DNA of 64,000 nucleotides from an uncultured Acidimicrobiaceae bacterium. GTDB taxonomy: Bacteria; Actinomycetota; Acidimicrobiia; Acidimicrobiales; SZUA-35. The position numbers were made by a program, and so were the translations under genes. Under the pieces are notes generated by a model. It was not told where the DNA came from and ran no database searches. It saw only the letters and a list, made by a program, of their open reading frames with translations. The stretch spans positions 516 through 64,515 of the forward strand of contig CAMYLA010000011.1 of assembly GCA_947259095.1 (NCBI GenBank), in the 5' to 3' direction. Positions 1 to 64,000 of the stretch are shown in pieces (position 1 is the stretch's first letter; every line of letters begins with the position of its first letter).

Positions 1-85
1 CTGTCTGGGGTACCGTGCTCGGCGGCAAGCCGTTTCCCGCCGATCAAACCACCGCCGTCGCCGGGGGCTGACGCCGGGCTTTCGC

Positions 86-1006
86 TCAGAGGACGGCGGT
101 GCCGTCGACGTAGCCGAGCGCCAGGAGTTCGACATCGGGGAGGCGATGCCGCAGCTCGGCCTCGATCGGGGCCACGTCGGTGTCGACCGAGAACCCGGGA
201 AGCCAATTGTCGTGGTGGCCGAGGATGACCTTCGACGGCTGCAGCAACTCGGCCTGGCCGGCCACGAACTGGGCCAGCGAACCCTGGATCGGTTCCCCGT
301 CGATGTTGCCCCGACCGGCTGCGGCCAGGATGGCCACGTCGATGTTCGGCAGCTCATCGATGATCCCGGTCCAATGGCCGGAGGTGTCCTGGTAGAACAG
401 GGTGCCGTCCGGGGTCTCGATGACGTAGACCAGTGCCCCGCCGTCGCCCCGGTCGCCCTGGTTGCTGGCCCGCAGGTGGTCGACCGCCTCGGGGGCCAGT
501 TCCGTGTTGAGATAGCCGGCCAACTGCTCGAGCCGATGCTGGCGCTGGTGCCAGGTCACGCCGAGGTCGCCAAGGCACTCCTGGTCGGGCTGGCCCATCT
601 CGGCATGGCTCCACACACAGGAGTGGAGGCTGGGGTACACCTTGACCCTGACCCCCTCGCCGAGCTCGATGGTCTCGCCGCCGGCAACGCAGATCATCTG
701 GTCGACATCGACACCGGCCGCTTCCATGACCCGCACCGTCTCATAACTCCCGATGATCGTAGCCCCGGTGTTGGCGGCGATTCGTTCTGCGCCGTACAGA
801 TGATCGAAGTGGGAATGGCCGATCAGGATCCAGTCGGCCCGGTCTATGTCGTCGGCCCGCAGTCCGGGTCCGGCGGCGCCCGCCGCCCGATCGATGTAGG
901 CGTCGAGGAAGATGGTCAGCGGGTCGGCCGAGCGGCCACCGCCGGTCCGCAGCCGGAACGTGGCGCAGCCGTACCAGTCGAGTGAGGTCCCACCGTGGCC
1001 GGTCAT
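86..1006 (-). CDS. MBL-fold metallo-hydrolase
   Basis: From ORF 86..1048. The H-x-H-x-D-H metal motif is visible as LIGHSHFDHLYG. I place the start at ATG 1006 because it forms an ATGA start/stop overlap with the TGA (1003-1005) of the upstream gene. A start at 1048 remains possible. Confidence 0.8.
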   Translation of the reverse strand: MTGHGGTSLDWYGCATFRLRTGGGRSADPLTIFLDAYIDRAAGAAGPGLRADDIDRADWILIGHSHFDHLYGAERIAANTGATIIGSYETVRVMEAAGVDVDQMICVAGGETIELGEGVRVKVYPSLHSCVWSHAEMGQPDQECLGDLGVTWHQRQHRLEQLAGYLNTELAPEAVDHLRASNQGDRGDGGALVYVIETPDGTLFYQDTSGHWTGIIDELPNIDVAILAAAGRGNIDGEPIQGSLAQFVAGQAELLQPSKVILGHHDNWLPGFSVDTDVAPIEAELRHRLPDVELLALGYVDGTAVL

Positions 1007-3306
1007 GTCGTCACCGGCTCGAGGCGGGCCGGAATGTGTTTGTGCCACGGCGTCCCGGCGATCGGATCGCGCCAGTCGGTGGTCGTCAGCTCGTTCGGAG
1101 CGACACCGGTGAGTTCCGGCTCCCCTCCGGCCGGGGCGTACCCGAGCCCCAGCCCGTTGGGGATGGCCACATGACCGTTCATCATCGTGTCGTTGACCTC
1201 GGCCACCGCCACCGCACTCCCACCGGGGGTGGTGACCCGGACCCGATCACCGGTTTCGACACCAAGACCGGCAGCGTCGCCGGGGCTGAGCCGCAAGGCC
1301 CCCTCCGGATCCCGTTTTCGCCAGGCCGGATCGCGGATGATCGTGTTGGCCGTGAAGCTCCGGCGCTCCCCAGCCGACAGGACGAACGGGAAGTCCTCGG
1401 TGGTGTGGTCGGTTTCGGCCTCCGGGAGCGCTCGGAGCGCGTCGAGCAATTCGGGAATGGCCAGGTTGATCTTCTGGTCCGGGGTCCGCAGCAGATCGAA
1501 GGCCTGGCCTTGCTCGTGTCGGGTGAAGGCCACCCCGTCGGGATTGGCGATCATCGCCTCGAACAATCTGTCGCCGAGCGCCGGTCCCTCGCCATCGTGG
1601 CCCGCCGCCCTGACCTGGTCCGGATGGCGCAGGGCGACCTGTTGGGCGCTGAACCACAGCACCGCGGCACCCTCCATCCCGGCCGGCAGTGTCCGGCCCA
1701 GGGTCTCGTACAGCACCACCGGGCCGACGGCGGCCAGCGTCGGGTTGGCGGTGGCGGCGGCCATGAACGCCTCACCGAATGCCGCCGAGCCGCGATCGGC
1801 GGCGGCCCGGAGGGGTTCGAGATCATCGTCGTCGATCGCCCCCAGCGCCCGGACCAGGCGGCTGTGGATCTCCGGCTCCGGAAGGGTGCCGTCGAGCGGC
1901 GCCAGGATCGGGGGCCGGATGCAGCAACGGTTCTCGGGGAACGCCATGTTGAAGAAGGTGGTCTCGACCTTCTCGTACTGGGATGCCGCCGGCAACACGT
2001 AGTCGGCCTGCTCCGCAGTCTCGGTCATCGCCACATCGATCACCACCGAGAAGTCGAGCGACCGCATGGCCCGGCGGAACTTGTCGGAGTCGGCCAGGGA
2101 GTGCACCGGGTTCGCGCTCTCGATGATCATGGCCCTGGTCCGCTGCGGTGAGTCGCTGAGCACACCATCGGCGATCTCGTTGCAGGGCACGAGCCCGGAG
2201 ATGATGGCACCACCGGTGACCGGATCGGTGGGCTCCGATCCCGAGGCCCCGTAGCTGAACAACGGGGCCATGGCGGTGTGGGCGGTCATGGCCCCCGGCT
2301 TGGCGAAGCTGCCGAGCAACACCCATACCGCCCGCTGCAGGTAGGAGACCAACGTCGAATGGGGTGCCATCTCGATGCCAAGATCCTCATAGACCGACAC
2401 GCTCTCGGCCGCCGCCAGGCGGCGGGCCACCTCCCGGATCCGGGCCTCGTCGATCCCGCAGCGCTCGGCGAACGAGCCGATCGGCACGGTCTCGAAGGCG
2501 GCGATCGTCTCCTCGACACCCCGACCGTTGGCCGCCAGCCACCGGGTGGCCACCAACCCCTCCTCGACCAGGACCGCTCCGATCGCAGCCAGCAGGAACG
2601 CGTCGGTTCCCGGCTTCGCCGGCAGCCAGAAGTCGGCCAGGTCGGCCGTCTCGGTGCGCCGGGGATCGATCACCACCATCGACCGTGACCCGTCTGCGGC
2701 GATCTCCTTCAACACCCGCCGGGTCTCGTCGAACCCGTGCGAGTGCCAGGGGTTCTTGCCGAGAAAGACCGAGACCTCGGCCTTGTGGAACTCGCCGTGG
2801 GTATGGGTGCCGAACATCCGACCCTCGACCCAGGCCTCCCCGGTCTTCTCCTGGGCCAATGCGTTCGACCGCCGGGTGATGCCGAGGGCCTTGCGGGTCG
2901 CCGAACCGTAGGCGCCGCAGAGATGGTTGCCCTGGCCGCCGCCGCCGTAGTACATGATCTTGTCGCCGCCCCGCTCTTCGGCCACCCGCCGCAGGGCGTC
3001 TGCGATCTCGGCGATGGCGGTGTCCCAGTCGACGGCGACCCAGCCGCCGTCGTCGAGGCGTTTCATCGGCGTCGTCAACCGACTGGTGGCGTTCTGGTAG
3101 TGATCGAGGCGGAGCGCCTTCTCGCAGGTGTACCCCTTCGACGAGACGTGGGCCTTGTTGCCCCGGACCCTCGTGATGGTCCGCCCATCGAGTCGGACCT
3201 CGACACCGCAGTTGTTGCTGCACAGTACGCAGACGGTCTTGTGCCACACGGTGGTCGGGTCGGCCTGGTCGGTGGTGAGCGCCGGTCGTTTTGCCAGGTC
3301 GGTCAT
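1003..3306 (-). CDS. molybdopterin (MopB / formate-dehydrogenase-like) oxidoreductase, cytoplasmic type
   Basis: A 767-aa ORF. The N-terminal 4Fe-4S cysteine cluster reads CVLCSNNCGVEV...GYTCEK. Size and overall pattern fit molybdopterin oxidoreductases. No twin-arginine signal is seen at the N-terminus. Confidence 0.85.
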   Translation of the reverse strand: MTDLAKRPALTTDQADPTTVWHKTVCVLCSNNCGVEVRLDGRTITRVRGNKAHVSSKGYTCEKALRLDHYQNATSRLTTPMKRLDDGGWVAVDWDTAIAEIADALRRVAEERGGDKIMYYGGGGQGNHLCGAYGSATRKALGITRRSNALAQEKTGEAWVEGRMFGTHTHGEFHKAEVSVFLGKNPWHSHGFDETRRVLKEIAADGSRSMVVIDPRRTETADLADFWLPAKPGTDAFLLAAIGAVLVEEGLVATRWLAANGRGVEETIAAFETVPIGSFAERCGIDEARIREVARRLAAAESVSVYEDLGIEMAPHSTLVSYLQRAVWVLLGSFAKPGAMTAHTAMAPLFSYGASGSEPTDPVTGGAIISGLVPCNEIADGVLSDSPQRTRAMIIESANPVHSLADSDKFRRAMRSLDFSVVIDVAMTETAEQADYVLPAASQYEKVETTFFNMAFPENRCCIRPPILAPLDGTLPEPEIHSRLVRALGAIDDDDLEPLRAAADRGSAAFGEAFMAAATANPTLAAVGPVVLYETLGRTLPAGMEGAAVLWFSAQQVALRHPDQVRAAGHDGEGPALGDRLFEAMIANPDGVAFTRHEQGQAFDLLRTPDQKINLAIPELLDALRALPEAETDHTTEDFPFVLSAGERRSFTANTIIRDPAWRKRDPEGALRLSPGDAAGLGVETGDRVRVTTPGGSAVAVAEVNDTMMNGHVAIPNGLGLGYAPAGGEPELTGVAPNELTTTDWRDPIAGTPWHKHIPARLEPVTT

Positions 3307-3513
3307 CAGGGCTCCTCGCAGGGTCGGGTCGGGCCGAAGGTGTCACCGCAGCGACTCGGCAGCCGGTCCCGTTCGTTACCGCAGGACACTACCGGCGGCA
3401 CCTCCGCCAGGCCAAGGCGTTGCCGGCCGGGCGAGGGCCTCGGGGTGCCTGCACCACCCGACCGAACCCGCTTCCGGCTCGACGATCGAGCCGGGAGCTG
3501 CGATCCTCACCCG

Positions 3514-5142
3514 ATGGCCGCTCCCGAGTCCAGCTTGTGGGATCACTACACCGCCACGGTGGCCGCCGACCCAGACAGGTGGGCGGTGGCCGATCAACAG
3601 GGTCGTCGGCTGACCCATCGGGAGCTGCAGGAGCTGGCCGGGAGGGCCTCGGCCGGCTTTGCCGCCTCCGGACTGGGACCCGGATCGATCATCGGTGTGT
3701 TCCTCCCCAACAGGGTCAGCTGGCCGGTGCTGGCCCTGGCCGCAGCCCATTCCGGGATCGGCGTGCTCGGTCTCAACACCCGCTTCCGCCGGGCTGAGCT
3801 CAACCACCTGCTCGGGGTGGCCGAGATCGATGTCGTGGTGGTGGCCGACCAGTTCCTCGGCATCGACGGACCGACGCTGTTCGACCGGCTGGACCGCCCG
3901 GTCCAGGTCATCGTCGACCCCGGCGATGACGGCATCGGCCCGGCGGACGACGCCATGACGGCATCGACCGAGCTGTTGTCCGACCTGCTGAGCGACCGGC
4001 CGGGTGAGGCGGTCGGGGCCGGCGAACATCCGCTGATCGGGTTCACCACATCGGGAACCACCGGCCTGCCCAAGATCGCCATGCACACCCAGCGCCAGAC
4101 GCACCATCACCTGGTGGCCGTCATCGACCGTTTCGGCCTCGGCGCCGACACGGTCACCCTGGCCCCGCTTCCCCTGTGCGGCGCCTTCGGCTACACCGCG
4201 GCCATGGCCACCCTGTTGGCCGGCGGTGCGGTTGCGGCCCACGAGACCTGGTCGGCCGACGCAGCAGCAGCGGCCATCGACGAGGAAGGGGTCACGTTCT
4301 TCAACGCCAGCGACGACATGCTGCTCGGCCTGGCCAGCAGCGATCGGTTCCGGGTCGACACCACCTGGACCCTCGGCGGGTTCGCCGACTTCACAAACGC
4401 CGGAGCGGAGGCGGTGGCCACCATCGAGGAGATCACCGCCGGGGCGACGAGGCTGGCCGGCCTCTACGGCTCCTCCGAGGGCTTCGCCCTGATGTCGACC
4501 TGGGACAGGCGGGCCCCACAATCGGAGCGGGTCCGAAACGGCGGGTTCCTCGTGTCCCCCGACATGGCCGTTCGCTGCTGCGACCCCGAAAGCGGTGCGA
4601 GGCTGCGCAACGGTGAACCGGGCGAGCTGCAGTTCAGGGGACCGAATCTCATCACCGGGTACCTGAACAATCCCGATGCCGACCAGCGAGCCTTCACCGA
4701 CGATGGTTGGTACCGATCCGGCGACCTCGGCCAGACCGTCGAACCGGACGGCGACGGCCACCAGGGCTTCATCTATCTGGCCAGGCTCGGCGACACCCTG
4801 CGGCTGCGGGGCTTCCTGTGCGACCCGGCCGAGATCGAACACCACCTCGAGCTCCATCGGAGGGTCGAGCTGGCCCAGGTGGTCGGGGTCAGGCGGCCCG
4901 GCGTCGGTGACGTGGCGGTCGGATTCGTCCTGTTGAGCGACTGCAATCAGGATGCCAAACCGGTGAACGAGGCCGATCTCCTGGCCCACTGCCACCAGGG
5001 GCTGGCCAACTACAAGCGGCCGGAGCGGATCATCTTCGTCGAGGACTTCCCGGTCACCGACGGACCGAATGGCACCAAGATTCGCAAGGTCGACCTTCGG
5101 GAACGGGCCGCCAGGTTGCTCGGCGTCGGCACCGAGCGTTGA
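3514..5142 (+). CDS. AMP-dependent synthetase/ligase (acyl-CoA synthetase family)
   Basis: The AMP-binding P-loop is visible as FTTSGTTGLPK, and the C-terminal end carries GTKIRK. ORF 2737..5142 is trimmed to ATG 3514 (MAAPESSLWDHY...) because the upstream part runs antisense to the oxidoreductase gene and is not protein-like. Confidence 0.85.
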   Translation: MAAPESSLWDHYTATVAADPDRWAVADQQGRRLTHRELQELAGRASAGFAASGLGPGSIIGVFLPNRVSWPVLALAAAHSGIGVLGLNTRFRRAELNHLLGVAEIDVVVVADQFLGIDGPTLFDRLDRPVQVIVDPGDDGIGPADDAMTASTELLSDLLSDRPGEAVGAGEHPLIGFTTSGTTGLPKIAMHTQRQTHHHLVAVIDRFGLGADTVTLAPLPLCGAFGYTAAMATLLAGGAVAAHETWSADAAAAAIDEEGVTFFNASDDMLLGLASSDRFRVDTTWTLGGFADFTNAGAEAVATIEEITAGATRLAGLYGSSEGFALMSTWDRRAPQSERVRNGGFLVSPDMAVRCCDPESGARLRNGEPGELQFRGPNLITGYLNNPDADQRAFTDDGWYRSGDLGQTVEPDGDGHQGFIYLARLGDTLRLRGFLCDPAEIEHHLELHRRVELAQVVGVRRPGVGDVAVGFVLLSDCNQDAKPVNEADLLAHCHQGLANYKRPERIIFVEDFPVTDGPNGTKIRKVDLRERAARLLGVGTER

Positions 5143-5221
5143 CGGGGCCCAACCGGGGCGACCGGCCCGACGCCCACCCGGCTGGCGGTGCAACGGCCGT
5201 GACGCTACAACTGGCAGTCCT

Positions 5222-6916
5222 ATGGCAGACACCCCACACCCGATGACGTTCGACGAGGCCTGCGATGCGGTCTGTGGCCCGGGCACCATGTTCGAGATCA
5301 CCGAGGCCGACGTCGACGGCGTCCCCACCAAGCTGTTCGTCAACGCCCCGCCGAGCCTCGGGGCCCTCTACGGCCTGGCCGCAGCCCGCGACGACGAGTT
5401 CATCGTGTACGAGGACGAGCGTTGGACCATGCCGGAGCTGCTGGCGATGGCGGGCCGTATCGGGCACGTACTGGTTGAGCACCATGGCGTTGCCAAGGGT
5501 GATCGTGTCGCCATCGCCATGCGCAACTACCCGGAGTGGATTGCCGCCTTCATGGCCATCACCACCATCGGCGCGGTGGCGGTACCGCTCAACGCCTGGT
5601 GGCAGAGCGACGAGCTGACCTACGCCATCGAAGACTCCGGCACCTCGGTCATCATCGCCGACCGGGACCGGCTCGATCGCCTCGATACCGCAGGCAGCGA
5701 GGCGGTGAGCCACGCCAAGGTGATCGCAGTGCGGTGCGAGGGCCGGCTGCCGCCCGGAGCGGTGGCCCTGGAGGATCTCATGACCGGCGACGCCACCATG
5801 CCCGTCGTCGACGTCGGCCCCGACGACGACGTCACCATTCTCTACACCTCGGGCACCACCGGCCATCCGAAGGGAGCGGTCAGCACCCATCTGGCGGTCA
5901 TCCACGCACTGATGTGCTTTGCCGCCAGGGCGCAGGTCGGGGCGTTGTACGAGCCGCCGCAAGACGACGCGGCCGAGCCGCCCCAGACCACGTTCATGCT
6001 GTCGGTCCCGCTGTTCCACGTCACCGGGCTGGTGCCGGTCATGCTTGGCTCGATCATCAGCGGGGCCAAACTGGTGATGACCCATCGCTGGGATCCCGAC
6101 CGGGCCCTGGAGCTGATCGAGCGGGAGGGGGTCAGCAACTTCGTCGGTGTACCGACCATGAGTTGGGATCTCCTCGAGGCCCCGAGCTGGGGAAGCCGTG
6201 ATGTCTCCACCCTGCGCTCGATCGGCGGTGGGGGCGCACCGATGCCCCCGGAGCTGGTGAAGCGTATCGACGACAACTTCCCAAAGGGTCGGCCGGGGCT
6301 CGGCTACGGGATGACCGAAACCAACGCCTACGGTCCGCAGAACTCCGGCCAGGACTTCCTGGACCACCCCCGCTCGACCGGCCGCCTGATCCCGATCGTG
6401 GAGATGCGGGTCACCGATCCCGAGGGGAACGAGCTGCCGACGGGCGAAACCGGCGAGCTGTGGTTTCGGGGACCGTCGCTGATCAGGGGCTACTGGAACC
6501 GGCCGGCCGACACCGCCGAGACCATCGTCGACGGCTGGCTGCGATCGGGCGACATCGGCAGAATCGACGACGACGGCTTCGTCTATGTCAGCGATCGAGC
6601 CAAAGACATGGTGCTGCGGGGTGGGGAGAACATCTACTGCATCGAGGTCGAGGCGGCGATCTACGAACATCCCGCGGTGTACGAGGCCGCGGTCTACGGC
6701 ATCCCCGACGAGCGACTGGGCGAAGACCTGGCGTGCCACGTGATGGTGAAACCCGGCCAGACCCTCGAGCCGGCGGAGCTCCAGCAGTTCCTCGGTGAGC
6801 GGTTGGCCAAGTTCAAGGTCCCGGCCAGGGTGGCGGTCGTGAACGACTCGCTGCCGAGAAACGCCGCAGGCAAGATCCTCAAACGGCAACTCCGGGACGA
6901 GCTGGCGCCCGGCTGA
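5222..6916 (+). CDS. AMP-dependent synthetase/ligase (fatty-acid-CoA ligase family)
   Basis: Motifs ILYTSGTTGHPKG, GYGMTET, and WLRSGDIG...DRAKD, plus a C-terminal GKILKR. The start is set to ATG 5222 (MADTPHPMTF...). Confidence 0.85.
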   Translation: MADTPHPMTFDEACDAVCGPGTMFEITEADVDGVPTKLFVNAPPSLGALYGLAAARDDEFIVYEDERWTMPELLAMAGRIGHVLVEHHGVAKGDRVAIAMRNYPEWIAAFMAITTIGAVAVPLNAWWQSDELTYAIEDSGTSVIIADRDRLDRLDTAGSEAVSHAKVIAVRCEGRLPPGAVALEDLMTGDATMPVVDVGPDDDVTILYTSGTTGHPKGAVSTHLAVIHALMCFAARAQVGALYEPPQDDAAEPPQTTFMLSVPLFHVTGLVPVMLGSIISGAKLVMTHRWDPDRALELIEREGVSNFVGVPTMSWDLLEAPSWGSRDVSTLRSIGGGGAPMPPELVKRIDDNFPKGRPGLGYGMTETNAYGPQNSGQDFLDHPRSTGRLIPIVEMRVTDPEGNELPTGETGELWFRGPSLIRGYWNRPADTAETIVDGWLRSGDIGRIDDDGFVYVSDRAKDMVLRGGENIYCIEVEAAIYEHPAVYEAAVYGIPDERLGEDLACHVMVKPGQTLEPAELQQFLGERLAKFKVPARVAVVNDSLPRNAAGKILKRQLRDELAPG

Positions 6917-6949
6917 TCGACGAGGGCCGATCGACGGTCCAGCCTGCTG

Positions 6950-8308
6950 TCAGGGGCCGACTCGGCCCTGTTCTTCTCGGACCTGGCCGATGCCCTCCTG
7001 GAGCAATGAGAAACAGACCAGCCACGCCGCTGCGCCCAGGACGGCGAACTTGACGTAGAACAGGCTGGGGATCGGGCTGCTCCAGGCGGTGTGGAGGGCC
7101 ACCGCAAGGACCATGACCCGCCAGAACCGCGGGTCTCTCAGGTGCTCGATCCTGAGCGGCTGCGAACCCTTGACCCGCCACAGCGCGCCGGCGGTGATGG
7201 CGGTCCACACCACATGGCCGAACGGCGAGAGCAGCCCCCGAAGCACGATGTTGTCGATCACATCGCCGTTGTCGAGGGCGAACAGTGCGGCAACCAGCGC
7301 ATACCCGGCAGACTCGAATGCGGCGAACCCGGCACCGATGGCCGCCCCGAACAGCATGCCGTTGAGCACGAATCGGTGCTGCACCCGGCGGGCCACCAGG
7401 ACGACCGCCAACAACTTGGCCGGTTCCTCGATCAGGCCGGCCACCATGGCCCCCAACCAGGGGAAGTCGAACAACTCGAAGCCGAGCAGGGAGAACAGCA
7501 GAGACGCGGTGCCGCCCAGGAACACCATCCGCAACACCGCCACCACCGAGACGTTTTTCGGGAGGTTGACCTCGAAGAAGAACAGCAGCGCGGTGACCGG
7601 CATGGCGAACGAGCCGACGATGATGAGCCCCGGCAACAGGGTGATGGCCCCGAAAACCGTCCAGCCGGCGAGGAACAGGGCGAACACGACGCCGGTTGCC
7701 AGCAGCGTCCTGGCGAACAGCCACGGCTGGGGCCACTCGGCCGTCACCGTCGACAGCGGCGGTGTGGTGACCGCGGTTCCCACCATCAGCTCCGCCTCGA
7801 CGTCGGCCTGCGGGCGGCGACGGAAGCTGTTGGCGAACAGGCGTCGGAGACTGAACGAGTCGTCGAGTCGTTCGACGCTGGCTGCGCCGGCGACCCGGTC
7901 GGCCACCGCATCGAGCCGATCCCGCAGCGATCGCTCGGTCCCGGCATCCTCGGCCGCCGCCGAAGATGGCACAGACGACGAAGACGGCGCAGACGACGTC
8001 GACGCAGTCGACGCGGTCGACCATTCGATCCGCTTGGTCTTGTCTGGCACCGACGATGGCACCGTCGGGTCCTGGTCCGTGACCGCCCCATCGACCCCCG
8101 CATCCGCCTCGGGCGGGTAGAGGACGAAGCGTTCGGGCGGGGCCGGATCTGCGATTGAGCGGTCCGCCCAATCTGGTGGGGTCGGCGCCGCGGCCCGATC
8201 CGGTTGCCGTTGACCGGCCGAGTCCGGCCAGCCGGTGGAGCTCCAACCGCGCTCGCCGGGCCGGGGCAGCTCCCGGTGCTCGATCGTCTGATCGGCGTCG
8301 TCGGTCAT
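6950..8308 (-). CDS. prsW: PrsW-family intramembrane protease with a long N-terminal extension
   Basis: The multi-TM C-terminal half carries PrsW-type motifs: GLIEEPAKLLAVV, GAGFAAFESAGYA and PFGHVVWTAITAG. About 190 aa at the N-terminus are non-membrane and include an S/T/A-rich low-complexity stretch. The exact start is uncertain. Confidence 0.7.
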   Translation of the reverse strand: MTDDADQTIEHRELPRPGERGWSSTGWPDSAGQRQPDRAAAPTPPDWADRSIADPAPPERFVLYPPEADAGVDGAVTDQDPTVPSSVPDKTKRIEWSTASTASTSSAPSSSSVPSSAAAEDAGTERSLRDRLDAVADRVAGAASVERLDDSFSLRRLFANSFRRRPQADVEAELMVGTAVTTPPLSTVTAEWPQPWLFARTLLATGVVFALFLAGWTVFGAITLLPGLIIVGSFAMPVTALLFFFEVNLPKNVSVVAVLRMVFLGGTASLLFSLLGFELFDFPWLGAMVAGLIEEPAKLLAVVLVARRVQHRFVLNGMLFGAAIGAGFAAFESAGYALVAALFALDNGDVIDNIVLRGLLSPFGHVVWTAITAGALWRVKGSQPLRIEHLRDPRFWRVMVLAVALHTAWSSPIPSLFYVKFAVLGAAAWLVCFSLLQEGIGQVREEQGRVGP

Positions 8309-8447
8309 GCGGTCTCGGGAGCCACCCGGTTGAACGCAGCCGTTGCGACGGGCGCAGAACGCTGGATGTCGATGCTTCCCATGGCACCGTCGACCCTAGC
8401 AGCCACCCACCGGCCCGGCGGTGGCGCCACCGGCCATCGGCCGGCGA

Positions 8448-9611
8448 TCAGCGAGCGGGAATGGTCGATCGGTCCAGGCGATCGGCCAGCTCGTCGAGCC
8501 GGGTACAGCCGACCTGGGCCATGGTGTTGATCAGCCCTTCCCGGAGGATCTCGTAGGCGTGGCCGGGGCCCTCATCACCAGCCGCACCGAGTCCGAACAT
8601 GAACGCCCGCCCACAGAAGACGAAGCTGGCGCCGAGGGCGATGGCCCGGGCCACGTCGAGCCCGGACCGGACCCCGGAGTCGAACAGCACCGGTACGGCA
8701 TCGCCGATGCGTTCCACGATGGCCGGCAGGCTGTCGATTGCCGGCGGCACCGCATCGAGTTGGCGACCGCCGTGGTTCGACACCTGGACCGCATCGGCAC
8801 CGGTGTCCACACAGCGCTGGGCATCATCGACATCGACGATGCCCTTCACCACCAGCGGACCGTCCCACAGCTCCCGAACCTCGGCCAGGTACTCCCAGGA
8901 CAGGGTGCCACCCAGGTTGGCCCCGACGAACCCGGCGGTGCTCCGCATCGTGGCATCGTCGATGTACTTCTCCAAGGTCCGGAATCGGGGCAGGCCGTGA
9001 CGCAGCACACCGATGCTCCACGCCGGATGGATGGCGGACTGGGCCACGAGGGTCGGACCGATCACCGGTGGGACCCGGACCCGGGCCTTGCGCTGACGCT
9101 CCCGCCGGCTGGCCGCCGGTACGTCGGCGGTGACCACCAGGGCCGTGAAACCGGATGCCCGGACCCGCTCCAGCAGGTCGGCCCGCAACGACGGATCCCG
9201 AGGTGGGTAGAGCTGGAACCAGCCCATGCCATCGGCGTTGGGGCCGGCGACCTCGGGTTTCTCAGTGGCCACCGTGCTCATGGTGTACGGGATACGCTTC
9301 GCCGCCGCGGTCGTGGCCAGGGCGGCGTCGGCCCCGGGCCAGATGAGACCGGTCAACCCCACCGGGGCGATGCCGATCGGCGCCGCATAGGTGATGCCGA
9401 AGAGCTCTGTCTCGATCGAGGGCTCCAATGGCCCCTTGAGCAACTGCGGGATCAGCTGGACCCGGGCCATGCCGTCGAGGTTGTTCTGCACCGCCCGATC
9501 GTCGCCGGTGCCGCTGGCCAGGTACTCCCAGGCGAAGTGGGGAATGCGTTTGCCGGCTCGACGCTCAAGATCGTCGATGCCGGGCATGGTGTCCATCAGG
9601 TTGCTGGCCAT
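8448..9611 (-). CDS. FMN-dependent alpha-hydroxy-acid dehydrogenase/oxidase (L-lactate dehydrogenase / glycolate oxidase family)
   Basis: Motifs [25 protein letters not shown] and WFQLY. ORF 8448..10541 is trimmed to ATG 9611 ([14 protein letters not shown]...) because the upstream part runs antisense or out of frame through the carboxylase gene. Confidence 0.85.
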
Positions 9612-9655
9612 CGGTCGGTGCCTCTCGATTCGCTCCACGGCGCGTTGCAGCACCA

Positions 9656-11629
9656 TCAGTTGCCATCGGCCGTTTCGGCCGGTTCGATCACCATCAGCAG
9701 AACGTCCTTCTCCACCTGGTCGCCGACGGCGACCCGGACTTCGGTGACGTGGCCGTGGGTGGTGGCGGCCAGATGATTCTCCATCTTCATCGCCTCCAAC
9801 ACTGCAACCACCTGCCCGACCTGCACCTCGTCGCCGATCGTCACCCTTATCTCCAGGACCTTGCCCGGCATCGGCGCCGCCACCGCCCCGCCCGGCAGCT
9901 CGATCTCGGGCACCGAGAATCGGGGGACGAGATCGAAGCCAACACCCCCGCCGGCTCCGGTCAACTGGATTCGGGACGCCGATGTCGACACCCGCAGACC
10001 GAGCCGGTGGCCGTTCACCTCGACGTCGATGCCGTCGGGAGCCCAATGGTGCACCACGGCCCGGCCGCCGCTTCCGTCCGAGCCGAGCCGGAACCCGCCG
10101 TCCCGGGCTCGGCGGTAGTGCACGGTCAGGGTGTCGCCCTGGTGGCCGAGCTCGACCCGTTCCGGAGGGATGCGACCGACGACGAAGCCGCTCGGCAGCG
10201 CCGCCAGGGTCCTGGCCCGGGACCGATTGTCGCCCTGGACCCACATCGCGGCGGCGACCGCCAGTCGCTCCACCTGATCGGTTGGCACGGTCCGCTGCTG
10301 CGAGGGAGCAATCCGCTCGATGAAGTCGGTGGTGGTGTCGCCGGCCAGGAAGGCGTCGGTCCGCAGCACCGCCGCCAGGAAATCCCGGTTGGTGACCACC
10401 CCGTCGAGGTGGAGATCTTCCAGGCCACGGGCCAACCGGCCTGCAGCCTCGGTCCGACTGGGGGCGTGGGCGATCACCTTGGCGATCATGGGGTCGAAGT
10501 CGACCCCGATCACCGACCCGGCCTCGACCCCGGTGTCCCATCGAAGCACCGGCTCGTCGGCCGGGGCGAACGCATCGAGGGTTCCGATCGCCGGCAGGAA
10601 CCCATTGGCCGGATCCTCGGCGTAGAGGCGGGCTTCGATGGCGTGGCCCTCGAAGGTCACGTCATCCTGGCCGTAGCCGAGCGGCTGACCCATGGCGATC
10701 CGCAGCTGGTCCCGGACAAGGTCCCGACCGGTGACCTCCTCGGTCACCGGATGCTCGACCTGGAGCCGGGTGTTGACCTCCAGGAAGAAGAACCCACCGG
10801 TCTCGTCGTCGACCAGGAACTCGACCGTACCGGCCGAGCGGTACTGCAGGGCCGCCGCCAGTCGCAGCGCCGCATCTCCCATCTCTGCCCGGAGCTCGTC
10901 GGACACGAACGGCGACGGTGACTCCTCGATGATCTTCTGGTGGCGGCGCTGGATGCTGCACTCGCGTTCGCCGAGGTGGACCAGGTTGCCGTGGCTGTCG
11001 CCGAGGACCTGGATCTCGACGTGGCGGGATCGGGCGACGTAGCGCTCGGCGAAAACCCGGTCGTCGCCGAAACCGGCATGGGCCTCCCGTTTTGCCGCCA
11101 CCACCGCATCGTCGAGTACGGCGGCCGACTCGACGATCCGCATACCCTTGCCACCACCACCGGCCGCAGCCTTGATCAGCAGCGGAAAGCCGATCGAGGC
11201 GAACCGGGCCGGGTCCTCCTGCGACACCAGGACCGGTACGCCGGCCTCGATGGCCAGCTTCTTGGCCTCGATCTTGTCGCCCATGGCTCGGATCGCCTCG
11301 ACCGACGGTCCAACCCAGGCCAGGCCGGCTTCTTGGGTGGCGGCGGCGAAGTCGCCGTTCTCGGCCAGGAACCCGTACCCGGGATGGATCGCCCCGGCCC
11401 CGGTTGCGGCGGCGGCGGCGATGATCGCCTCACCGTCGAGATAGCCGTCGATCCTGATCGCCTCGTCGGCCTCGGCGACGAACGGGGCGTCTTCGTCGGC
11501 GGCGACGAAGACGGCCACGGTCCGCAGGCCCATGGCCCGGGCGGTGCGGAACACCCGGCGGGCGATCTCGCCCCGATTGGCCACCAGCAGCTTGTCGAAT
11601 CGCCCCGACCCCGCAGCGTCACCTGTCAT
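9656..11629 (-). CDS. biotin-dependent acyl-CoA carboxylase alpha subunit (biotin carboxylase + BCCP domains)
   Basis: The N-terminus [14 protein letters not shown] is a biotin-carboxylase ATP-grasp signature. [10 protein letters not shown] is present. The C-terminal biotinylation motif EAMKMEN is present. Confidence 0.9.
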
Positions 11630-11716
11630 CGATGCCCCCCTCCTGCAGGGTTTGCCGCCTCATCAGCCCCGACGTTTCGCCGTAGGCGAAACTCGAGCGA
11701 CCCGTAGGGTCGCCGG

Positions 11717-13357
<1,641 letters not shown>

Positions 13358-13566
13358 CCCGGCGATCGTAGAGGTGGCCTCCGGGGGACGCCAGTCTCGT
13401 CGGGCGGTCCGCTCCGACCGCGCCGATCGGGGTGTCGGCGGGCCCGATCGGCGACTCGACGGTCGGGGGCCGGGGCGGTAACGTCTGACCTCCAACCTGC
13501 GATGAACCTGCGAAGAACCGAACGACGGGTCACGGTCCGTCGCCGATCGAAAGATGAGGTCCCGGC

Positions 13567-14463
13567 GTGGCCATCCCCACCAGTCTGGCCGGAACCGGCG
13601 TCGAGCCGATGGTTCATCGGGTCGACGCGCGGTGGACGATGGCCTATGCGGCCTCGATCGGGGACCATCTGCCGGTCTACCTCGACACGACCCGGCCCGG
13701 CGGGGTCGTGGCCCATCCGCTTTTCTCGGTCTGTCCGGAGTGGCCGGTCATCGTCCGGGCCCGTCAGCTGTCGACCGAGGCCGGCGTCTCGGCCGAGGAG
13801 GTTCGAACCGGTGTCCATGCCACCCACGATGTGGTCATCCACCGGCTGATCCGACCCGGCGACGTGCTGACCACGTCGCTGGAAACCAGCGGCGTCGTCG
13901 ACATCAAGCCGGGGGCGATGACCACAACCCGACTGCAGACCACCGATGCCGACGGCTCCCCGGTGGCGACGACCACCCAGAACGGGATCTACCTGGGGGT
14001 CCACACCACCGGTGAGGATCGACCCGATCCGACACCACCGCCGCCGATACCGGGATCGGATCGGCAGGGCGAGCCGCAACGGATCGACGTCGCCATCGAC
14101 GCCGGCGCGGCCCACATCTACACCGAGTGCGCCAGGATCTGGAATCCCATCCACACCGACAAGGCGGTGGCGCTGGCGGCGGGGCTGCCAGACATCATCC
14201 TCCACGGCACCGCCAACCTGGCCCACGGCGTGTCGGCCGTCGTCGAGCATCGGGCCGACGGACGGCCGGCGTTGGTGCGGCGGCTGTCCTGCCGTTTCAA
14301 GGCCATGGTCCGGTTGCCGTCGACGGTCACGATCCTGATCTGGCCGGCCAACGACACCGGCGACGGCCTGCGGACCGTCCCGTTCGAGGTGCTGAACACG
14401 GACGGGGCGCCGGCGGTGGAAGACGGTCTGGCGGTCCTCGGCGAACCGGCGGTCGACTCGTGA
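13567..14463 (+). CDS. MaoC-like double hot-dog (R)-hydratase/dehydratase family protein
   Basis: A 298-aa protein with two hot-dog halves. The C-terminal half carries IWNPIHTDKAVALAAGLPDIILHG (hydratase-2-like N-P-I-H). The Asp of the canonical G-D-x-N-P-I-H motif is not evident. GTG start with a GAGG shortly upstream. Confidence 0.7.
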   Translation: MAIPTSLAGTGVEPMVHRVDARWTMAYAASIGDHLPVYLDTTRPGGVVAHPLFSVCPEWPVIVRARQLSTEAGVSAEEVRTGVHATHDVVIHRLIRPGDVLTTSLETSGVVDIKPGAMTTTRLQTTDADGSPVATTTQNGIYLGVHTTGEDRPDPTPPPPIPGSDRQGEPQRIDVAIDAGAAHIYTECARIWNPIHTDKAVALAAGLPDIILHGTANLAHGVSAVVEHRADGRPALVRRLSCRFKAMVRLPSTVTILIWPANDTGDGLRTVPFEVLNTDGAPAVEDGLAVLGEPAVDS

Positions 14464-15191
14464 GCGAGCCGGATCAGGGGTCCTCGGCGTCGGGGCCCGA
14501 CGATCTCTCGGTGCTGGACAATATGGCCTGGCATGCGCTTCGGGGCCCCCAGGCCGATCTGGCGGAGTGGTCACCAGACGGGCGGGCCGGCCGCTACCGG
14601 CGCAAGGTCTCCCCCATCTGCGGGGTGCCGACCACCGGCGCCGACGATTGGGCCGGGCTGGCTGCCCTGGCCGGTCCCGGCGGCTACGTCAGCCTGTTCC
14701 GCGACGAGATCAACCCGGCGCCTGCGCCGTGGAAGGAGCTGTTCCGAGAGGAGATCACCCAGTACGTTGCCGGCGGCTTGGTCGATCCTCCCGACATCGG
14801 GATCACCGAACTGGGCCCCGATGATGTCGAGGAGATGGTGTCGCTGGCGAAGCTGACCGAACCCGGCCCGTTCAGCACCCAGACCCACCGCACCGGACGC
14901 TACTTCGGAGTGCGGCGCCAGGGGCGTCTCATCGCCATGGCCGGCGAGCGGATGCGGGTGGCGGGCTGGGGCGAGGTTTCGGCGGTCTGCGTTCACCCCG
15001 ACGGTCAGCGCCAGGGGCTCGGTGAGGCGCTGACCCTGGCCGCGGCCAAGGCCATCACCGACCGCGGCGACAGGGCCATGCTCCATGTGCGGGGTGGCAA
15101 CGACCCGGCCCACCGGCTCTACCTCCGCCTCGGCTTCGAGGTTCGCCGCCCCATCGCCGTTGGCGTGTATCGGTTGATCGACGAGCGCTGA
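14460..15191 (+). CDS. GNAT-family N-acetyltransferase
   Basis: The acetyl-CoA-binding motif is visible in VHPDGQRQGLGEAL, and the C-terminal end reads RLYLRLGF. I place the start at GTG 14460, which overlaps the MaoC TGA as GTGA. ATG 14523 is an alternative. Confidence 0.7.
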   Translation: MSEPDQGSSASGPDDLSVLDNMAWHALRGPQADLAEWSPDGRAGRYRRKVSPICGVPTTGADDWAGLAALAGPGGYVSLFRDEINPAPAPWKELFREEITQYVAGGLVDPPDIGITELGPDDVEEMVSLAKLTEPGPFSTQTHRTGRYFGVRRQGRLIAMAGERMRVAGWGEVSAVCVHPDGQRQGLGEALTLAAAKAITDRGDRAMLHVRGGNDPAHRLYLRLGFEVRRPIAVGVYRLIDER

Positions 15192-15323
15192 CCGGCCGGC
15201 AACCCGAGCCGGTGCCCCGCTGGATGGCCGGGTCCGGCCCCGGTTGGTTAGGTTTTCATTCTCGGCAGATCGTGGCCGGTGCCCGCAACCCCACGGTCCC
15301 CACAAGCAACAGGAGGGCTCTCA

Positions 15324-15800
15324 ATGACGAATCCAGCCGACCGGCCGTTCAAGGTCCTCGGTGTGCAACAGATCGCCATCGGCGGACCCGACCTCGATCC
15401 GATGCGCCATTTCTGGGGCCAGCTGCTGGGGATAGCCAAGGTCGGCGAGTACACCAGCGAGACCGAGAACGTCATCGAGGACATTCTCCAGGTCGGCAGC
15501 GGCACCGCAGCGGTGGAGATCGACCTCATGCAGCCGGTCGATCCCGACGCCAGCCCCAAGGTCGACAGGACGCCGCTCAATCACATCGGGTTGTGGATCG
15601 ATGATCTTGCCGCCGCAGTCACGTGGTTGACAGCCAACGGCGTGCGGTTCACCCCCGGCGGCATCCGGCCCGGCGCGGCCGGTCACGACATCTGCTTCGT
15701 GCACCCAAAGGGAAACGACGAGTTCCCGAACAGCGGCCAGGGTGTCCTGATCGAGCTCGTTCAGGCGCCGGCCGAACTGATCGCCCAATCGCCGGCGTGA
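15324..15800 (+). CDS. VOC/glyoxalase-fold protein, methylmalonyl-CoA-epimerase-like
   Basis: Motifs [11 protein letters not shown] and FVHPKG...[14 protein letters not shown] at 15311-15316 sits 7 nt upstream of ATG 15324. Confidence 0.7.
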
Positions 15801-15845
15801 CCGGTCGGTCCGGCGCCGACGGCCGGGCCGAGCCGGAGCCCCGGC

Positions 15846-16073
15846 TCAGCCGACCCCGGGTCGCATCGTGCCCGCTTCGTCGGGGTCGCCCTCGTCGTCG
15901 GGCTCGACGGACCGGATGATGGCGGTGATGTCGCCTGCCGGATCGTTGCGGCGGGCCTGCCGGGCCTTGGCCACCAGGTCGGCGGCCCCGGGCGGACCGT
16001 AGAGCCCGGCCCAGATCTGCTCCTGTCGAGCCAGCGCCTTTTCGTCTTCGGCGTTCGTGCTGTCGGCTTGCAT
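15846..16073 (-). CDS. small hypothetical protein (75 aa, acidic)
   Basis: High third-position GC runs through the frame from ATG 16073 (MQADSTNAEDEKALARQEQIW...). I recognise no motif. Confidence 0.4.
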   Translation of the reverse strand: MQADSTNAEDEKALARQEQIWAGLYGPPGAADLVAKARQARRNDPAGDITAIIRSVEPDDEGDPDEAGTMRPGVG

Positions 16074-16228
16074 GCAGCCACCGTATCTCACCCCTCTGCG
16101 GCGCCGCATCAGCTCGTCGCAGCCTGCGGTCGGGCGCCGGATCCCACTTCGCAAGCTCCGGCCCGATCGTGCTACGAATGAAGCAAGCCCGCGGCCCCAC
16201 CGGGGCAGTCGACGTCTGGGAGCGTGAC

Positions 16229-17458
16229 ATGTCAATGGAATCCACCGAGCAGGGTCTTGAGCTACAGGCCCAAGTCAAGTCGTTCATGGACGACTTCATC
16301 TATCCGAACGAGGAGGAGTACTACGAGGAGTACGCCTCCCTCGACAACGTGCACGCCACGCCACCGATGATGGAGAAACTCAAGGCGGCGGCCAGGGAGC
16401 GGGGGCTGTGGAACATGTTCATTCCCCACCTCGACCCCCAGGCCCCCGGCACCAAGCTCTCCAACCTGGACTACGCACCGATCTCGGAGCAGCTGGGCCA
16501 GGTGACGTTCGCTTCCGAGGCGCTGAACTGCTCGGCCCCCGACACCGGGAACATGGAGATCCTCAACCTCTACGCCTCCGACGCAGTGAAGGAGCGCTGG
16601 CTCGCTCCCCTGCTCCAGGGTGAGATCCGCTCCGCGTTCTCCATGACCGAGCCGGACGTCGCCAGCTCGGATGCCTCCAACATCGAGCTCCGCATCGACA
16701 AAGACGGCGACCATTACGTCCTCAACGGCAAGAAGTGGTTCTCCTCGAATGCACTCCGGCCCGAGTGTGAGGTCCTGATCGTGATGGGCAAGAACGATCC
16801 CGACGGATCCCGCCATCGCCAGCAGTCGATGATCGTCGTCCCCAAGGACACGCCCGGTATCAGTATCGGCCGCGACCCGTTGGTCTTCGGCTACCACGAT
16901 CGCGGTGGCCACCCCGAGGTGATCTACGAAAACGTCCGAGTCCCGGAGGACCATATCCTCGGGGGCGAGGGCGAAGGCTTCGCCATCAGCCAGGCCCGCC
17001 TCGGGCCGGGGCGTATCCACCACTGCATGCGGACGATCGGGGTCGCCGAACGGGCCCTGGCGTTGATGGTCAAGCGATCCGTGGAACGGGAGACCTTCGG
17101 CAAGATGCTGGCCCAGCACGGCGTGGTCCAGGATCAGATCGCCCTGTCCCGGATCGAGATCGACCAGGCCCGCCAGTACGTGCTGCACGTGGCCCATCTG
17201 ATGGACACCGTCGGAAACAAGGCGGCAGCCCAGGAGATCTCCGGCATCAAGGTCGCCGTTCCCAACATGGCCCTCGGGGTCCTGGATCGGGCCATCCAGG
17301 TCCACGGCGCAGCCGGTGTCACCCAGTTCACGCCGCTGGCCCACATGTGGGCCCACATGCGGACCCTGCGAATCGCCGATGGCCCGGACGAGGTGCACAA
17401 GATGACCATCGCCCGCCGGGAGATCCGCCAGCATCACCCCGAGTTCCGGATGAGCTGA
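16229..17458 (+). CDS. acyl-CoA dehydrogenase (FadE2/ACAD10-11-like)
   Basis: ACAD pattern throughout: FSMTEPDVASSD, GEGFAISQARLGPGRIHHCMR, and C-terminal ADGPDEVH. The start is set at ATG 16229. Confidence 0.9.
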   Translation: MSMESTEQGLELQAQVKSFMDDFIYPNEEEYYEEYASLDNVHATPPMMEKLKAAARERGLWNMFIPHLDPQAPGTKLSNLDYAPISEQLGQVTFASEALNCSAPDTGNMEILNLYASDAVKERWLAPLLQGEIRSAFSMTEPDVASSDASNIELRIDKDGDHYVLNGKKWFSSNALRPECEVLIVMGKNDPDGSRHRQQSMIVVPKDTPGISIGRDPLVFGYHDRGGHPEVIYENVRVPEDHILGGEGEGFAISQARLGPGRIHHCMRTIGVAERALALMVKRSVERETFGKMLAQHGVVQDQIALSRIEIDQARQYVLHVAHLMDTVGNKAAAQEISGIKVAVPNMALGVLDRAIQVHGAAGVTQFTPLAHMWAHMRTLRIADGPDEVHKMTIARREIRQHHPEFRMS

Positions 17459-17539
17459 CGGCTCCGGGCGGCAACGCCCCGAGTGGGGATCGCCGACCGG
17501 CGACCGAGGCATTGACCCCACCCGGCCCGGTCTCGAGGT

Positions 17540-17613
17540 GGGAACGACTGCGGATCGCACCGTTCCCATCTCGGCCGGCCGACCCCCACCCCGAACCCGG
17601 TCCGGGGTGGGTC
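17540..17613. terminator. candidate bidirectional terminator hairpins between convergent genes
   Basis: Two hairpins are visible. The first is GGGAACG-N14-CGTTCCC (17540-17567). The second is GACCC(CC)ACCCCG-N9-CGGGGTGGGTC (17581-17613). No U-tract follows either one, which is common in high-GC actinobacteria. Confidence 0.3.
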
Positions 17614-17622
17614 GATTCCGAC

Positions 17623-18780
17623 TCAGTCCGCTTGGACAGCGTGCTTCTCGGTCCAGGCGGCCAGGGCGTCTGACTGTTCGGTGTTGAGCTTCTCCCGGAC
17701 CGCCTGGGCCCGGACCACGGCATCGAGCATCCTGGCGTAGGTGTTTCCCTGGAAACGGGGCATGACCTGCTGGGCCAGCAGCTCGTAACTGCGGGCCTTG
17801 GCCGCCGGGTTGGCGAAGTCGTGATCCATGCACAGGTAGCCGCCGAACCCGCCGGACTGCTTCCACAACGACTCGATCTGCTTGGCGCAATCCTCCGGGG
17901 TGCCGATCGCTCCGATGCCGGTTTCGTTTACCCAGGCGATCCGCTCCTGCAGCGTGTCGCCCTCGGGGCAGAACTGGGGGGCGGCGGCGGTGTGCTGGAG
18001 GTAGTCGAACCAGTGCTCGATCCCGTACTCCACATCTCGAAGCGCCTGTTCCTTGGTCTCGGCGATGTGCATCACCCCGACCAGACGCCATTTGTCCCGG
18101 TCGGCCGTGTTGCCGTGCTCGGCTGCCATGTCCTTCCAGACGTCATGGTGGAGCGCCAACATGTCGGCTCCGATCTGCAGGGTCGCACCGATGGACAACA
18201 GGCCGATGCCGTGGCGCCCGGCGATGCGGGGGCCCGATGGTGAGGCGATGGCCGCCACTGCGATCTCCAGGTCGGTGGAGTACAGCGGCAGCTGGCACTT
18301 GGCGTCGTTCAGATCGAACCAGTCGGTCTTCATCGTCAGCGGGTCTTCCTCGTACAGCAAGTGCATGATCGCGGCCATGCCCTCCTCCAGCATGCGTCGC
18401 TGCTCGGAGGGGTGGATGCCGATCATGTGGGCATCGGTCGGCAGTGCCCCCGGCCCGGCACCGAACATGAATCGACCGCGACTGAGATGGTCGAGCAGGG
18501 TGATGCGATCGGCCACCCACAGCGGGTTGTGGTACGGGACCGACAACACACCGGTGCCGAGCTTGATGTTGCGGGTCCGCTCGAGGGCCGTGGCGCAAAA
18601 GATGAGCGGGTCGGCGATGATCTCGGTGCCGCAGGAGTGGTGTTCACCGATCCACGCCTCGTCGAAGCCGAGATAGTCGAGATGGCGAATCAGCTCGAGA
18701 TCTCGATGGAGATTGGCGTTGGGATTGGTGGCGTGGTCATGGAACGGAGCATGAAACATGCCGAACTTCATACGGTTCAT
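17623..18780 (-). CDS. LLM-class (luciferase-like) flavin/F420-dependent oxidoreductase
   Basis: The N-terminus MKFGMFHAPFH...FDEAWIGEHH is typical of luciferase-like monooxygenases. The start is trimmed to ATG 18780. Confidence 0.85.
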   Translation of the reverse strand: MNRMKFGMFHAPFHDHATNPNANLHRDLELIRHLDYLGFDEAWIGEHHSCGTEIIADPLIFCATALERTRNIKLGTGVLSVPYHNPLWVADRITLLDHLSRGRFMFGAGPGALPTDAHMIGIHPSEQRRMLEEGMAAIMHLLYEEDPLTMKTDWFDLNDAKCQLPLYSTDLEIAVAAIASPSGPRIAGRHGIGLLSIGATLQIGADMLALHHDVWKDMAAEHGNTADRDKWRLVGVMHIAETKEQALRDVEYGIEHWFDYLQHTAAAPQFCPEGDTLQERIAWVNETGIGAIGTPEDCAKQIESLWKQSGGFGGYLCMDHDFANPAAKARSYELLAQQVMPRFQGNTYARMLDAVVRAQAVREKLNTEQSDALAAWTEKHAVQAD

Positions 18781-18998
18781 TACGGTTGGTCCCCTTCGGA
18801 CGTGCCTGCGACGGGTTGTCGACGACGGTGTATGTGGTGGCGAGCGGCCGGTCAACGGCGATGGTGACGACCCGCTCGCCGTCAAGGCCGGGCCGGCCCC
18901 CTTGGCGACCCCTCCAAGAAACTAGCACCGCGACCGTTGTCGCACGAGATCGGGCTTGGGGCCCGGCGATCCCCGGGCAACGAGGGCTGGCGGACCGG

Positions 18999-20246
18999 TC
19001 ACGACACCGGCGTCTCCACCGTGTCGGGACTCTGGGTGGTGGTCATCCTGGCCACCTCCGGTCGGCGAAGCGACCACACCAGCAGCACGATCGCCCCCAG
19101 CGCGGCGTTGAGCGTCAGGGCGTCGGAGACCCCGATTCGCTCGGCCACCTCCCCCAGCACGTACATGCCGAGGGGCAGGGCCCCGATTGCCATCGACAGC
19201 AGCCCGAGGGCCCGCCCCCGGAGCTCCTCGGGGGCGGCGGCCATGACGAGCGTGGTTTGGGTTGCGCCGAAGAAGCCGCTGCCGACACCGGAGCAGATCA
19301 ATGAGGCCAGGACAACGACAAAGACCGTTCCCCTGGCGAACGGCACCAGGAAGCCCAGGGCGATGAACAGACCGCCGACGTAGAACATGCCTCGGCGGAC
19401 CGGGGCCAGGCGGGCCATGACCAGCGACCCGGTCATCATGCCGATCCCGGTCCCGGCGGTCAGCAGCCCCACGAGGAACGGCGTTGCATCCAACCGTTCG
19501 GCCACCACCGGGATGATCGGGAAGTAGGCGAAGAGGAAGAAGTTGGCGATCACGGTGACGCCGAGGATGGCGAACACACCCCGCTGGGCCCGCAGCGCCC
19601 GGACCCCGTCCACCAGGTCGGCGATCGGCGATCCGGTCGCCTGGGATCGGACGATGGGCGGGCTCCTGACCGGGGTGAGCAGCAGCAGCGCCACCAGCAG
19701 CAGTCCGGCGATGAAGAAGTAGGCCGAACCGACTCCGACCGCCCCCACCGCCGAACCGCCGAACAGGGCGCCGAGCACCATGCCCGATGACAGGCTCAGT
19801 GACTCCATGGCCATGGCGTGGTCGATTCGGTCATCGCCGACCAGGTCGAAAACCAGGGCCCGGCGGCTGGTCATGTCGGTGACCCAACCGATGCCGACCA
19901 GGAACATGTACAGGTAGATCACCCACAGCGGCGCCCGGTCGGTCCTGACCAGGATTCCCACGGCCACCGAGAGCGGGATGAGCACGCCGAGCTGGGTCCG
20001 AACGGTGAGCAGGCGGTCGAAACGGTCGGAAACGACCCCGCCCAACACCCCGCCGAGCAGCAATGGTGCGTACAGCATGGTGCCCGCCAGCTGCACCAGC
20101 CGGGGCGAGCCGGTCATGTCGTTGACCAGGAACGTGCCGAGGAAGGCAACCCCCCATCTGGTCAAGTGCCAGATCAGGCCACTGAGCCAGACCAGGGTGA
20201 AGTGGCGGGCGCCGAAGGCCGACGACCGTGATCGTGTTCCCGACAT
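18999..20246 (-). CDS. MFS transporter
   Basis: A 415-aa protein with about 12 hydrophobic segments. The loop 2-3 motif reads GGVVSDRFDR. Confidence 0.8.
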   Translation of the reverse strand: MSGTRSRSSAFGARHFTLVWLSGLIWHLTRWGVAFLGTFLVNDMTGSPRLVQLAGTMLYAPLLLGGVLGGVVSDRFDRLLTVRTQLGVLIPLSVAVGILVRTDRAPLWVIYLYMFLVGIGWVTDMTSRRALVFDLVGDDRIDHAMAMESLSLSSGMVLGALFGGSAVGAVGVGSAYFFIAGLLLVALLLLTPVRSPPIVRSQATGSPIADLVDGVRALRAQRGVFAILGVTVIANFFLFAYFPIIPVVAERLDATPFLVGLLTAGTGIGMMTGSLVMARLAPVRRGMFYVGGLFIALGFLVPFARGTVFVVVLASLICSGVGSGFFGATQTTLVMAAAPEELRGRALGLLSMAIGALPLGMYVLGEVAERIGVSDALTLNAALGAIVLLVWSLRRPEVARMTTTQSPDTVETPVS

Positions 20247-20290
20247 AGAAGCCGAACGTAGACCGGCCGGCCGGGCCGGGCAACGTGGGT

Positions 20291-21832
20291 TCAGCCGGCC
20301 CAGCAGCCCTGTGGCGCCAGCCTGATCGGGAAGCTGTTGCGGATCTCTCTGAGCCGGGCCCCCGGCACGTGGTCCGGGTGGTGGGTGGCCAGGGTTCGAC
20401 GCACGTAGTCGTTGGCGACGTCGTGGGCGCCACGGGCCCCGGCATCGACCCAGTCGTCGGGGCTGAGCCTGTTGCCGACCACCGGGTACACGTACTCGGT
20501 CTGCATCATGGCCAACGTCTGGCTGTGACCCAGGTAGTGGCCGGCGCCGTACACCACCTCGGCGATGGTGGCGGTCGAGAGACTGTCCGGCGTGACCTCG
20601 ATGCCGCGAACGGTTCGGTTGATCGACCCCAACATGTCGTTGTCGATCACCATCATCTCCGGGGAGCAGGCCATGAGGCTGGCCAACATCCCTGCCGACT
20701 CGTAGATCAAATTGGCCCCGGCCTGGGCCGCCAGCATGACGGTCTGGCCCTTCTCGTGGCCGGCCTGGGCGTCCGGCACCTTGGCATCGGCCATCCCGGC
20801 CGCCACCCCCGATGGCAGGCCCAGGTAGTTGGCGGTCTGGGCCGCGGCGGCGTTGAGGACCGCCTCCTCACCGCTGCCGCCGGTCATCGCCCCGGTCCGC
20901 AGGTCGGACACGAACGGCCACAACCCCATCACGCAGGGATGACCGGGGGCCAACAGGTTGACCACGGTCAGTCCGGCCAGGCATTCGGCCAATGCCTGGA
21001 CCAGGGAGCCGGCCAGGGCCGCCGGCGATGTGGCCCCGGCCTGTCCCGCCGACAGCAGGTTGATCGGCATCCCGACCCTCACCTGCTCGGGCAGGCACAG
21101 GGCCGAGTCCTCGGCGAACCGCAGCGGCGGGACCACGAACGTGTTGTTGGCCTTGCAGAACGGGCGAAGCCGGAATCGCCCCTCGCCGCCGAGGGCGATG
21201 TCGAACATGGCGGCGACCTCGTGAACCTGTGCCGGCTGAAACATCGAGACGCCGATCGGTTTCGAGGTGCCGATCATGGTGGCGAAGGCGGTGTTGAGGT
21301 CGACGTCCCGGGAGGTCTCCATGTCCCTGGTGACCACCGGCCGGACGAACAGGTGGATGTTGTCCAGGGTGTCGGCCAGCCGGGCCAGATCATACAGGTC
21401 CTGCAGGGTGCTCTCCCGGAACCGGCCGGTCTCGTGGTCGAGCATCAGCACCGCAGCACCGGCGGTGGCGAAATGCACCCGGTCGCCCCCGATCTCGATG
21501 CCGTGATCGTCGTCGAATCCGTGGAGGGTGAACTCCTTGGCTGCAGTGTCGATGGCCCGCTTGACCATGTCCCGGGGAAACCGCAGCCGACCGTCATGGT
21601 CGACCCGGCCACCGGCAGCGCAGACCAAACCCAGAATCTCCGGCGTCGGATCCCCCATGCCAAGATCTTCCAGCAGGCCGAGTGCCGCATCGAACACATC
21701 GGCCAACTGGCCGTCGCTGAGCGGTCGATAGGCTCCACCGCTCAGCCCCGGCCGAATGGCCCCGGCTCCTGTCGGCGTCGGCGCCAGACGCAACGCCACC
21801 CTGGCCGCACGGCCTCCGGCCCGTCGACCCAT
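20291..21832 (-). CDS. MttB-superfamily (trimethylamine methyltransferase family) protein, non-pyrrolysine type; candidate quaternary-amine methyltransferase
   Basis: The N-terminus GRRAGGRAARVALR...RPGLSGGAYRPLSDGQLADVFDAALGLLEDLGM matches the characteristic start of non-Pyl MttB homologues as I remember them. At 513 aa the size fits. The ORF is uninterrupted, so there is no in-frame TAG. Confidence 0.72.
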   Translation of the reverse strand: MGRRAGGRAARVALRLAPTPTGAGAIRPGLSGGAYRPLSDGQLADVFDAALGLLEDLGMGDPTPEILGLVCAAGGRVDHDGRLRFPRDMVKRAIDTAAKEFTLHGFDDDHGIEIGGDRVHFATAGAAVLMLDHETGRFRESTLQDLYDLARLADTLDNIHLFVRPVVTRDMETSRDVDLNTAFATMIGTSKPIGVSMFQPAQVHEVAAMFDIALGGEGRFRLRPFCKANNTFVVPPLRFAEDSALCLPEQVRVGMPINLLSAGQAGATSPAALAGSLVQALAECLAGLTVVNLLAPGHPCVMGLWPFVSDLRTGAMTGGSGEEAVLNAAAAQTANYLGLPSGVAAGMADAKVPDAQAGHEKGQTVMLAAQAGANLIYESAGMLASLMACSPEMMVIDNDMLGSINRTVRGIEVTPDSLSTATIAEVVYGAGHYLGHSQTLAMMQTEYVYPVVGNRLSPDDWVDAGARGAHDVANDYVRRTLATHHPDHVPGARLREIRNSFPIRLAPQGCWAG

Positions 21833-21834
21833 GC

Positions 21835-24303
21835 TCAGGCCCTCGGCTTCTCGTTGGTCGGGTCGTAGGCGGCATTGGCCAAGACCGTCGCCCTCCGCCG
21901 CTCCCCCAGGAGTTTGATCTCGAAGGTGGTGCCGGGCTGTTTGTAGCGGGGTTCGACGTAGGCGAAGGCCAGGCCCTTGCCGACGGTGTGGCCCCAGGTC
22001 CCGGAGGTGGTGAGGCCGATCAGCCGGTCGCCGTCGTGGATCGGTTCGTTGCCCCGGCAGTCGTTGGCCGCAGGCCGACCGTCTGCGGTTCGGGCGGGGC
22101 TGCCGTCCTCCGGTTCGGCCACCTCGCAGTAGACCAGGATCATGTCGATGTCGTCGCCCTTGGCCAGGCGGGCCTCGGTTGCCGGTTTGCCGATGAAGTC
22201 GGTGGTGTGGTCCACGAAGCGGCCGAGGTCGGCTTCCACCGGGGTGATCTCGGTGGTCAGCTCGGTTCCCATGGCCTTGTAGGCTTTCTCGATTCGCATG
22301 GTGTTCATGGCGTAGCTGCCGTAGTGGACCATGCCATGGGGTTCACCGGCGTCGACCAGGGCGTCGTACAGCTCGGCCATCCGGTCGATCGGGTGGTGCA
22401 GCTCCCAGCCGAGCTCGCCGATGTAGCTGACCCGCAGGGCGATGCACGGCACCCCGGCCACCTCGATCTCCTGGCCGGTCAGCCACCGGAATGCCGGGTT
22501 GCCGAGGTCGGCGTCGGTCAGCGGGTCCAGGATGTCGCGGGATCGAGGCCCGGCGACGGACAGGATCGCCAGCTGCTCGGTCCTGTCGGTCACGGTCACG
22601 TCCTCGCCGGGTGCGATGTGGTGGACCAGCCAGTCCCGGTCGTGGAACTGCATCGTGATGCCCGAGTTGAGGTAGAACCGTTCCGGGCCGAGCCGGGTCA
22701 CGGTCATCTCGGCCTCGATGCCCCCCTTGTCTGTCAGGAGGTGGGTGAGGCGGATACCGCCGTCGCCGGCCGGCATCCTGTTGGCCGCCAGCCGTTCGAG
22801 AAACGCCGCTGCGTCGGCTCCGGTGACCTCGAACTTGGAGAAGGCGGTGAGATCGGCGATACCGGCCCGCTCCCTGGTGGCCCGGCACTCCTCGCCCACC
22901 ACCTCGAACGCATTCGATCGACGGAACGAATGGTCCTCGGGCGAGCCGTCCGGCGAGAAGTACTGCGGCCGCTCCCAGCCGAAGGTCTCCATCCACTGGG
23001 CGTTCCGCTTTTCCAGCCGGTCGTGGATCGGGTCGGTTTTCTGGGGTCGTCCGGCGAACCTCTGCTCCCCCGGCAGCCGGGTCACGTACATCTCGTGGTA
23101 CTCGTCGATGGCCTTGTCGATGGCGTACCGGCCCCTGGGACCGCAGTGGTCACCGAACCGGCGGGGATCCATCTCGGCCACGTTGATCTCGGTTTGGCCG
23201 TGCACCATCCACTGGGCCAGGAATTTGCCCGCTCCCGGACCCTGGGTGACCCCGATCGAGGCCCCGGCACACAGCCAGTAGTTGTCGAACCCGGCCGCCG
23301 GCCCCATGAGATAGCCGGAATCGGGGGTGTGGGTGATCGGCCCGGAGATGACTTTCTTGATCCCGACCTCCTGGAACGGCGGGATCCGGTCGCCGGCGTC
23401 GATCAGGTGGGGCATGATCTGATCGACATCCGGTGGTGTCAGGTAGAAGTGTTTGTTCCACTCGATGCCGTCGACCCCGTAGATCTGGGCGTTCCGGGTT
23501 TCGTAGGGCCCGACCAGCAGGCTGTCGATCTCCCGCCGGTAGTACGAGGACACCCGGGGGTCGCGGACGATCGGCGGGTCGTAGTCGAGGGCCTGCATCT
23601 CGGGGAGGGTGTCGGTGATCAGGTACTGGTGGATCACCGAGACGATGGGTACCTCGACGCCGGCCATGGCCCCCACCTGCGGTGCGTAGCAGCCGGCAGC
23701 GTTCACCAGGTGGTCGCAGACGATGCGACCCTTGTCGGTGATGACCTCCCACCGGCCGTCGCCGAGCCGGTTGGTCTCGGTGACGAGGGTGTTCCGCTCC
23801 AGCTGTGAGCCAAGCTGGCGGGCTCCCTTGACCATGGCCGCCGTGGCACTGGACGGGTCGGACCAGCCGTCATTCGGGGTGTGGAACCCCAGCTTCACAT
23901 CGGAGACGTCCATGAACGGCCAGTAGCTCAGGATCTCGTCCTGGCCGATCAGATGGCTCTCGACGCCCACCAGCTCCAGCACCCCCTGCACGTGGTTGAA
24001 CCAGTCCACCTGCTCGTCGGTGATGGCGAGGCGGATGGCGCCGGTGCCGTGCCAGCCGCCGTGGAGCCCGGTCTCGGCCTCGATGGCGGCATACAACTCG
24101 GGAGCCACGGCATGGCACTTTGCCATGTTGAGGCTGCCGATGAAGTGCGGTATCAAGCCGGCGGCGTGCCAGGTCGACCCCGACGACAGCTCACCTTTTT
24201 CGATGAGCACCGTGTCGGTCCAACCCTCGTGGGCCAGGAAGTACATCAGCCCGGCCCCCATGGCGCCACCGCCGATGATCACGACCTGTGCTTGTTCACG
24301 CAT
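21835..24303 (-). CDS. dimethylglycine/sarcosine dehydrogenase-type enzyme (FAD DAO domain + GcvT folate-binding aminomethyltransferase domain)
   Basis: An 822-aa protein. Rossmann motif VVIIGGGAMGAG. SGSTWHAAGL contains the conserved His that carries covalent FAD in DMGDH/SARDH. The C-terminal half is GcvT-like. Confidence 0.9.
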   Translation of the reverse strand: MREQAQVVIIGGGAMGAGLMYFLAHEGWTDTVLIEKGELSSGSTWHAAGLIPHFIGSLNMAKCHAVAPELYAAIEAETGLHGGWHGTGAIRLAITDEQVDWFNHVQGVLELVGVESHLIGQDEILSYWPFMDVSDVKLGFHTPNDGWSDPSSATAAMVKGARQLGSQLERNTLVTETNRLGDGRWEVITDKGRIVCDHLVNAAGCYAPQVGAMAGVEVPIVSVIHQYLITDTLPEMQALDYDPPIVRDPRVSSYYRREIDSLLVGPYETRNAQIYGVDGIEWNKHFYLTPPDVDQIMPHLIDAGDRIPPFQEVGIKKVISGPITHTPDSGYLMGPAAGFDNYWLCAGASIGVTQGPGAGKFLAQWMVHGQTEINVAEMDPRRFGDHCGPRGRYAIDKAIDEYHEMYVTRLPGEQRFAGRPQKTDPIHDRLEKRNAQWMETFGWERPQYFSPDGSPEDHSFRRSNAFEVVGEECRATRERAGIADLTAFSKFEVTGADAAAFLERLAANRMPAGDGGIRLTHLLTDKGGIEAEMTVTRLGPERFYLNSGITMQFHDRDWLVHHIAPGEDVTVTDRTEQLAILSVAGPRSRDILDPLTDADLGNPAFRWLTGQEIEVAGVPCIALRVSYIGELGWELHHPIDRMAELYDALVDAGEPHGMVHYGSYAMNTMRIEKAYKAMGTELTTEITPVEADLGRFVDHTTDFIGKPATEARLAKGDDIDMILVYCEVAEPEDGSPARTADGRPAANDCRGNEPIHDGDRLIGLTTSGTWGHTVGKGLAFAYVEPRYKQPGTTFEIKLLGERRRATVLANAAYDPTNEKPRA

Positions 24304-24341
24304 ACTGGCTCCTCTCGAGAGGTCGGTGTCTGGTCGGCCCG

Positions 24342-26852
24342 CTACAGGCGGACTCGTTCGTTGCGAGGGTCGTAGAAGGAGCGGATCGACGGTGTTGCCG
24401 GGATGGCGACCGCCGCAACCTCGATCTCGAAGTCACCGTCGTCCAGCCACTGCTGGGTCACGCCGGCACCGCCGGCTTCATCATCGTCGGTCGGGCTCAG
24501 ATACCCCATCGCCAGGCAGCGACCCTCGGTGTAACTCCACATGCCGCCGGTGGTGCGACCGACCAGGACCCCGTTTCGTAGGATCGGTTCATCGTGATAC
24601 ACCAGCCGGTCGGCGTCCTCGAGGCGGAACTGGATCAGCCGCTTCATGCGAGGCTCGTCCCGTGTGGCCAACAGTGCCTGGCGGCCCCGGAAACCGCCTT
24701 GGCAATCCCAGGCAACGGCGAAACCGAGCCCGGCCTCGATCGGCGTGTCCTCGTCTGTGATGTCATGACCCCAGTGCCGGTAGCCGGCTTCGAGCCGCAG
24801 GCTGTTCATGGCGTGATACCCGGCATGGCGAAGGCCGTAGGCCGCACCGGCGTCGACCAGCGCATCATGGAGGCCCACCGCGTCGGCCCGGTCGATGTAG
24901 AGCTCCCAACCCAACTCGCCGACATAGGTCATCCGGATGGCGAAGACCTCGATCGCCCTGGGCCCGGTGCCGACGGCGATGGTCCTGGCCGTCCCGAACG
25001 GGAAGCCGTCGTTTGAGAGGTCGGCGTCGGTCAGCTTGGCCAGCACCGGTCTTGCCTTCGGTCCCATGAGGCCGAGCATGGCGATCTGCTCGGTGACGTC
25101 GGTGATGGTCAGGTTGCGGCCTCGAGCCGCCCGCCGGAGCAGAGCCATGTCCCGAGTGCCGGAGCCTGCGCCGGTGACGACGAAGAACCGGTCGTCGGCC
25201 CGCCGGGTGACGGTGAGATCGGCTTCGATGCCGCCCCGGTCGTTCAGCCACTGGGTGTAGACCGCCTTGCCGATCGGCACGTCGATCTCGTTGCCGCTGA
25301 TCCAGTTCAGCACCGGGAGGGCATCCGGGCCGGTGACCTCGGCCTTGACGAACGAGGTCTGGTCGAACAGCCCGACCGCCTGTCGCACCGCATCGCATTC
25401 GACACCGCTGGCCTCGAACCAGTTCTGCTTTCCCCAGGAGTACTGGTACTGGCGTTTCTGGTCCTCGACGGCGATCCAGTTTGGCCGCTCCCAGCCGGCC
25501 AGCTCCCCGAAAACGGCGCCGGCGGCCGCGAACCGCTGGTGCAAGGGCGAGCGACGCACATCACGGGCGCTCTCGTACTGCCGGAACGGCCAATGCATGG
25601 CGTAGAGCAGGCCGAGGCTCTCGGGGATGCGGGCATCGAGGTAGCCGGGTTCTCCCTGGAACGGGAAGGCCCGGCGGATGTCGACCGCGGAGAGATCCAT
25701 CGGTGGATGTCCGTCGATGATCCAGTCGGCCATGACCCACCCGACACCCCCCGCCGATTGGATGCCGACCGAGTTGAACCCGGCGGCCACGAAGCAGCGA
25801 TCGACCTCCGGCGACTCGCCGAGGTAGTAGACGCCGTCGGGGGTGAACGACTCCGGGCCGTTGAAGAACAGCTGCAGCCCCGCTTCGCCGAGGACCGGCA
25901 TACGGTGGATGGCCCGCTCGAAGATCGGGCCGACATGGTCCCAGTCCTCGGCCAGGGTGCCGAAGGCGAAGTCGCGGGGGACGCCGTCGAGGCACCAGAT
26001 CTTGCCCCGGGGTTCGAAGAACCCGGCCATGATCTTCCCGGTCTCCTCCTTGAAGTAGGTGTGGTTGGTCGGATCCCGAACCGTCGGCATGCCCTGGAGC
26101 ACGCCGTCGATCGGTTCGGTGACGATGTAGAAGTGCTCACAGGCCTGCAGCGGCACGTTCACCCCGATGGTGGCCGCCAGCTGCCTGGTCCACATCCCGC
26201 CGGCCAGGACCACGGTCTCTGCCTCGATCGGACCCCGCTCGGTGGTGACCCCGGTGATGCGCTCGTCGGTGACGGCCAGTCCGGTCACCGCCACCCCTTC
26301 GAACACCCGAGCCCCCCTTGCCTTGGCCCCCTTGGCCAGGGCCATGGTGGTGTCGACCGGTGAGGTGATGCCGTCCTGGGGCAGGTGGAGCGCCCCCACC
26401 AGGTCGTCGATGTTGAGCAGCGGGCACAGCTCCTTGGCCTGGTCGAGCTCGATCTCGTTAACCTCCACGCCGACGGTCCCGGCCATCGACTTGCCACGGA
26501 GCAGCTCCTCCCACCGCTGGGCGTCCGAGGCGACCGAGATCGACCCGGGGGCCCGGTAGCCTGTCGCCTGGCCGGTTTCGGCCTCGAGGTCCTCGAACAG
26601 TCGAGCGGAGTAGGTGGCCAGCCTGGTCAGGCTGTGGGACGACTTCAGCTGGCTGACCAACCCGGCGGCATGCCAGGTGGTGCCGGACGTGAGCTGCCCC
26701 TGCTCGACGATCACCACATCGGTCAGGCCCCGCCTGGTGAGGTGGTAGGCAATGGAGCAGCCGACGATGCCCCCACCGACGATGACCACTTCGGCCCGCT
26801 CCGGCAACGGCGACGGGGTCGACCCGGCGGTGTCGAATCCAGCCATGGTCAT
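24342..26852 (-). CDS. second dimethylglycine/sarcosine dehydrogenase-type paralogue (FAD DAO + GcvT domains)
   Basis: An 836-aa protein with VVIVGGGIVGCS and SGTTWHAAGL. It has the same architecture as the neighbouring paralogue. Confidence 0.9.
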   Translation of the reverse strand: MTMAGFDTAGSTPSPLPERAEVVIVGGGIVGCSIAYHLTRRGLTDVVIVEQGQLTSGTTWHAAGLVSQLKSSHSLTRLATYSARLFEDLEAETGQATGYRAPGSISVASDAQRWEELLRGKSMAGTVGVEVNEIELDQAKELCPLLNIDDLVGALHLPQDGITSPVDTTMALAKGAKARGARVFEGVAVTGLAVTDERITGVTTERGPIEAETVVLAGGMWTRQLAATIGVNVPLQACEHFYIVTEPIDGVLQGMPTVRDPTNHTYFKEETGKIMAGFFEPRGKIWCLDGVPRDFAFGTLAEDWDHVGPIFERAIHRMPVLGEAGLQLFFNGPESFTPDGVYYLGESPEVDRCFVAAGFNSVGIQSAGGVGWVMADWIIDGHPPMDLSAVDIRRAFPFQGEPGYLDARIPESLGLLYAMHWPFRQYESARDVRRSPLHQRFAAAGAVFGELAGWERPNWIAVEDQKRQYQYSWGKQNWFEASGVECDAVRQAVGLFDQTSFVKAEVTGPDALPVLNWISGNEIDVPIGKAVYTQWLNDRGGIEADLTVTRRADDRFFVVTGAGSGTRDMALLRRAARGRNLTITDVTEQIAMLGLMGPKARPVLAKLTDADLSNDGFPFGTARTIAVGTGPRAIEVFAIRMTYVGELGWELYIDRADAVGLHDALVDAGAAYGLRHAGYHAMNSLRLEAGYRHWGHDITDEDTPIEAGLGFAVAWDCQGGFRGRQALLATRDEPRMKRLIQFRLEDADRLVYHDEPILRNGVLVGRTTGGMWSYTEGRCLAMGYLSPTDDDEAGGAGVTQQWLDDGDFEIEVAAVAIPATPSIRSFYDPRNERVRL

Positions 26853-26892
26853 GAGTCACAAGCTACTCCGCCGACCCGGCTATGTCGATAGT

Positions 26893-26948
26893 TGCATATT
26901 CTGCATGTCAGGTATGCGTCTTGACTATGGCTGGTGAGCCGGTACGAT
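26893..26948 (+). promoter_or_regulatory. candidate LysR box plus lysR promoter in the divergent intergenic region
   Basis: This is an AT-rich island in a GC-rich genome. The dyad TGCA-TATTC-TGCA (26893-26905) fits T-N11-A. TTGACT (26921-26926), a 16-nt spacer and TACGAT (26943-26948) follow. The -10 element ends 6 nt before ATG 26955. Confidence 0.4.
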
Positions 26949-26954
26949 TCGGCA

Positions 26955-27932
26955 ATGAACTGGACGGCCCGGCAGCTCCGAGCGATCGTGGCCATCGCAG
27001 AGCGGCGCAACATCTCCCACGCCGCAGTGGAATTGCAGCTCACCCAGCCGACGGTCAGCCGTATGTTGTCACGGGTCGAGAGCGATCTCGGCCAGCCACT
27101 GTTCACCCGTGACGCCGGCGGGGCCACACCGACCGAGGCCGGGCTACGTTTCGCCGAACGGGCCGGCGAGGCGTTGCAGGCCCTCGACGACGTCACCGAC
27201 GAGATCCGATCGCTCGATGGCCGCCTGGTCGGCAAGATCTGTGTTGCGATGCCCGACACCGTCGGGCACTCGCTGTTCATCCCACTCATCGACCGCTTCG
27301 CCGGCATTCATCCCGACGTGGAGCTCCGGGTGATGGCCGCCCACCCCAACAGCGTACCCTTGGCCCTCATGGCCGGTGACGCCGACGTCGGGGTGGTGTC
27401 GAGCGCCCACAAGGACAACAACCTGATCACCACACCGCTGGCAAACGAGCACCTGCACCTCGTCGGAGCCGCCCCCCGACGACGGCGGCCGCCGCAACCC
27501 CGCAGCCGTGGGGCCGAAGCGCCGGTGATCGAACCGGTGGTCGAGACGGTGACGCTGGCGGAGGTGGCAGACCATGCACTGGCCCTGCCGGCCATCCAGC
27601 CCGGTCTCCGGGCGATCATCGACGCCGCCTTCGCCCAACGCCAACTCCGACCGAACGTGGTGCTGGAGGTGGACGCCGAGGACGCGCTGGTGGAGCTGAT
27701 CGAATCGGGGCGGGCCCATTCGATCATGAACTTCGCCGGCGTGCAGCGACTGGTCATCGAAGGCAGGCTGGTGGCCCGCCGGATCATCGATCCCCCCATC
27801 CAACGCCTGCTGTCGACCGCGGTGCCCGAGGGCCGCCAGACGACGAGGCTGATGCGGGCCGTCGAGCAGACCATCCACGAGCTGGCGTTCGAGCAGCGGG
27901 CTCGGGCCCAGTGGGAACCCTGGCAGGGTTGA
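26955..27932 (+). CDS. LysR-family transcriptional regulator
   Basis: The N-terminal wHTH reads LRAIVAIAERRNISHAAVELQLTQPTVSRMLSRVE. I prefer ATG 26955 as the start (possibly leaderless) over GTG 26934, which lies inside the putative promoter. Confidence 0.85.
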   Translation: MNWTARQLRAIVAIAERRNISHAAVELQLTQPTVSRMLSRVESDLGQPLFTRDAGGATPTEAGLRFAERAGEALQALDDVTDEIRSLDGRLVGKICVAMPDTVGHSLFIPLIDRFAGIHPDVELRVMAAHPNSVPLALMAGDADVGVVSSAHKDNNLITTPLANEHLHLVGAAPRRRRPPQPRSRGAEAPVIEPVVETVTLAEVADHALALPAIQPGLRAIIDAAFAQRQLRPNVVLEVDAEDALVELIESGRAHSIMNFAGVQRLVIEGRLVARRIIDPPIQRLLSTAVPEGRQTTRLMRAVEQTIHELAFEQRARAQWEPWQG

Positions 27933-27963
27933 GCGCGGTGAGTCGGCGGCGATCACTATCGGC

Positions 27964-28479
27964 TCAGGAGCGGGGCCTCCGGCCGACCGGGTCGCCCGGG
28001 GCGGCCGGAAGATCGTGGAACTGGACGTGGAAGCGGGCGTCGGCATCCGGCGTGATGCGGTGATCCCGGCGGGGCACGATCACCACCGGCCGACCGGGGA
28101 CCGCGGTTGCCGTCCACGGCGGCTCCTGCTCCTCGAACGCAACCGAGCCGCTGAGCACCACCAGTTCGGCCCAGGCATTGGTTCGATGCTCATCGAGCAG
28201 GGCCGGCGGCACCGAACGGTGGTCGAAGGTCGGGGTTCGACGGCCGATCGTCGTGCCGGCCGGGATGAGCCGCTCGTCGCAGAACCGGCAGTCGACCTGG
28301 GGCCGGCCACCGGCCTCGACGACGGCATCGACCTGGGGCCGGCCACCGGCCTCGACGATGGCGTCGGCCGGGCCGGCCGGGAGCTGGTGCCCGCAGTCGA
28401 GCTTGAGGACCGAATCGGCCGCCGAGCCGTCGTTCGAGGACGGGCCGGCCGGCGACCGGGACATCACTTCCCGGCGCAT
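27964..28479 (-). CDS. DUF1971/TehB-N-terminal-like small beta-barrel protein with a Cys-containing N-terminal extension
   Basis: The C-terminal part FDHRSVPPALLDEHRTNAWAELVVLSGSVAF resembles the DUF1971 pattern (H-x-T ... W ... L-x-V-L-x-G). ATG 28479 overlaps the TGA of the upstream monooxygenase gene as ATGA. The gene contains a 36-nt tandem duplication. Confidence 0.5.
   Translation of the reverse strand: MRREVMSRSPAGPSSNDGSAADSVLKLDCGHQLPAGPADAIVEAGGRPQVDAVVEAGGRPQVDCRFCDERLIPAGTTIGRRTPTFDHRSVPPALLDEHRTNAWAELVVLSGSVAFEEQEPPWTATAVPGRPVVIVPRRDHRITPDADARFHVQFHDLPAAPGDPVGRRPRS
28292..28363. repeat. 2 x 36-nt in-frame tandem duplication
   Basis: tcgacctggggccggccaccggcctcgacgacggca followed by tcgacctggggccggccaccggcctcgacgatggcg (33/36 identical). 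On the minus strand it encodes AIVEAGGRPQVD / AVVEAGGRPQVD. Confidence 0.9.
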
Positions 28480-29927
28480 CAGGCCCCGAGCCCCATCCGG
28501 GCCGCCAGCGCCTCGGTGGCCGACGTCAGCCCGTCGGCGTCGTCGACCACCGCCGCCACGTACCGGTCGGGGCGAACGATGACCGCCCCCCGGGGCGGCA
28601 ACAGCCCATCGAACAGCGGCGGCGCAACCTCGACAATCGCCGCGTCGACCGTCGACCACAGCCGCTCGACCGTCTCGGGGATCATCGAGCGGTCCCGGAC
28701 CAGGAGGGCGAAGCCGTGACCGAGCCGATCGTCGAAGAACCGGCCGTCGACGATCGGTTGGGGCATCTGTTTGCCGACCCGTGGGTGGTCGCCGTGGACA
28801 AGGCCGTGCCGCAGGTACGGGAACTCCCGGCCGCCCCCGTACGCAGCCTCGATGCCGACCCCACTGTCGATCCGCCCGGCCAGCTGATCGATCAGCCGGC
28901 CGGTCTCGACCGCATGGGCCACCATGTCGACCGCATGGGGCCGGCGCTCCTCGTCGTAGCTGTCGAGCAACCGTTCCGACGCCAGCCCTCGTCGCACCAG
29001 GTCGAGCTTCCAGGCCAGGTTGGCCGCATCCCGTATCCCCGAGCAGAGCCCCTGACCCAGGAACGGCGGCATCTGATGGGCCGCATCCCCGGCGAGGAAG
29101 ACCCGCCCCACCCGCATCCGCTCCGCAACCGTGGCGTGAAACCGGTAGACGACGGCCCGGCTGAGCTCGCCGTCGTCCGGGCCGAGCCAGCGGCCGATCA
29201 GCTCCCAGACCCGATCCGGTTTCGTCATCTCCTCGGCCGACTCCCCCGGCTGGAGCTGGAGCTCCCAGCGGCGGAAGTTGGCATGACCGGGAACCACCGT
29301 GACCGGGCGGGCCGGGTCGCAGATCTGTTGGGCGAGCCGGGGCATCGGGTCAGGGCCGTTGAGGGCCACATCGAACACCAACCAGTCCTGATCGAAACCC
29401 TGATCGATGAAGGCCACCCCCAGGGCCTTGCGGATCGGGCTCCCGGCACCGTCGGCCGCCACCACCCAGCGAGCCCGAACATCCCCGTCGCCGGTCTCCA
29501 CGGTGACGCCGTCGTCGTCCTGGCCGACACCGAACACCTCGACACCGAGGTGCAGTTCGGCGCCCGCCATCACGGCCGCGTCACGGAGCATGGCCTCCAA
29601 CCAGGGCTGGTGGTACATCACGGTCGGGTGATGGCCCAGGGGGCCCACCGTTCCCGGAGCGATGTCGCCGCCGACGATCCTGGTCCCCTCGGCATCGACG
29701 AACTCGGCTCCGTCAATCGGCGTTGTCAGCGATCGCAGCCGATCGACCAGCCCCGCATTCTGGAACACCCGTTGGATCTCGGCGTCCATCCCCACCGCCC
29801 GGGGCAGATCGTAGACGCCGGTGGCCCGTTCGAAGAGCCGGACCGAGCAACCCCGATCGGCCAGCAACAGGGCCGCGGCGACCCCGACCGGGCCGCCGCC
29901 GATGATCGCCACATCAACACTGTTCAT
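28479..29927 (-). CDS. FAD-dependent aromatic-ring monooxygenase (MhpA / PheA-TfdB family)
   Basis: Motifs VDVAIIGGGPVGVAAALLL and GDAAHQMPPFLGQGLCSGIRDAANLAWKL. Confidence 0.85.
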   Translation of the reverse strand: MNSVDVAIIGGGPVGVAAALLLADRGCSVRLFERATGVYDLPRAVGMDAEIQRVFQNAGLVDRLRSLTTPIDGAEFVDAEGTRIVGGDIAPGTVGPLGHHPTVMYHQPWLEAMLRDAAVMAGAELHLGVEVFGVGQDDDGVTVETGDGDVRARWVVAADGAGSPIRKALGVAFIDQGFDQDWLVFDVALNGPDPMPRLAQQICDPARPVTVVPGHANFRRWELQLQPGESAEEMTKPDRVWELIGRWLGPDDGELSRAVVYRFHATVAERMRVGRVFLAGDAAHQMPPFLGQGLCSGIRDAANLAWKLDLVRRGLASERLLDSYDEERRPHAVDMVAHAVETGRLIDQLAGRIDSGVGIEAAYGGGREFPYLRHGLVHGDHPRVGKQMPQPIVDGRFFDDRLGHGFALLVRDRSMIPETVERLWSTVDAAIVEVAPPLFDGLLPPRGAVIVRPDRYVAAVVDDADGLTSATEALAARMGLGA

Positions 29928-29937
29928 CGTTTCACGC

Positions 29938-30777
29938 TCACTTGCAGGTGTTGACCATCGTGCCGATGCCCTCGACCGATGACGTGATCACGTCGCCGGG
30001 CCGAAGGAATGTCTTCGACGCCGCCCCGACGCCGGCCGGCGTGCCGGTGAAGATGACGTCGCCGACATCGAGGGTGACGATGGCCGACAGATACTCGATC
30101 AGCTCGGCCACGGAGAAGATCAGGCTGGTGGTCCGGTCGGCCTGTTTCGCCACGCCGTTGATGTCGCAGGTGATGGCGAGGTCGGTGGGATCGTGGAATG
30201 AGTCGGTCGACACCAACACCGGCCCCATCGGGCCGTAGGTGTCGCGGGACTTGCCGAGGTCGAAGTGCGGGGGCTTGGCTGCGAACTGGAGCCGGCGATC
30301 GCTGACATCCTGGCCGACGGTCAGGCCCAGCACGTGGTCCCAGGCCGATGCGGCGGCGATGTCGCGACCCGGGGTGCCGATGACGGCCACCAGCTCCACC
30401 TCCCAGTCTGCGGTCTCTGACCGCAGCTCTACGTCGTCGTTGGGGCCGACGATGCAGCTGGCGAACTTGGCGAACACCAGCGGTCGCTCCGGCAGCTCCA
30501 TATTGGACTCCTCGGCATGGGGCCGGTAGTTCAGGCCGATGCCGAACACGTTGCGAGGGGTGGGAACCGGCGAGCCAAGCATGGCCTGACCGAGCGCGCC
30601 GTCGGCGGTGGCATCGGCCAGCCCTGCCGCCGCTCGATCGAGGGCTGGGGCGTCACCGATGGCAGCCATCGGATCGGACGAGACCGCCCCGGCGGTCAGC
30701 CGTTCGAGGTCGTACCAGCGGTCGTCGACATCGACGAGCGCCGACCGGCCGGCAACGTTGGCGAAGCGGAAGGGCAT
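29938..30777 (-). CDS. fumarylacetoacetate hydrolase (FAH) family protein
   Basis: FAH-family pattern: PLVFAKFASCIVGP, EVELVAVIG and GDVIFTGTPAGVG. The start is set at ATG 30777, with AGGAGAG upstream. Confidence 0.85.
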   Translation of the reverse strand: MPFRFANVAGRSALVDVDDRWYDLERLTAGAVSSDPMAAIGDAPALDRAAAGLADATADGALGQAMLGSPVPTPRNVFGIGLNYRPHAEESNMELPERPLVFAKFASCIVGPNDDVELRSETADWEVELVAVIGTPGRDIAAASAWDHVLGLTVGQDVSDRRLQFAAKPPHFDLGKSRDTYGPMGPVLVSTDSFHDPTDLAITCDINGVAKQADRTTSLIFSVAELIEYLSAIVTLDVGDVIFTGTPAGVGAASKTFLRPGDVITSSVEGIGTMVNTCK

Positions 30778-31002
30778 GGGTTCTCTCCTGTGGTTGACCG
30801 ATGTTGGCGGCGCCATGGGCCGGCGCAGGCCGGCAGGTGTTGATCGCTCGAGTGTTCACGGCCGGAAGCGGCTTGGCTGCGCCCGGCGCCGGACACCCGA
30901 TCTTGGCCCAACCGCATCGGGGTGGCCAGCCGAACCGGTCCGTCTGGCCGAAACCGATCTCCGTTGCCGGCCCCAGGCGCCGTCTCCGGGTGGCATCATG
31001 TG

Positions 31003-31833
31003 TCAATCCCCGGGCTCGAACCGATCGGCGCCGAAGCTCGGCTCGCGTTTCTCGACAAAGGCTGCCGCCCCCTCCGCCATGTTCTTCGGGATCAGCACCC
31101 GCTGCTGATCCCGCTCCAGGTCGAGTTGCCGGCTGAAGGTGTTGCGACCGGCCTGATCCAGCGCCATGCGGATCCTCGACATCGCCTCCGGGTTGGATCG
31201 GCCGAGCGACGACAAAAGGTCGGCGACCTCGTCGGCCAGGCGCTCGTCGTCCACCACCGACCAGATCAGCCCCCAGGCGGCCGCCTGCTCGGCATCGATC
31301 GGCTGGCCCAGCATCGCCACGGCCCTGGCCCGGGCCGCCCCGATGCGCTGTGGCAGGTGGAAGGTGATGCCCAGATCGGGCACGATGCCGAGCCGGGGGC
31401 CGAAGGTGCAGACGAATCGGGCCGACCGGGCTGCCACGGCGATGTCGCAACCGAGCGCCAGCCCGAGACCACCTCCGGCGACGACGCCGTTGATCTTGGC
31501 CACCGTCGGGACCGGGAGCTCGGCCAGCAGCCGGATCGGCGGATGGAAGACCTCATCCATGCTGCGAGCGATCGCCTCGGCTCGCTCGGCCGGATTGACG
31601 GTGGAGTCCACACCGGAGAGATCGGCGCCGGAGCAGAAGCCCCGGCCGGCGCCGGTGAGCACCACCGCCCGGACCGACCGATCATCGACGACCCGCTGCA
31701 GCGCCCGATGGAGCTCGATCATCAGCTCGTCGTTCATCGAGTTCAAGGTGTCCGGTCGGTTGAGGGTGATCGTCGTCACCCCATCGACCGTCTCGTACAG
31801 GACCGCTGCCTCGGCATCTCCCGACACGGGCAT
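31003..31833 (-). CDS. enoyl-CoA hydratase/isomerase (crotonase) family protein
   Basis: Motifs VVLTGAGRGFCSGADL, INGVVAGGGLGLALGCD and C-terminal EGAAAFVEKR. Confidence 0.85.
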   Translation of the reverse strand: MPVSGDAEAAVLYETVDGVTTITLNRPDTLNSMNDELMIELHRALQRVVDDRSVRAVVLTGAGRGFCSGADLSGVDSTVNPAERAEAIARSMDEVFHPPIRLLAELPVPTVAKINGVVAGGGLGLALGCDIAVAARSARFVCTFGPRLGIVPDLGITFHLPQRIGAARARAVAMLGQPIDAEQAAAWGLIWSVVDDERLADEVADLLSSLGRSNPEAMSRIRMALDQAGRNTFSRQLDLERDQQRVLIPKNMAEGAAAFVEKREPSFGADRFEPGD

Positions 31834-31860
31834 CTCCTCTCCTGGGGGCGGCGGGGCCGC

Positions 31861-32739
31861 TCAGGCCGCCTGCAACTTCTCGCCGTCGATGGTGATGCGA
31901 TGCATGAGCCGCCGCTGGCCGTGGTAGTCGTTCAGGGCCCGATGCTGCACAGCCCGGTTGTCCCACACCGCCATGGCACCGGCCGTCCACCGGAACCGAC
32001 AACTGAAGACCTCCATTGCTCCATGGCGGTAGAGGAACTCGAGCAGGGGCTTCGACTCCTCGTCGGTCCAGCCTTCGAACCGCAGGGTGAAGTCGGTGTT
32101 CACATACAGGCAGGGACGACCGGAAAGCGGATGCTCGATCACCACCGGATGGGTCGCGTCCTGGGTTGCGGCTTCGGCGTTCCCGATGCGACCGGCGATG
32201 TCGTTGCCGTTCGGGCCGGCTGTGGGCTGCGGCGATTCGAGTGCGCCGAAGACATGCCGGCTCGAGTGTTCGGCCCGCAGGTTCCGCAGCGTGGCCTTCA
32301 TGCCATTGGACAGGGCGTCGTAGGCGGCGGCCATCCCGGCAAAGCAGGTGTCTCCGCCCAGGGTCGGCACCTCCCGGGCGTAGAGCAACGAACCCATGGC
32401 CGGGACCTGATCGTAGGAATGGTCGGTATGCCAGTTCACACCGATGTTGCGCGTCTGGTCCGGCTCCTTGCGGACCTCGGCGATCTGGGGATGGCCGTCG
32501 ACCGGTTTGAAAAACCGGTTGACGTTGATCTCCCCCCACCGTTCGGCGAATGCGATGTGCTGGTCCGGCGTGATGTCCTGATCCCGGAGAAAGATCACAC
32601 CATTGTCGATGAAGGCCCGGCGGATCTCGGCCATCTGGTCTTCGGAAACGCCGGCGGCGATGTCGACCCCGCCGATCTCGGCGCCGACCGCCGGCGACAA
32701 CCGGTCGACGGTGATGGTCTGATAGCTGGTCTCGGCCAT
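31861..32739 (-). CDS. TauD/TfdA-family Fe(II)/2-oxoglutarate dioxygenase
   Basis: The H-x-D facial-triad motif is visible in WHTDHSY, and WDNRAVQHRA lies near the C-terminus. Confidence 0.85.
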   Translation of the reverse strand: MAETSYQTITVDRLSPAVGAEIGGVDIAAGVSEDQMAEIRRAFIDNGVIFLRDQDITPDQHIAFAERWGEINVNRFFKPVDGHPQIAEVRKEPDQTRNIGVNWHTDHSYDQVPAMGSLLYAREVPTLGGDTCFAGMAAAYDALSNGMKATLRNLRAEHSSRHVFGALESPQPTAGPNGNDIAGRIGNAEAATQDATHPVVIEHPLSGRPCLYVNTDFTLRFEGWTDEESKPLLEFLYRHGAMEVFSCRFRWTAGAMAVWDNRAVQHRALNDYHGQRRLMHRITIDGEKLQAA

Positions 32740-32862
32740 GGTGGAACCTCCGTCAGCGCCCCTGTGCGATATGCCAACAACAGTACGGCCAACCGGCGCC
32801 GGCCCACCAGCCGGTGCCGTGCGGTCGATCGGTTCGAGTTCGCTTCGGGAAGACCTGGCGTG

Positions 32863-35004
32863 TCAGGTCCGATCGGGCTGTGGAATCTCGGCGATTGCGC
32901 TCAGTGGACCGTTGACGGCGTAGGCAGCGATGTTGTCAGCGAGACCGGGGAGTTCGGCGACCGGTTCGATATCCCATTCGCTCAGGGCCTGTGCCACGTT
33001 CACATCGACCAGTACTTGACCGGGTCCCGCCAGCGAAGCCAGTGTCTCGGCGACGCCGGGCGGGTCGCCCCAGACGCCGAAGGCGAGTTGATCGTCGCCG
33101 AGGACGCCCGTCGCCACATCGCCGGCGGACATGCCGGCCCTGACGTACAGCTGGTGGCCGTACTCGGCGCCGATCTCGGTTGCCAGCTCGGTCATGGCGA
33201 GGGTGAACTCGGCCGCGTCGACCGCCCGAACGTCTTCCTGGTCAAGTCCGGTGAGGAACAGCTGACTGCCGGAGGACTGGCGGATACGCTCGACCCCGTA
33301 GCGCTCCATGATCGCTCCTACTCTCCCGTTCAGCTGTTCCGCGATCTCCAGCTCGAGGTCCGGATCGTCGCCGGCGACTTCGGAAACGTCGACGGTGACG
33401 GAGACAACCGTTGCCGTGTCGACAATGTCCTTAATGGCTCGCTCGCCTTGCCGGACCCGATCGATCAGCCGTTTTGGCAACAGCGCGGCCAGCATGTCGT
33501 TTATGTGTTGCTCTTCGTCGCGGATCGCCTGTTCCTGTGATTCGAGCTGTTGTGCGACGCCTTGGAGCTGGCGCCCCACGTCTCCGAGCTCGTTGTCCCC
33601 AAGGTCCTCCACCTCGCCCTGAAGATCGCCGTCAGCGATCAGCGAGGCGCTTCGCACCAGGGATTTGGCCGGCTTTGTCAGGATGCGGGCGAGGAACGCC
33701 CCCACCAAGGCGATCGTCGGCAGCAGCACCGCCAGGACCAACAAGATGCCGCGCAGGAGCGAGTTGAGCGCATTGTCGGTCTCGGACTCGTCAAGCTCGA
33801 CGACGACCACCCAGCCGAGATCGGCGACCCGAGCGGGGGCTGACGTCGCCAGGGTCTCGATGCCAAGGTAGTTCGACACGGACCCAACGAACTCGGTGCC
33901 GTCCAGGCCTGCCGTGACGGCCTCGTTGTCCACCGATTGCAGGAGAACCGGGGAGCCGATCGTGGCGATCAGATCGGCCTCATCCTGGTCACCGTACTGG
34001 TCCACAAATCGGCGCAGGTAGTCGTCGGGATCCTCGAGCCACGCCCGCGAGTCGGACCGGAGCTGACGGTCGACACCCACGATGTAGCTTTCCCCGGTAT
34101 CGCCGAGACCGAGCAGCTCCCAATCCTGCTGCGCGGTCATGGCGGCGGTCACCACCTCGACCGGCACCTCGGTGACGATGGCGCCGACAACCTCTCGTTC
34201 CGATCGGATCGCCGCCGCGAGGAAGAACACGGGGTCCCCCGCCGTCGGGACATAGAAGACACTGTCGGACACGACGGTGTCGCCGACGGCCACCGTTGTC
34301 AGTTTGTCGAGGACCTCACCGAGCCCAGCCTTCACACCGTCGACGTTGTTGGCGTACGGCCCGGTCAGCCCATTGGTACCGAACTCAATTCGCTTCTTCG
34401 TCGAGTACACGACATTGCCATCGGCGTCCACAAGGAAGAGGTCGGCCGTGCCGGCGTTCTCCATCAGAGACCGCAGCAGCGGGTGGTGTTCGGCGTGGGC
34501 CGCGCTGTAGCCCGAGCCGTCGCCGGCATCGTCGAGCCGATCGCGCTCGTCGAAGCCGTTCGGGTTCTGGGCGATGTAGCGAGACTGGAGGTAGCGGCCC
34601 GCTGCGGACTGTGGCACGAGATCAATCGCCGGGAGATCGACGCCGGCGTCGACGATCGGCGGGAGGAATTCGGTGTCGTAGACCGCGACGAGTTCACCGA
34701 TCTCCTCCGACGTCGCATCTCCGTCGATCTGTTGGAACTCGTTCGACAGGTCGACGAGGGCGGCCTCGACACTCGAGTTGGCGGCCAGCGCCGAGACTCG
34801 GGATTGCAGGCGGGCCATGCCGGCTTCGAGGGCTTCCACGCGCCCATCGCGCACCGCAGTGAGCTGAGACTGCACGGTGTCGTCGATCAGCCTGCTGGCA
34901 AAGACGTAGATAACAGCTGAGAGCAGGAGCACTGCGACGAGGGCGAGGCCGATCAGCGCAGTCGAGAGTCGCCGGCGGAGGCTGGTGGGACGGGCTCGGT
35001 TCAT
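32863..35004 (-). CDS. membrane sensor: TM - double-Cache-like extracytoplasmic domain - TM - HAMP - class III cyclase-homology domain (apparently degenerate)
   Basis: A 713-aa protein. N-terminal TM (LIGLALVAVLLLSAVIYVF), then about 380 aa of periplasmic-type sequence, then a second TM (GILLVLAVLLPTIALVGAFLA). HAMP follows (LTKPAKSLVRSASLIADGDL...), then a C-terminal CHD-like region (...GVWGDPPGVAETLAS...). ATG 35004 overlaps the channel gene's TGA as ATGA. Confidence 0.75.
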   Translation of the reverse strand: MNRARPTSLRRRLSTALIGLALVAVLLLSAVIYVFASRLIDDTVQSQLTAVRDGRVEALEAGMARLQSRVSALAANSSVEAALVDLSNEFQQIDGDATSEEIGELVAVYDTEFLPPIVDAGVDLPAIDLVPQSAAGRYLQSRYIAQNPNGFDERDRLDDAGDGSGYSAAHAEHHPLLRSLMENAGTADLFLVDADGNVVYSTKKRIEFGTNGLTGPYANNVDGVKAGLGEVLDKLTTVAVGDTVVSDSVFYVPTAGDPVFFLAAAIRSEREVVGAIVTEVPVEVVTAAMTAQQDWELLGLGDTGESYIVGVDRQLRSDSRAWLEDPDDYLRRFVDQYGDQDEADLIATIGSPVLLQSVDNEAVTAGLDGTEFVGSVSNYLGIETLATSAPARVADLGWVVVVELDESETDNALNSLLRGILLVLAVLLPTIALVGAFLARILTKPAKSLVRSASLIADGDLQGEVEDLGDNELGDVGRQLQGVAQQLESQEQAIRDEEQHINDMLAALLPKRLIDRVRQGERAIKDIVDTATVVSVTVDVSEVAGDDPDLELEIAEQLNGRVGAIMERYGVERIRQSSGSQLFLTGLDQEDVRAVDAAEFTLAMTELATEIGAEYGHQLYVRAGMSAGDVATGVLGDDQLAFGVWGDPPGVAETLASLAGPGQVLVDVNVAQALSEWDIEPVAELPGLADNIAAYAVNGPLSAIAEIPQPDRT

Positions 35005-36524
35005 GACCCTTCACCCGGCGGTCCTGTCGGTCCTGTCGGCGCCGACAATGAGTCGCCCTCACCATCACCGACGGATCGGCGCAGCACGCGTTCGATGCGC
35101 CGCCGCCTCGTGACCGCCAGCTGATCGAGCACGGCGGCCAGATCAGGGACGGCCAAGACCGCGCGAGCGGCGGCCTCAGGCGGAACCCTCACCACATCAC
35201 AGTCGGTCGCGGCGATGACCACCGGGGACCCGCCGCCCTCAGGCGGCTCGGCCAGCACGCCGACAAAGTCGCCGGCCTCGATATCCAACACGTCCAGATC
35301 TTCGGCGTCGTCCCGTCGGAGCGCCAGCCGGGCCCGGCCCTGATGGAGCAGCAACAAGTCGCGCTGAGCACCCTCCACGATGATGGTCTCACCTCGCTGG
35401 TACTGGACCAGGGACGCTGCGGCCGCCAAATGGTCGAGGACGTCGTCATCGACGGCGCGCAGGAGCGGCATGTCGGCAATGCGCCTGCGAAGATCGGCCG
35501 CGGTGACCTGGTTCTCGATCGCCGTCTGCGCGCCGTCGAACAAGTAGAGATCCTGCGCCGGATTGGGGAGGGGGACGTCGTGGCGATACGACAGATACCA
35601 GACGAGCGCGCCGAAGTCAGCCTTCACCCGTTTGGCGATCGTGTAGTCCTCGATCCACATGAACGCCTCGTAGTCGACGACCGGGTCGGCCATCTGGCTG
35701 ACCCTGGCGGACGGTGGCGGGTCCTCAACGACTCCTGGGGTCGAGCGGGCGGCGTCGATCAGCATCTCGATCGCTGCGGTCGGCGGCGCTGATCGCTCGA
35801 TCTGCACGGGGACCATCACCCTGTGGAACCGGTTCGGTTGGTCGAAGTTGGTGATGGTCGCTTTGGCCAGCGTTGCGTTCGGGATGACGACCAGGTCGCC
35901 GTTACGGTCCTGGATCCGGGACGAGCGCCAGTTGATGTCGATCACCCGGCCCTCGACGCCCTCGGATTCGATCCAGTCACCGGGCCCGAAGGGCTGATCG
36001 GCGAGCAGGGTGAAACCGGAGGCAATTCCGCTCAGCGTGTCCTGCAGCGCAAAGGAGATCACCAGCGAGGTCACGCCGAGCGCGGTGAGTGCGGCCGAGA
36101 GATCGACGCCCCACACCCCGGCGATGAGCAGCCAAGCAGTGGCCAGGATGAGCAGCAGCCGAGGGAGGGCCAGCAACAGCCGAGGGACCGGACGCCCGCC
36201 GGACCGCCGAGGTCGGCCGGCCAGGTCGGCGACGACCACCCGAAGCGCCGACAGTCCGGCCGTTGCGCCGGCGAGGAGCACGGCGCTGCCAAGCAGCTGC
36301 AGCCAGAGGTTGTCGTCCTCGACGTCGAGCAGCACCCGAGCCAACACCCACAGCGTCAGCAGCGGCACAACCCACGCACCGACTGTCGAGACTGTGGCTT
36401 GGAACCGTGAATCGCGTTGGCGCAACCGCTCCTGAAGCTCACCGACGCCGATGATCAACAGCGGCAGGACGATGATGATCAGCCCGGCCAGCGCGGCGTT
36501 CGAGTCGAGGAACAGCGTGCTCAT
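35001..36524 (-). CDS. MscS-family mechanosensitive channel fused to a C-terminal cyclic-nucleotide-binding-like domain
   Basis: The TM3/beta-domain signature reads SFALQDTLSGIASGFTLLADQPFGPGDWIESEGVEGRVIDINWRSSRIQDRNGDLVVIPNA. The C-terminal region is CNB-like (LVQYQRGETIIVEG...LDIEAGDFVGVLAE...VVIAATDCDVVRV). ATGA overlaps occur at both ends of the gene. Confidence 0.8.
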   Translation of the reverse strand: MSTLFLDSNAALAGLIIIVLPLLIIGVGELQERLRQRDSRFQATVSTVGAWVVPLLTLWVLARVLLDVEDDNLWLQLLGSAVLLAGATAGLSALRVVVADLAGRPRRSGGRPVPRLLLALPRLLLILATAWLLIAGVWGVDLSAALTALGVTSLVISFALQDTLSGIASGFTLLADQPFGPGDWIESEGVEGRVIDINWRSSRIQDRNGDLVVIPNATLAKATITNFDQPNRFHRVMVPVQIERSAPPTAAIEMLIDAARSTPGVVEDPPPSARVSQMADPVVDYEAFMWIEDYTIAKRVKADFGALVWYLSYRHDVPLPNPAQDLYLFDGAQTAIENQVTAADLRRRIADMPLLRAVDDDVLDHLAAAASLVQYQRGETIIVEGAQRDLLLLHQGRARLALRRDDAEDLDVLDIEAGDFVGVLAEPPEGGGSPVVIAATDCDVVRVPPEAAARAVLAVPDLAAVLDQLAVTRRRRIERVLRRSVGDGEGDSLSAPTGPTGPPGEGS

Positions 36525-38695
36525 CGCACTGCCTCGCCCTCGATCGCCCGTCCCGACACGATGGCCGTGCCGCGGCCGTCGACCACGTCGATGCGGTCCT
36601 CGATTGCGAAGCGTGTCGGCAACTGTGTCCGGACCTCAGTGGAGACCGTCACTTCATTCCAGCTGCTGCGCCTGGCCAGATCCGCCGCCCGTTGTACCGT
36701 GGTTCCCCAGGCGTCGTACACGAGCCCCGAGCCGCCAGTGAGTCCGACGGTCACCGGCCCGGAGTCGACACCCACCTTCATCGAGATGACCTGGCCGTCG
36801 TCACCGAGATCGGCGACGAGGTCACGTACATCCAGCACGAACGACACCGCTCGCGCCGCGTGGTCGATGTGTGGTCGAATCGTGCCGCAGGCGGCAACGT
36901 AGGCGTCACCGGTGAGCCGGATCCGTTCGAGACCGCGTTGTTTGGCCAACGCGTCGGTCTCCTCGACGACGCGATCGAGCAGCGCCCGGGCTTCGTCGGT
37001 TGAACCGGCTCGCATCAGCGATCCGAGCCCGCCGATCACCAGAACCACGACCGTGGCCTGCGCCACCTGATCGACCACATTCTCTTCTCCGGCCTCGGCT
37101 CGCTGGGCGGCCTGCGGGGGGAGGATTTGCCGCAGTAAGCGACGCCGCTCGGCCGCCCGCTCGGTGGCGGCGGCATATCGGGCCGCCAGCGTTTCCAGCA
37201 TGGTGTCGATGTCGCCGGCGAGGCCGACAAATTCCGTTGGGCTGTTGGCCGGGAGCGCGGCCGAGCTCACGCCTTTTTCGATCCGGTCGCCGGCCCGTAC
37301 CGCCCTCAGCTTGGTGGAGATGATCCGCAGGGGCTGGAGGAGGCGATCAGCCCATCGCACGGCAATGAAGGTGACCGCCACGAGAAACAAGGCAATCGCT
37401 ATCAGCAGGTTGCGAACGAACTCCTCGATCGGCGCGTCCAGCTCCTGAAGCTCGACCTCTGTGAGCAACGCCCACTCCAGCCCCTCGATGTCGAGGGCAC
37501 GACGAGCTTGGAGGACATCGGCACCGAGGTAGTTGGTGCTGTCCACGAAACCGGGCTCCTCGTCGAGGGCGCGAGCGACGTCCTGGTCGTCGATCGGCTG
37601 CAACAAGACGGTCGTCCCGAGCATCGCCATCGATGCGGTCTGGCTTTCGGTTGCCGTCCCGGCGGCTGTCACCGCCGACAGATACGAGCTCTCGTCCTCG
37701 ATGAAACCGCGTGCGTCTGAGCGCATCAGGCTGTCGCCGGCAACCACGTACGTCTCGCCGGTGTCGCCAAGTGCTTCCCATGAGCCGTCGTCGGTGGTGA
37801 TCGAGCTGATCCGATCGGGACCGATTCGGATTGCAGCGAATCCGGCAAGAGCCCCGTTGGCGAAAACGGGGCTGGCGATGAACAGGCTGGGCTCGTCGCC
37901 CGCCGCGGTGTAGCTGGTGAAGTCTTCGATCACGGCCACACCGGGTTCGGGATCGGGGCCGAAGGAGCTGATGAGGGCGGCCAGCGCAGTCCCACTCTGT
38001 GAGCCGGTAAGGAGGCTGGTGGCGAAGTCGATGTCCTTCGCCGTGGAGTACACGATGGTCTGTTGCTCCGGCTCGATGAGGTAGAGGTCGTCCACACCGA
38101 AGCGGGTCGCGAACGCCAGAGCAGACTGGTTGATGGCGCTGTGCAGCTCGGACCAGCGGCTCCCGTCACCGGCGTCGTTGAGCAAGCCTCCATCGCCGCC
38201 GTCGGGGACGATGTAGTTGGCCTGGAGGTGGATGGCAGCCGGGTCACGAGGAAAGAGGCTGGCGGCAGCGACGGGCCGTCCGCGAACAGCTGACAGCGAC
38301 GGTGCGACCGTCTCGACGTAGTACTCCTCGAGGGCGCTCCGGTCGCTGCCCGACGGCGCCTCGCTCTGCAGCTCTCGATAGGCGTCGGCGAGCTCGTCGA
38401 TCGCCTGGGCGGTGCCGGGACTGATCGCTTGTGAGATCAACGCTCGCTCGAGCCCGCCGATATAGAGCTCGACCTGATCTGCGCGCGACGCGCCGATCGA
38501 CGTGGTTCGTGCCAGGAGAAGTTCGTCGGTGATCTCGCCACCGCGCGCCAGCCCCACGGCCGCCGTGATCACCAGCGAGACGAGAGCGACCAGGAGCACG
38601 ACCAGCGACAACCGGGTTGCGACCGAGATGTTTCTGGCGATTCGACCCGGGGCGGCCCGAAGCCGTGCCAGTCTGGAAGATCCTGGTTCGGTCAT
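36521..38695 (-). CDS. membrane sensor: TM - Cache-like extracytoplasmic domain - TM - HAMP - class III cyclase-homology domain (apparently degenerate)
   Basis: A 724-aa protein with the same architecture as 32863..35004. TM1 is LSLVVLLVALVSLVITAAVGL and TM2 is LLIAIALFLVAVTFIAV. The HAMP/coiled coil is followed by a CHD with IRLTGDAYVAACG and YDAWGTTVQRAADLA. Confidence 0.75.
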   Translation of the reverse strand: MTEPGSSRLARLRAAPGRIARNISVATRLSLVVLLVALVSLVITAAVGLARGGEITDELLLARTTSIGASRADQVELYIGGLERALISQAISPGTAQAIDELADAYRELQSEAPSGSDRSALEEYYVETVAPSLSAVRGRPVAAASLFPRDPAAIHLQANYIVPDGGDGGLLNDAGDGSRWSELHSAINQSALAFATRFGVDDLYLIEPEQQTIVYSTAKDIDFATSLLTGSQSGTALAALISSFGPDPEPGVAVIEDFTSYTAAGDEPSLFIASPVFANGALAGFAAIRIGPDRISSITTDDGSWEALGDTGETYVVAGDSLMRSDARGFIEDESSYLSAVTAAGTATESQTASMAMLGTTVLLQPIDDQDVARALDEEPGFVDSTNYLGADVLQARRALDIEGLEWALLTEVELQELDAPIEEFVRNLLIAIALFLVAVTFIAVRWADRLLQPLRIISTKLRAVRAGDRIEKGVSSAALPANSPTEFVGLAGDIDTMLETLAARYAAATERAAERRRLLRQILPPQAAQRAEAGEENVVDQVAQATVVVLVIGGLGSLMRAGSTDEARALLDRVVEETDALAKQRGLERIRLTGDAYVAACGTIRPHIDHAARAVSFVLDVRDLVADLGDDGQVISMKVGVDSGPVTVGLTGGSGLVYDAWGTTVQRAADLARRSSWNEVTVSTEVRTQLPTRFAIEDRIDVVDGRGTAIVSGRAIEGEAVR

Positions 38696-38939
38696 GTTGG
38701 CTGACCGGGCCCTATGCGTGGGGCTCGTTGCCGTGGCGTCTTGCCGACCCCAGCGACTTCCCGGCTTGCCAAGATGGGTTGACCAGGCCCGCGATCGAAT
38801 CCTCCACGGAAGGACTATAACTTACCTTCGAGAAAAGGGGACGATCGGCGTCGGGACGGGCAGCGACAAGGAGCTGCGCCGCCTCTTCGGTGTCGCAGGG
38901 CTGAGCTGGCCGGACCACCGGTTCTTGACTGCGTCGGCC

Positions 38940-39947
38940 TCAGATGACAAAGGTGTCGCCGATGGCTTCCTCGCTCTTGCTCCAGAGAAGGTCGCGCGTC
39001 TCGGCGTTGTCGTAGAAGGATTCGAGAGCGAACGGCTCGGCCTTGCCTTTGAACGCACTGCTGCCGGAGCCGGGTCCGTAGAACTGACCGGACTCTGCGC
39101 TTGGCAGACACATGCAGCTCAAGATGCCCATCGCCCCGTCTTCTGGACTCTGGCTGAATCTCATGAACAACCCGGTGAAGAAGCTCCCCATACCGCCTTC
39201 TCTGACCGACGTCAGTTGCAGGTGCGTATTCGCCAATCCGGGGTGAGCCACGAGCGCCTTGATATTCGATCCCCTCTGCTGCAAGCGGTCGTGAAGCGCG
39301 GCGGTGAAGGCTGCGTTCGCCAATTTCGATTGGTTGTAGCGAATCCAGCGCGCTCCTCGGAACATGAGATTCTCCATCTGCGACCCATCGCCACCGAGCC
39401 GTCCGCCGTTTTCCTCCAGGTAGTCGGGGAGGAGTGTCTTGCCGGGGCTCATCCTGGCGATGCTGGAGTGGTTGACGATCCGGGCTTCGCCAGACGCATC
39501 TGCGGCCCGCTCCAACAACGGCATCAACTCACGCGCCAGCACGAAATGTGAGAGGTGATTGGTCTGCATCTGCACGTCGAAGCCGTCGGCGGTTGCTGTG
39601 TCAGCCAGCGCCATGACGCCGGCGTTGTTGCACAGGACATGCACTCCTTCGGGGCAGATTTCCCGGACGAGGGTGGCAGCGGCCCTCACAGAGGCGAAGG
39701 ACTGGAGGTCGCATTCGACACTCTGGAGTTCGGCGTCGGGACACGCGGTTGTGAGCTCGGCGAAGCTGGCGGTCGATCGGTCGGAGGCTCGATTGAGCAC
39801 GAGGACTTTCGCTCCGAGTTCGGCCAGGGTGAGAGCGGCCACCTTGCCGGTGCCCGATGTTGTGCCCGTGATGACCGCAGTCTTGCCGGTCATCGATGGG
39901 AGACTCGATCGAAACGTGGGGAAGTGTTTTGAGGGCGTCGTGGTCAT
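38940..39947 (-). CDS. short-chain dehydrogenase/reductase (SDR), WWOX/retinol-dehydrogenase-like
   Basis: Cofactor motif GKTAVITGTTSGTGK, NNAGVM, and Y-x3-K in YNQSKLAN. GC is clearly lower: 59/100 in a hand-counted sample versus about 72/100 elsewhere. The start is ATG 39947 or ATG 39893. Confidence 0.8.
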   Translation of the reverse strand: MTTTPSKHFPTFRSSLPSMTGKTAVITGTTSGTGKVAALTLAELGAKVLVLNRASDRSTASFAELTTACPDAELQSVECDLQSFASVRAAATLVREICPEGVHVLCNNAGVMALADTATADGFDVQMQTNHLSHFVLARELMPLLERAADASGEARIVNHSSIARMSPGKTLLPDYLEENGGRLGGDGSQMENLMFRGARWIRYNQSKLANAAFTAALHDRLQQRGSNIKALVAHPGLANTHLQLTSVREGGMGSFFTGLFMRFSQSPEDGAMGILSCMCLPSAESGQFYGPGSGSSAFKGKAEPFALESFYDNAETRDLLWSKSEEAIGDTFVI

Positions 39948-39957
39948 GATCGGGCTT

Positions 39958-40185
39958 TCATTGGTGATCTGTTGGGTTGTCGGCTGATTCGGTTCCACCG
40001 TCCAGCGTGATCAGGATGCCCGCACAGCGGGGATCGTTGCGGAGCCGGCGAAGCTTCCAGGCGTCTGGGGCGGTGATCACACCCAGGTGGTCGTCGACCT
40101 CGGCGATCCAGACCGGGGTGACCTTTTGCCCGCCGTTCCCGGTGTAGGTGGTCAAGGCCACATACTTCTCATCGCCGATGGACAT
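39958..40185 (-). pseudogene. truncated PPOX-class (F420/FMN split-barrel) gene fragment
   Basis: The 75-aa product MSIGDEKYVALTTYTGNGGQKVTPVWIAEVDDHLGVITAPDAWKLRRLRNDPR... matches the N-terminal half of PPOX-class enzymes (compare the intact paralogue at 45244..45684). It ends about 60 aa early, right next to the low-GC SDR gene. Confidence 0.5.
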
Positions 40186-40209
40186 GACGTCAGGCTCCTG
40201 TGCCGCCCG

Positions 40210-40656
40210 TCAGCCTTGGCCGGGGAGCTCGACCTCGACGGTTGCGCCACCCCAGCCGCTGACCTGGTCGCGGCCCTGCACGATCACCTTGACCACCGAC
40301 TCGGGGATCTCGATACCGGATTGGCTCCTGGTGAAGGGCTGCTCCGACTGATGGTCGTGGGTCAACTCTCGAATGCCGTAGACCTCGCCGTCGGGGCCGC
40401 TGACCCGCCAGGCATCGGCATAGCGGTCGGGGGTGTCATATGGCGAGCTGAGGGTCGCCGAGAAGGTCCAGGCACCGTCGGCGTCCCGCACCGCAACCGC
40501 CTCCACCACGTCGGGGTAGAGCTCCTCGGCCGGCTCGATGGCCTCGGCCGCAACGGCCGGGGCGCCGTCGGCGCGGTCGGACCCACAGGCCGTGATCAGC
40601 AGGGCAAGGATCATTGCGGCCACAGCCGGCCCGGGGCCCGGTGTGCTTCGGCTCAT
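40210..40656 (-). CDS. hypothetical lipoprotein
   Basis: Signal peptide with lipobox: AVAAMILALLITAC-GS. High GC3 throughout. The mature domain contains HDHQSEQPFTRS. The start is ATG 40656 or ATG 40680. Confidence 0.55.
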   Translation of the reverse strand: MSRSTPGPGPAVAAMILALLITACGSDRADGAPAVAAEAIEPAEELYPDVVEAVAVRDADGAWTFSATLSSPYDTPDRYADAWRVSGPDGEVYGIRELTHDHQSEQPFTRSQSGIEIPESVVKVIVQGRDQVSGWGGATVEVELPGQG

Positions 40657-40799
40657 CGGGCCGGGATGTGGATTGCCCATGGCCTCAGTGTGGCACGGTG
40701 CAACCCGGACCGAGGTTCGGGTCGAGGTCGGCGCCGACGCCACGACCGACCCCAACCGCGGTCCGCCTCTGCGAGTCGGGCCCGGGATCGGGCCGAGGC

Positions 40800-42149
40800 T
40801 CAGCGGCCGACCAGGCCCGCAACCGTTCTCGCCGCCGCCAGCAACCGGTGATCGGCCATCGGGCCGCCCATCAGCATCAGGCCGACCGGCGGCTCTCCGG
40901 GGGCCGAGGCCGGCACGCTGATCGCACAACCGTCGAGGAAGTTGCCGACCGAGGTGTTGCGGAGGCACAGCAGGTTCTGCTTCGAGTAGTGGTCGCGGTC
41001 ACCATCGTCGAAACCGCCCACGGTCGGAGGCAGGATCGCCACCGTCGGCAGGACGAAGGCGTCGAGGCCGACCGAGCGCTCGGCCGCGGCGGCGATCAGT
41101 CGGCGCCGGTGTTGCAGCACCTCGATGTAGTGGGCGGCCGACATGTCCCGACCGGGCTCGATCCTGGTCCGGACCCGCTGGTCGTACTCGTCTCCCCTCG
41201 ACGCCAACAGCTCCCGATGCCAGGCGTAGGCTTCGGCGGTGGCCAGACCACCCTGCCGGTTGATGTGGGGCAGGTCGTCGAGCTCGGGAAACGGGGCGTC
41301 GATCACGGTCGCCCCGGCGGCCGAAAGCGCCGACAGGGCTCGGTGGTAGCTATCGGCCACCGTGTCGTCCATGTCGTCGAGCACCAGGTCGCTCAGGGCG
41401 CCGAGCCGAAGTCGATCAACCGGGATCGCCCGCTCGTCGACCAGGCCGGAGCCACCGGCGAAGACGTCGTCGACGATGGCGCAGCAATCGACGGACCGCC
41501 CGAGCGGGCCAATCGAATCGAGCGAGAATGACAGGGGCACCACGCCGTCGAGCGGGATGCGTCTGGCGGTGGGCTTGAACCCGACGATCCCACAGAACGC
41601 AGCCGGGATACGACAGGACCCGCCGGTGTCGGTGCCGAGACCGACCGGGGCCATCCCGTCGGCTACCGCCACCGCGGTCCCCGACGACGAGCCACCGGGT
41701 ATGTGGCCGACCTCCCGGTTCCAGGGGCTCCGCGGGGTGTCGTGGTGGGCGTTCAAACCAAGCCCGGAGTAGGCGAACTCGGTCATGTTGGTTCGGCCCA
41801 TGATGATGAAGCCGGCCGCCCGCAGCCGAGCCACCACCGGTGCGTCGGCGACGGCCGGGGCTCGGTCGGCCAGGACGGTCGAGCCGGCGGTGGTGACCTC
41901 ACCGGCGACATCGGCCAGGTCCTTGATCGCAACCGGCAGGCCGGCGAACGGGGGCAGTACGGCCCCGCCGGCCCGGATGGTGTCGTAGCCGTCGGCGATG
42001 GCCCTGGCCCGGTCGGCCTCCACCCGGAGGAAGGCCCGGGACCCCTCGCCTGCCGGGTCCTCGATGGCGGCCAGGCATTGCTCGACAAGCTGCCGTGAGG
42101 TCAGCGAACCGTCGGCCAACCGGGCCGCCAGTGCTCGCAGCGGTTTCAT
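40800..42149 (-). CDS. amidase (amidase-signature family, GatA-like)
   Basis: The amidase signature reads GGSSSGTAVAVADG and is preceded by the KD...TTAGS region. The start is trimmed to ATG 42149 (MKPLRALAARL...). Confidence 0.85.
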   Translation of the reverse strand: MKPLRALAARLADGSLTSRQLVEQCLAAIEDPAGEGSRAFLRVEADRARAIADGYDTIRAGGAVLPPFAGLPVAIKDLADVAGEVTTAGSTVLADRAPAVADAPVVARLRAAGFIIMGRTNMTEFAYSGLGLNAHHDTPRSPWNREVGHIPGGSSSGTAVAVADGMAPVGLGTDTGGSCRIPAAFCGIVGFKPTARRIPLDGVVPLSFSLDSIGPLGRSVDCCAIVDDVFAGGSGLVDERAIPVDRLRLGALSDLVLDDMDDTVADSYHRALSALSAAGATVIDAPFPELDDLPHINRQGGLATAEAYAWHRELLASRGDEYDQRVRTRIEPGRDMSAAHYIEVLQHRRRLIAAAAERSVGLDAFVLPTVAILPPTVGGFDDGDRDHYSKQNLLCLRNTSVGNFLDGCAISVPASAPGEPPVGLMLMGGPMADHRLLAAARTVAGLVGR

Positions 42150-42177
42150 CGGTGCCGCCCCCGGCGGGCCGGCACCA

Positions 42178-42213
42178 TCAGGACCCGGTCCACCGTCAGG
42201 ACCCGATCCACCG
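42178..42213. repeat. 2 x 18-nt tandem duplication spanning a stop codon
   Basis: tcaggacccggtccaccg / tcaggacccgatccaccg. On the minus strand it reads R-W-I-G-S-stop then R-W-T-G-S-stop. The 3' end of the crotonase gene, including its TGA, is therefore duplicated. Confidence 0.9.
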
Positions 42214-42954
42214 TGGCGGCCGTTTCTCGGCGAACGCCTGCGGCCCCTCCTTGGCATCGTCGGATGCGAAGACCTCCCGTTGCAGTGGCTCCTGCAGTTT
42301 CCAGAAGTCTTCTTCGGTGCTTCCCTGGGCCGCTCGGATCAACCGCTTCGAGGCCGAGACGGCGAGGGGTGCATTGCGGGCCACCCGGTTGGCCAGCTCC
42401 ATCGCCACCTCGAGGGCCTGGCCCTTCTCGGCCACCCGGGTCACCAGGCCGTAGGCCGCAGCCTCTTCGGCGGTGATCGGGTCGGCGGTGAGCGCCATCT
42501 CCATCGCCTTGCCGTAGCCGACCCTCGTCGGCAGCCTGGCCAGGCCCCCGGCAGCGGCGAACAGTCCGACACCGGCCTCGGGGATCCCCAACTTCACGCC
42601 CTTGGCCGCCACCAACAGGTCGCAGCTCAACGCCAGCTCCAGTCCCCCGGCCAGGGCGAAGCCCTCGATGGCGGCGATCAGCGGTTTGTCGGCGCCGTGG
42701 CGGATGAACTTCATCATCGGCCCGATGTCCTCACCCCGGGCAAAGGCCTTGAGGTCCATCCCGGCGCTGAACCCGCGACCGGCCCCGGTCAGGACCCCGG
42801 CGGTCAAACCGGGGGTGCCGTCGAGCTCCTCAACCGCCGCCACCAACCCGGCCGACAGAGCACCGTTGATGGCGTTCATGGCATCCGGTCGGTTGAGGGT
42901 GATCAGCAGGACCCGATCCCGTTGCTCGGTCAGCACGGCCGGCTCTTCACTCAT
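42196..42954 (-). CDS. enoyl-CoA hydratase/isomerase (crotonase) family protein
   Basis: Motifs VLTGAGRGFSAGMDL, IEGFALAGGLELALSCD and C-terminal EGPQAFAEKRPP. Confidence 0.85.
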   Translation of the reverse strand: MSEEPAVLTEQRDRVLLITLNRPDAMNAINGALSAGLVAAVEELDGTPGLTAGVLTGAGRGFSAGMDLKAFARGEDIGPMMKFIRHGADKPLIAAIEGFALAGGLELALSCDLLVAAKGVKLGIPEAGVGLFAAAGGLARLPTRVGYGKAMEMALTADPITAEEAAAYGLVTRVAEKGQALEVAMELANRVARNAPLAVSASKRLIRAAQGSTEEDFWKLQEPLQREVFASDDAKEGPQAFAEKRPPRWIGS

Positions 42955-42993
42955 GATGCACGTTCCTCTCCCGGCCGCCGATGGGTCGGTTCG

Positions 42994-44202
42994 TCAGGCT
43001 GCGGCTCGCTCGAGGATGTGGACCCCACAGGCCGAGCCGAGGCCGATAACGTGGGCCAGGCCCACCTTGGCGTCGGCGATCTGGCGATCGCCGCACTCGT
43101 GGCGAAGGTGCTGGCACACCTCCCAGATGTTGGCGATACCGGTGGCCGAGATCGGATGACCCTTCGACTGGAGCCCGCCCGAGACGTTGACCGGCTTCTC
43201 GCCGTCGCGCCATGGCGCCCCGGAGTTGAAGAAGTCGACCGCCCCACCCTGCTCGCAGAGACCGAGGTTGTCGTAGTGGACCAGTTCGGCGGTGGCGAAG
43301 CAGTCGTGGAGCTCCACCAGGTCGAGATCGTCCGGGCCGACCCCGGCCTGCTCGTAGGCCTGGGTGGCGGCGTTGCGGGTCAGGGTGTTCACGTCCGGCA
43401 GGATCTGGCAGGACTCCTGCCAGGGGTCAGACGTCAGCACCGATGCCGAAACCTTGACCGCTCGTCGCTGCTGCTCCGTGGACAGGGTCTTCAAGGTCGC
43501 ACCGTTGGTGACCACCGCCGCCGCGGCCCCATCGCAGTTGGCAGAGCACATCGGCCGGGTGTTGGGGTAGGCGATCATGACGTCGTTCATGATCTGTTCC
43601 AACGGCATGGCCTTGCTGTAGGCCGCCAGCGGGTTCAGGGTGGAGTGGGAGTGGTTCTTTTCGCTGATCTTGGCGAACAACTCGAAACTGGTACCGCCGT
43701 ACTTGTGGCCGTACTCCATGCCGACCTGGGCGAACACACCGGGCATGGTGGCGGTGCCGATCCGCCCGTCGGTCGGGGCGACCGCTCCGAAGCGGCCGGA
43801 CGGCTCGTAGACCTTGCCGTCGGACCGAGCCTTGCCGCCGCCACCGAGCAGACCGGCCCCGGCCAGCTTCTCGACCCCGACGGCCAAGCCCATGTCGCAT
43901 TCGCCGGCCTTCACCGCCATGATCGCCGTCCGAAGGGCGGTGGCGCCGGTGGCGCAGGCATTGGAGACGTTGTACACCGGGACACCGGTCTGGCCGACCT
44001 GCTTCTGGAGCTGTTGGCCGACACCGCCACCGCCCATGAGATTCCCGGCGGCCACGATCCCCATGTCTGCCATGGTCGTGCCGGCATCGGCCAGCGCTCC
44101 CCTGATCGCTTCGGCACCGAGGTCGACCACGTCCTTGTCCGGGTGCTTGCCGAATTTGGTCATGTGGATGCCAAGGATCCAGATGTCTTCACTTGCACTC
44201 AT
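42994..44202 (-). CDS. thiolase-fold protein, SCP-x / lipid-transfer-protein type
   Basis: The nucleophile-region motif reads VYNVSNACATGATAL. Near the C-terminus GGLQSKGHPISATG is present. Pairing with a DUF35 gene is typical of this subgroup. Confidence 0.85.
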   Translation of the reverse strand: MSASEDIWILGIHMTKFGKHPDKDVVDLGAEAIRGALADAGTTMADMGIVAAGNLMGGGGVGQQLQKQVGQTGVPVYNVSNACATGATALRTAIMAVKAGECDMGLAVGVEKLAGAGLLGGGGKARSDGKVYEPSGRFGAVAPTDGRIGTATMPGVFAQVGMEYGHKYGGTSFELFAKISEKNHSHSTLNPLAAYSKAMPLEQIMNDVMIAYPNTRPMCSANCDGAAAAVVTNGATLKTLSTEQQRRAVKVSASVLTSDPWQESCQILPDVNTLTRNAATQAYEQAGVGPDDLDLVELHDCFATAELVHYDNLGLCEQGGAVDFFNSGAPWRDGEKPVNVSGGLQSKGHPISATGIANIWEVCQHLRHECGDRQIADAKVGLAHVIGLGSACGVHILERAAA

Positions 44203-44357
44203 GAGCGTTCTCCTTGTTGCGGGTTCCTCGGGTTGGTGTGCTGCCCGGCTCGGGTCTCGTGGTCGAACGGCACCGAATCGGGTTCTGTGTTTGGTGGGGT
44301 CCGACTCGGTGGCTCCGGTCGAATTCGGTCGCTTCCGGTGGCTTTGGATCGGCGGCG

Positions 44358-44786
44358 TCAGCCGGCGGCGGCGGCCCCCACCGGCTCGTAGCCGAAACCG
44401 ATCGCCTCGGTGCCGTTGTCATCCTGGCCGAGTGAGTAGGTGGCGAGCCGAACCGCCATGCCCAGTGTCACGTTGTCCGGGTCCGGTTCGACGTTGATCA
44501 CGTTGCCCCGAACGCTGGTGCCGCCACAGTCGATCACCCCGGCCACGAACGGCACCTCGACTCCGGGGCCGGCGTGGGCCACGATGGTGAACGATCGCAG
44601 CACGCCGTCGTTGTCGATCGGCACCGTCTTGAACTGGTCACCGAAGCAGGATGCGCAGGCGTTGCGGCGATCGAAGTATCGGGCACCACACTTCGTGCAC
44701 TCGACGGCAACCAGGTGCGGTTCGTCACCCAGCACCAGATAGTCGACGAGGGGAACCTGCCCGGTACGTTGTGCTTGTTCAGCCAA
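44358..44786 (-). CDS. DUF35 OB-fold/zinc-ribbon acyl-CoA-associated protein
   Basis: Zinc ribbon ECTKCGARYFDRRNACASCFG followed by an OB-fold-like C-terminus. I place the start at TTG 44786, which has GGAGAAG 5 nt upstream and gives 142 aa, the typical size. ATG 44891 is the upstream alternative, but its codons have lower GC3. Confidence 0.7.
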   Translation of the reverse strand: MAEQAQRTGQVPLVDYLVLGDEPHLVAVECTKCGARYFDRRNACASCFGDQFKTVPIDNDGVLRSFTIVAHAGPGVEVPFVAGVIDCGGTSVRGNVINVEPDPDNVTLGMAVRLATYSLGQDDNGTEAIGFGYEPVGAAAAG

Positions 44787-44900
44787 AGTGTCTTCTCCAG
44801 TGCCGATGGCGTCGCCGAAAACGAGGACTCGCTCGATTCTCGCGCACCACCCCTGAGCCAACAAATGGTCGCTGTCACAGCGCCTGTGCATGATCGAATC

Positions 44901-45167
44901 ATGGCAACGTCTCCCTCGCAGCCACCACAACCACCGCAGGCAGCCGGGGGGCCGGCCGGTGATGCGGCCGAGGTGGTCCACCTCAACGCCGCCGCCGATC
45001 TGTTCGCCGCCCTTTCGGTGTCGATCCGGGGCACGGCGACCGGCTGGTCGCCATCGGCCCTGGCCAAGCTGGAGGCGGGCCTGGTCGAACGGTATGGCGG
45101 CCGGCTCGGCTCCGAGCGGGCGGTCCGGAAACTGGTCGAGCTGGCGGCCGGCTCGGAGGCGGCCTGA
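44901..45167 (+). CDS. small hypothetical protein (88 aa)
   Basis: Embedded in the track ORF 44574..45167. From ATG 44901 (MATSPSQPPQPPQAAGGPAGDAAEVVHLNAAADLFAAL...) third-position GC is very high and the sequence is protein-like. I recognise no motif. The start could be further downstream. Confidence 0.45.
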   Translation: MATSPSQPPQPPQAAGGPAGDAAEVVHLNAAADLFAALSVSIRGTATGWSPSALAKLEAGLVERYGGRLGSERAVRKLVELAAGSEAA

Positions 45168-45243
45168 CCGTCCCCTGCGGTGAACCGCTGGTGGCCCCTT
45201 CATCCAGTGGCTAGTGTTGAAACCAACCGGGAGGATTTCGCCC

Positions 45244-45684
45244 ATGGCCGAGATACCCGCTTCAGCCCAAGCGCTGTTAGGCACCGATGCGGTGGCCCAC
45301 GTTTGGACCCGGAACCCCGATGGCAGCCCCCAGGTTTCCGTCGTGTGGGTGATCGTCAGAGATGACGAGATCCTGTTCGGGACCGATGGCGCCAGCGTGA
45401 AGGCCCGCAACCTGACCAACGATCCACAGGTGATCCTGTCCATCGAGGACACCGAACGAAATGAACGCGGCTTCCAGCGTCACCTGGTGGTTCGCGGAAC
45501 CGCCACCGTCGAGCGGCGAATTCCGGCCAAGCTGATCGACCAGCTCTGCCTGAAGTACGTCGGGCTGGCCAACCACCCGCTCCGCCTGAGGGAATCCCCC
45601 ACCGCCGTGACCGTCCGGGTGACCGTCGATCGGCTCAGCGGTGTCGGTCCGTGGGTGGCCGAACCGGTCGGTAGCGGGCGCTGA
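45244..45684 (+). CDS. PPOX-class F420/FMN-dependent split-barrel enzyme
   Basis: The pattern AVAHVWTRNPDGSPQVSVVWVIVRDDEILFGTDGASVKARNLTNDPQVILSI is typical of PPOX-class proteins. The start is set at ATG 45244. Confidence 0.75.
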   Translation: MAEIPASAQALLGTDAVAHVWTRNPDGSPQVSVVWVIVRDDEILFGTDGASVKARNLTNDPQVILSIEDTERNERGFQRHLVVRGTATVERRIPAKLIDQLCLKYVGLANHPLRLRESPTAVTVRVTVDRLSGVGPWVAEPVGSGR

Positions 45685-45717
45685 GGGGCCGATCTCGCCG
45701 CGGCGTCGCTCGCTCGC

Positions 45718-45739
45718 TGTCATAGCGTCCATCTAGGTT
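45718..45739 (+). promoter_or_regulatory. candidate RecA-independent DNA-damage promoter (RecA-NDp/PafBC-type) upstream of lhr
   Basis: TGTCATAG (45718-45725), N8 (cgtccatc), then TAGGTT (45734-45739). The actinobacterial consensus is tTGTCRgtg-N8-TAnnnT. The motif ends 45 nt upstream of the lhr ATG at 45785. Confidence 0.4.
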
Positions 45740-45784
45740 CTGAGGCACCACCCGCCACGACACGTCACACCGGGAGAGCCGAGG

Positions 45785-48700
45785 ATGGCCGTCACCGACG
45801 AACCTGTTCTGCGCAACCAGGGCCCGTACCAACCGGTCCTCGATGCGGAGATCCCCGGCAGCCAACTGTTCGGACCGGTCGCCCGGAGCGGGGTGGGGGC
45901 GCCTCCTGGCTCGTCACCGGTGGACACCGAGCTGGTGCCGGGGGTCGGCCTCCACCCGGCGGTGAGCCGCTGGTTCCGTCGCCGGTTCGAAGGGCCGACA
46001 CCACCCCAGCTCGAGGGCTGGCCCCACATCCAGGCCGGTCGACACACGCTGATCGCCGCCCCCACCGGCTCGGGAAAAACCCTGGCCGGCTTCCTGATGG
46101 CAATCAACCGGCTCTATATGGATGCCCTCGATGGGTGCGATTCGCCGGTCGCCATCACCACCGTGGTCTACGTGTCGCCGCTGAAGGCGCTGGCGGTGGA
46201 CATCGCCGAGAACCTCGAACGGCCGCTTCACGAGATCGCCGAGGTCGCCGAGGAGCTCGGGCTGCCCGTACCAGCGATCACGCTCGGGGTCCGCACCGGA
46301 GACACGTCGCCCAGTGAGCGCCAGGCGATGCTGCGCAAACCGAGAACCTTCGTGGTCACCACGCCGGAATCGTTGTACCTGATGGTCACCGCGGCCAAGA
46401 GCCGGGAAACCCTCCGGACCGTGCGCACCGTGATCGTCGACGAGATCCATGCCATGGCCCGCGACAAACGGGGCTCCCACCTGGCGGTCACCATGGAGCG
46501 GCTCCACCACATCTGTCACGATCCACCGGCCCGGATCGGGCTCTCCGCCACCCAGCGCCCGATAGAGACGGTGGCCAGGCTGCTGGTCGGCACGAGGACC
46601 ACCGACGGCTCGGCGGCCGGGCCCATCGATTGTGCCATCGTCGACGGGGGCCACCAGCGGGCGCTGGACGTCGGTCTCGAGCTCCCCGACAGCGAGCTCG
46701 AAGCGGTGGCATCGCACGCCCAGTCCGACCAGATGCTCGATCGCATCGCCGAGCTGGTGGCCGAGCACCGGACGACCCTCGTCTTCGTCAATACCCGGCG
46801 GCTGGCCGAGCGGCTCGCCCACCAACTCGGCGAGCGGCTGGGCGAAGACGTGGTGGCGGCCCACCACGGAAGCCTCAGCAAGGACCGACGGCACCGGGTC
46901 GAGCGCCGGCTCCGGGCCGGAGAGCTGCGGGCACTGGTCGCCACCGCATCGCTGGAACTCGGCATCGACGTCGGCCCGGTGGAGCTGGTCTGCCAGATCG
47001 GCTCCCCCCGGTCGATCGCCACCTTCCTGCAACGGGTGGGCCGATCGAATCACACCCGGCACGGCACGCCACGGGGCAGGCTCTACCCGCTGACCCGCGA
47101 CGAACTGGTCGAGTGTGCAGCGCTCCTGGGGGCGATCAGGGCCGGGCGGCTCGATTCGGTCGAACCGCCGAATGCCCCGCTCGACATCCTCGCCCAGCAG
47201 GTGGTGGCCGAAACCGGTGCCGAGGACTGGCGGGCCGACGATCTCTTCCGGTTGATCCGCACCGCCCACCCCTTCGCCACCCTCGATCGGGCGAGGTTCG
47301 ACGAGGTGGTCGAGTTGACCAGCGACGGCATCATGACCGGCCGGGGTCGGCGGGCGGCCTGGGTCCACCGAGACGACGGCAACGGCGAGCTGCGGGGCCG
47401 GCGAGGAGCCCGCTACGTTGCGCTGACCTCCGGTGGGGCCATTCCCGAAATCTACGACATGCGGGTCATCATGGAACCCGACGAGACCTTCATCGGCACC
47501 GTCAACGAGGACTGGGCCATGGAGTCGATGGCGGGCGACATCTTCCTGCTCGGCACCCATTCGTGGCGAATACGCCAGGTCACCGGCGGCGAGGTCCGGG
47601 TGGTCGACGCCGGTGACGCACCACCGACGGTGCCGTTCTGGACAGGCGAGGCCCCGGCCCGCACCGCCGAGCTGTCCGAAGAGGTGTCCAGGCTGCGAGC
47701 ATCGGTCGACCGGCACCTCGAGCGGGGCGACCCGGCCGGCGCCGCGGCCCGGCTGATCGAGGACACCGGCATCGACCACGACTCGGCATCGCTGATCGTC
47801 GCCTACCTGGCAACCGGTAGAGCCGCCCTCGGGCTGCTGCCGACCTCCTGCGAGCTGGTGATGGAACGGTTCTTCGACGATGCGGACGGCATGCAACTGG
47901 TGATCCACTCGCCTCTCGGCGGGCGGATCAACCGGGCCATGGGGTACGCCCTGCGCAAGAAGTTCTGCGTCGGTTTCAACTTCGAGTTGCAGGCTGCGGC
48001 CAGCGACGATGCGGTTGTCATCTCGCTGGGGCCTCACCATTCGTTCCCACTGACCGACGTCCAGCACTACCTCAAACCGGACACGATCGCCGACACGCTG
48101 ACCCAGGCCGTGCTGGACCAACCGGCGTTCCAGTCCCGGTGGCGATGGAACCTCAACCGTTCGTTGATCGTGTTGAGGATGCGGAACGGCAAACGTAACC
48201 CTCCCCCGATCCAGCGAATGGAGAGCGACGACCTGCTGGCGGCGCTGTTCCCCGACGCTGCGGCCTGTCAGGAGAACGTCACCGGCCCGGTGACCATTCC
48301 GGACCATCCGGTGGTGCGCCAGACCATCCACGACACCCTCACCGAAGGTATGGACGTCGACGGCCTCATCGAGCTGTGGCGGGCCTTGGGCTCGGGCCGG
48401 ACCAGGATGACCTGCGTCGACACCACCGAGCCGTCCGTTTTGGCCCATGAGATCCTCACCGCCCGCCCCTACGCCTTTCTCGACGACGGCGAGCTGCCGG
48501 AACGTCGGAGCCACGCCGCCCCCATCCGACGGGGGCTCCCGGTCGACCTCACCAACATCGGGGCCCTGTTGCCCGATGCCATCGCCGAGGTCCGGGCCGA
48601 GATGGCCCCGGCGCCACGAACCGCAGACGAGCTGCACGACCTGCTCCGGGATGTGGTCCTGCTGCGAGCCAGACCGGAGTGGCAGCCACTGTTCGACGAG

Positions 48701-50209
48701 CTGGCCACCAACGGCCGAGCCGACAAGATGCTGGGTCCGCCGTCGGCAGGACCCGCGGTGAGTGCGGCCCCGCTCGCCGCCGCGGCCGATCCACCGGAGG
48801 ATCCCGAGCGCCAGGACGTTTGGCGATGGTTCGCCATCGAATCGGCCAAGGCGGTCGAGGTGTTGCAGCTCGACTCGCCGATCGACAACCTTTTCCCCGA
48901 GCAGGTGGCGGCCACGGTGCTGCGGGGCCACCTGGAGCTGCACTCCCCGATCGCCGAGGCCGCATTGCAGGCCGAAACCGGTCTTGCCACCACCTCGTTC
49001 AAGGTTGGGGTGTTGTCCCTCGAAGCCGAGGGCACCGCACTGCAAGGCCATTTCACGTCGCCCGACGGGCCGGTCGAGTGGTGCTCCCGACGCCTCCTGG
49101 CCAGGATGCACGGCAGGTCACGAACCACCCGCCGTCGCTCGGTTGAGCCGATCTCGCCCGAGCAGTTCATGCGGTTCCTTGCCCGCTGGCAGTATGTCGC
49201 CCCCGGGGCACAGGTCACGTCACCGCTGGGTCTCGGGCGAGTCCTGGAACAGCTCCAGGGCTGGGGGGCGGCGGTCGCCTCGTGGGAACCGCAGCTGCTG
49301 GCCGGCAGGGTCAAGGACTACGATCCGCAGTGGATCGATCGGCTTTGCCACGACGGCGAGATCCAATGGCTCCGCCTGTCGCCCCGGCTGATGGAAGATC
49401 CTGATCGACGGGGCGCCGGCCCGTCGAAGGCAACGCCGATCAGCATCGTCTTCCGCCAGGACATGCCGTGGTTACTGCCGGCGTTCCGAGGGGCGTCGGC
49501 GCCTATGGTCCCGGCCACCGGCGCTGTAGCCGAGATCGCAGGGGCCCTGGAGCGCCACGGTCCCCGGTTCGCCACCGACCTGGTGGGCGACACCGGCAGG
49601 CTTCGCTCCGACATCGAGGCGGCCCTGTGGGACGGCGTTGCCCGCGGCCTGTTCACGGCCGACGGATTCGAGGCGATCCGATCCCTCACCTCCGGTGGCA
49701 GGAGAACCAGGACGCGGCAGCGCTCGTTGTCCCGGCTTCGCCGGACCGAGCTCGGTTCGGCCGCGGCCGGACGGTGGTCGTTGGTCCCCGGGGCGGTCGC
49801 GCCCCCCGACGCCGCCGAGCCCGATGGTGGATCATCGGGAGTGGGCGGCGCCGACCGCGACGAGTTCGTCGAGGCGGTCGCCGATCAGCTGCTCCAACGC
49901 TGGGGGGTGCTGTTCTACGACCTGATCACGGTGGAGAACCTGGCCGTTCCCTGGCGTGATCTGCAGTGGGCGTTACGTCGGCTCGAAGATCGGGGGCTTG
50001 TCAAAGGTGGCCGGTTCGTCAAGGGTTTCAGCGGTGAGCAGTTTGCCCTCCCCGAGGCGGTGGATGCACTCAAGGCCATCCGGCGGACCCCGGCGAACGA
50101 GCAGACGATCACCGTCTGCGGCACCGACCCATTGAACCTCACCAGCGTCATTCTCTCCGGCGACCGCATCCCGGCCCGGCGGGCACAGGTGGTGACCCTC
50201 CCGGTCTGA
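45785..50209 (+). CDS. lhr: Lhr-type large ATP-dependent DNA helicase
   Basis: A 1474-aa protein. Walker A AAPTGSGKTLAG, motif II VIVDEIHAM (DEAH-type), HHGSLSKDRR, and a long Lhr-specific C-terminal extension. Confidence 0.9.
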   Translation: MAVTDEPVLRNQGPYQPVLDAEIPGSQLFGPVARSGVGAPPGSSPVDTELVPGVGLHPAVSRWFRRRFEGPTPPQLEGWPHIQAGRHTLIAAPTGSGKTLAGFLMAINRLYMDALDGCDSPVAITTVVYVSPLKALAVDIAENLERPLHEIAEVAEELGLPVPAITLGVRTGDTSPSERQAMLRKPRTFVVTTPESLYLMVTAAKSRETLRTVRTVIVDEIHAMARDKRGSHLAVTMERLHHICHDPPARIGLSATQRPIETVARLLVGTRTTDGSAAGPIDCAIVDGGHQRALDVGLELPDSELEAVASHAQSDQMLDRIAELVAEHRTTLVFVNTRRLAERLAHQLGERLGEDVVAAHHGSLSKDRRHRVERRLRAGELRALVATASLELGIDVGPVELVCQIGSPRSIATFLQRVGRSNHTRHGTPRGRLYPLTRDELVECAALLGAIRAGRLDSVEPPNAPLDILAQQVVAETGAEDWRADDLFRLIRTAHPFATLDRARFDEVVELTSDGIMTGRGRRAAWVHRDDGNGELRGRRGARYVALTSGGAIPEIYDMRVIMEPDETFIGTVNEDWAMESMAGDIFLLGTHSWRIRQVTGGEVRVVDAGDAPPTVPFWTGEAPARTAELSEEVSRLRASVDRHLERGDPAGAAARLIEDTGIDHDSASLIVAYLATGRAALGLLPTSCELVMERFFDDADGMQLVIHSPLGGRINRAMGYALRKKFCVGFNFELQAAASDDAVVISLGPHHSFPLTDVQHYLKPDTIADTLTQAVLDQPAFQSRWRWNLNRSLIVLRMRNGKRNPPPIQRMESDDLLAALFPDAAACQENVTGPVTIPDHPVVRQTIHDTLTEGMDVDGLIELWRALGSGRTRMTCVDTTEPSVLAHEILTARPYAFLDDGELPERRSHAAPIRRGLPVDLTNIGALLPDAIAEVRAEMAPAPRTADELHDLLRDVVLLRARPEWQPLFDELATNGRADKMLGPPSAGPAVSAAPLAAAADPPEDPERQDVWRWFAIESAKAVEVLQLDSPIDNLFPEQVAATVLRGHLELHSPIAEAALQAETGLATTSFKVGVLSLEAEGTALQGHFTSPDGPVEWCSRRLLARMHGRSRTTRRRSVEPISPEQFMRFLARWQYVAPGAQVTSPLGLGRVLEQLQGWGAAVASWEPQLLAGRVKDYDPQWIDRLCHDGEIQWLRLSPRLMEDPDRRGAGPSKATPISIVFRQDMPWLLPAFRGASAPMVPATGAVAEIAGALERHGPRFATDLVGDTGRLRSDIEAALWDGVARGLFTADGFEAIRSLTSGGRRTRTRQRSLSRLRRTELGSAAAGRWSLVPGAVAPPDAAEPDGGSSGVGGADRDEFVEAVADQLLQRWGVLFYDLITVENLAVPWRDLQWALRRLEDRGLVKGGRFVKGFSGEQFALPEAVDALKAIRRTPANEQTITVCGTDPLNLTSVILSGDRIPARRAQVVTLPV

Positions 50210-50296
50210 ACGATCGGTCGACCGGGCACCCCGATCGACCGGGCACCCCGGCCCCGCAGCCCGAGAACTCGCCGGCCGAGCACTACACTCCCGCCC

Positions 50297-51106
50297 ATGG
50301 TCACCCTCACCGATGAGCAGGCTGCGGCCGAAGCGGCCCGGCTGGACCGGGCGGAACGGGACCGCTCACAGGCAACCCAGACCACCCTGCTCCATCCGGA
50401 AACGACCATCGACGACGCCTACCGCATCCAGGCTGCGTGGCAGCTGCTACGGCTGGGTCGGGGCGAACGGCTCATCGGTCACAAGATCGGCCTGACCTCC
50501 AGAGCGATGCAGGCCTCGATGAACATCGACACGCCCGACTCCGGCTTCCTCACCGATGCCATGGCCTTTTCCGCCGGCGACACCTTGACCGCAGCGGACT
50601 TCACCGATCCCAAGCTCGAAGTGGAGCTGGCCTTCGTCCTCGGCCGGGACCTCGACCGACCCGATCACACCATCGAAGAGGTCCTCGATGCGACCGATCA
50701 CGTCGTCCCGGCCCTGGAGCTGATCGCAGCCAGAACCCATCGCCGGGATCCCCAATCCGGCCGAACCAGAACCGTGGTCGACACGATCGCCGACAATGCG
50801 GCGAATGCCGGCATCATCACAGGCGGCAACGAGGTCGACCCCCGGGCCATCGACCTTCGCTGGGTTCCGGCCCTGCTGTATCGCAACGACGTCATCGAGG
50901 AGACCGGGGTTGCCGCCGGTGTGCTCGACCATCCGGCCAACGGGATCGTCTGGCTGGCCCGCCGCTACGCCGAGCAGAGTATGAAGCTGGAAGCCGGGCA
51001 GATCATCCTCGCCGGATCGTTCACCCGCCCGGTCGATGTTCGGCCCGGCGACCATTTCCGGGCCGACTACGGACCGCTCGGCGCATTCGACGTGCACGTC
51101 GCCTAG
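50297..51106 (+). CDS. 2-keto-4-pentenoate hydratase / 2-oxohepta-3-ene-1,7-dioate hydratase family (MhpD/HpcG-like)
   Basis: Motifs GHKIGLTSRAMQ, VELAFVLG and ILAGSFTRPV. Confidence 0.85.
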   Translation: MVTLTDEQAAAEAARLDRAERDRSQATQTTLLHPETTIDDAYRIQAAWQLLRLGRGERLIGHKIGLTSRAMQASMNIDTPDSGFLTDAMAFSAGDTLTAADFTDPKLEVELAFVLGRDLDRPDHTIEEVLDATDHVVPALELIAARTHRRDPQSGRTRTVVDTIADNAANAGIITGGNEVDPRAIDLRWVPALLYRNDVIEETGVAAGVLDHPANGIVWLARRYAEQSMKLEAGQIILAGSFTRPVDVRPGDHFRADYGPLGAFDVHVA

Positions 51107-51182
51107 CGCCCCCGCCCAGGCTGTGGGTCCGGGAGCGGACTGACTACGATTGGTCGAACCCGACCGAAGACGAGCCTTGGCC

Positions 51183-51572
51183 ATGAGCCTCTACTACGTA
51201 CAGAAGTTCCTCTACGAACTCAACCGGGACGAGCAGCTGCAGGCCCGGTACCACCAGGACCGCCGGGCGGTGCTGGAGGGCTATGAGCTGACCACCGAGG
51301 AGGCGGCTGCACTGGTCGAACCCGATGTCGGTCTGCTGTTCCACCTCGGCGTCAACGGTCAGATCCTGATGCACTTCGCCGCGTTGCACGAGATCCAGTG
51401 GGCCGACTACCTCCAGTTGATGCGGGACGGGATCGCCGAACACGGCCCGGTCCGGGAAGGGGTCTACGCCATGACCGGCTACGTGGGCGTCGACGCCCAC
51501 GCCAGGCAACTTGGCCAGGAGAGTCGCACCACATCCGCCTCGGCTCCGCCCCGGAACCGAGGAGAGAACTGA
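51183..51572 (+). CDS. LigA-like small subunit of a class III extradiol ring-cleavage dioxygenase
   Basis: The N-terminus MSLYYVQKFLYELNRDEQLQARY... is typical of LigA-domain proteins. The gene lies immediately upstream of a LigB-type gene and overlaps it by 1 nt (TGATG). Confidence 0.72.
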   Translation: MSLYYVQKFLYELNRDEQLQARYHQDRRAVLEGYELTTEEAAALVEPDVGLLFHLGVNGQILMHFAALHEIQWADYLQLMRDGIAEHGPVREGVYAMTGYVGVDAHARQLGQESRTTSASAPPRNRGEN

Positions 51573-52438
51573 TGCCATTGGTCTTCGCCGGCGTTGCCAG
51601 CCATGCGCCAGGGATCACCGGGCGGGCCGATCAGGCCGACCCGGTGGTGAGGGATCGGTTCTACGCCGCCTATGCCGACATGCGAATGGCCCTGCTGGCC
51701 TCCAGGCCCGATGCGGTGGTGGTGGTTGCGGCCGAACACTTCGCCAACTTCTTCATGAACAACATGCCGTCGTTCGCCATCGGCATGGCCGACTTCTACG
51801 ACGGCCCGATCGAGAACCCGGATTGGCTCGGCATCGCCAAGGTCCGGGTACCGGGGAACCGGGACCTCTCGCAGCGCCTCATCGAAGCGGTGATGCAGAC
51901 CAGCGACGTGGCCTACGCCGAGGAGTGGAAGTTCGATCACGGCATCATGGTCCCGCTGCACTTCCTCACGCCGGACTACGACCTCCCGATCATCCCGGCC
52001 AACATCAACTGCCAGGGCCCACCGCTGGCCCCGCTCCATCGAGCGTGGGCGTTCGGCGAGTCGATCCGCACTGCGGCCGACGCCGTGCCGGAACGCATCG
52101 CCGTGGTCGGGACCGGCGGCATCTCCCACTGGCCGGCCACACCGGACTCGGGCAAGATCAACGAACCGTGGGACCGGGAATTCCTCGACCGCTGGTCTCG
52201 CAACGATCGCGACGCCATGCTCGACTACGACGATCCGAGCATCTATCTCGAGGCCGGCCAGGGCGGGTTCGAGATCCGAACCTTCCTGGCGGTCAGCGCG
52301 GCGGCCAGGGGTGCGACCGGTACGGTGCACTTCTACGCCCCGATACCCATCTTCGCCGTGGGTTGCACGGTGGCGACCTATGACCTGACCGACACCGACA
52401 CCGACACCGACACTGCGGCCACACCCGGCACCGTCTGA
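51572..52438 (+). CDS. LigB-type class III extradiol dioxygenase catalytic subunit
   Basis: Motifs MPLVFAGVASHAPGI, VVVAAEHFANFF and FDHGIMVPLHF. GGAGAG lies upstream of ATG 51572. The C-terminal tail ends with a (DT)4 repeat. Confidence 0.8.
   Translation: MPLVFAGVASHAPGITGRADQADPVVRDRFYAAYADMRMALLASRPDAVVVVAAEHFANFFMNNMPSFAIGMADFYDGPIENPDWLGIAKVRVPGNRDLSQRLIEAVMQTSDVAYAEEWKFDHGIMVPLHFLTPDYDLPIIPANINCQGPPLAPLHRAWAFGESIRTAADAVPERIAVVGTGGISHWPATPDSGKINEPWDREFLDRWSRNDRDAMLDYDDPSIYLEAGQGGFEIRTFLAVSAAARGATGTVHFYAPIPIFAVGCTVATYDLTDTDTDTDTAATPGTV
52391..52414. repeat. hexanucleotide repeat (GACACC)3-GACACT encoding (Asp-Thr)4
   Basis: Read directly at the 3' end of the LigB-type gene. Confidence 0.9.
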
Positions 52439-52559
52439 GCAAACTCCCGGAGACCGGACCGGTCGACCGTCCGAAGCGCACGACCGAACCGGACCGGTCG
52501 GCCGGCGGGAACCATCGGCTGCCGACCTGGCTCCCGACATCGCGCCCGGCCGTGGAGGC

Positions 52560-53387
52560 TCAGTCGTCGACGGTACGAGCGATGGGGCGCTCGGGATCCT
52601 GCGACCATTCCGACCATGAGCCGGTGTAGAGCCTGCCACCTTCCACCCCGGCCAGTCTGGCCGCCAGCAGATCGTGACAGCCGGTCACACCGGAGCCGCA
52701 GCTGGCCACGATCGATGCGCCGGGTTGGATCCCCAATGAGGCCAGGTCGGTCCGCAACCGCTCGACCGGCAGAAACCGGCCTCGATCGTCGATGTTGTCG
52801 GTCCAGGGCCGAGACCTCGACCCGGGAATGTGGCCGGGCCTGGCGTCGATCGGATTGGCTTCGCCTGCGAACCGCTGGGCAGTCCTGGCGTCGACCAGCA
52901 CCGCTCCACCGGCGATCGCCGGCAGTACATCGTCGGCGTCCACGAACCGATCCTCGGGCCAGGCCGCGGCCGCAACCGGCTCGGGCGTCACCATGACCTC
53001 ATCGGCGTCGAGCCGACCGTTCCAGGCGGCGATCCCCCCGTCCAGAACCGCGACGGGATGACCGATGGCGTCGAGCATCCACCACAGGCGGGACGCCTGT
53101 GAACCGCCGTGGTCGTCGTATGCCACGACCGGCTTGGAGACGAGCCCGAGCGCAGCTCGGACCTCAGCGAATCGCTCCGGCGTCGGCAGTGGATGGCGGC
53201 CGCCGGAACCGGGTGGAGCCGACAGATCGACGTCGAGGTCGGCAAACACCGCTCCCGGCAGGTGTCCTGCCAGATAGTCGCGGTGTTTCGGTCCACCGTC
53301 CATCGACCAGCGAACATCGACCAACCTGACCTGTTCCAGGTTCTCGGCCAGCCACTCGCTCGACACCAGGGGGCCCGGAAGCTCCAT
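52560..53387 (-). CDS. two-domain rhodanese sulfurtransferase (3-mercaptopyruvate sulfurtransferase-like)
   Basis: The active-site loop reads CGSGVTGCH (the CG[ST]GVT type). The N-terminus LVSSEWLAENL is typical. The start is ATG 53387, with AAGGAGCC upstream. Confidence 0.85.
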   Translation of the reverse strand: MELPGPLVSSEWLAENLEQVRLVDVRWSMDGGPKHRDYLAGHLPGAVFADLDVDLSAPPGSGGRHPLPTPERFAEVRAALGLVSKPVVAYDDHGGSQASRLWWMLDAIGHPVAVLDGGIAAWNGRLDADEVMVTPEPVAAAAWPEDRFVDADDVLPAIAGGAVLVDARTAQRFAGEANPIDARPGHIPGSRSRPWTDNIDDRGRFLPVERLRTDLASLGIQPGASIVASCGSGVTGCHDLLAARLAGVEGGRLYTGSWSEWSQDPERPIARTVDD

Positions 53388-53437
53388 TTTTTGGCTCCTT
53401 CGCTCTGACCGCAGCGGAGATCGACCGCGGTTCGACG

Positions 53438-54712
53438 GTGGATGAAGACGCCGCCCGACCATACGCTCAACCCTTGGTGGCTACCAACCCGTCCCGATAC
53501 GACCCGATCGTACTGCTGATCGTCGGCACATCGCTGCTGATGGCGTCCGGCTCGGTGGTCTTCACCCTCCTGCCGTCGATCCAGGATGAGGTCGGCTTTG
53601 CGACCTGGGGCTACGGGCCCATCGCAGGGGTGTTCTTTGCCGCATCGTTGGTGGCCCAGCTCGGGCTTGCCCGCCACGCCGACCGGGGTCACGCCCGAGC
53701 CCTGCTGATCACCGCCATCCTGCTCGGGGTGGTCGGCCTGGTCTGGCTGTCACAGGCCGATTCGCTGGTCGAGCTGATCCTGGCCAGAGGCCTCGGCGGT
53801 CTGGCGGCCGGCTGTTGGGCCCCGGCGGCCCGGGCCATGGCCATCGCCAGGAGGCCGGACCGGACGGCGACGAGGCTCGGCTACCTGGCCATGGGCGACA
53901 CCGGGGGCCTGGTCATCGGCCCTCTGGCCGGTTCGTTGTTGGCGTCGGCGTACTCTGTGGAGACCGCATTGCTGGTCTTCGCCGCCCTGATCCTGGCCAT
54001 GACCCCGGTGTTGTTCGGCTCTGCGATCATGGAACACCGTGCCGGCCCGGCACCGGGCGGCGTCACCGACCTCCTGGCCCTCAGACCGGCCCGTCAGGCG
54101 ACCTTGCTGGCCGTCGCCTTGTTCCTGCCGGTCGGCTTCTACGAGACGATCTGGGCCAAACACATCTCCAACCTCGGCGGATCGAACAACATCATCGCAC
54201 TGTCGGTCGCCCTCTACGGCCTGCCGTACCTGCTCATGGCCCCGATCGGCGGCAGGCTCGGCGATCGCTTCGGCTCGGTTCGGGTGGCGCTGCTCTGCGC
54301 CATCGGGCTGGTTGCGGTCACCGCCGTCACGGGCCTGCCCCGGAGCTACTGGGCACTGCTGATGATCGGTGTGGTGGAGGCGGCCATCAGCGCCGTTGCC
54401 TACATCAACGCCTTGGCCGCCATGGCCCGGGCCTGCCCAGCCGACCGGCAGGCCACCGGTCAGGGCCTGGTCGGCGGGGCCAGCATCGCCGGGGCCGCGA
54501 TGATGGCCCTGGTGGCGGGGCCGCTGTTCGCCTTCGGTGGACCGACGGTGGCGTTCGCCGTGACCGCGAGCCTGGTTGCCGTCGGCGCATTCCTCGCCTT
54601 CAGGCTCGATCCGGCCGCCGCCGCGATCGGGGCCGGCCGGGGGCCGGTCACCACGGTCGATCGAGGCGGAGCCGAGCAGTCGGCCGAGCGGACCGCTACC
54701 CGTCGAGACTGA
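53438..54712 (+). CDS. MFS transporter
   Basis: A 424-aa protein with about 12 hydrophobic segments. GTG start. Divergent from the sulfurtransferase gene. Confidence 0.8.
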   Translation: MDEDAARPYAQPLVATNPSRYDPIVLLIVGTSLLMASGSVVFTLLPSIQDEVGFATWGYGPIAGVFFAASLVAQLGLARHADRGHARALLITAILLGVVGLVWLSQADSLVELILARGLGGLAAGCWAPAARAMAIARRPDRTATRLGYLAMGDTGGLVIGPLAGSLLASAYSVETALLVFAALILAMTPVLFGSAIMEHRAGPAPGGVTDLLALRPARQATLLAVALFLPVGFYETIWAKHISNLGGSNNIIALSVALYGLPYLLMAPIGGRLGDRFGSVRVALLCAIGLVAVTAVTGLPRSYWALLMIGVVEAAISAVAYINALAAMARACPADRQATGQGLVGGASIAGAAMMALVAGPLFAFGGPTVAFAVTASLVAVGAFLAFRLDPAAAAIGAGRGPVTTVDRGGAEQSAERTATRRD

Positions 54713-56015
54713 ACCTGAGCGTCACGTACTCACCGGAACCGTCGGCGTTCGGGTACAAGTGAATGTGCTGACCGTGAGCGCTGAATCGAAGGACCAGTCG
54801 GTCGACCCCGAACGCGGCATCGCTGGGGTTGAGCACCACCACGCCAGTCGACAGCCCGACAACCGGCGGACCTTCGGTGGTGCCGTTGGACCGCAGTTCG
54901 TGATAGAGCTCCCCGACCACGCCCTCGACGACCACCACCGCCCTGATGTTGTTGTGCCACGGTCCGGTCGGCCCCTCGGTCACCAGTACACCGACGTCCC
55001 GGCAGACCTCGAAGGCGTTGAGGACAACGCCCCTCTCCAGATCGACCTCGCAGACCGCAGGCAGCAGGTCGTTGTCTGCGCCGAGTGTGACCGAGGGCGA
55101 GGCGGGATCAGGGGCGGGCTGGGGCACCGCACCCGACTCGACCGTCGGCTGCGTCGCCTCCGACTCGGTTGGCGGCCGGTTCAGGGTGATTACCCCCGCA
55201 ACGCCAACCTGGGGGCTGACGGCCGCACCGGGGGGGATCGTGTCGGGGACGGCGGCGCCGAACTGGCCCTCCACCCCCGTTGTGGTCGACCCCTCGGGGG
55301 CGGCAGGCGGCAGTGTCCCCGATGCCGCAGGCGGCAGTGTCCCCGATGCCGCAGGCGGCAGTGTCCCCGATGCCGCAGGCGGCGTCTCGATGGCGGAGGC
55401 CACATCCTGAATCACGACCACGTCAACGCCGTCATCGGCGAACAGCGAGTTCAAAACGATGGCCAGCGGGATTGCGGCCGATAACAACACGATGAGCACC
55501 AGCAACCAAGGGACACGCAGCGCCCCGGACATCGCCTGCTCGCTCACTGGGACCCTGGCGTGTAGATCTCGAGCTTCGGGGGCGGGGGGAACCCCGATCT
55601 TGTTGACCACGTCCTGGAGCACCATGTCGGCCCGGGAGGTGGGGAAACGCACATGCTCGATCTCGGTGGGCGGCAGCCCGTCGACCGTCTCCTCGACCAG
55701 CAGCACCACCTGGCCTGCGCCTATCGACTGCTGGATGATCTCTGCGTCCTGCATCACCCGCTCGAACGGCGCCGACGGACCAAGGATCCCGTCGTTCTTG
55801 TGGACCACCAGCAGCACGACATCTATGCCGTCGAGGACTTCCTCGATCGCCTCGGCCGTGCTGTGGGCGCCGACCGGCGAGGACTTCTCCTCGACCACCT
55901 TGAAGCCTTCGCTCCGCAACCCATCGGCCAACTGGGCAAACGACTTCTCCGACCCGCTACGGCCGAGGAGAACACGCTTGGTCTTGGTGGAGCCGATGGC
56001 GGAGACCACCACCAC
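54696..56015 (-). CDS. single-pass membrane protein: N-terminal TIR-like/flavodoxin-like domain - TM - PPAASGTL x3 linker - Cys-containing extracytoplasmic domain
   Basis: High GC3 throughout. The N-terminal ~140 aa show a beta-alpha-beta pattern (KRVLLGRSGS..., DVVLLVVHKNDG, QVVLLVEETVDGLPPTEIEHVRFP) that resembles the 'TIR-like nucleotide-binding' family. The TM is VPWLLVLIVLLSAAIPLAIVL. The start is one of three consecutive GTG codons at 56009-56015, because a TAG lies two codons upstream. The functional call is tentative. Confidence 0.6.
   Translation of the reverse strand: MVVVSAIGSTKTKRVLLGRSGSEKSFAQLADGLRSEGFKVVEEKSSPVGAHSTAEAIEEVLDGIDVVLLVVHKNDGILGPSAPFERVMQDAEIIQQSIGAGQVVLLVEETVDGLPPTEIEHVRFPTSRADMVLQDVVNKIGVPPAPEARDLHARVPVSEQAMSGALRVPWLLVLIVLLSAAIPLAIVLNSLFADDGVDVVVIQDVASAIETPPAASGTLPPAASGTLPPAASGTLPPAAPEGSTTTGVEGQFGAAVPDTIPPGAAVSPQVGVAGVITLNRPPTESEATQPTVESGAVPQPAPDPASPSVTLGADNDLLPAVCEVDLERGVVLNAFEVCRDVGVLVTEGPTGPWHNNIRAVVVVEGVVGELYHELRSNGTTEGPPVVGLSTGVVVLNPSDAAFGVDRLVLRFSAHGQHIHLYPNADGSGEYVTLRFSLDG
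55303..55374. repeat. 3 x 24-nt perfect tandem repeat (plus a partial 4th copy)
   Basis: gcaggcggcagtgtccccgatgcc occurs three times without a mismatch (55303-55326, 55327-55350, 55351-55374), followed by gcaggcggcg. On the minus strand it encodes PPAASGTL x3. Confidence 0.92.
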
Positions 56016-56058
56016 AGCCTAGTCAGCCGGGCCGACGGTCCACGAGCGGCAACGAGGG

Positions 56059-56592
56059 TTGTGCTGCCTCGCATGGAGGTTTGTCGGCGATACTGTCGAG
56101 GTGGGTTTCTCCGACCTCTTCCTCAAACGGGCCGTCCTGGGGCTGTCGGTTGCGTTGGTGCTGCTCCTGACCGGCGTCGCCCTGTCCCGGCTGATGTCGG
56201 ACGGCGAGACCACCGCCTCGCCCAGCACCTCAACGCCCGAAGTCGACCAGAGCCAACCAGCCAGCGCCAGTGCGGCCTACCCGGGGGCCCGCCTGACCTT
56301 CGACGATTCGGAGCTGCCACTGACGGTCGGATGTCTCCGGGACCGGACCGCCGATGACGTCTTCCTGATCGTCATCGAGAATCTGGCCACAACCGAGACC
56401 GACTATGTGGTCACGGCTGCGCTGCAATCCGACGCCGGGACCACCGTCGGCGCGACCGCCCGGGTCGCCCAACTCCTCGCCGGCGAGCAGCGAGAAGTGG
56501 TGCTGGTCCCCGACCAGGACATCACCAACCCGTCGGACTGCACCATCACCGCCGTCCACGGTGACCGCCGGGCGCTACTCAAGGGCGACTGA
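56059..56592 (+). CDS. hypothetical membrane-anchored protein with a small two-Cys extracytoplasmic domain
   Basis: High GC3. One TM (AVLGLSVALVLLLTGVAL), an S/T/P linker, then a domain of about 110 aa. The start is uncertain: TTG 56059 or GTG 56101. Confidence 0.55.
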   Translation: MCCLAWRFVGDTVEVGFSDLFLKRAVLGLSVALVLLLTGVALSRLMSDGETTASPSTSTPEVDQSQPASASAAYPGARLTFDDSELPLTVGCLRDRTADDVFLIVIENLATTETDYVVTAALQSDAGTTVGATARVAQLLAGEQREVVLVPDQDITNPSDCTITAVHGDRRALLKGD

Positions 56593-56636
56593 GACCGGAT
56601 CAGGGATGCGGTGCGGTTGCGCCTCCGACCGGCGGC

Positions 56637-57539
56637 TCAACAACCGCCACCGCTGGAGGGGCGATCCGGGATGGACGGGTCGACGACCTCCAGGTGAACA
56701 TGGGGCCAGGACGGCTCGGCGGTGAACTCGTCGACCTGGGAATCGAACGGCAGCGGCGTCGCCGACGGCGCCAACGCCGTGACCCCCGCCTCGACCCGAT
56801 CACCGGCGGCCACCATCACCCCGCTGATGTGCAGCACCTTGACCTCCCAGCCGGGACGGGCATCGGGTTCGATCACCACGAAGTCGTCATCATGCTCGCA
56901 GTACAGGATGTAGCCGCCGGCCCGCAGCACGGTGCCGGTCACCGGAGCCCGGATCTCGGTCCCCGGCTCGACGACAACGTCGGCCGCCGTGCTCGAACCG
57001 GTTCCCCGGTCCCGCGATTCGAGAACGAGGGGATGCACGGCGGAGGGGGCCGGCTCGAGCTGCCGTGCGCCATCGTGGTTCGATTCGTGGAACCCGACCC
57101 GTTCCACCCGATTCGATGGGTGGACCAGCGTGACCTCGGCGAAGCGTGCCATCTCGACCCAGGTCGGTGGTCCCAGGCCACGGGCGACCGTGCCGACGGC
57201 CTGGGCCTCGGCCTCCGGCTCGGACTGCTCTGCCGGCGCCGCGCCGGCGGGGGCGGTGGCCGGTTCCGACAGGTCCGGCACGGTCGAGCCGGCACCGGAT
57301 GCCTCGCTGCTCGGCGGCTCGATCGGTTGGGTCACGCCCGTCGAGCTGGGGGCCGACCCGATCGTCGAGGTTGTCTGGTCGGAGGTCGTCGTCGTGCCGT
57401 CGACGACCACGACACTCTGGATGCGCTCGCCTGGTGCCGCATCCTCGGCACCGACCTCCACCGTCGAAGCTTCGCCGCCACAAGAGGTGGCCAACACGGC
57501 AACCATGACCGACACAGCCACGGCTCGCAGTCTCAACAC
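56637..57539 (-). CDS. M23/LytM-family peptidase lipoprotein
   Basis: The C-terminal pattern GTEIRAPVTGTVLRAGG ... VKVLHISGVMVAAGDRVEAG ... WPHVHLEVV includes the H-x-H motif. The signal peptide with lipobox LRLRAVAVSVMVAVLATSC-GG begins at GTG 57539. The longer track ORF (to 58025) overlaps a well-supported plus-strand gene. Confidence 0.68.
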   Translation of the reverse strand: MLRLRAVAVSVMVAVLATSCGGEASTVEVGAEDAAPGERIQSVVVVDGTTTTSDQTTSTIGSAPSSTGVTQPIEPPSSEASGAGSTVPDLSEPATAPAGAAPAEQSEPEAEAQAVGTVARGLGPPTWVEMARFAEVTLVHPSNRVERVGFHESNHDGARQLEPAPSAVHPLVLESRDRGTGSSTAADVVVEPGTEIRAPVTGTVLRAGGYILYCEHDDDFVVIEPDARPGWEVKVLHISGVMVAAGDRVEAGVTALAPSATPLPFDSQVDEFTAEPSWPHVHLEVVDPSIPDRPSSGGGC

Positions 57540-57692
57540 GATCTGCTCCGAATCTCCGCGCCCGGGCCCGAACAAGACACTCGAACCTAGCGCACCGCCG
57601 CGGTGACACGCTGCACCCCCGACGCCGACAAGGTCTCGGGCACGGTGCCGCAGCGCGGTCCGATCCTCCGGTGACACCGCCACCTCGCAGAT

Positions 57693-57752
57693 CGCCACAG
57701 TGCCGACCACCACAGTGCCGACCGCCACAGTGCCGACCACCACAGCGCCGAC
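57693..57752. repeat. 4 x 15-bp tandem intergenic repeat (iteron-like)
   Basis: cgccacagtgccgac / caccacagtgccgac / cgccacagtgccgac / caccacagcgccgac. Each unit contains the dyad CAC-A-GTG. The array lies between the divergent M23 lipoprotein gene and a small TM-protein gene. Confidence 0.9.
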
Positions 57753-57800
57753 CGGCAGCCTGACGAGTATCGATCCCCATGTCAGAGCCCCGACCCTAGG

Positions 57801-57971
57801 ATGTTCGCCATGAACTGGTTCATCGACAACTGGCCACTGATTCTCGTCGCCCTGGCGCTGTTCATCATCGTGGCCGGGCTGATCCGGAGGGTGGCGAAGT
57901 TGGCCTTCCTCGGTGTGGCCATCGGCGCCTTGGGCCTCGTCGTCTGGCCTTACGTCACCGGGTCCTCGTGA
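57801..57971 (+). CDS. small two-TM membrane protein (56 aa)
   Basis: Not in the ORF track because it is under 60 aa. Read by hand as MFAMNWFIDNWPLILVALALFIIVAGLIRRVAKLAFLGVAIGALGLVVWPYVTGSS. GC3 is very high, and two hydrophobic helices are separated by RRVAK. ATG 57810 is an alternative start. Confidence 0.5.
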   Translation: MFAMNWFIDNWPLILVALALFIIVAGLIRRVAKLAFLGVAIGALGLVVWPYVTGSS

Positions 57972-58095
57972 CACCGCCATAGCGGGTTCCGAACACAACG
58001 TGACCGGCATCCGGCCGCTGGTCACCGGTAATCGGCCGCTGGTCGCCGGCGCCGCATCTCCTCAACCTCGGGGCCGGATCGACCGATCAACGAGC

Positions 58096-58821
58096 ATGGC
58101 AGAGCGGCGGACCAACAGAACCGGTTCATCGCGTTTCCGACCCCTGCTGCCATTGGCCGTGATCTGGTTCGCCGGATGCACACTGCTGGTCGTGCTCATG
58201 GTGCAGCGACAGGTGCCGTACGACGAGCTGCTGCTCGACCCCAACAGCATCAACAGGGTCCCGTGGTACACCGGCCTGGTCTCGAACCTCGGCATCCTGG
58301 GCTGGACGACGGCAACCGCCACCGGCTTCTTCGGGTGGTGGCTTGCCAGGTACGGGGGCCGAAACGCCGCCGCCACCATGCTGGGCCGTGGTGCGGTGTT
58401 GTCGACGATCCTGCTGCTCGACGATCTGTTCCAACTCCACGTTGCGGTCAAACCGCTGCTGGGGTTGTCGAAGCCGGTGGTCTACCTGGCCTACCTGATC
58501 GTGGCCGGCTGGTGGTTCGCCACCGGCCGGGAGGAGATCGCCAGAACCAGAACCGAACTGCTGCTGGCCTCCACCGCGGCCTTTGCCGGCTCGATCGTCA
58601 CCGACCAGGTCGGGGCGGCCCTGCCGGGGATCGACCAAGCGGGCGCCCTGCTCCTGGAAGACGCCTGCAAGTTCCTCGGTGTCCTGGCCTGGGCCCAGTA
58701 TTTTGTGCTGACCTCGAGCGACATCATGGAGTCGATCGTGACCGAACTCCGGGCCGAGCGATCGCAAGCCGACAAGGCGGATCGCTCCACCACCACCGAC
58801 ACGGCTCGGGCCTCGGTCTGA
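58096..58821 (+). CDS. hypothetical polytopic membrane protein
   Basis: From ATG 58096 (MAERRTNRTGSSRFRPLLPLAVIWFAGCTLLVV...) there are about 5-6 hydrophobic segments. I recognise no motif. Confidence 0.6.
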   Translation: MAERRTNRTGSSRFRPLLPLAVIWFAGCTLLVVLMVQRQVPYDELLLDPNSINRVPWYTGLVSNLGILGWTTATATGFFGWWLARYGGRNAAATMLGRGAVLSTILLLDDLFQLHVAVKPLLGLSKPVVYLAYLIVAGWWFATGREEIARTRTELLLASTAAFAGSIVTDQVGAALPGIDQAGALLLEDACKFLGVLAWAQYFVLTSSDIMESIVTELRAERSQADKADRSTTTDTARASV

Positions 58822-58894
58822 GCACGGCGGCCGTTGGCCGAGCGAGCGGTGGGTCTGTCGAGCGGGGGGCCATGATCAAGCCGGACGGGGCCGG

Positions 58895-59581
58895 TCAGCC
58901 GGCGTCAGGGTCGGTCGCTTCGCCTTCGAGGATCTCCTCGTACTGTTCGACGCTGATCCTGCCCCCCTCCGCCTCGACCTGCGACCGTTCCGCGGTCGAC
59001 AGCACGTCCTGCATCACATCGATCCGCTTCCAGGGGGCCAGTGGGGCCCGGCCCTCATCGTCGGGGACATAGCGCGACGTCTCCACCCGATCGTGGCGAT
59101 GCACGTATCGGGGGCAGTTGGTGAACGCGGCGGTGATCTCGACCCGGACGATCAGCTCCGCTCCCGGGTATCGACCGGCCAGGTCGCTCGACCGGTCGGC
59201 ACCCTCGATGGTGGCCCTACCCTGGACCCGGAGCCTGGTCGGCTTCACGAAGTCGATGAACAGCAGGCCGACCTTTGCCGTTTCCGCCAGATTGCCCATC
59301 GACAGGTACATGCCGTTGCCGTCATAGCTCGGAAACGCCAGCGTGCCGGGGTCGACGACGGTCACCAGACCAACACCTCCACCCTTGTACGACACCGTGG
59401 GGAAGCCGTCGTCGCCGACCGTCGACAGGAAGAAGAAGTCACGGCCGGCCACGAACTCCTGGTCGGCGTCGCTGAGCCGATCTGCGATGATCGCCGCCTC
59501 CAGCCGATCGGCCAACGCAACGGTCTCGAATTGCTCCTGCAATCGGCGTGACGACTCGCTGTAGAAGCTGCTCATTGCCAA
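58895..59581 (-). CDS. pyridoxamine 5'-phosphate oxidase-like FMN-binding split-barrel protein
   Basis: The pattern FFFLSTVGDDGFPTVSYKGG...AFPSYDGNGMYLSMGN is typical of the PNPOx-like family. Confidence 0.75.
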   Translation of the reverse strand: MAMSSFYSESSRRLQEQFETVALADRLEAAIIADRLSDADQEFVAGRDFFFLSTVGDDGFPTVSYKGGGVGLVTVVDPGTLAFPSYDGNGMYLSMGNLAETAKVGLLFIDFVKPTRLRVQGRATIEGADRSSDLAGRYPGAELIVRVEITAAFTNCPRYVHRHDRVETSRYVPDDEGRAPLAPWKRIDVMQDVLSTAERSQVEAEGGRISVEQYEEILEGEATDPDAG

Positions 59582-59602
59582 ACGCTAACAGCGCCACCCC
59601 AG

Positions 59603-59639
59603 CCGGGCACGAGCGCCCGGTCGACCGGGGTTGCCCCGG
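59603..59639 (-). terminator. candidate terminator hairpins downstream of phaC
   Basis: CCGGGC-acgagc-GCCCGG (59603-59620) and CCGGGG-ttg-CCCCGG (59625-59639), in the 90-nt gap after the phaC stop. No U-tract. Confidence 0.3.
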
Positions 59640-59671
59640 ACCGGACCTCCGTTTGGCGCCCGCCGGGGCGG

Positions 59672-60886
59672 TCAGGCCCCGCCCGCTGCCTCTGCCGGGT
59701 CGCTGTGGTCCAGCATCCAGCCCGACATCGCCGGCATGCACTTCGTCCTTGCTCCCCTGCCGACGATCAGGCCGACGTGGCCGGCCGGCAGCACGATCTG
59801 GGTCTTGTCGTCGGAGCCGACCAGCCCGTCGAGGGCCAAGCTGGCCGCGGCGGGGACGATGTGGTCCCGTTCGGCCAGGACGTTGAGGAACGGGACCTCA
59901 ATGTCGGACAGATGGATCGACCGGCCGTTCATGACGATGCGATCGTTCACGAACCCGTTGTCGTCATTGAAGGTCTTGACCGTCTGCTTGAAGGCCGCCC
60001 CCGGGAACGGCACGTGGTTGCGGCCCCAACCGGTCATCGCTTGGTAGGAGGCGAGGAACTTGTCGTCGTCCAGTCGCTCCCAGAAGTCGGCGTAGGTGGC
60101 CAGATCGGCGGTCGGGGTCAGCAGGGTGAATCCTGCCCGAACCGTTCTGGCCGGGACGTTGCCATCGAGATCGAGAATGTCGTCCGGGTCGGTCCCGTCG
60201 CCGCCGACACCGCTCATCGCCGGTGGCATGTGATCGAAGTCGACCGGCGTGGCCATGACCACCAGGTTGCGGATCGGGTCGTGCGGATGTCCGGCGGCGT
60301 ACAGCAGCGAAAGCAGGCCGCCGAAGCAGTAGCCGAACACGGTGACACCGTTGCCACCACCGAGATCGTCGATCAGGGCCACCGCATCGGGCAGATGATC
60401 GTCGACGTAGGTCTCGAGCGTGTTTGCTGCATCGTCTTCGTCCGGGACGCCCCAGTCGAGCAGGAACACGTCGAATCCTTCATCGAGCAGGTGCTCCACG
60501 AAACTGTTGCCGGGCTGCAGGTCGAGGATGTAGGCCCGGCTGACCAGGCTCATCACCAACAGGACCGGGGGTCGGACCGACCGGTCATCGCTGCGGTAGC
60601 GATAGAGCACCGACTTGCCACGTGACCAGACCTCGTCCCGGGGGGTAATACCGACCTGGGCCCGGTCGATGCCGAACAGGTGGCGGGTCAGATTCCAGCT
60701 TCGTTTTGCACCCTTCGTGAACTCCCGGCTCACCAAGTCGAACGGGTCTGGCAGACCGCCGCCGGGCTTCGCTCCGTTGTCGACTCCGCCGCTGTCGGCA
60801 GAGGCCGACGAGGACCGGGGGGTCGGGGACGAGGCCGAGGAGGAAGAGGAGGAGGAGGAGGAGGAGGAAGAGGCTTTCCGGGTCAT
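59672..60886 (-). CDS. phaC: class III/IV-type poly(R)-hydroxyalkanoate synthase PhaC with a poly-serine N-terminal extension
   Basis: Lipase-box-like motif with the catalytic Cys: VFGYCFGGLLSL. Also PVLLVMSLVSRAYILDL and FDVFLLDWG. The N-terminus is MTRKASSSSSSSSSSSSASSPTPRSSSASADSGG. Confidence 0.85.
   Translation of the reverse strand: MTRKASSSSSSSSSSSSASSPTPRSSSASADSGGVDNGAKPGGGLPDPFDLVSREFTKGAKRSWNLTRHLFGIDRAQVGITPRDEVWSRGKSVLYRYRSDDRSVRPPVLLVMSLVSRAYILDLQPGNSFVEHLLDEGFDVFLLDWGVPDEDDAANTLETYVDDHLPDAVALIDDLGGGNGVTVFGYCFGGLLSLLYAAGHPHDPIRNLVVMATPVDFDHMPPAMSGVGGDGTDPDDILDLDGNVPARTVRAGFTLLTPTADLATYADFWERLDDDKFLASYQAMTGWGRNHVPFPGAAFKQTVKTFNDDNGFVNDRIVMNGRSIHLSDIEVPFLNVLAERDHIVPAAASLALDGLVGSDDKTQIVLPAGHVGLIVGRGARTKCMPAMSGWMLDHSDPAEAAGGA
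60837..60872. repeat. trinucleotide repeat (GAG/GAA)12 on the plus strand = (TCC/TCT)12 poly-Ser codons on the minus strand
   Basis: Read directly. It encodes the Ser12 run at PhaC residues 6-17. Confidence 0.92.
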
Positions 60887-61299
60887 CGCCGGGCCTTGCC
60901 GGCCGAGGTCTTCTTGCCGGCGCCGTTGCTCGAGTTGTTCGAGCGCTTGGCCGGGGCCTTCCTCTTGGCGCCGTTGGCATCACCGATGGTGGCCAGGGCG
61001 GCCAATCGCTCGGTGGTCCGGTCTTCGCCGTTGTCCTGCAGCGCCCGCCGAAGCACGCCGACCTCGCGTTCCAGGTCGGTGATCTGCCGTCGTAGCCGGC
61101 GCATGTCGGTGGCGGCCGGGAGGTTGAAGGCGTGGAGCCACTGCCGGGACGCCGCCTCGGACTGCTTCCTGGCCGCAGCGTTCCATCGGGCCATCGTGGC
61201 CGTCACATCACGGAACTCGGTGGAAGCGGTCAGCTCCTCGAGGCCGGGCGCCACCGCTTTTTCCCACGTGTCGAACAACTGGCGCCATCTGGGGGCCAT
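60883..61299 (-). CDS. small PHA synthase partner / granule-associated protein (PhaE/PhaR-like) with a Lys-rich basic tail
   Basis: ATGA overlap with phaC at 60883-60886. The coiled-coil motif FNLPAATDMRRLRRQITDLEREVGVLRRAL resembles the conserved 'LxxPTRxDxxxLxxxLxxLxxxV' segment of PhaE/phasin-type proteins. The C-terminal tail reads GAKRKAPAKRSNNSSNGAGKKTSAGKARR. The start is ATG 61299, with GGAGGAAAC upstream. Confidence 0.6.
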   Translation of the reverse strand: MAPRWRQLFDTWEKAVAPGLEELTASTEFRDVTATMARWNAAARKQSEAASRQWLHAFNLPAATDMRRLRRQITDLEREVGVLRRALQDNGEDRTTERLAALATIGDANGAKRKAPAKRSNNSSNGAGKKTSAGKARR

Positions 61300-61369
61300 G
61301 GTTTCCTCCGGATCACAGGCTGGAAGGGCGGAATCGCCCTCGTCAAATAAGCATGCCTGACGTAATGCA

Positions 61370-61398
61370 AGTATCTCCGGGGAGAGGGGTACTGTCAA
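61370..61398 (-). promoter_or_regulatory. candidate sigma-70-type promoter for the phaE-like/phaC operon
   Basis: On the minus strand: TTGACA (61398-61393), a 17-nt spacer, then GATACT (61375-61370), inside an AT-rich divergent region shared with the marR gene. Confidence 0.4.
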
Positions 61399-61440
61399 AC
61401 CCTTCTCCTTTCGTGATAGGTGTCATACACTGTGCAAATA

Positions 61441-61986
61441 ATGACGACCGATGCCGACCCCGACGACCCCGCCAACGATCCGCAGCCCCGCAAGACGCTT
61501 GCCGTTGCGCTGGACGCAATCGGCGACGACTGGGCCATCGACGACAAGCTCGCTGCGCTCTGGCGGTCGGCCCGCCTCGGCCCGACCGTCGAACGACTCC
61601 GCCGCCATGTCCTCCAGGGAGGCACTCGATCGATCGAGCCCGGCCAGTTCCGGGCCCTGGATGCGGTGGCGGCCCACGGACCGTGCCCGGTCAGCGAGCT
61701 GGCGATGACGATGGGGGTCGAGCCGTCCACGGTCACCAGGGCCACGTCGCGGCTGGAGGATGCCGGCCTGATCAAGAAGTCCAGGGCGGCGAGAGATCAC
61801 CGACAGGTGCTGCTCGAGCTGACCCAAGAAGGAGCGGAACTCCACCGATTCTTCGTCGACCGGGCATTCGAGATCTACCAGCAGATCTTTGCCGTGTTCA
61901 CCACCGACGAGCGGGTCCTGCTGGCCGATCTGTTGGAGCGAATGCTCAAATCGACCGACCTGGCGCTGGCCGACATCGAGGCCTGA
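61441..61986 (+). CDS. MarR-family transcriptional regulator
   Basis: The wHTH reads PVSELAMTMGVEPSTVTRATSRLEDAGLIKKSRAARDHRQVLLELTQEG. The start is ATG 61441 or GTG 61420. TACACT at 61426-61431 could be a -10 element for a near-leaderless transcript. Confidence 0.8.
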   Translation: MTTDADPDDPANDPQPRKTLAVALDAIGDDWAIDDKLAALWRSARLGPTVERLRRHVLQGGTRSIEPGQFRALDAVAAHGPCPVSELAMTMGVEPSTVTRATSRLEDAGLIKKSRAARDHRQVLLELTQEGAELHRFFVDRAFEIYQQIFAVFTTDERVLLADLLERMLKSTDLALADIEA

Positions 61987-62114
61987 GGGCCGTTTCGAGG
62001 CTGCGACGAATTCGGACCATCCCGACCCGGTCGGGTACGGTTGGTTAGATTCCCAAACGAACCTCCAAACAGGAGATCCAATGAGAGGGCGGGCCGCAGC
62101 CCGAAGGAGCGATC

Positions 62115-63194
62115 TTGGTGACCATTGCCGAAGAATTGCTTGGCCAGACAAGAGACTGGTTCGTCGGGCATCGGGAAACCGATTTGCCCCGGGTCCGGCG
62201 TCGCCCCGATGTTGTCGGCAAATGGCTCGTGGACGAGTGGGCACTCCAGGCCGAGCTTGCCAACAACCGGACCCGTTGGCCGTCGATCGATTTTCGTCGC
62301 CGGCTGCGGTCCGAACTGGGCGATGCGGTCGAGATGTTCAACGAACGGGGCTGGGTCGACGATCCGCGCTCCTATCATCACGACCCGCCGCCGCTCGAGC
62401 ATCCGAACCTCGAGGAACGGCGATCGGGACCGTTCCGCTACGAGCAGTTGACGTTCGAGAGCGGGTACGAGCCGCATCACGATGAGCCGGGCCGAGAGCG
62501 CTGGTTGCAGTACGTCAACGGCTATCGAACCGGTAGCCCGATTGTCGACCTCGCCGCCTTCAACGCCCGATGGCTGCATCACAACCTCGGACTCAATCTG
62601 GCGTTCCCGGTCCAGCCGCTGCACGGGCCGCGAGCCGCAGGCTCGTCCGGGGATCGGGTGATGTTCGCCGGCGCCATGAACACGGTGCATACCGCGGCCC
62701 AGGCGCTGTGGGACATCAGGCGTCTCAAGAGCTGGATAACCGACGTCGAACAGGCCCCGGCGGTCGGCGCCAGCGGGATCTCCCTCGGTGGCTTTCTTAC
62801 CGCACTGTTGGTCTGTTTCGAGGGCGACCTGGCCTGCGCCATCGCCGGGATTCCCGAGTGCGATCTGGTCCGCGGCATGCGGCGCAACGTCGAGCCCCTG
62901 CTCCCCCCGTTCTACGAGCAGTGGGGCCTGAGTTGGCGCTCGCTGGAGCGGGCCAGTCGCGTGGTGTCACCGCTGGCCATGGATCCGATGCTGCCGCCGG
63001 AGAAGCTCTTCATCTACGCCGGCCTCGTCGATCGCTGGGTCCGACCGGGCAACGTCAAGACCCTCTGGGAGCAGTGGGGCCGACCGGACATCTGTTGGTA
63101 TTCCGGCGGACACCTGTCGTTTCCCTTCGAGCCCGAGGTCAAGCGGTTCGTCGACGGTGCGCTGCGGAGCTCCGGGCTGGTGGCAACGGGCTGA
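62115..63194 (+). CDS. alpha/beta-hydrolase fold protein
   Basis: The nucleophile elbow G-x-S-x-G is visible as GASGISLGGF. GAAGGAG lies 5-8 nt upstream of the TTG 62115 / GTG 62118 start. Confidence 0.7.
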   Translation: MVTIAEELLGQTRDWFVGHRETDLPRVRRRPDVVGKWLVDEWALQAELANNRTRWPSIDFRRRLRSELGDAVEMFNERGWVDDPRSYHHDPPPLEHPNLEERRSGPFRYEQLTFESGYEPHHDEPGRERWLQYVNGYRTGSPIVDLAAFNARWLHHNLGLNLAFPVQPLHGPRAAGSSGDRVMFAGAMNTVHTAAQALWDIRRLKSWITDVEQAPAVGASGISLGGFLTALLVCFEGDLACAIAGIPECDLVRGMRRNVEPLLPPFYEQWGLSWRSLERASRVVSPLAMDPMLPPEKLFIYAGLVDRWVRPGNVKTLWEQWGRPDICWYSGGHLSFPFEPEVKRFVDGALRSSGLVATG

Positions 63195-63277
63195 ACCTCC
63201 CGCCACGTCACTCGGCTCAGCGTCGTTGCCCGGCCGGTTTTCGCCCCGCGCCAACCACTCGGTGAGGGCCGGGATGG

Positions 63278-63856
63278 TCAGGCGGAGCCGGACGACCGGG
63301 GAAAGGCCGAGCGCATCCAGCCCGGCCTGCGGAACGGCTGCCAGTCGGCCGGGGACTGGCCCAGCCGGTCGACGACGGCCGCCACCACGGCCGGGTCGAA
63401 GCCCAAGGTGGCATGGGTCGATCGGACCTCGATGTTCTCCCGGCGGTAGCCATCGTCGATCGACGCATTGCGCCAACCGACGACCCGGTCGTTGCGGGAC
63501 CAGATCGACGTCAGCGGGATGGCCGCCGGCACCGACACGTCGGCCATCGTCCGCAGGGGACTGCCAAGCGTGATGACCTGCTCCACCTGGGCCGGGAAAC
63601 GATTGGCCAGCGCCCAGGCATGGATGCCGCCGAGGCTCCATCCGACCAGGGCGATCGGCCGCTCGTGACGGGCCACCAGTTCGAGCAGCCGGTCCCGCAG
63701 GGCGGCCGACAGCGTCTCGCCGAGGCCGCTGTTGCGGCCGACGTTCCACCGGTGGGTGGGATGCCCGGCCAGGCTCAGCCCGGTTCGCAGCCCGACCGTC
63801 GAGCCGTCGCCGGCGCCGAAGCCGGGCAGCACCAGGGTGGGAACCCGGTCCGACAC
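63278..63856 (-). CDS. small alpha/beta hydrolase (esterase/lipase-like)
   Basis: The N-terminus PTLVLPGFGAGDGS and the nucleophile elbow LVGWSLGGIHA are present. Confidence 0.7.
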   Translation of the reverse strand: MSDRVPTLVLPGFGAGDGSTVGLRTGLSLAGHPTHRWNVGRNSGLGETLSAALRDRLLELVARHERPIALVGWSLGGIHAWALANRFPAQVEQVITLGSPLRTMADVSVPAAIPLTSIWSRNDRVVGWRNASIDDGYRRENIEVRSTHATLGFDPAVVAAVVDRLGQSPADWQPFRRPGWMRSAFPRSSGSA

Positions 63857-63863
63857 GGGCGGC

Positions 63864-64000
63864 TCAGGCCCCCGACCCGAAGCCGAGACCGTCGAGCCAG
63901 GCGATCAGATCGGCCTCGACCTCATCCCGATTGGTCTCGTTCAGCATCTCGTGGCGGCCATGCTGATACAGCCGCAGCGTCACGCCGTCGATGCCGAGCG
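63864..64000 (-). CDS. C-terminal fragment of an alpha/beta hydrolase (lysophospholipase/monoacylglycerol-lipase-like); gene continues beyond the window
   Basis: The hand translation ...TLRLYQHGRHEMLNETNRDEVEADLIAWLDGLGFGSGA-stop shows the catalytic-His region pattern H-E-x-x-N-E. Only 44 codons are visible. Confidence 0.5.
   Translation of the reverse strand, partial: LGIDGVTLRLYQHGRHEMLNETNRDEVEADLIAWLDGLGFGSGA

Follow-up and report, generated by a model that had tools for sequence, protein, structure and literature searches.

Two putative receptor-type pseudo-cyclases flank an MscS-family channel in a conserved three-gene operon of a marine-type actinobacterium

A conserved three-gene operon (A-B-C) of a marine-type actinobacterium encodes two receptor-type proteins with degenerate class III cyclase-homology domains (CHDs) and, between them, an MscS-family channel with a CNB-homology domain, and the sequences suggest control of the channel by the sensors with no diffusible messenger in between. 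Our leading explanation, to which we assign a probability of roughly 45%, is a pseudo-cyclase/pseudo-CNB sensor-channel module in which a dimer of CHDs acts directly on the channel. If this is true, a second-messenger relay has been short-circuited to a protein-protein relay. The locus was analyzed in a window of 64,000 nucleotides, the whole stretch of DNA under study, whose list of open reading frames places the three genes on the minus strand in the order A-B-C (Table 1).

Table 1. Coordinates of the operon and its features in the window.
Feature	Position	Strand	Description or basis
Gene A	36521..38695	(-)	724 aa; TM, dCache-like sensor, TM, HAMP, transducer helix, class III CHD
Gene B	35001..36524	(-)	507 aa; MscS-family channel with C-terminal CNB-homology domain
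Gene C	32863..35004	(-)	713 aa; receptor-type pseudo-cyclase, paralogue of A
ATGA overlap, A stop/B start	36521..36524	(-)	4 nt; kept in nearly all orthologous loci
ATGA overlap, B stop/C start	35001..35004	(-)	4 nt; kept in nearly all orthologous loci
Intergenic region upstream of A	38696..38939	(-)	Presumed operon promoter region
A extracytoplasmic sensor, ~residues 51-425	37421..38545	(-)	dCache-like by homology
A HAMP and coiled-coil/cyclase-transducer segment, ~residues 447-545	37061..37357	(-)	Pfam and alignments
A CHD, degenerate hexad V/R/D/D/Q/D	36581..37060	(-)	Alignments; 24 orthologues
A CHD motif VVVLVIGGLGSL	37016-37051	(-)	
A CHD motif RLTGDAY	36899-36919	(-)	
A CHD motif YDAWGTTVQRAADLA	36674-36718	(-)	
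B MscS core (pore helix TM3, beta domain, alpha-beta cage), ~residues 101-335	35520..36224	(-)	PF00924, phmmer, Foldseek
B CNB-homology domain, ~residues 345-478	35091..35492	(-)	cNMP_binding PF00027, SthK, AF2 model
B phosphate-binding-cassette equivalent FVGVLAEPPEGGGSPVVIAAT	35205..35267	(-)	Glu to Val, Arg to Gly
C dCache sensor, ~residues 41-415	33760..34884	(-)	PF02743; Foldseek to CtaA, DctB, PctA ligand-binding domains
C HAMP and coiled-coil/transducer segment, ~residues 436-530	33415..33699	(-)	HAMP score; alignments
C CHD, hexad all replaced	32965..33414	(-)	T/R/G/G/G/T; alignments
C CHD motif VSVTVDVSEVAG	33370-33405	(-)	
C CHD motif RQSSGSQ	33262-33282	(-)	
C CHD motif FGVWGDPPGVAETLAS	33034-33081	(-)	

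Both ATGA stop/start overlaps were read directly in the sequence (GTGCGATGAGCACG and GGGTCATGAACCGA), and they are conserved in orthologous loci. The view of an earlier note on this DNA, that the three genes are almost certainly made together, is supported. No sigma-70-like site or terminator beyond chance was detected between A, B and C, and a promoter element was sought in the intergenic region upstream of A and none was found. Comparison of gene order in relatives showed the A-B-C order to be conserved in ~27 species-level genomes of the Ilumatobacteraceae/Acidimicrobiia, down to 46% channel identity, and in essentially all related loci of sufficient length, while the genes flanking the block were not conserved. 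The same sandwich was present in distant metagenome-assembled genomes (L115, L034 and the Chloroflexota L030), and L116 is probably a further such locus. In every other sandwich locus the catalytic sites are likewise incomplete, with the first metal Asp gone as well as the Asn and the Arg. We propose that A, B and C form a single sensory unit, co-produced via translational coupling.

The architecture assigned earlier to the outer proteins (TM, Cache-like domain, TM, HAMP, coiled coil and CHD) agreed with the Pfam matches, with relatives and with the model of C. Protein A matched Guanylate_cyc at 76.7 bits (2e-21; gathering threshold, GA, 21.9) and HAMP weakly; among 21 A-type relatives, Guanylate_cyc was found in all, dCache_1 in six and HAMP in five. 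The sensor of A aligned with that of C at 25-31% identity, and PF02743 was present in the relatives L030, L034, L115 and L118. The highest conservation within A (0.78) fell in the HAMP/transducer segment, where LLRQILPPQAAQRAEAGE aligned with LLANMLPASIAERLKEPE of Rv1625c. Protein C scored 37 bits for dCache_1 (below the GA of 45; PF02743, 3e-9), 32.3 bits for HAMP (above the GA of 25) and 48.8 bits for Guanylate_cyc, and most of its homologues carry PF02743 as a precomputed annotation. Foldseek matched its AF2 model (pLDDT 83) to the sensor domains of CtaA, DctB and PctA and also to the cyclase domains of Rv1625c and RhGC, the CHD fold being retained in the model.

Catalytic hexads were read from HMMER alignments to Rv1625c/Cya structures and from MAFFT alignments, with D256/K296/D300/D365/N372/R376 of Rv1625c as reference. 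None of A, C and B has its full set of catalytic or cassette residues. The hexad of A is V/R/D/D/Q/D in the same order; across 24 orthologues, Asp occupies the D256 position in none and the D300 and D365 positions in all, while 22 have Gln at N372 and 21 have Asp or Glu at R376. The earlier note was right that the first metal Asp of A is lost along with the Asn and Arg, and it overlooked the retained substrate Asp (YDAWG) and the replacement of Lys by Arg. Given D300, D365 and this conservative substitution, A may still bind a purine nucleotide. The hexad of C, T(or gap)/R/G/G/G/T, keeps 0/6 of the Rv1625c residues. Among 114 clusters of C homologues, Asp is never found at D256; D300 is mostly Gly, Thr or Ala (Asp in five), D365 is Gly or Ser, N372 is mostly Gly, Ser or Thr (Asn in three) and R376 is Thr in 99. 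The Asp that C had been credited with keeping, in VTVDVSE, was found to align 2-3 positions past the canonical metal Asp; the position is acidic (D/E) in 105/114 clusters and could conceivably ligate metal. Because the first metal Asp is missing from both A and C, as are the Asn and the Arg, the pseudo-symmetric sites of every possible dimer are incomplete, across the 24 A orthologues and 114 C clusters as in the window. Of the two readings offered earlier, an atypical heterodimeric active site and a pseudo-cyclase/pseudo-CNB assembly, the latter fits better, since no homo- or heterodimer of A and C brings together both metal Asp, the Asn and the Arg in one site, and we infer that the CHDs of A and C no longer make cyclic nucleotides.

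The degeneracy of the CHDs is family-wide and is maintained under purifying selection, omega being ~0.1-0.3 for the CHD of A and 0.14-0.5 for that of C, each close to the value for the sensor domain of the same protein; these values are rough because dS is near saturation. Together with the conservation of the transducer and the retained fold in the model of C, they lead us to read both CHDs as still in use.

The earlier identification of the middle protein as an MscS channel carrying a CNB-like domain at its C terminus was confirmed by MS_channel_2nd (PF00924, 68.7 bits), by phmmer against MscS structures (1e-19) and by the best Foldseek matches of the AF2 model (MscS/YnaI). The MscS core is the best-conserved part of B (0.86; omega 0.09-0.2). 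The CNB-homology domain, which the AF2 model shows as a beta-roll flanked by helices, scored 26.3 bits for cNMP_binding (PF00027), slightly below the GA of 27.5, and 1.6e-4 against the SthK CNBD. The cassette Glu is absent in 120/120 close homologue clusters; the Arg is kept in 99/120 (~82%) and replaced in the other 21 by at least six different residues, Gly in this window, and no other part of the domain varies as much as the cassette loop. The claim that B lacks both residues therefore stands for the window, while loss of the Arg is not family-wide, and the concerted degeneracy claimed for all three sites extends through the family for the two CHDs but not for the cassette Arg. We read the site in B as not constrained for cNMP binding, and its domain, in which the canonical contacts to cyclic phosphate and ribose are gone, would not bind cNMP. 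The cassette Glu is not strictly required for cAMP binding, Epac having Gln at that position. With the Arg so often kept, many orthologous channels might therefore still bind nucleotide made elsewhere.

A two-gene module, a dCache-HAMP-CHD gene followed by an MscS-CNB channel, is very common and occurs in cyanobacteria (including Nostoc), Chloroflexota and others. The sandwich, of which the earlier note knew no description, is not isolated; the three-gene form is derived from this widespread receptor-channel pair. In a metagenome sample described as unbiased, counting only loci with 2 kb or more of upstream sequence, a dCache-HAMP-CHD gene lay next to 23/24 channels that lacked the cassette Arg and next to 0/22 of those with a canonical Glu+Arg cassette (Fisher p = 6e-12, uncorrected for phylogeny). 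The full DKDDNR hexad was found in only two of ~40 adjacent CHDs (L050 and L056), and these complete hexads suggest that the ancestral pair probably used cAMP. Elsewhere the 'catalytic' positions differ widely among lineages, the Nostoc hexad being R/S/T/N/Y/R. In picocyanobacteria, adenylate cyclases near such a channel have been read as cAMP regulation (PMC7522525), and gating of bCNG channels by cAMP has been reported (Caldwell 2010, as cited in PMC13591265).

A nucleotide relay might persist, with an atypical A/C heterodimer site making a cyclic or other nucleotide and a non-canonical pocket of B recognizing the product. The D300 and D365 residues of A with its Arg at K296, the conserved D/E directly after strand beta1 in C, the cassette Arg of most orthologous channels, the full hexads of L050 and L056 and the public annotation of these proteins as class 3 adenylate cyclases are consistent with such a relay. 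We nevertheless consider it quite unlikely, as at most one metal ligand is left per pseudo-symmetric site with Asn and Arg both gone, R376 is replaced by Asp/Glu in A and by Thr in C, the 'catalytic' positions vary by lineage in a way not expected of a single conserved chemistry, and the cassette loop has the lowest conservation in the CNB domain. Alternatively, the channel could follow tension or the cAMP of other cyclases, for which the 64-kb window leaves room elsewhere in the genome, while A and C act as sensors with another output, e.g. as scaffolds or cyclase regulators. The complete, highly conserved MscS core and the cassette Arg of most orthologues suit so loose a link, which is the foremost of the alternatives and still unlikely: the 4-nt overlaps and strict synteny are kept over wide divergence while the flanks change, the channel subfamily is almost perfectly associated with an adjacent CHD gene, and domain searches recognized no other output domain in A or C.

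Heterodimeric class III cyclases use their degenerate site for regulation, and forskolin binds that of the mammalian enzymes. On this precedent, and with the purine-specifying positions kept in A (Arg/Asp at K296/D365), the CHD dimer might be a non-catalytic ATP/GTP sensor that integrates energy state with the external signal and then acts on the channel, but the phosphate- and metal-binding residues are gone from A and C, making this improbable. A reversed signal, in which the MscS-like protein senses tension, as MscS-family proteins do, and informs A/C, could find an output in the intact cyclases of L050 and L056; with no catalytic or other output domain in A or C, however, nothing would lie downstream, and we hold this very improbable. 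A Pycsar-like anti-phage system can practically be discounted, as the earlier note had done. The likeness is formal (cyclase plus CNB-membrane effector), whereas A-B-C has extracytoplasmic dCache sensors, lacks catalytic residues and stably keeps a core-genome-like position throughout the family, outside any defence island; PADLOC returned no match for A, B or C.

Under the favored direct coupling, A, B and C would be made together by translational coupling, and A and C, both chemoreceptor-like membrane proteins, would pair, most likely as a heterodimer, with their CHDs retained as a dimeric output module. Signalling would run from sensors to channel: ligand bound outside the cell would act through HAMP and the transducer helix on the CHD dimer, whose conformational change would be passed by physical contact to the cytoplasmic CNB-homology/cage part of B, altering gating. 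B would be a heptameric MscS-type channel, and a dimer acting on a heptamer presents a stoichiometric puzzle. A parallel is offered by KCNH channels, whose CNB-homology domain has Ser at the Arg position occupied by Gly in B; this domain binds no nucleotide and acts through PAS domain contacts (PMC5806680).

The three minus-strand genes A, B and C (see table) are joined by ATGA stop/start overlaps at both junctions, between the end of A and the start of B and between the end of B and the start of C. A and C encode receptors ending in a class III cyclase-homology domain (CHD), and B, lying between them, encodes an MscS-type channel with a domain resembling those that bind cyclic nucleotides (CNB). 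In Pfam searches the Guanylate_cyc profile (PF00211) was matched with 76.7 bits by A and 48.8 bits by C, against a gathering threshold (GA) of 21.9. Their class IIIa-like homology was confirmed, with Rv1625c/Cya as the best PDB sequence matches of both and class IIIa enzymes (Rv1625c, AC5/9, sGC) as their best structural and sequence matches overall. A HAMP domain (PF00672) behind TM2 was clear in C (32.3 bits, GA 25) and weak in A (14.5 bits), where 5 of 21 A-type relatives also matched it. The dCache_1 profile (PF02743) scored 37.2 bits in C, under its GA of 45, and is present in most C homologues. No direct Cache match was obtained in Pfam for the sensor region of A; dCache_1 was nevertheless matched by 6 of the 21 A-type relatives (best 1e-13), and the sensor regions of A and C align with 25–31% identity. 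Both proteins are thus assigned a double Cache fold with a TM helix on either side, A by way of its relatives and its alignment to C.

Location of the genes, residues and other features discussed in the text (positions within the window, or within the named locus of a relative)
Feature	Position	Strand	Length	Description
Gene A	36521-38695	-	724 aa	dCache-HAMP-CHD receptor
Gene B	35001-36524	-	507 aa	MscS channel with CNB-like domain
Gene C	32863-35004	-	713 aa	dCache-HAMP-CHD receptor
Arg-rich alpha-C helix of B	35073-35108			B residues 472-483, TRRRRIERVLRR
D539 of C	33388-33390			acidic residue directly after or at the end of strand beta1
Small ORF	40210-40968	-	252 aa	between SDR and amidase genes
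Antisense ORF	30922-33540	+		opposite real genes
Antisense ORF	41998-44391	+		opposite real genes
Locus L119 (AP025732.1, Nostoc cf. commune SO-36)	2519-4996		825 aa	dCache-HAMP-CHD protein
Locus L030 (Chloroflexota)	6617-9043		808 aa	OpuAC+Peripla_BP_6 protein
Locus L032 (relative with two-gene form)	7537-12809			PBP_like_2, SBP and ABC ATPase genes
Locus L038 (relative)	5956-9016			tandem channel genes
Locus L072 (relative)	4461-8088			reversed gene order

Protein B matched MS_channel_2nd (PF00924) with 68.7 bits (GA 20.2), and its residues 106–293 matched MscS at 1e-19 with phmmer. AF2 models were predicted for single chains, with a pLDDT of 77 for B and 83 for C. The top 46 Foldseek matches of the B model were all members of the MscS family (MscS, YnaI, MscK, YbiO, MSL1/MSL10, Flycatcher1), and the TM3 pore helix, the beta domain and the alpha-beta cage typical of that family were present. 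The cNMP_binding profile (PF00027) reached 26.3 bits in B, just below its GA of 27.5, and is a precomputed match in most homologues. The C model resembled the dCache ligand-binding domains of CtaA, DctB, PctA and McpH, matched models of HAMP-containing chemoreceptors and class III catalytic domains, and superposed on those of Rv1625c, RhGC and Cya2 with a TMt of 0.6–0.7. The domain order that the earlier note had read by eye in the three proteins is therefore correct, according to both the Pfam matches and the AF2 models.

The order A-B-C was found in every long-enough locus among GTDB species representatives, down to 46% channel identity, and the 4-nt overlaps were conserved among orthologous loci. 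The nearest relatives of the window are MAGs of Ilumatobacteraceae/Acidimicrobiia. The same sandwich of a channel between two receptors also occurs in distant MAGs with 34–48% channel identity (L115, L034, the Chloroflexota locus L030 and probably L116), so that the conserved gene order for which the earlier note proposed a search was found at both distances. In contrast, the genes flanking the cluster in the window (SDR, amidase, TauD, enoyl-CoA hydratase and FAH) were not found beside it in the loci of other genomes. Retention of the order and overlaps but not of the flanks points to an autonomous three-gene module, and A, B and C very probably constitute a single unit. A promoter and terminator scan of positions 32500–39100 gave nothing above chance, such a scan being uninformative for an actinobacterium with ~68% GC, the value of the 64-kb window. 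No other cyclase or CRP gene was detected within these 64 kb, a result that says nothing of the whole genome. Nearby, a small ORF without Pfam match overlaps the 5' end of the amidase ORF and may not be a real gene; very long antisense ORFs, the longest of 872 aa, face real genes, the usual artefact of high GC. In three MFD* MAG assemblies (L002, L025, L026) A and/or C are split by frameshifts while neighbours and close relatives are intact; errors of assembly are a likelier cause than pseudogene formation.

Class III active sites sit at the dimer interface, with two Asp contributed by one chain and the Lys, Asp, Asn and Arg by the other. In Rv1625c we take D256 and D300 to bind the metals, K296 and D365 to contact the substrate, and N372 and R376 to stabilize the transition state. 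At these six positions (D256, K296, D300, D365, N372 and R376, hereafter the hexad) A reads V, R, D, D, Q and D, and C reads T or a gap, R, G, G, G and T. The metal pair is consequently Val and Asp in A and Thr (or a gap) and Gly in C, and the transition-state pair Gln and Asp in A and Gly and Thr in C. The substrate-specifying pair, Lys/Asp or Glu/Cys in cyclases, is conservatively replaced by Arg/Asp in A and is Arg/Gly in C. These states are not peculiar to the window. In 24 A orthologues the D256 position was never Asp, D300 and D365 were always Asp, N372 was Gln in 22 and R376 was Asp or Glu in 21. Among 114 C clusters neither D256 nor D365 was ever Asp; D300 was mostly G, T or A (Asp in five), N372 mostly G, S or T (Asn in three) and R376 was Thr in 99. 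In the distant sandwich loci (L115, L034, L030 and L116) both partners of the channel lack the first metal Asp.

The hexads of A and C leave no A/A, C/C or A/C dimer with a site containing both Asp together with the Asn and the Arg. A complementary heterodimer restoring one site was considered and is excluded by the hexads here and in all other sandwich loci. Mammalian adenylate cyclase C1/C2 and soluble guanylate cyclase alpha/beta likewise pair paralogous head-to-tail CHDs with unevenly split catalytic residues, but there the chains complement each other to one complete site, whereas no combination of A and C does so. On these residues A and C are very likely devoid of cyclase activity. Both CHDs are nonetheless conserved to the same degree as the remainder of A and C, with an omega of ~0.1–0.5 (a rough value of qualitative use, since dS is ~1 and near saturation), which argues that the domains are in use and not decaying; the best-conserved part of A is a segment resembling the cyclase transducer (LLxxxLPxxxxxRxxxGE, aligned to Rv1625c). 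The Asp that the earlier note had counted as kept in the VTVDVSE segment of C is present, but lies 2–3 positions past the canonical first metal Asp. This acidic residue (D539, located in the AF2 model) is conserved (D/E in 105 of 114 C-family clusters) and may bind a metal, but the site would still lack its other metal Asp as well as the Asn and Arg.

Aligned to CRP, in which the phosphate-binding cassette of the CNB domain reads G-E...R-S-A, the cassette of B reads G-V...G-S-P, with Val for the Glu and Gly for the Arg, and so departs from the canonical Gly-Glu ... Arg-Ser/Thr-Ala form. The Glu is absent from all 120 close homologue clusters, and the Arg is kept in 99 and replaced by G, Q, W, H, L or Y in 21, the cassette loop being the most variable stretch of the domain. 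From this alignment, the CNB domain in the window probably does not bind cyclic nucleotides in the canonical way. The statement of the earlier note that all three nucleotide sites are degenerate holds for this genome; as a trait of the family it applies only to both CHDs and to half of the cassette. Channels of the sandwich clade also carry an unusually Arg-rich alpha-C helix, which neither pair-only nor canonical-cassette channels have. The helix was dropped as a candidate family-wide partner motif, being confined to the sandwich clade. One could speculate that it is complementary in charge to the Asp/Glu that occupies the catalytic-Arg position in most A orthologues.

The wider family was sampled by a HMMER search with B (598 cluster representatives at E<1e-30). 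Among the 131 full-length representatives nearest B, 31 had a canonical cassette, 62 kept only the Glu with the Arg mostly changed to Ser ("GEPSPVSV"), 36 had neither, one had Glu and Lys and one Arg only. More distant relatives (L032, L117, L118, the P0131 contig and the Nostoc locus L119) have a two-gene form without the third gene, in which a dCache-HAMP-CHD gene precedes the channel and often overlaps or nearly abuts it. A profile-based scan of metagenome contigs provided 80 further loci, in which adjacency was scored where at least 2 kb upstream was available. A CHD gene adjoined 23 of 24 channels lacking the cassette Arg and none of 22 with a canonical cassette (Fisher p = 6e-12 before any correction for shared ancestry), so that the combination of an Arg-less cassette and an adjacent CHD gene in effect marks a subfamily. 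Only two of the roughly 40 adjacent CHDs have the complete hexad DKDDNR, and the metal Asp pair survives in another five; the others are degenerate in many ways (ERADAR, EKADSG, RREENR, KKDDVS and others), the Nostoc hexad being R/S/T/N/Y/R. The named two-gene members are mostly from cyanobacteria and Caldilineaceae, with Ser at the Arg position in 102 of 110.

MscS channels with a cNMP domain (bCNG type) are known, as the earlier note rightly stated; their physiological role is not established, and none has a solved structure (PMC13591265). According to PMC13591265, which cites Caldwell et al. 2010 along with Malcolm et al. 2012 on these bacterial cyclic-nucleotide-gated MscS-like channels, a response to cAMP has been reported for them. 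B is clearly homologous to them and has the common architecture of an MscS pore and vestibule followed by a C-terminal CNB-type domain in ~480–530 aa. Its subfamily is separate and shares an extended N-terminal membrane region. Members of this subfamily lack the cassette Arg and/or Glu and nearly always lie beside a dCache-HAMP-CHD gene, as canonical-cassette channels in our sample never do. Adenylate cyclases near such a channel were noted, in passing, in genomic islands of marine Synechococcus/picocyanobacteria and read as cAMP regulation (PMC7522525). The literature thus sees in the pair cAMP production and a cAMP-regulated channel, whereas most adjacent CHDs here lack catalytic residues and their channels the cassette Arg. 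In M. tuberculosis, Rv2435c adjoins the MscS-CNB protein Rv2434c. A dCache domain has been reported in Rv2435c (PMC4822843). The two-gene module shares with the window the order of an A-type gene followed by the channel and both architectures, Rv2435c/Rv2434c being a putative member of this class; the window differs by a third gene behind the channel, encoding a paralogous and fully degenerate receptor. The M. tuberculosis proteins were not found among the 150 representatives or in the clusters looked up, and a profile search meant to reach relatives with high GC gave cyanobacteria instead.

Since some family members still have a full hexad, the module probably began as a functional receptor cyclase paired with a CNB-bearing channel. 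Catalytic residues and cyclic-phosphate contacts would then have been lost repeatedly across the family, whereas the domains themselves stayed, as did gene adjacency and translational coupling, and the simplest account of this pattern is a receptor-channel link independent of any diffusible nucleotide. The CHD dimer would act as a conformational output module on the cytoplasmic CNB-homology domain of the channel; a duplication in the clade of the window would have added C, and its occurrence only together with A points to a heterodimer of the two in which unlike sensor domains are combined. We put this full mechanism, pseudo-cyclase receptors gating the channel by direct protein coupling, at roughly 0.45. 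KCNH channels (EAG/ERG/ELK) offer a precedent for gating of this kind by contact: in rat EAG1 the phosphate-binding Arg is Ser630, no nucleotide is bound and gating is regulated via contact with the PAS domain (PMC5806680). As in B, a CNB fold with a replaced cassette Arg is attached to an ion channel, and the same Arg-to-Ser change dominates the cyclase-associated MscS-CNB subfamily. The likeness is one of mechanism, not homology, as the tetrameric Kv-type pore of KCNH is unrelated to the heptameric MscS pore of B, in which no "intrinsic ligand" was identified.

Other explanations draw on part of the same evidence. The cassette Arg kept in most close orthologues, the purine-specifying residues of A, the acidic residue of C and the cAMP response of bCNGs let three of them stand. 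An atypical nucleotide relay, in which the receptors still signal to B through a nucleotide, is unlikely, given the hexads of A and C, the varied catalytic positions across the family and the poorly conserved cassette loop. The three proteins could instead be loosely coupled, co-transcribed functions, an unlikely account beside the order and overlaps kept in orthologous loci. That the CHDs sense nucleotides without catalysis seems improbable. Signalling in the reverse direction, from the channel to the receptors, is very improbable here, A and C having no output. The resemblance to Pycsar consists in a cyclase-like class III gene beside the gene of a CNB-bearing membrane protein. The window is unlike it in its missing catalytic residues, extracytoplasmic sensors, MscS channel effector and absence of a defence context, and no PADLOC family, PycC-type cyclase and PycTM/PycTIR profiles included, was matched by A, B or C at E<=0.01. 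Pycsar is thereby excluded for practical purposes and any other defence system was likewise rejected, in agreement with the doubt about phage defence already voiced in the earlier note.

Direct coupling, more tentatively, might define a widespread undescribed class of sensor-channel complexes in bacteria, in which chemoreceptor-like dCache proteins with a dead CHD dimer gate an MscS-type channel through a nucleotide-blind CNB-homology domain, in a two-gene form in cyanobacteria, Chloroflexota and others and a three-gene heterodimeric form in Acidimicrobiia. A limited literature search, reaching the original bCNG work through PMC13591265, returned no published description of the three-gene sandwich, of systematic catalytic-residue loss in channel-adjacent CHDs, or of the split between Arg-less cyclase-adjacent and canonical stand-alone channels; this strict split also makes a simple prediction, namely that cyclic nucleotides would be bound by canonical stand-alone channels ("GEPRSAT") and neither by Arg-keeping orthologues (L001 type, "ETDRAA") nor by the cyanobacterial "GEPSPVS" type. 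If direct coupling holds, evolution would have short-circuited a cAMP relay into a "mechanosensitive-type" channel gated by ligands. Receptor-type class III "adenylate cyclases" beside MscS-CNB channels are routinely annotated as active enzymes (also in PMC7522525). Should most of them instead be pseudo-enzymes paired with nucleotide-blind CNB domains, many such annotations would be wrong, bacteria would provide a clear example of direct protein coupling in place of a second messenger, and chemically gated MscS-family channels would become open to testing, as might the role of Rv2435c/Rv2434c-type pairs in actinobacteria.

The composition of the module varied at several loci (see table). The Nostoc receptor has an extra C-terminal Globin match (PF00042), at L038 two channel genes follow a single CHD gene in tandem, and at L072 the channel precedes the CHD gene. 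Finally, at L030 and L032 the module is directly followed by genes for solute binding or transport, which may hint at a link with compatible solutes or nutrients.
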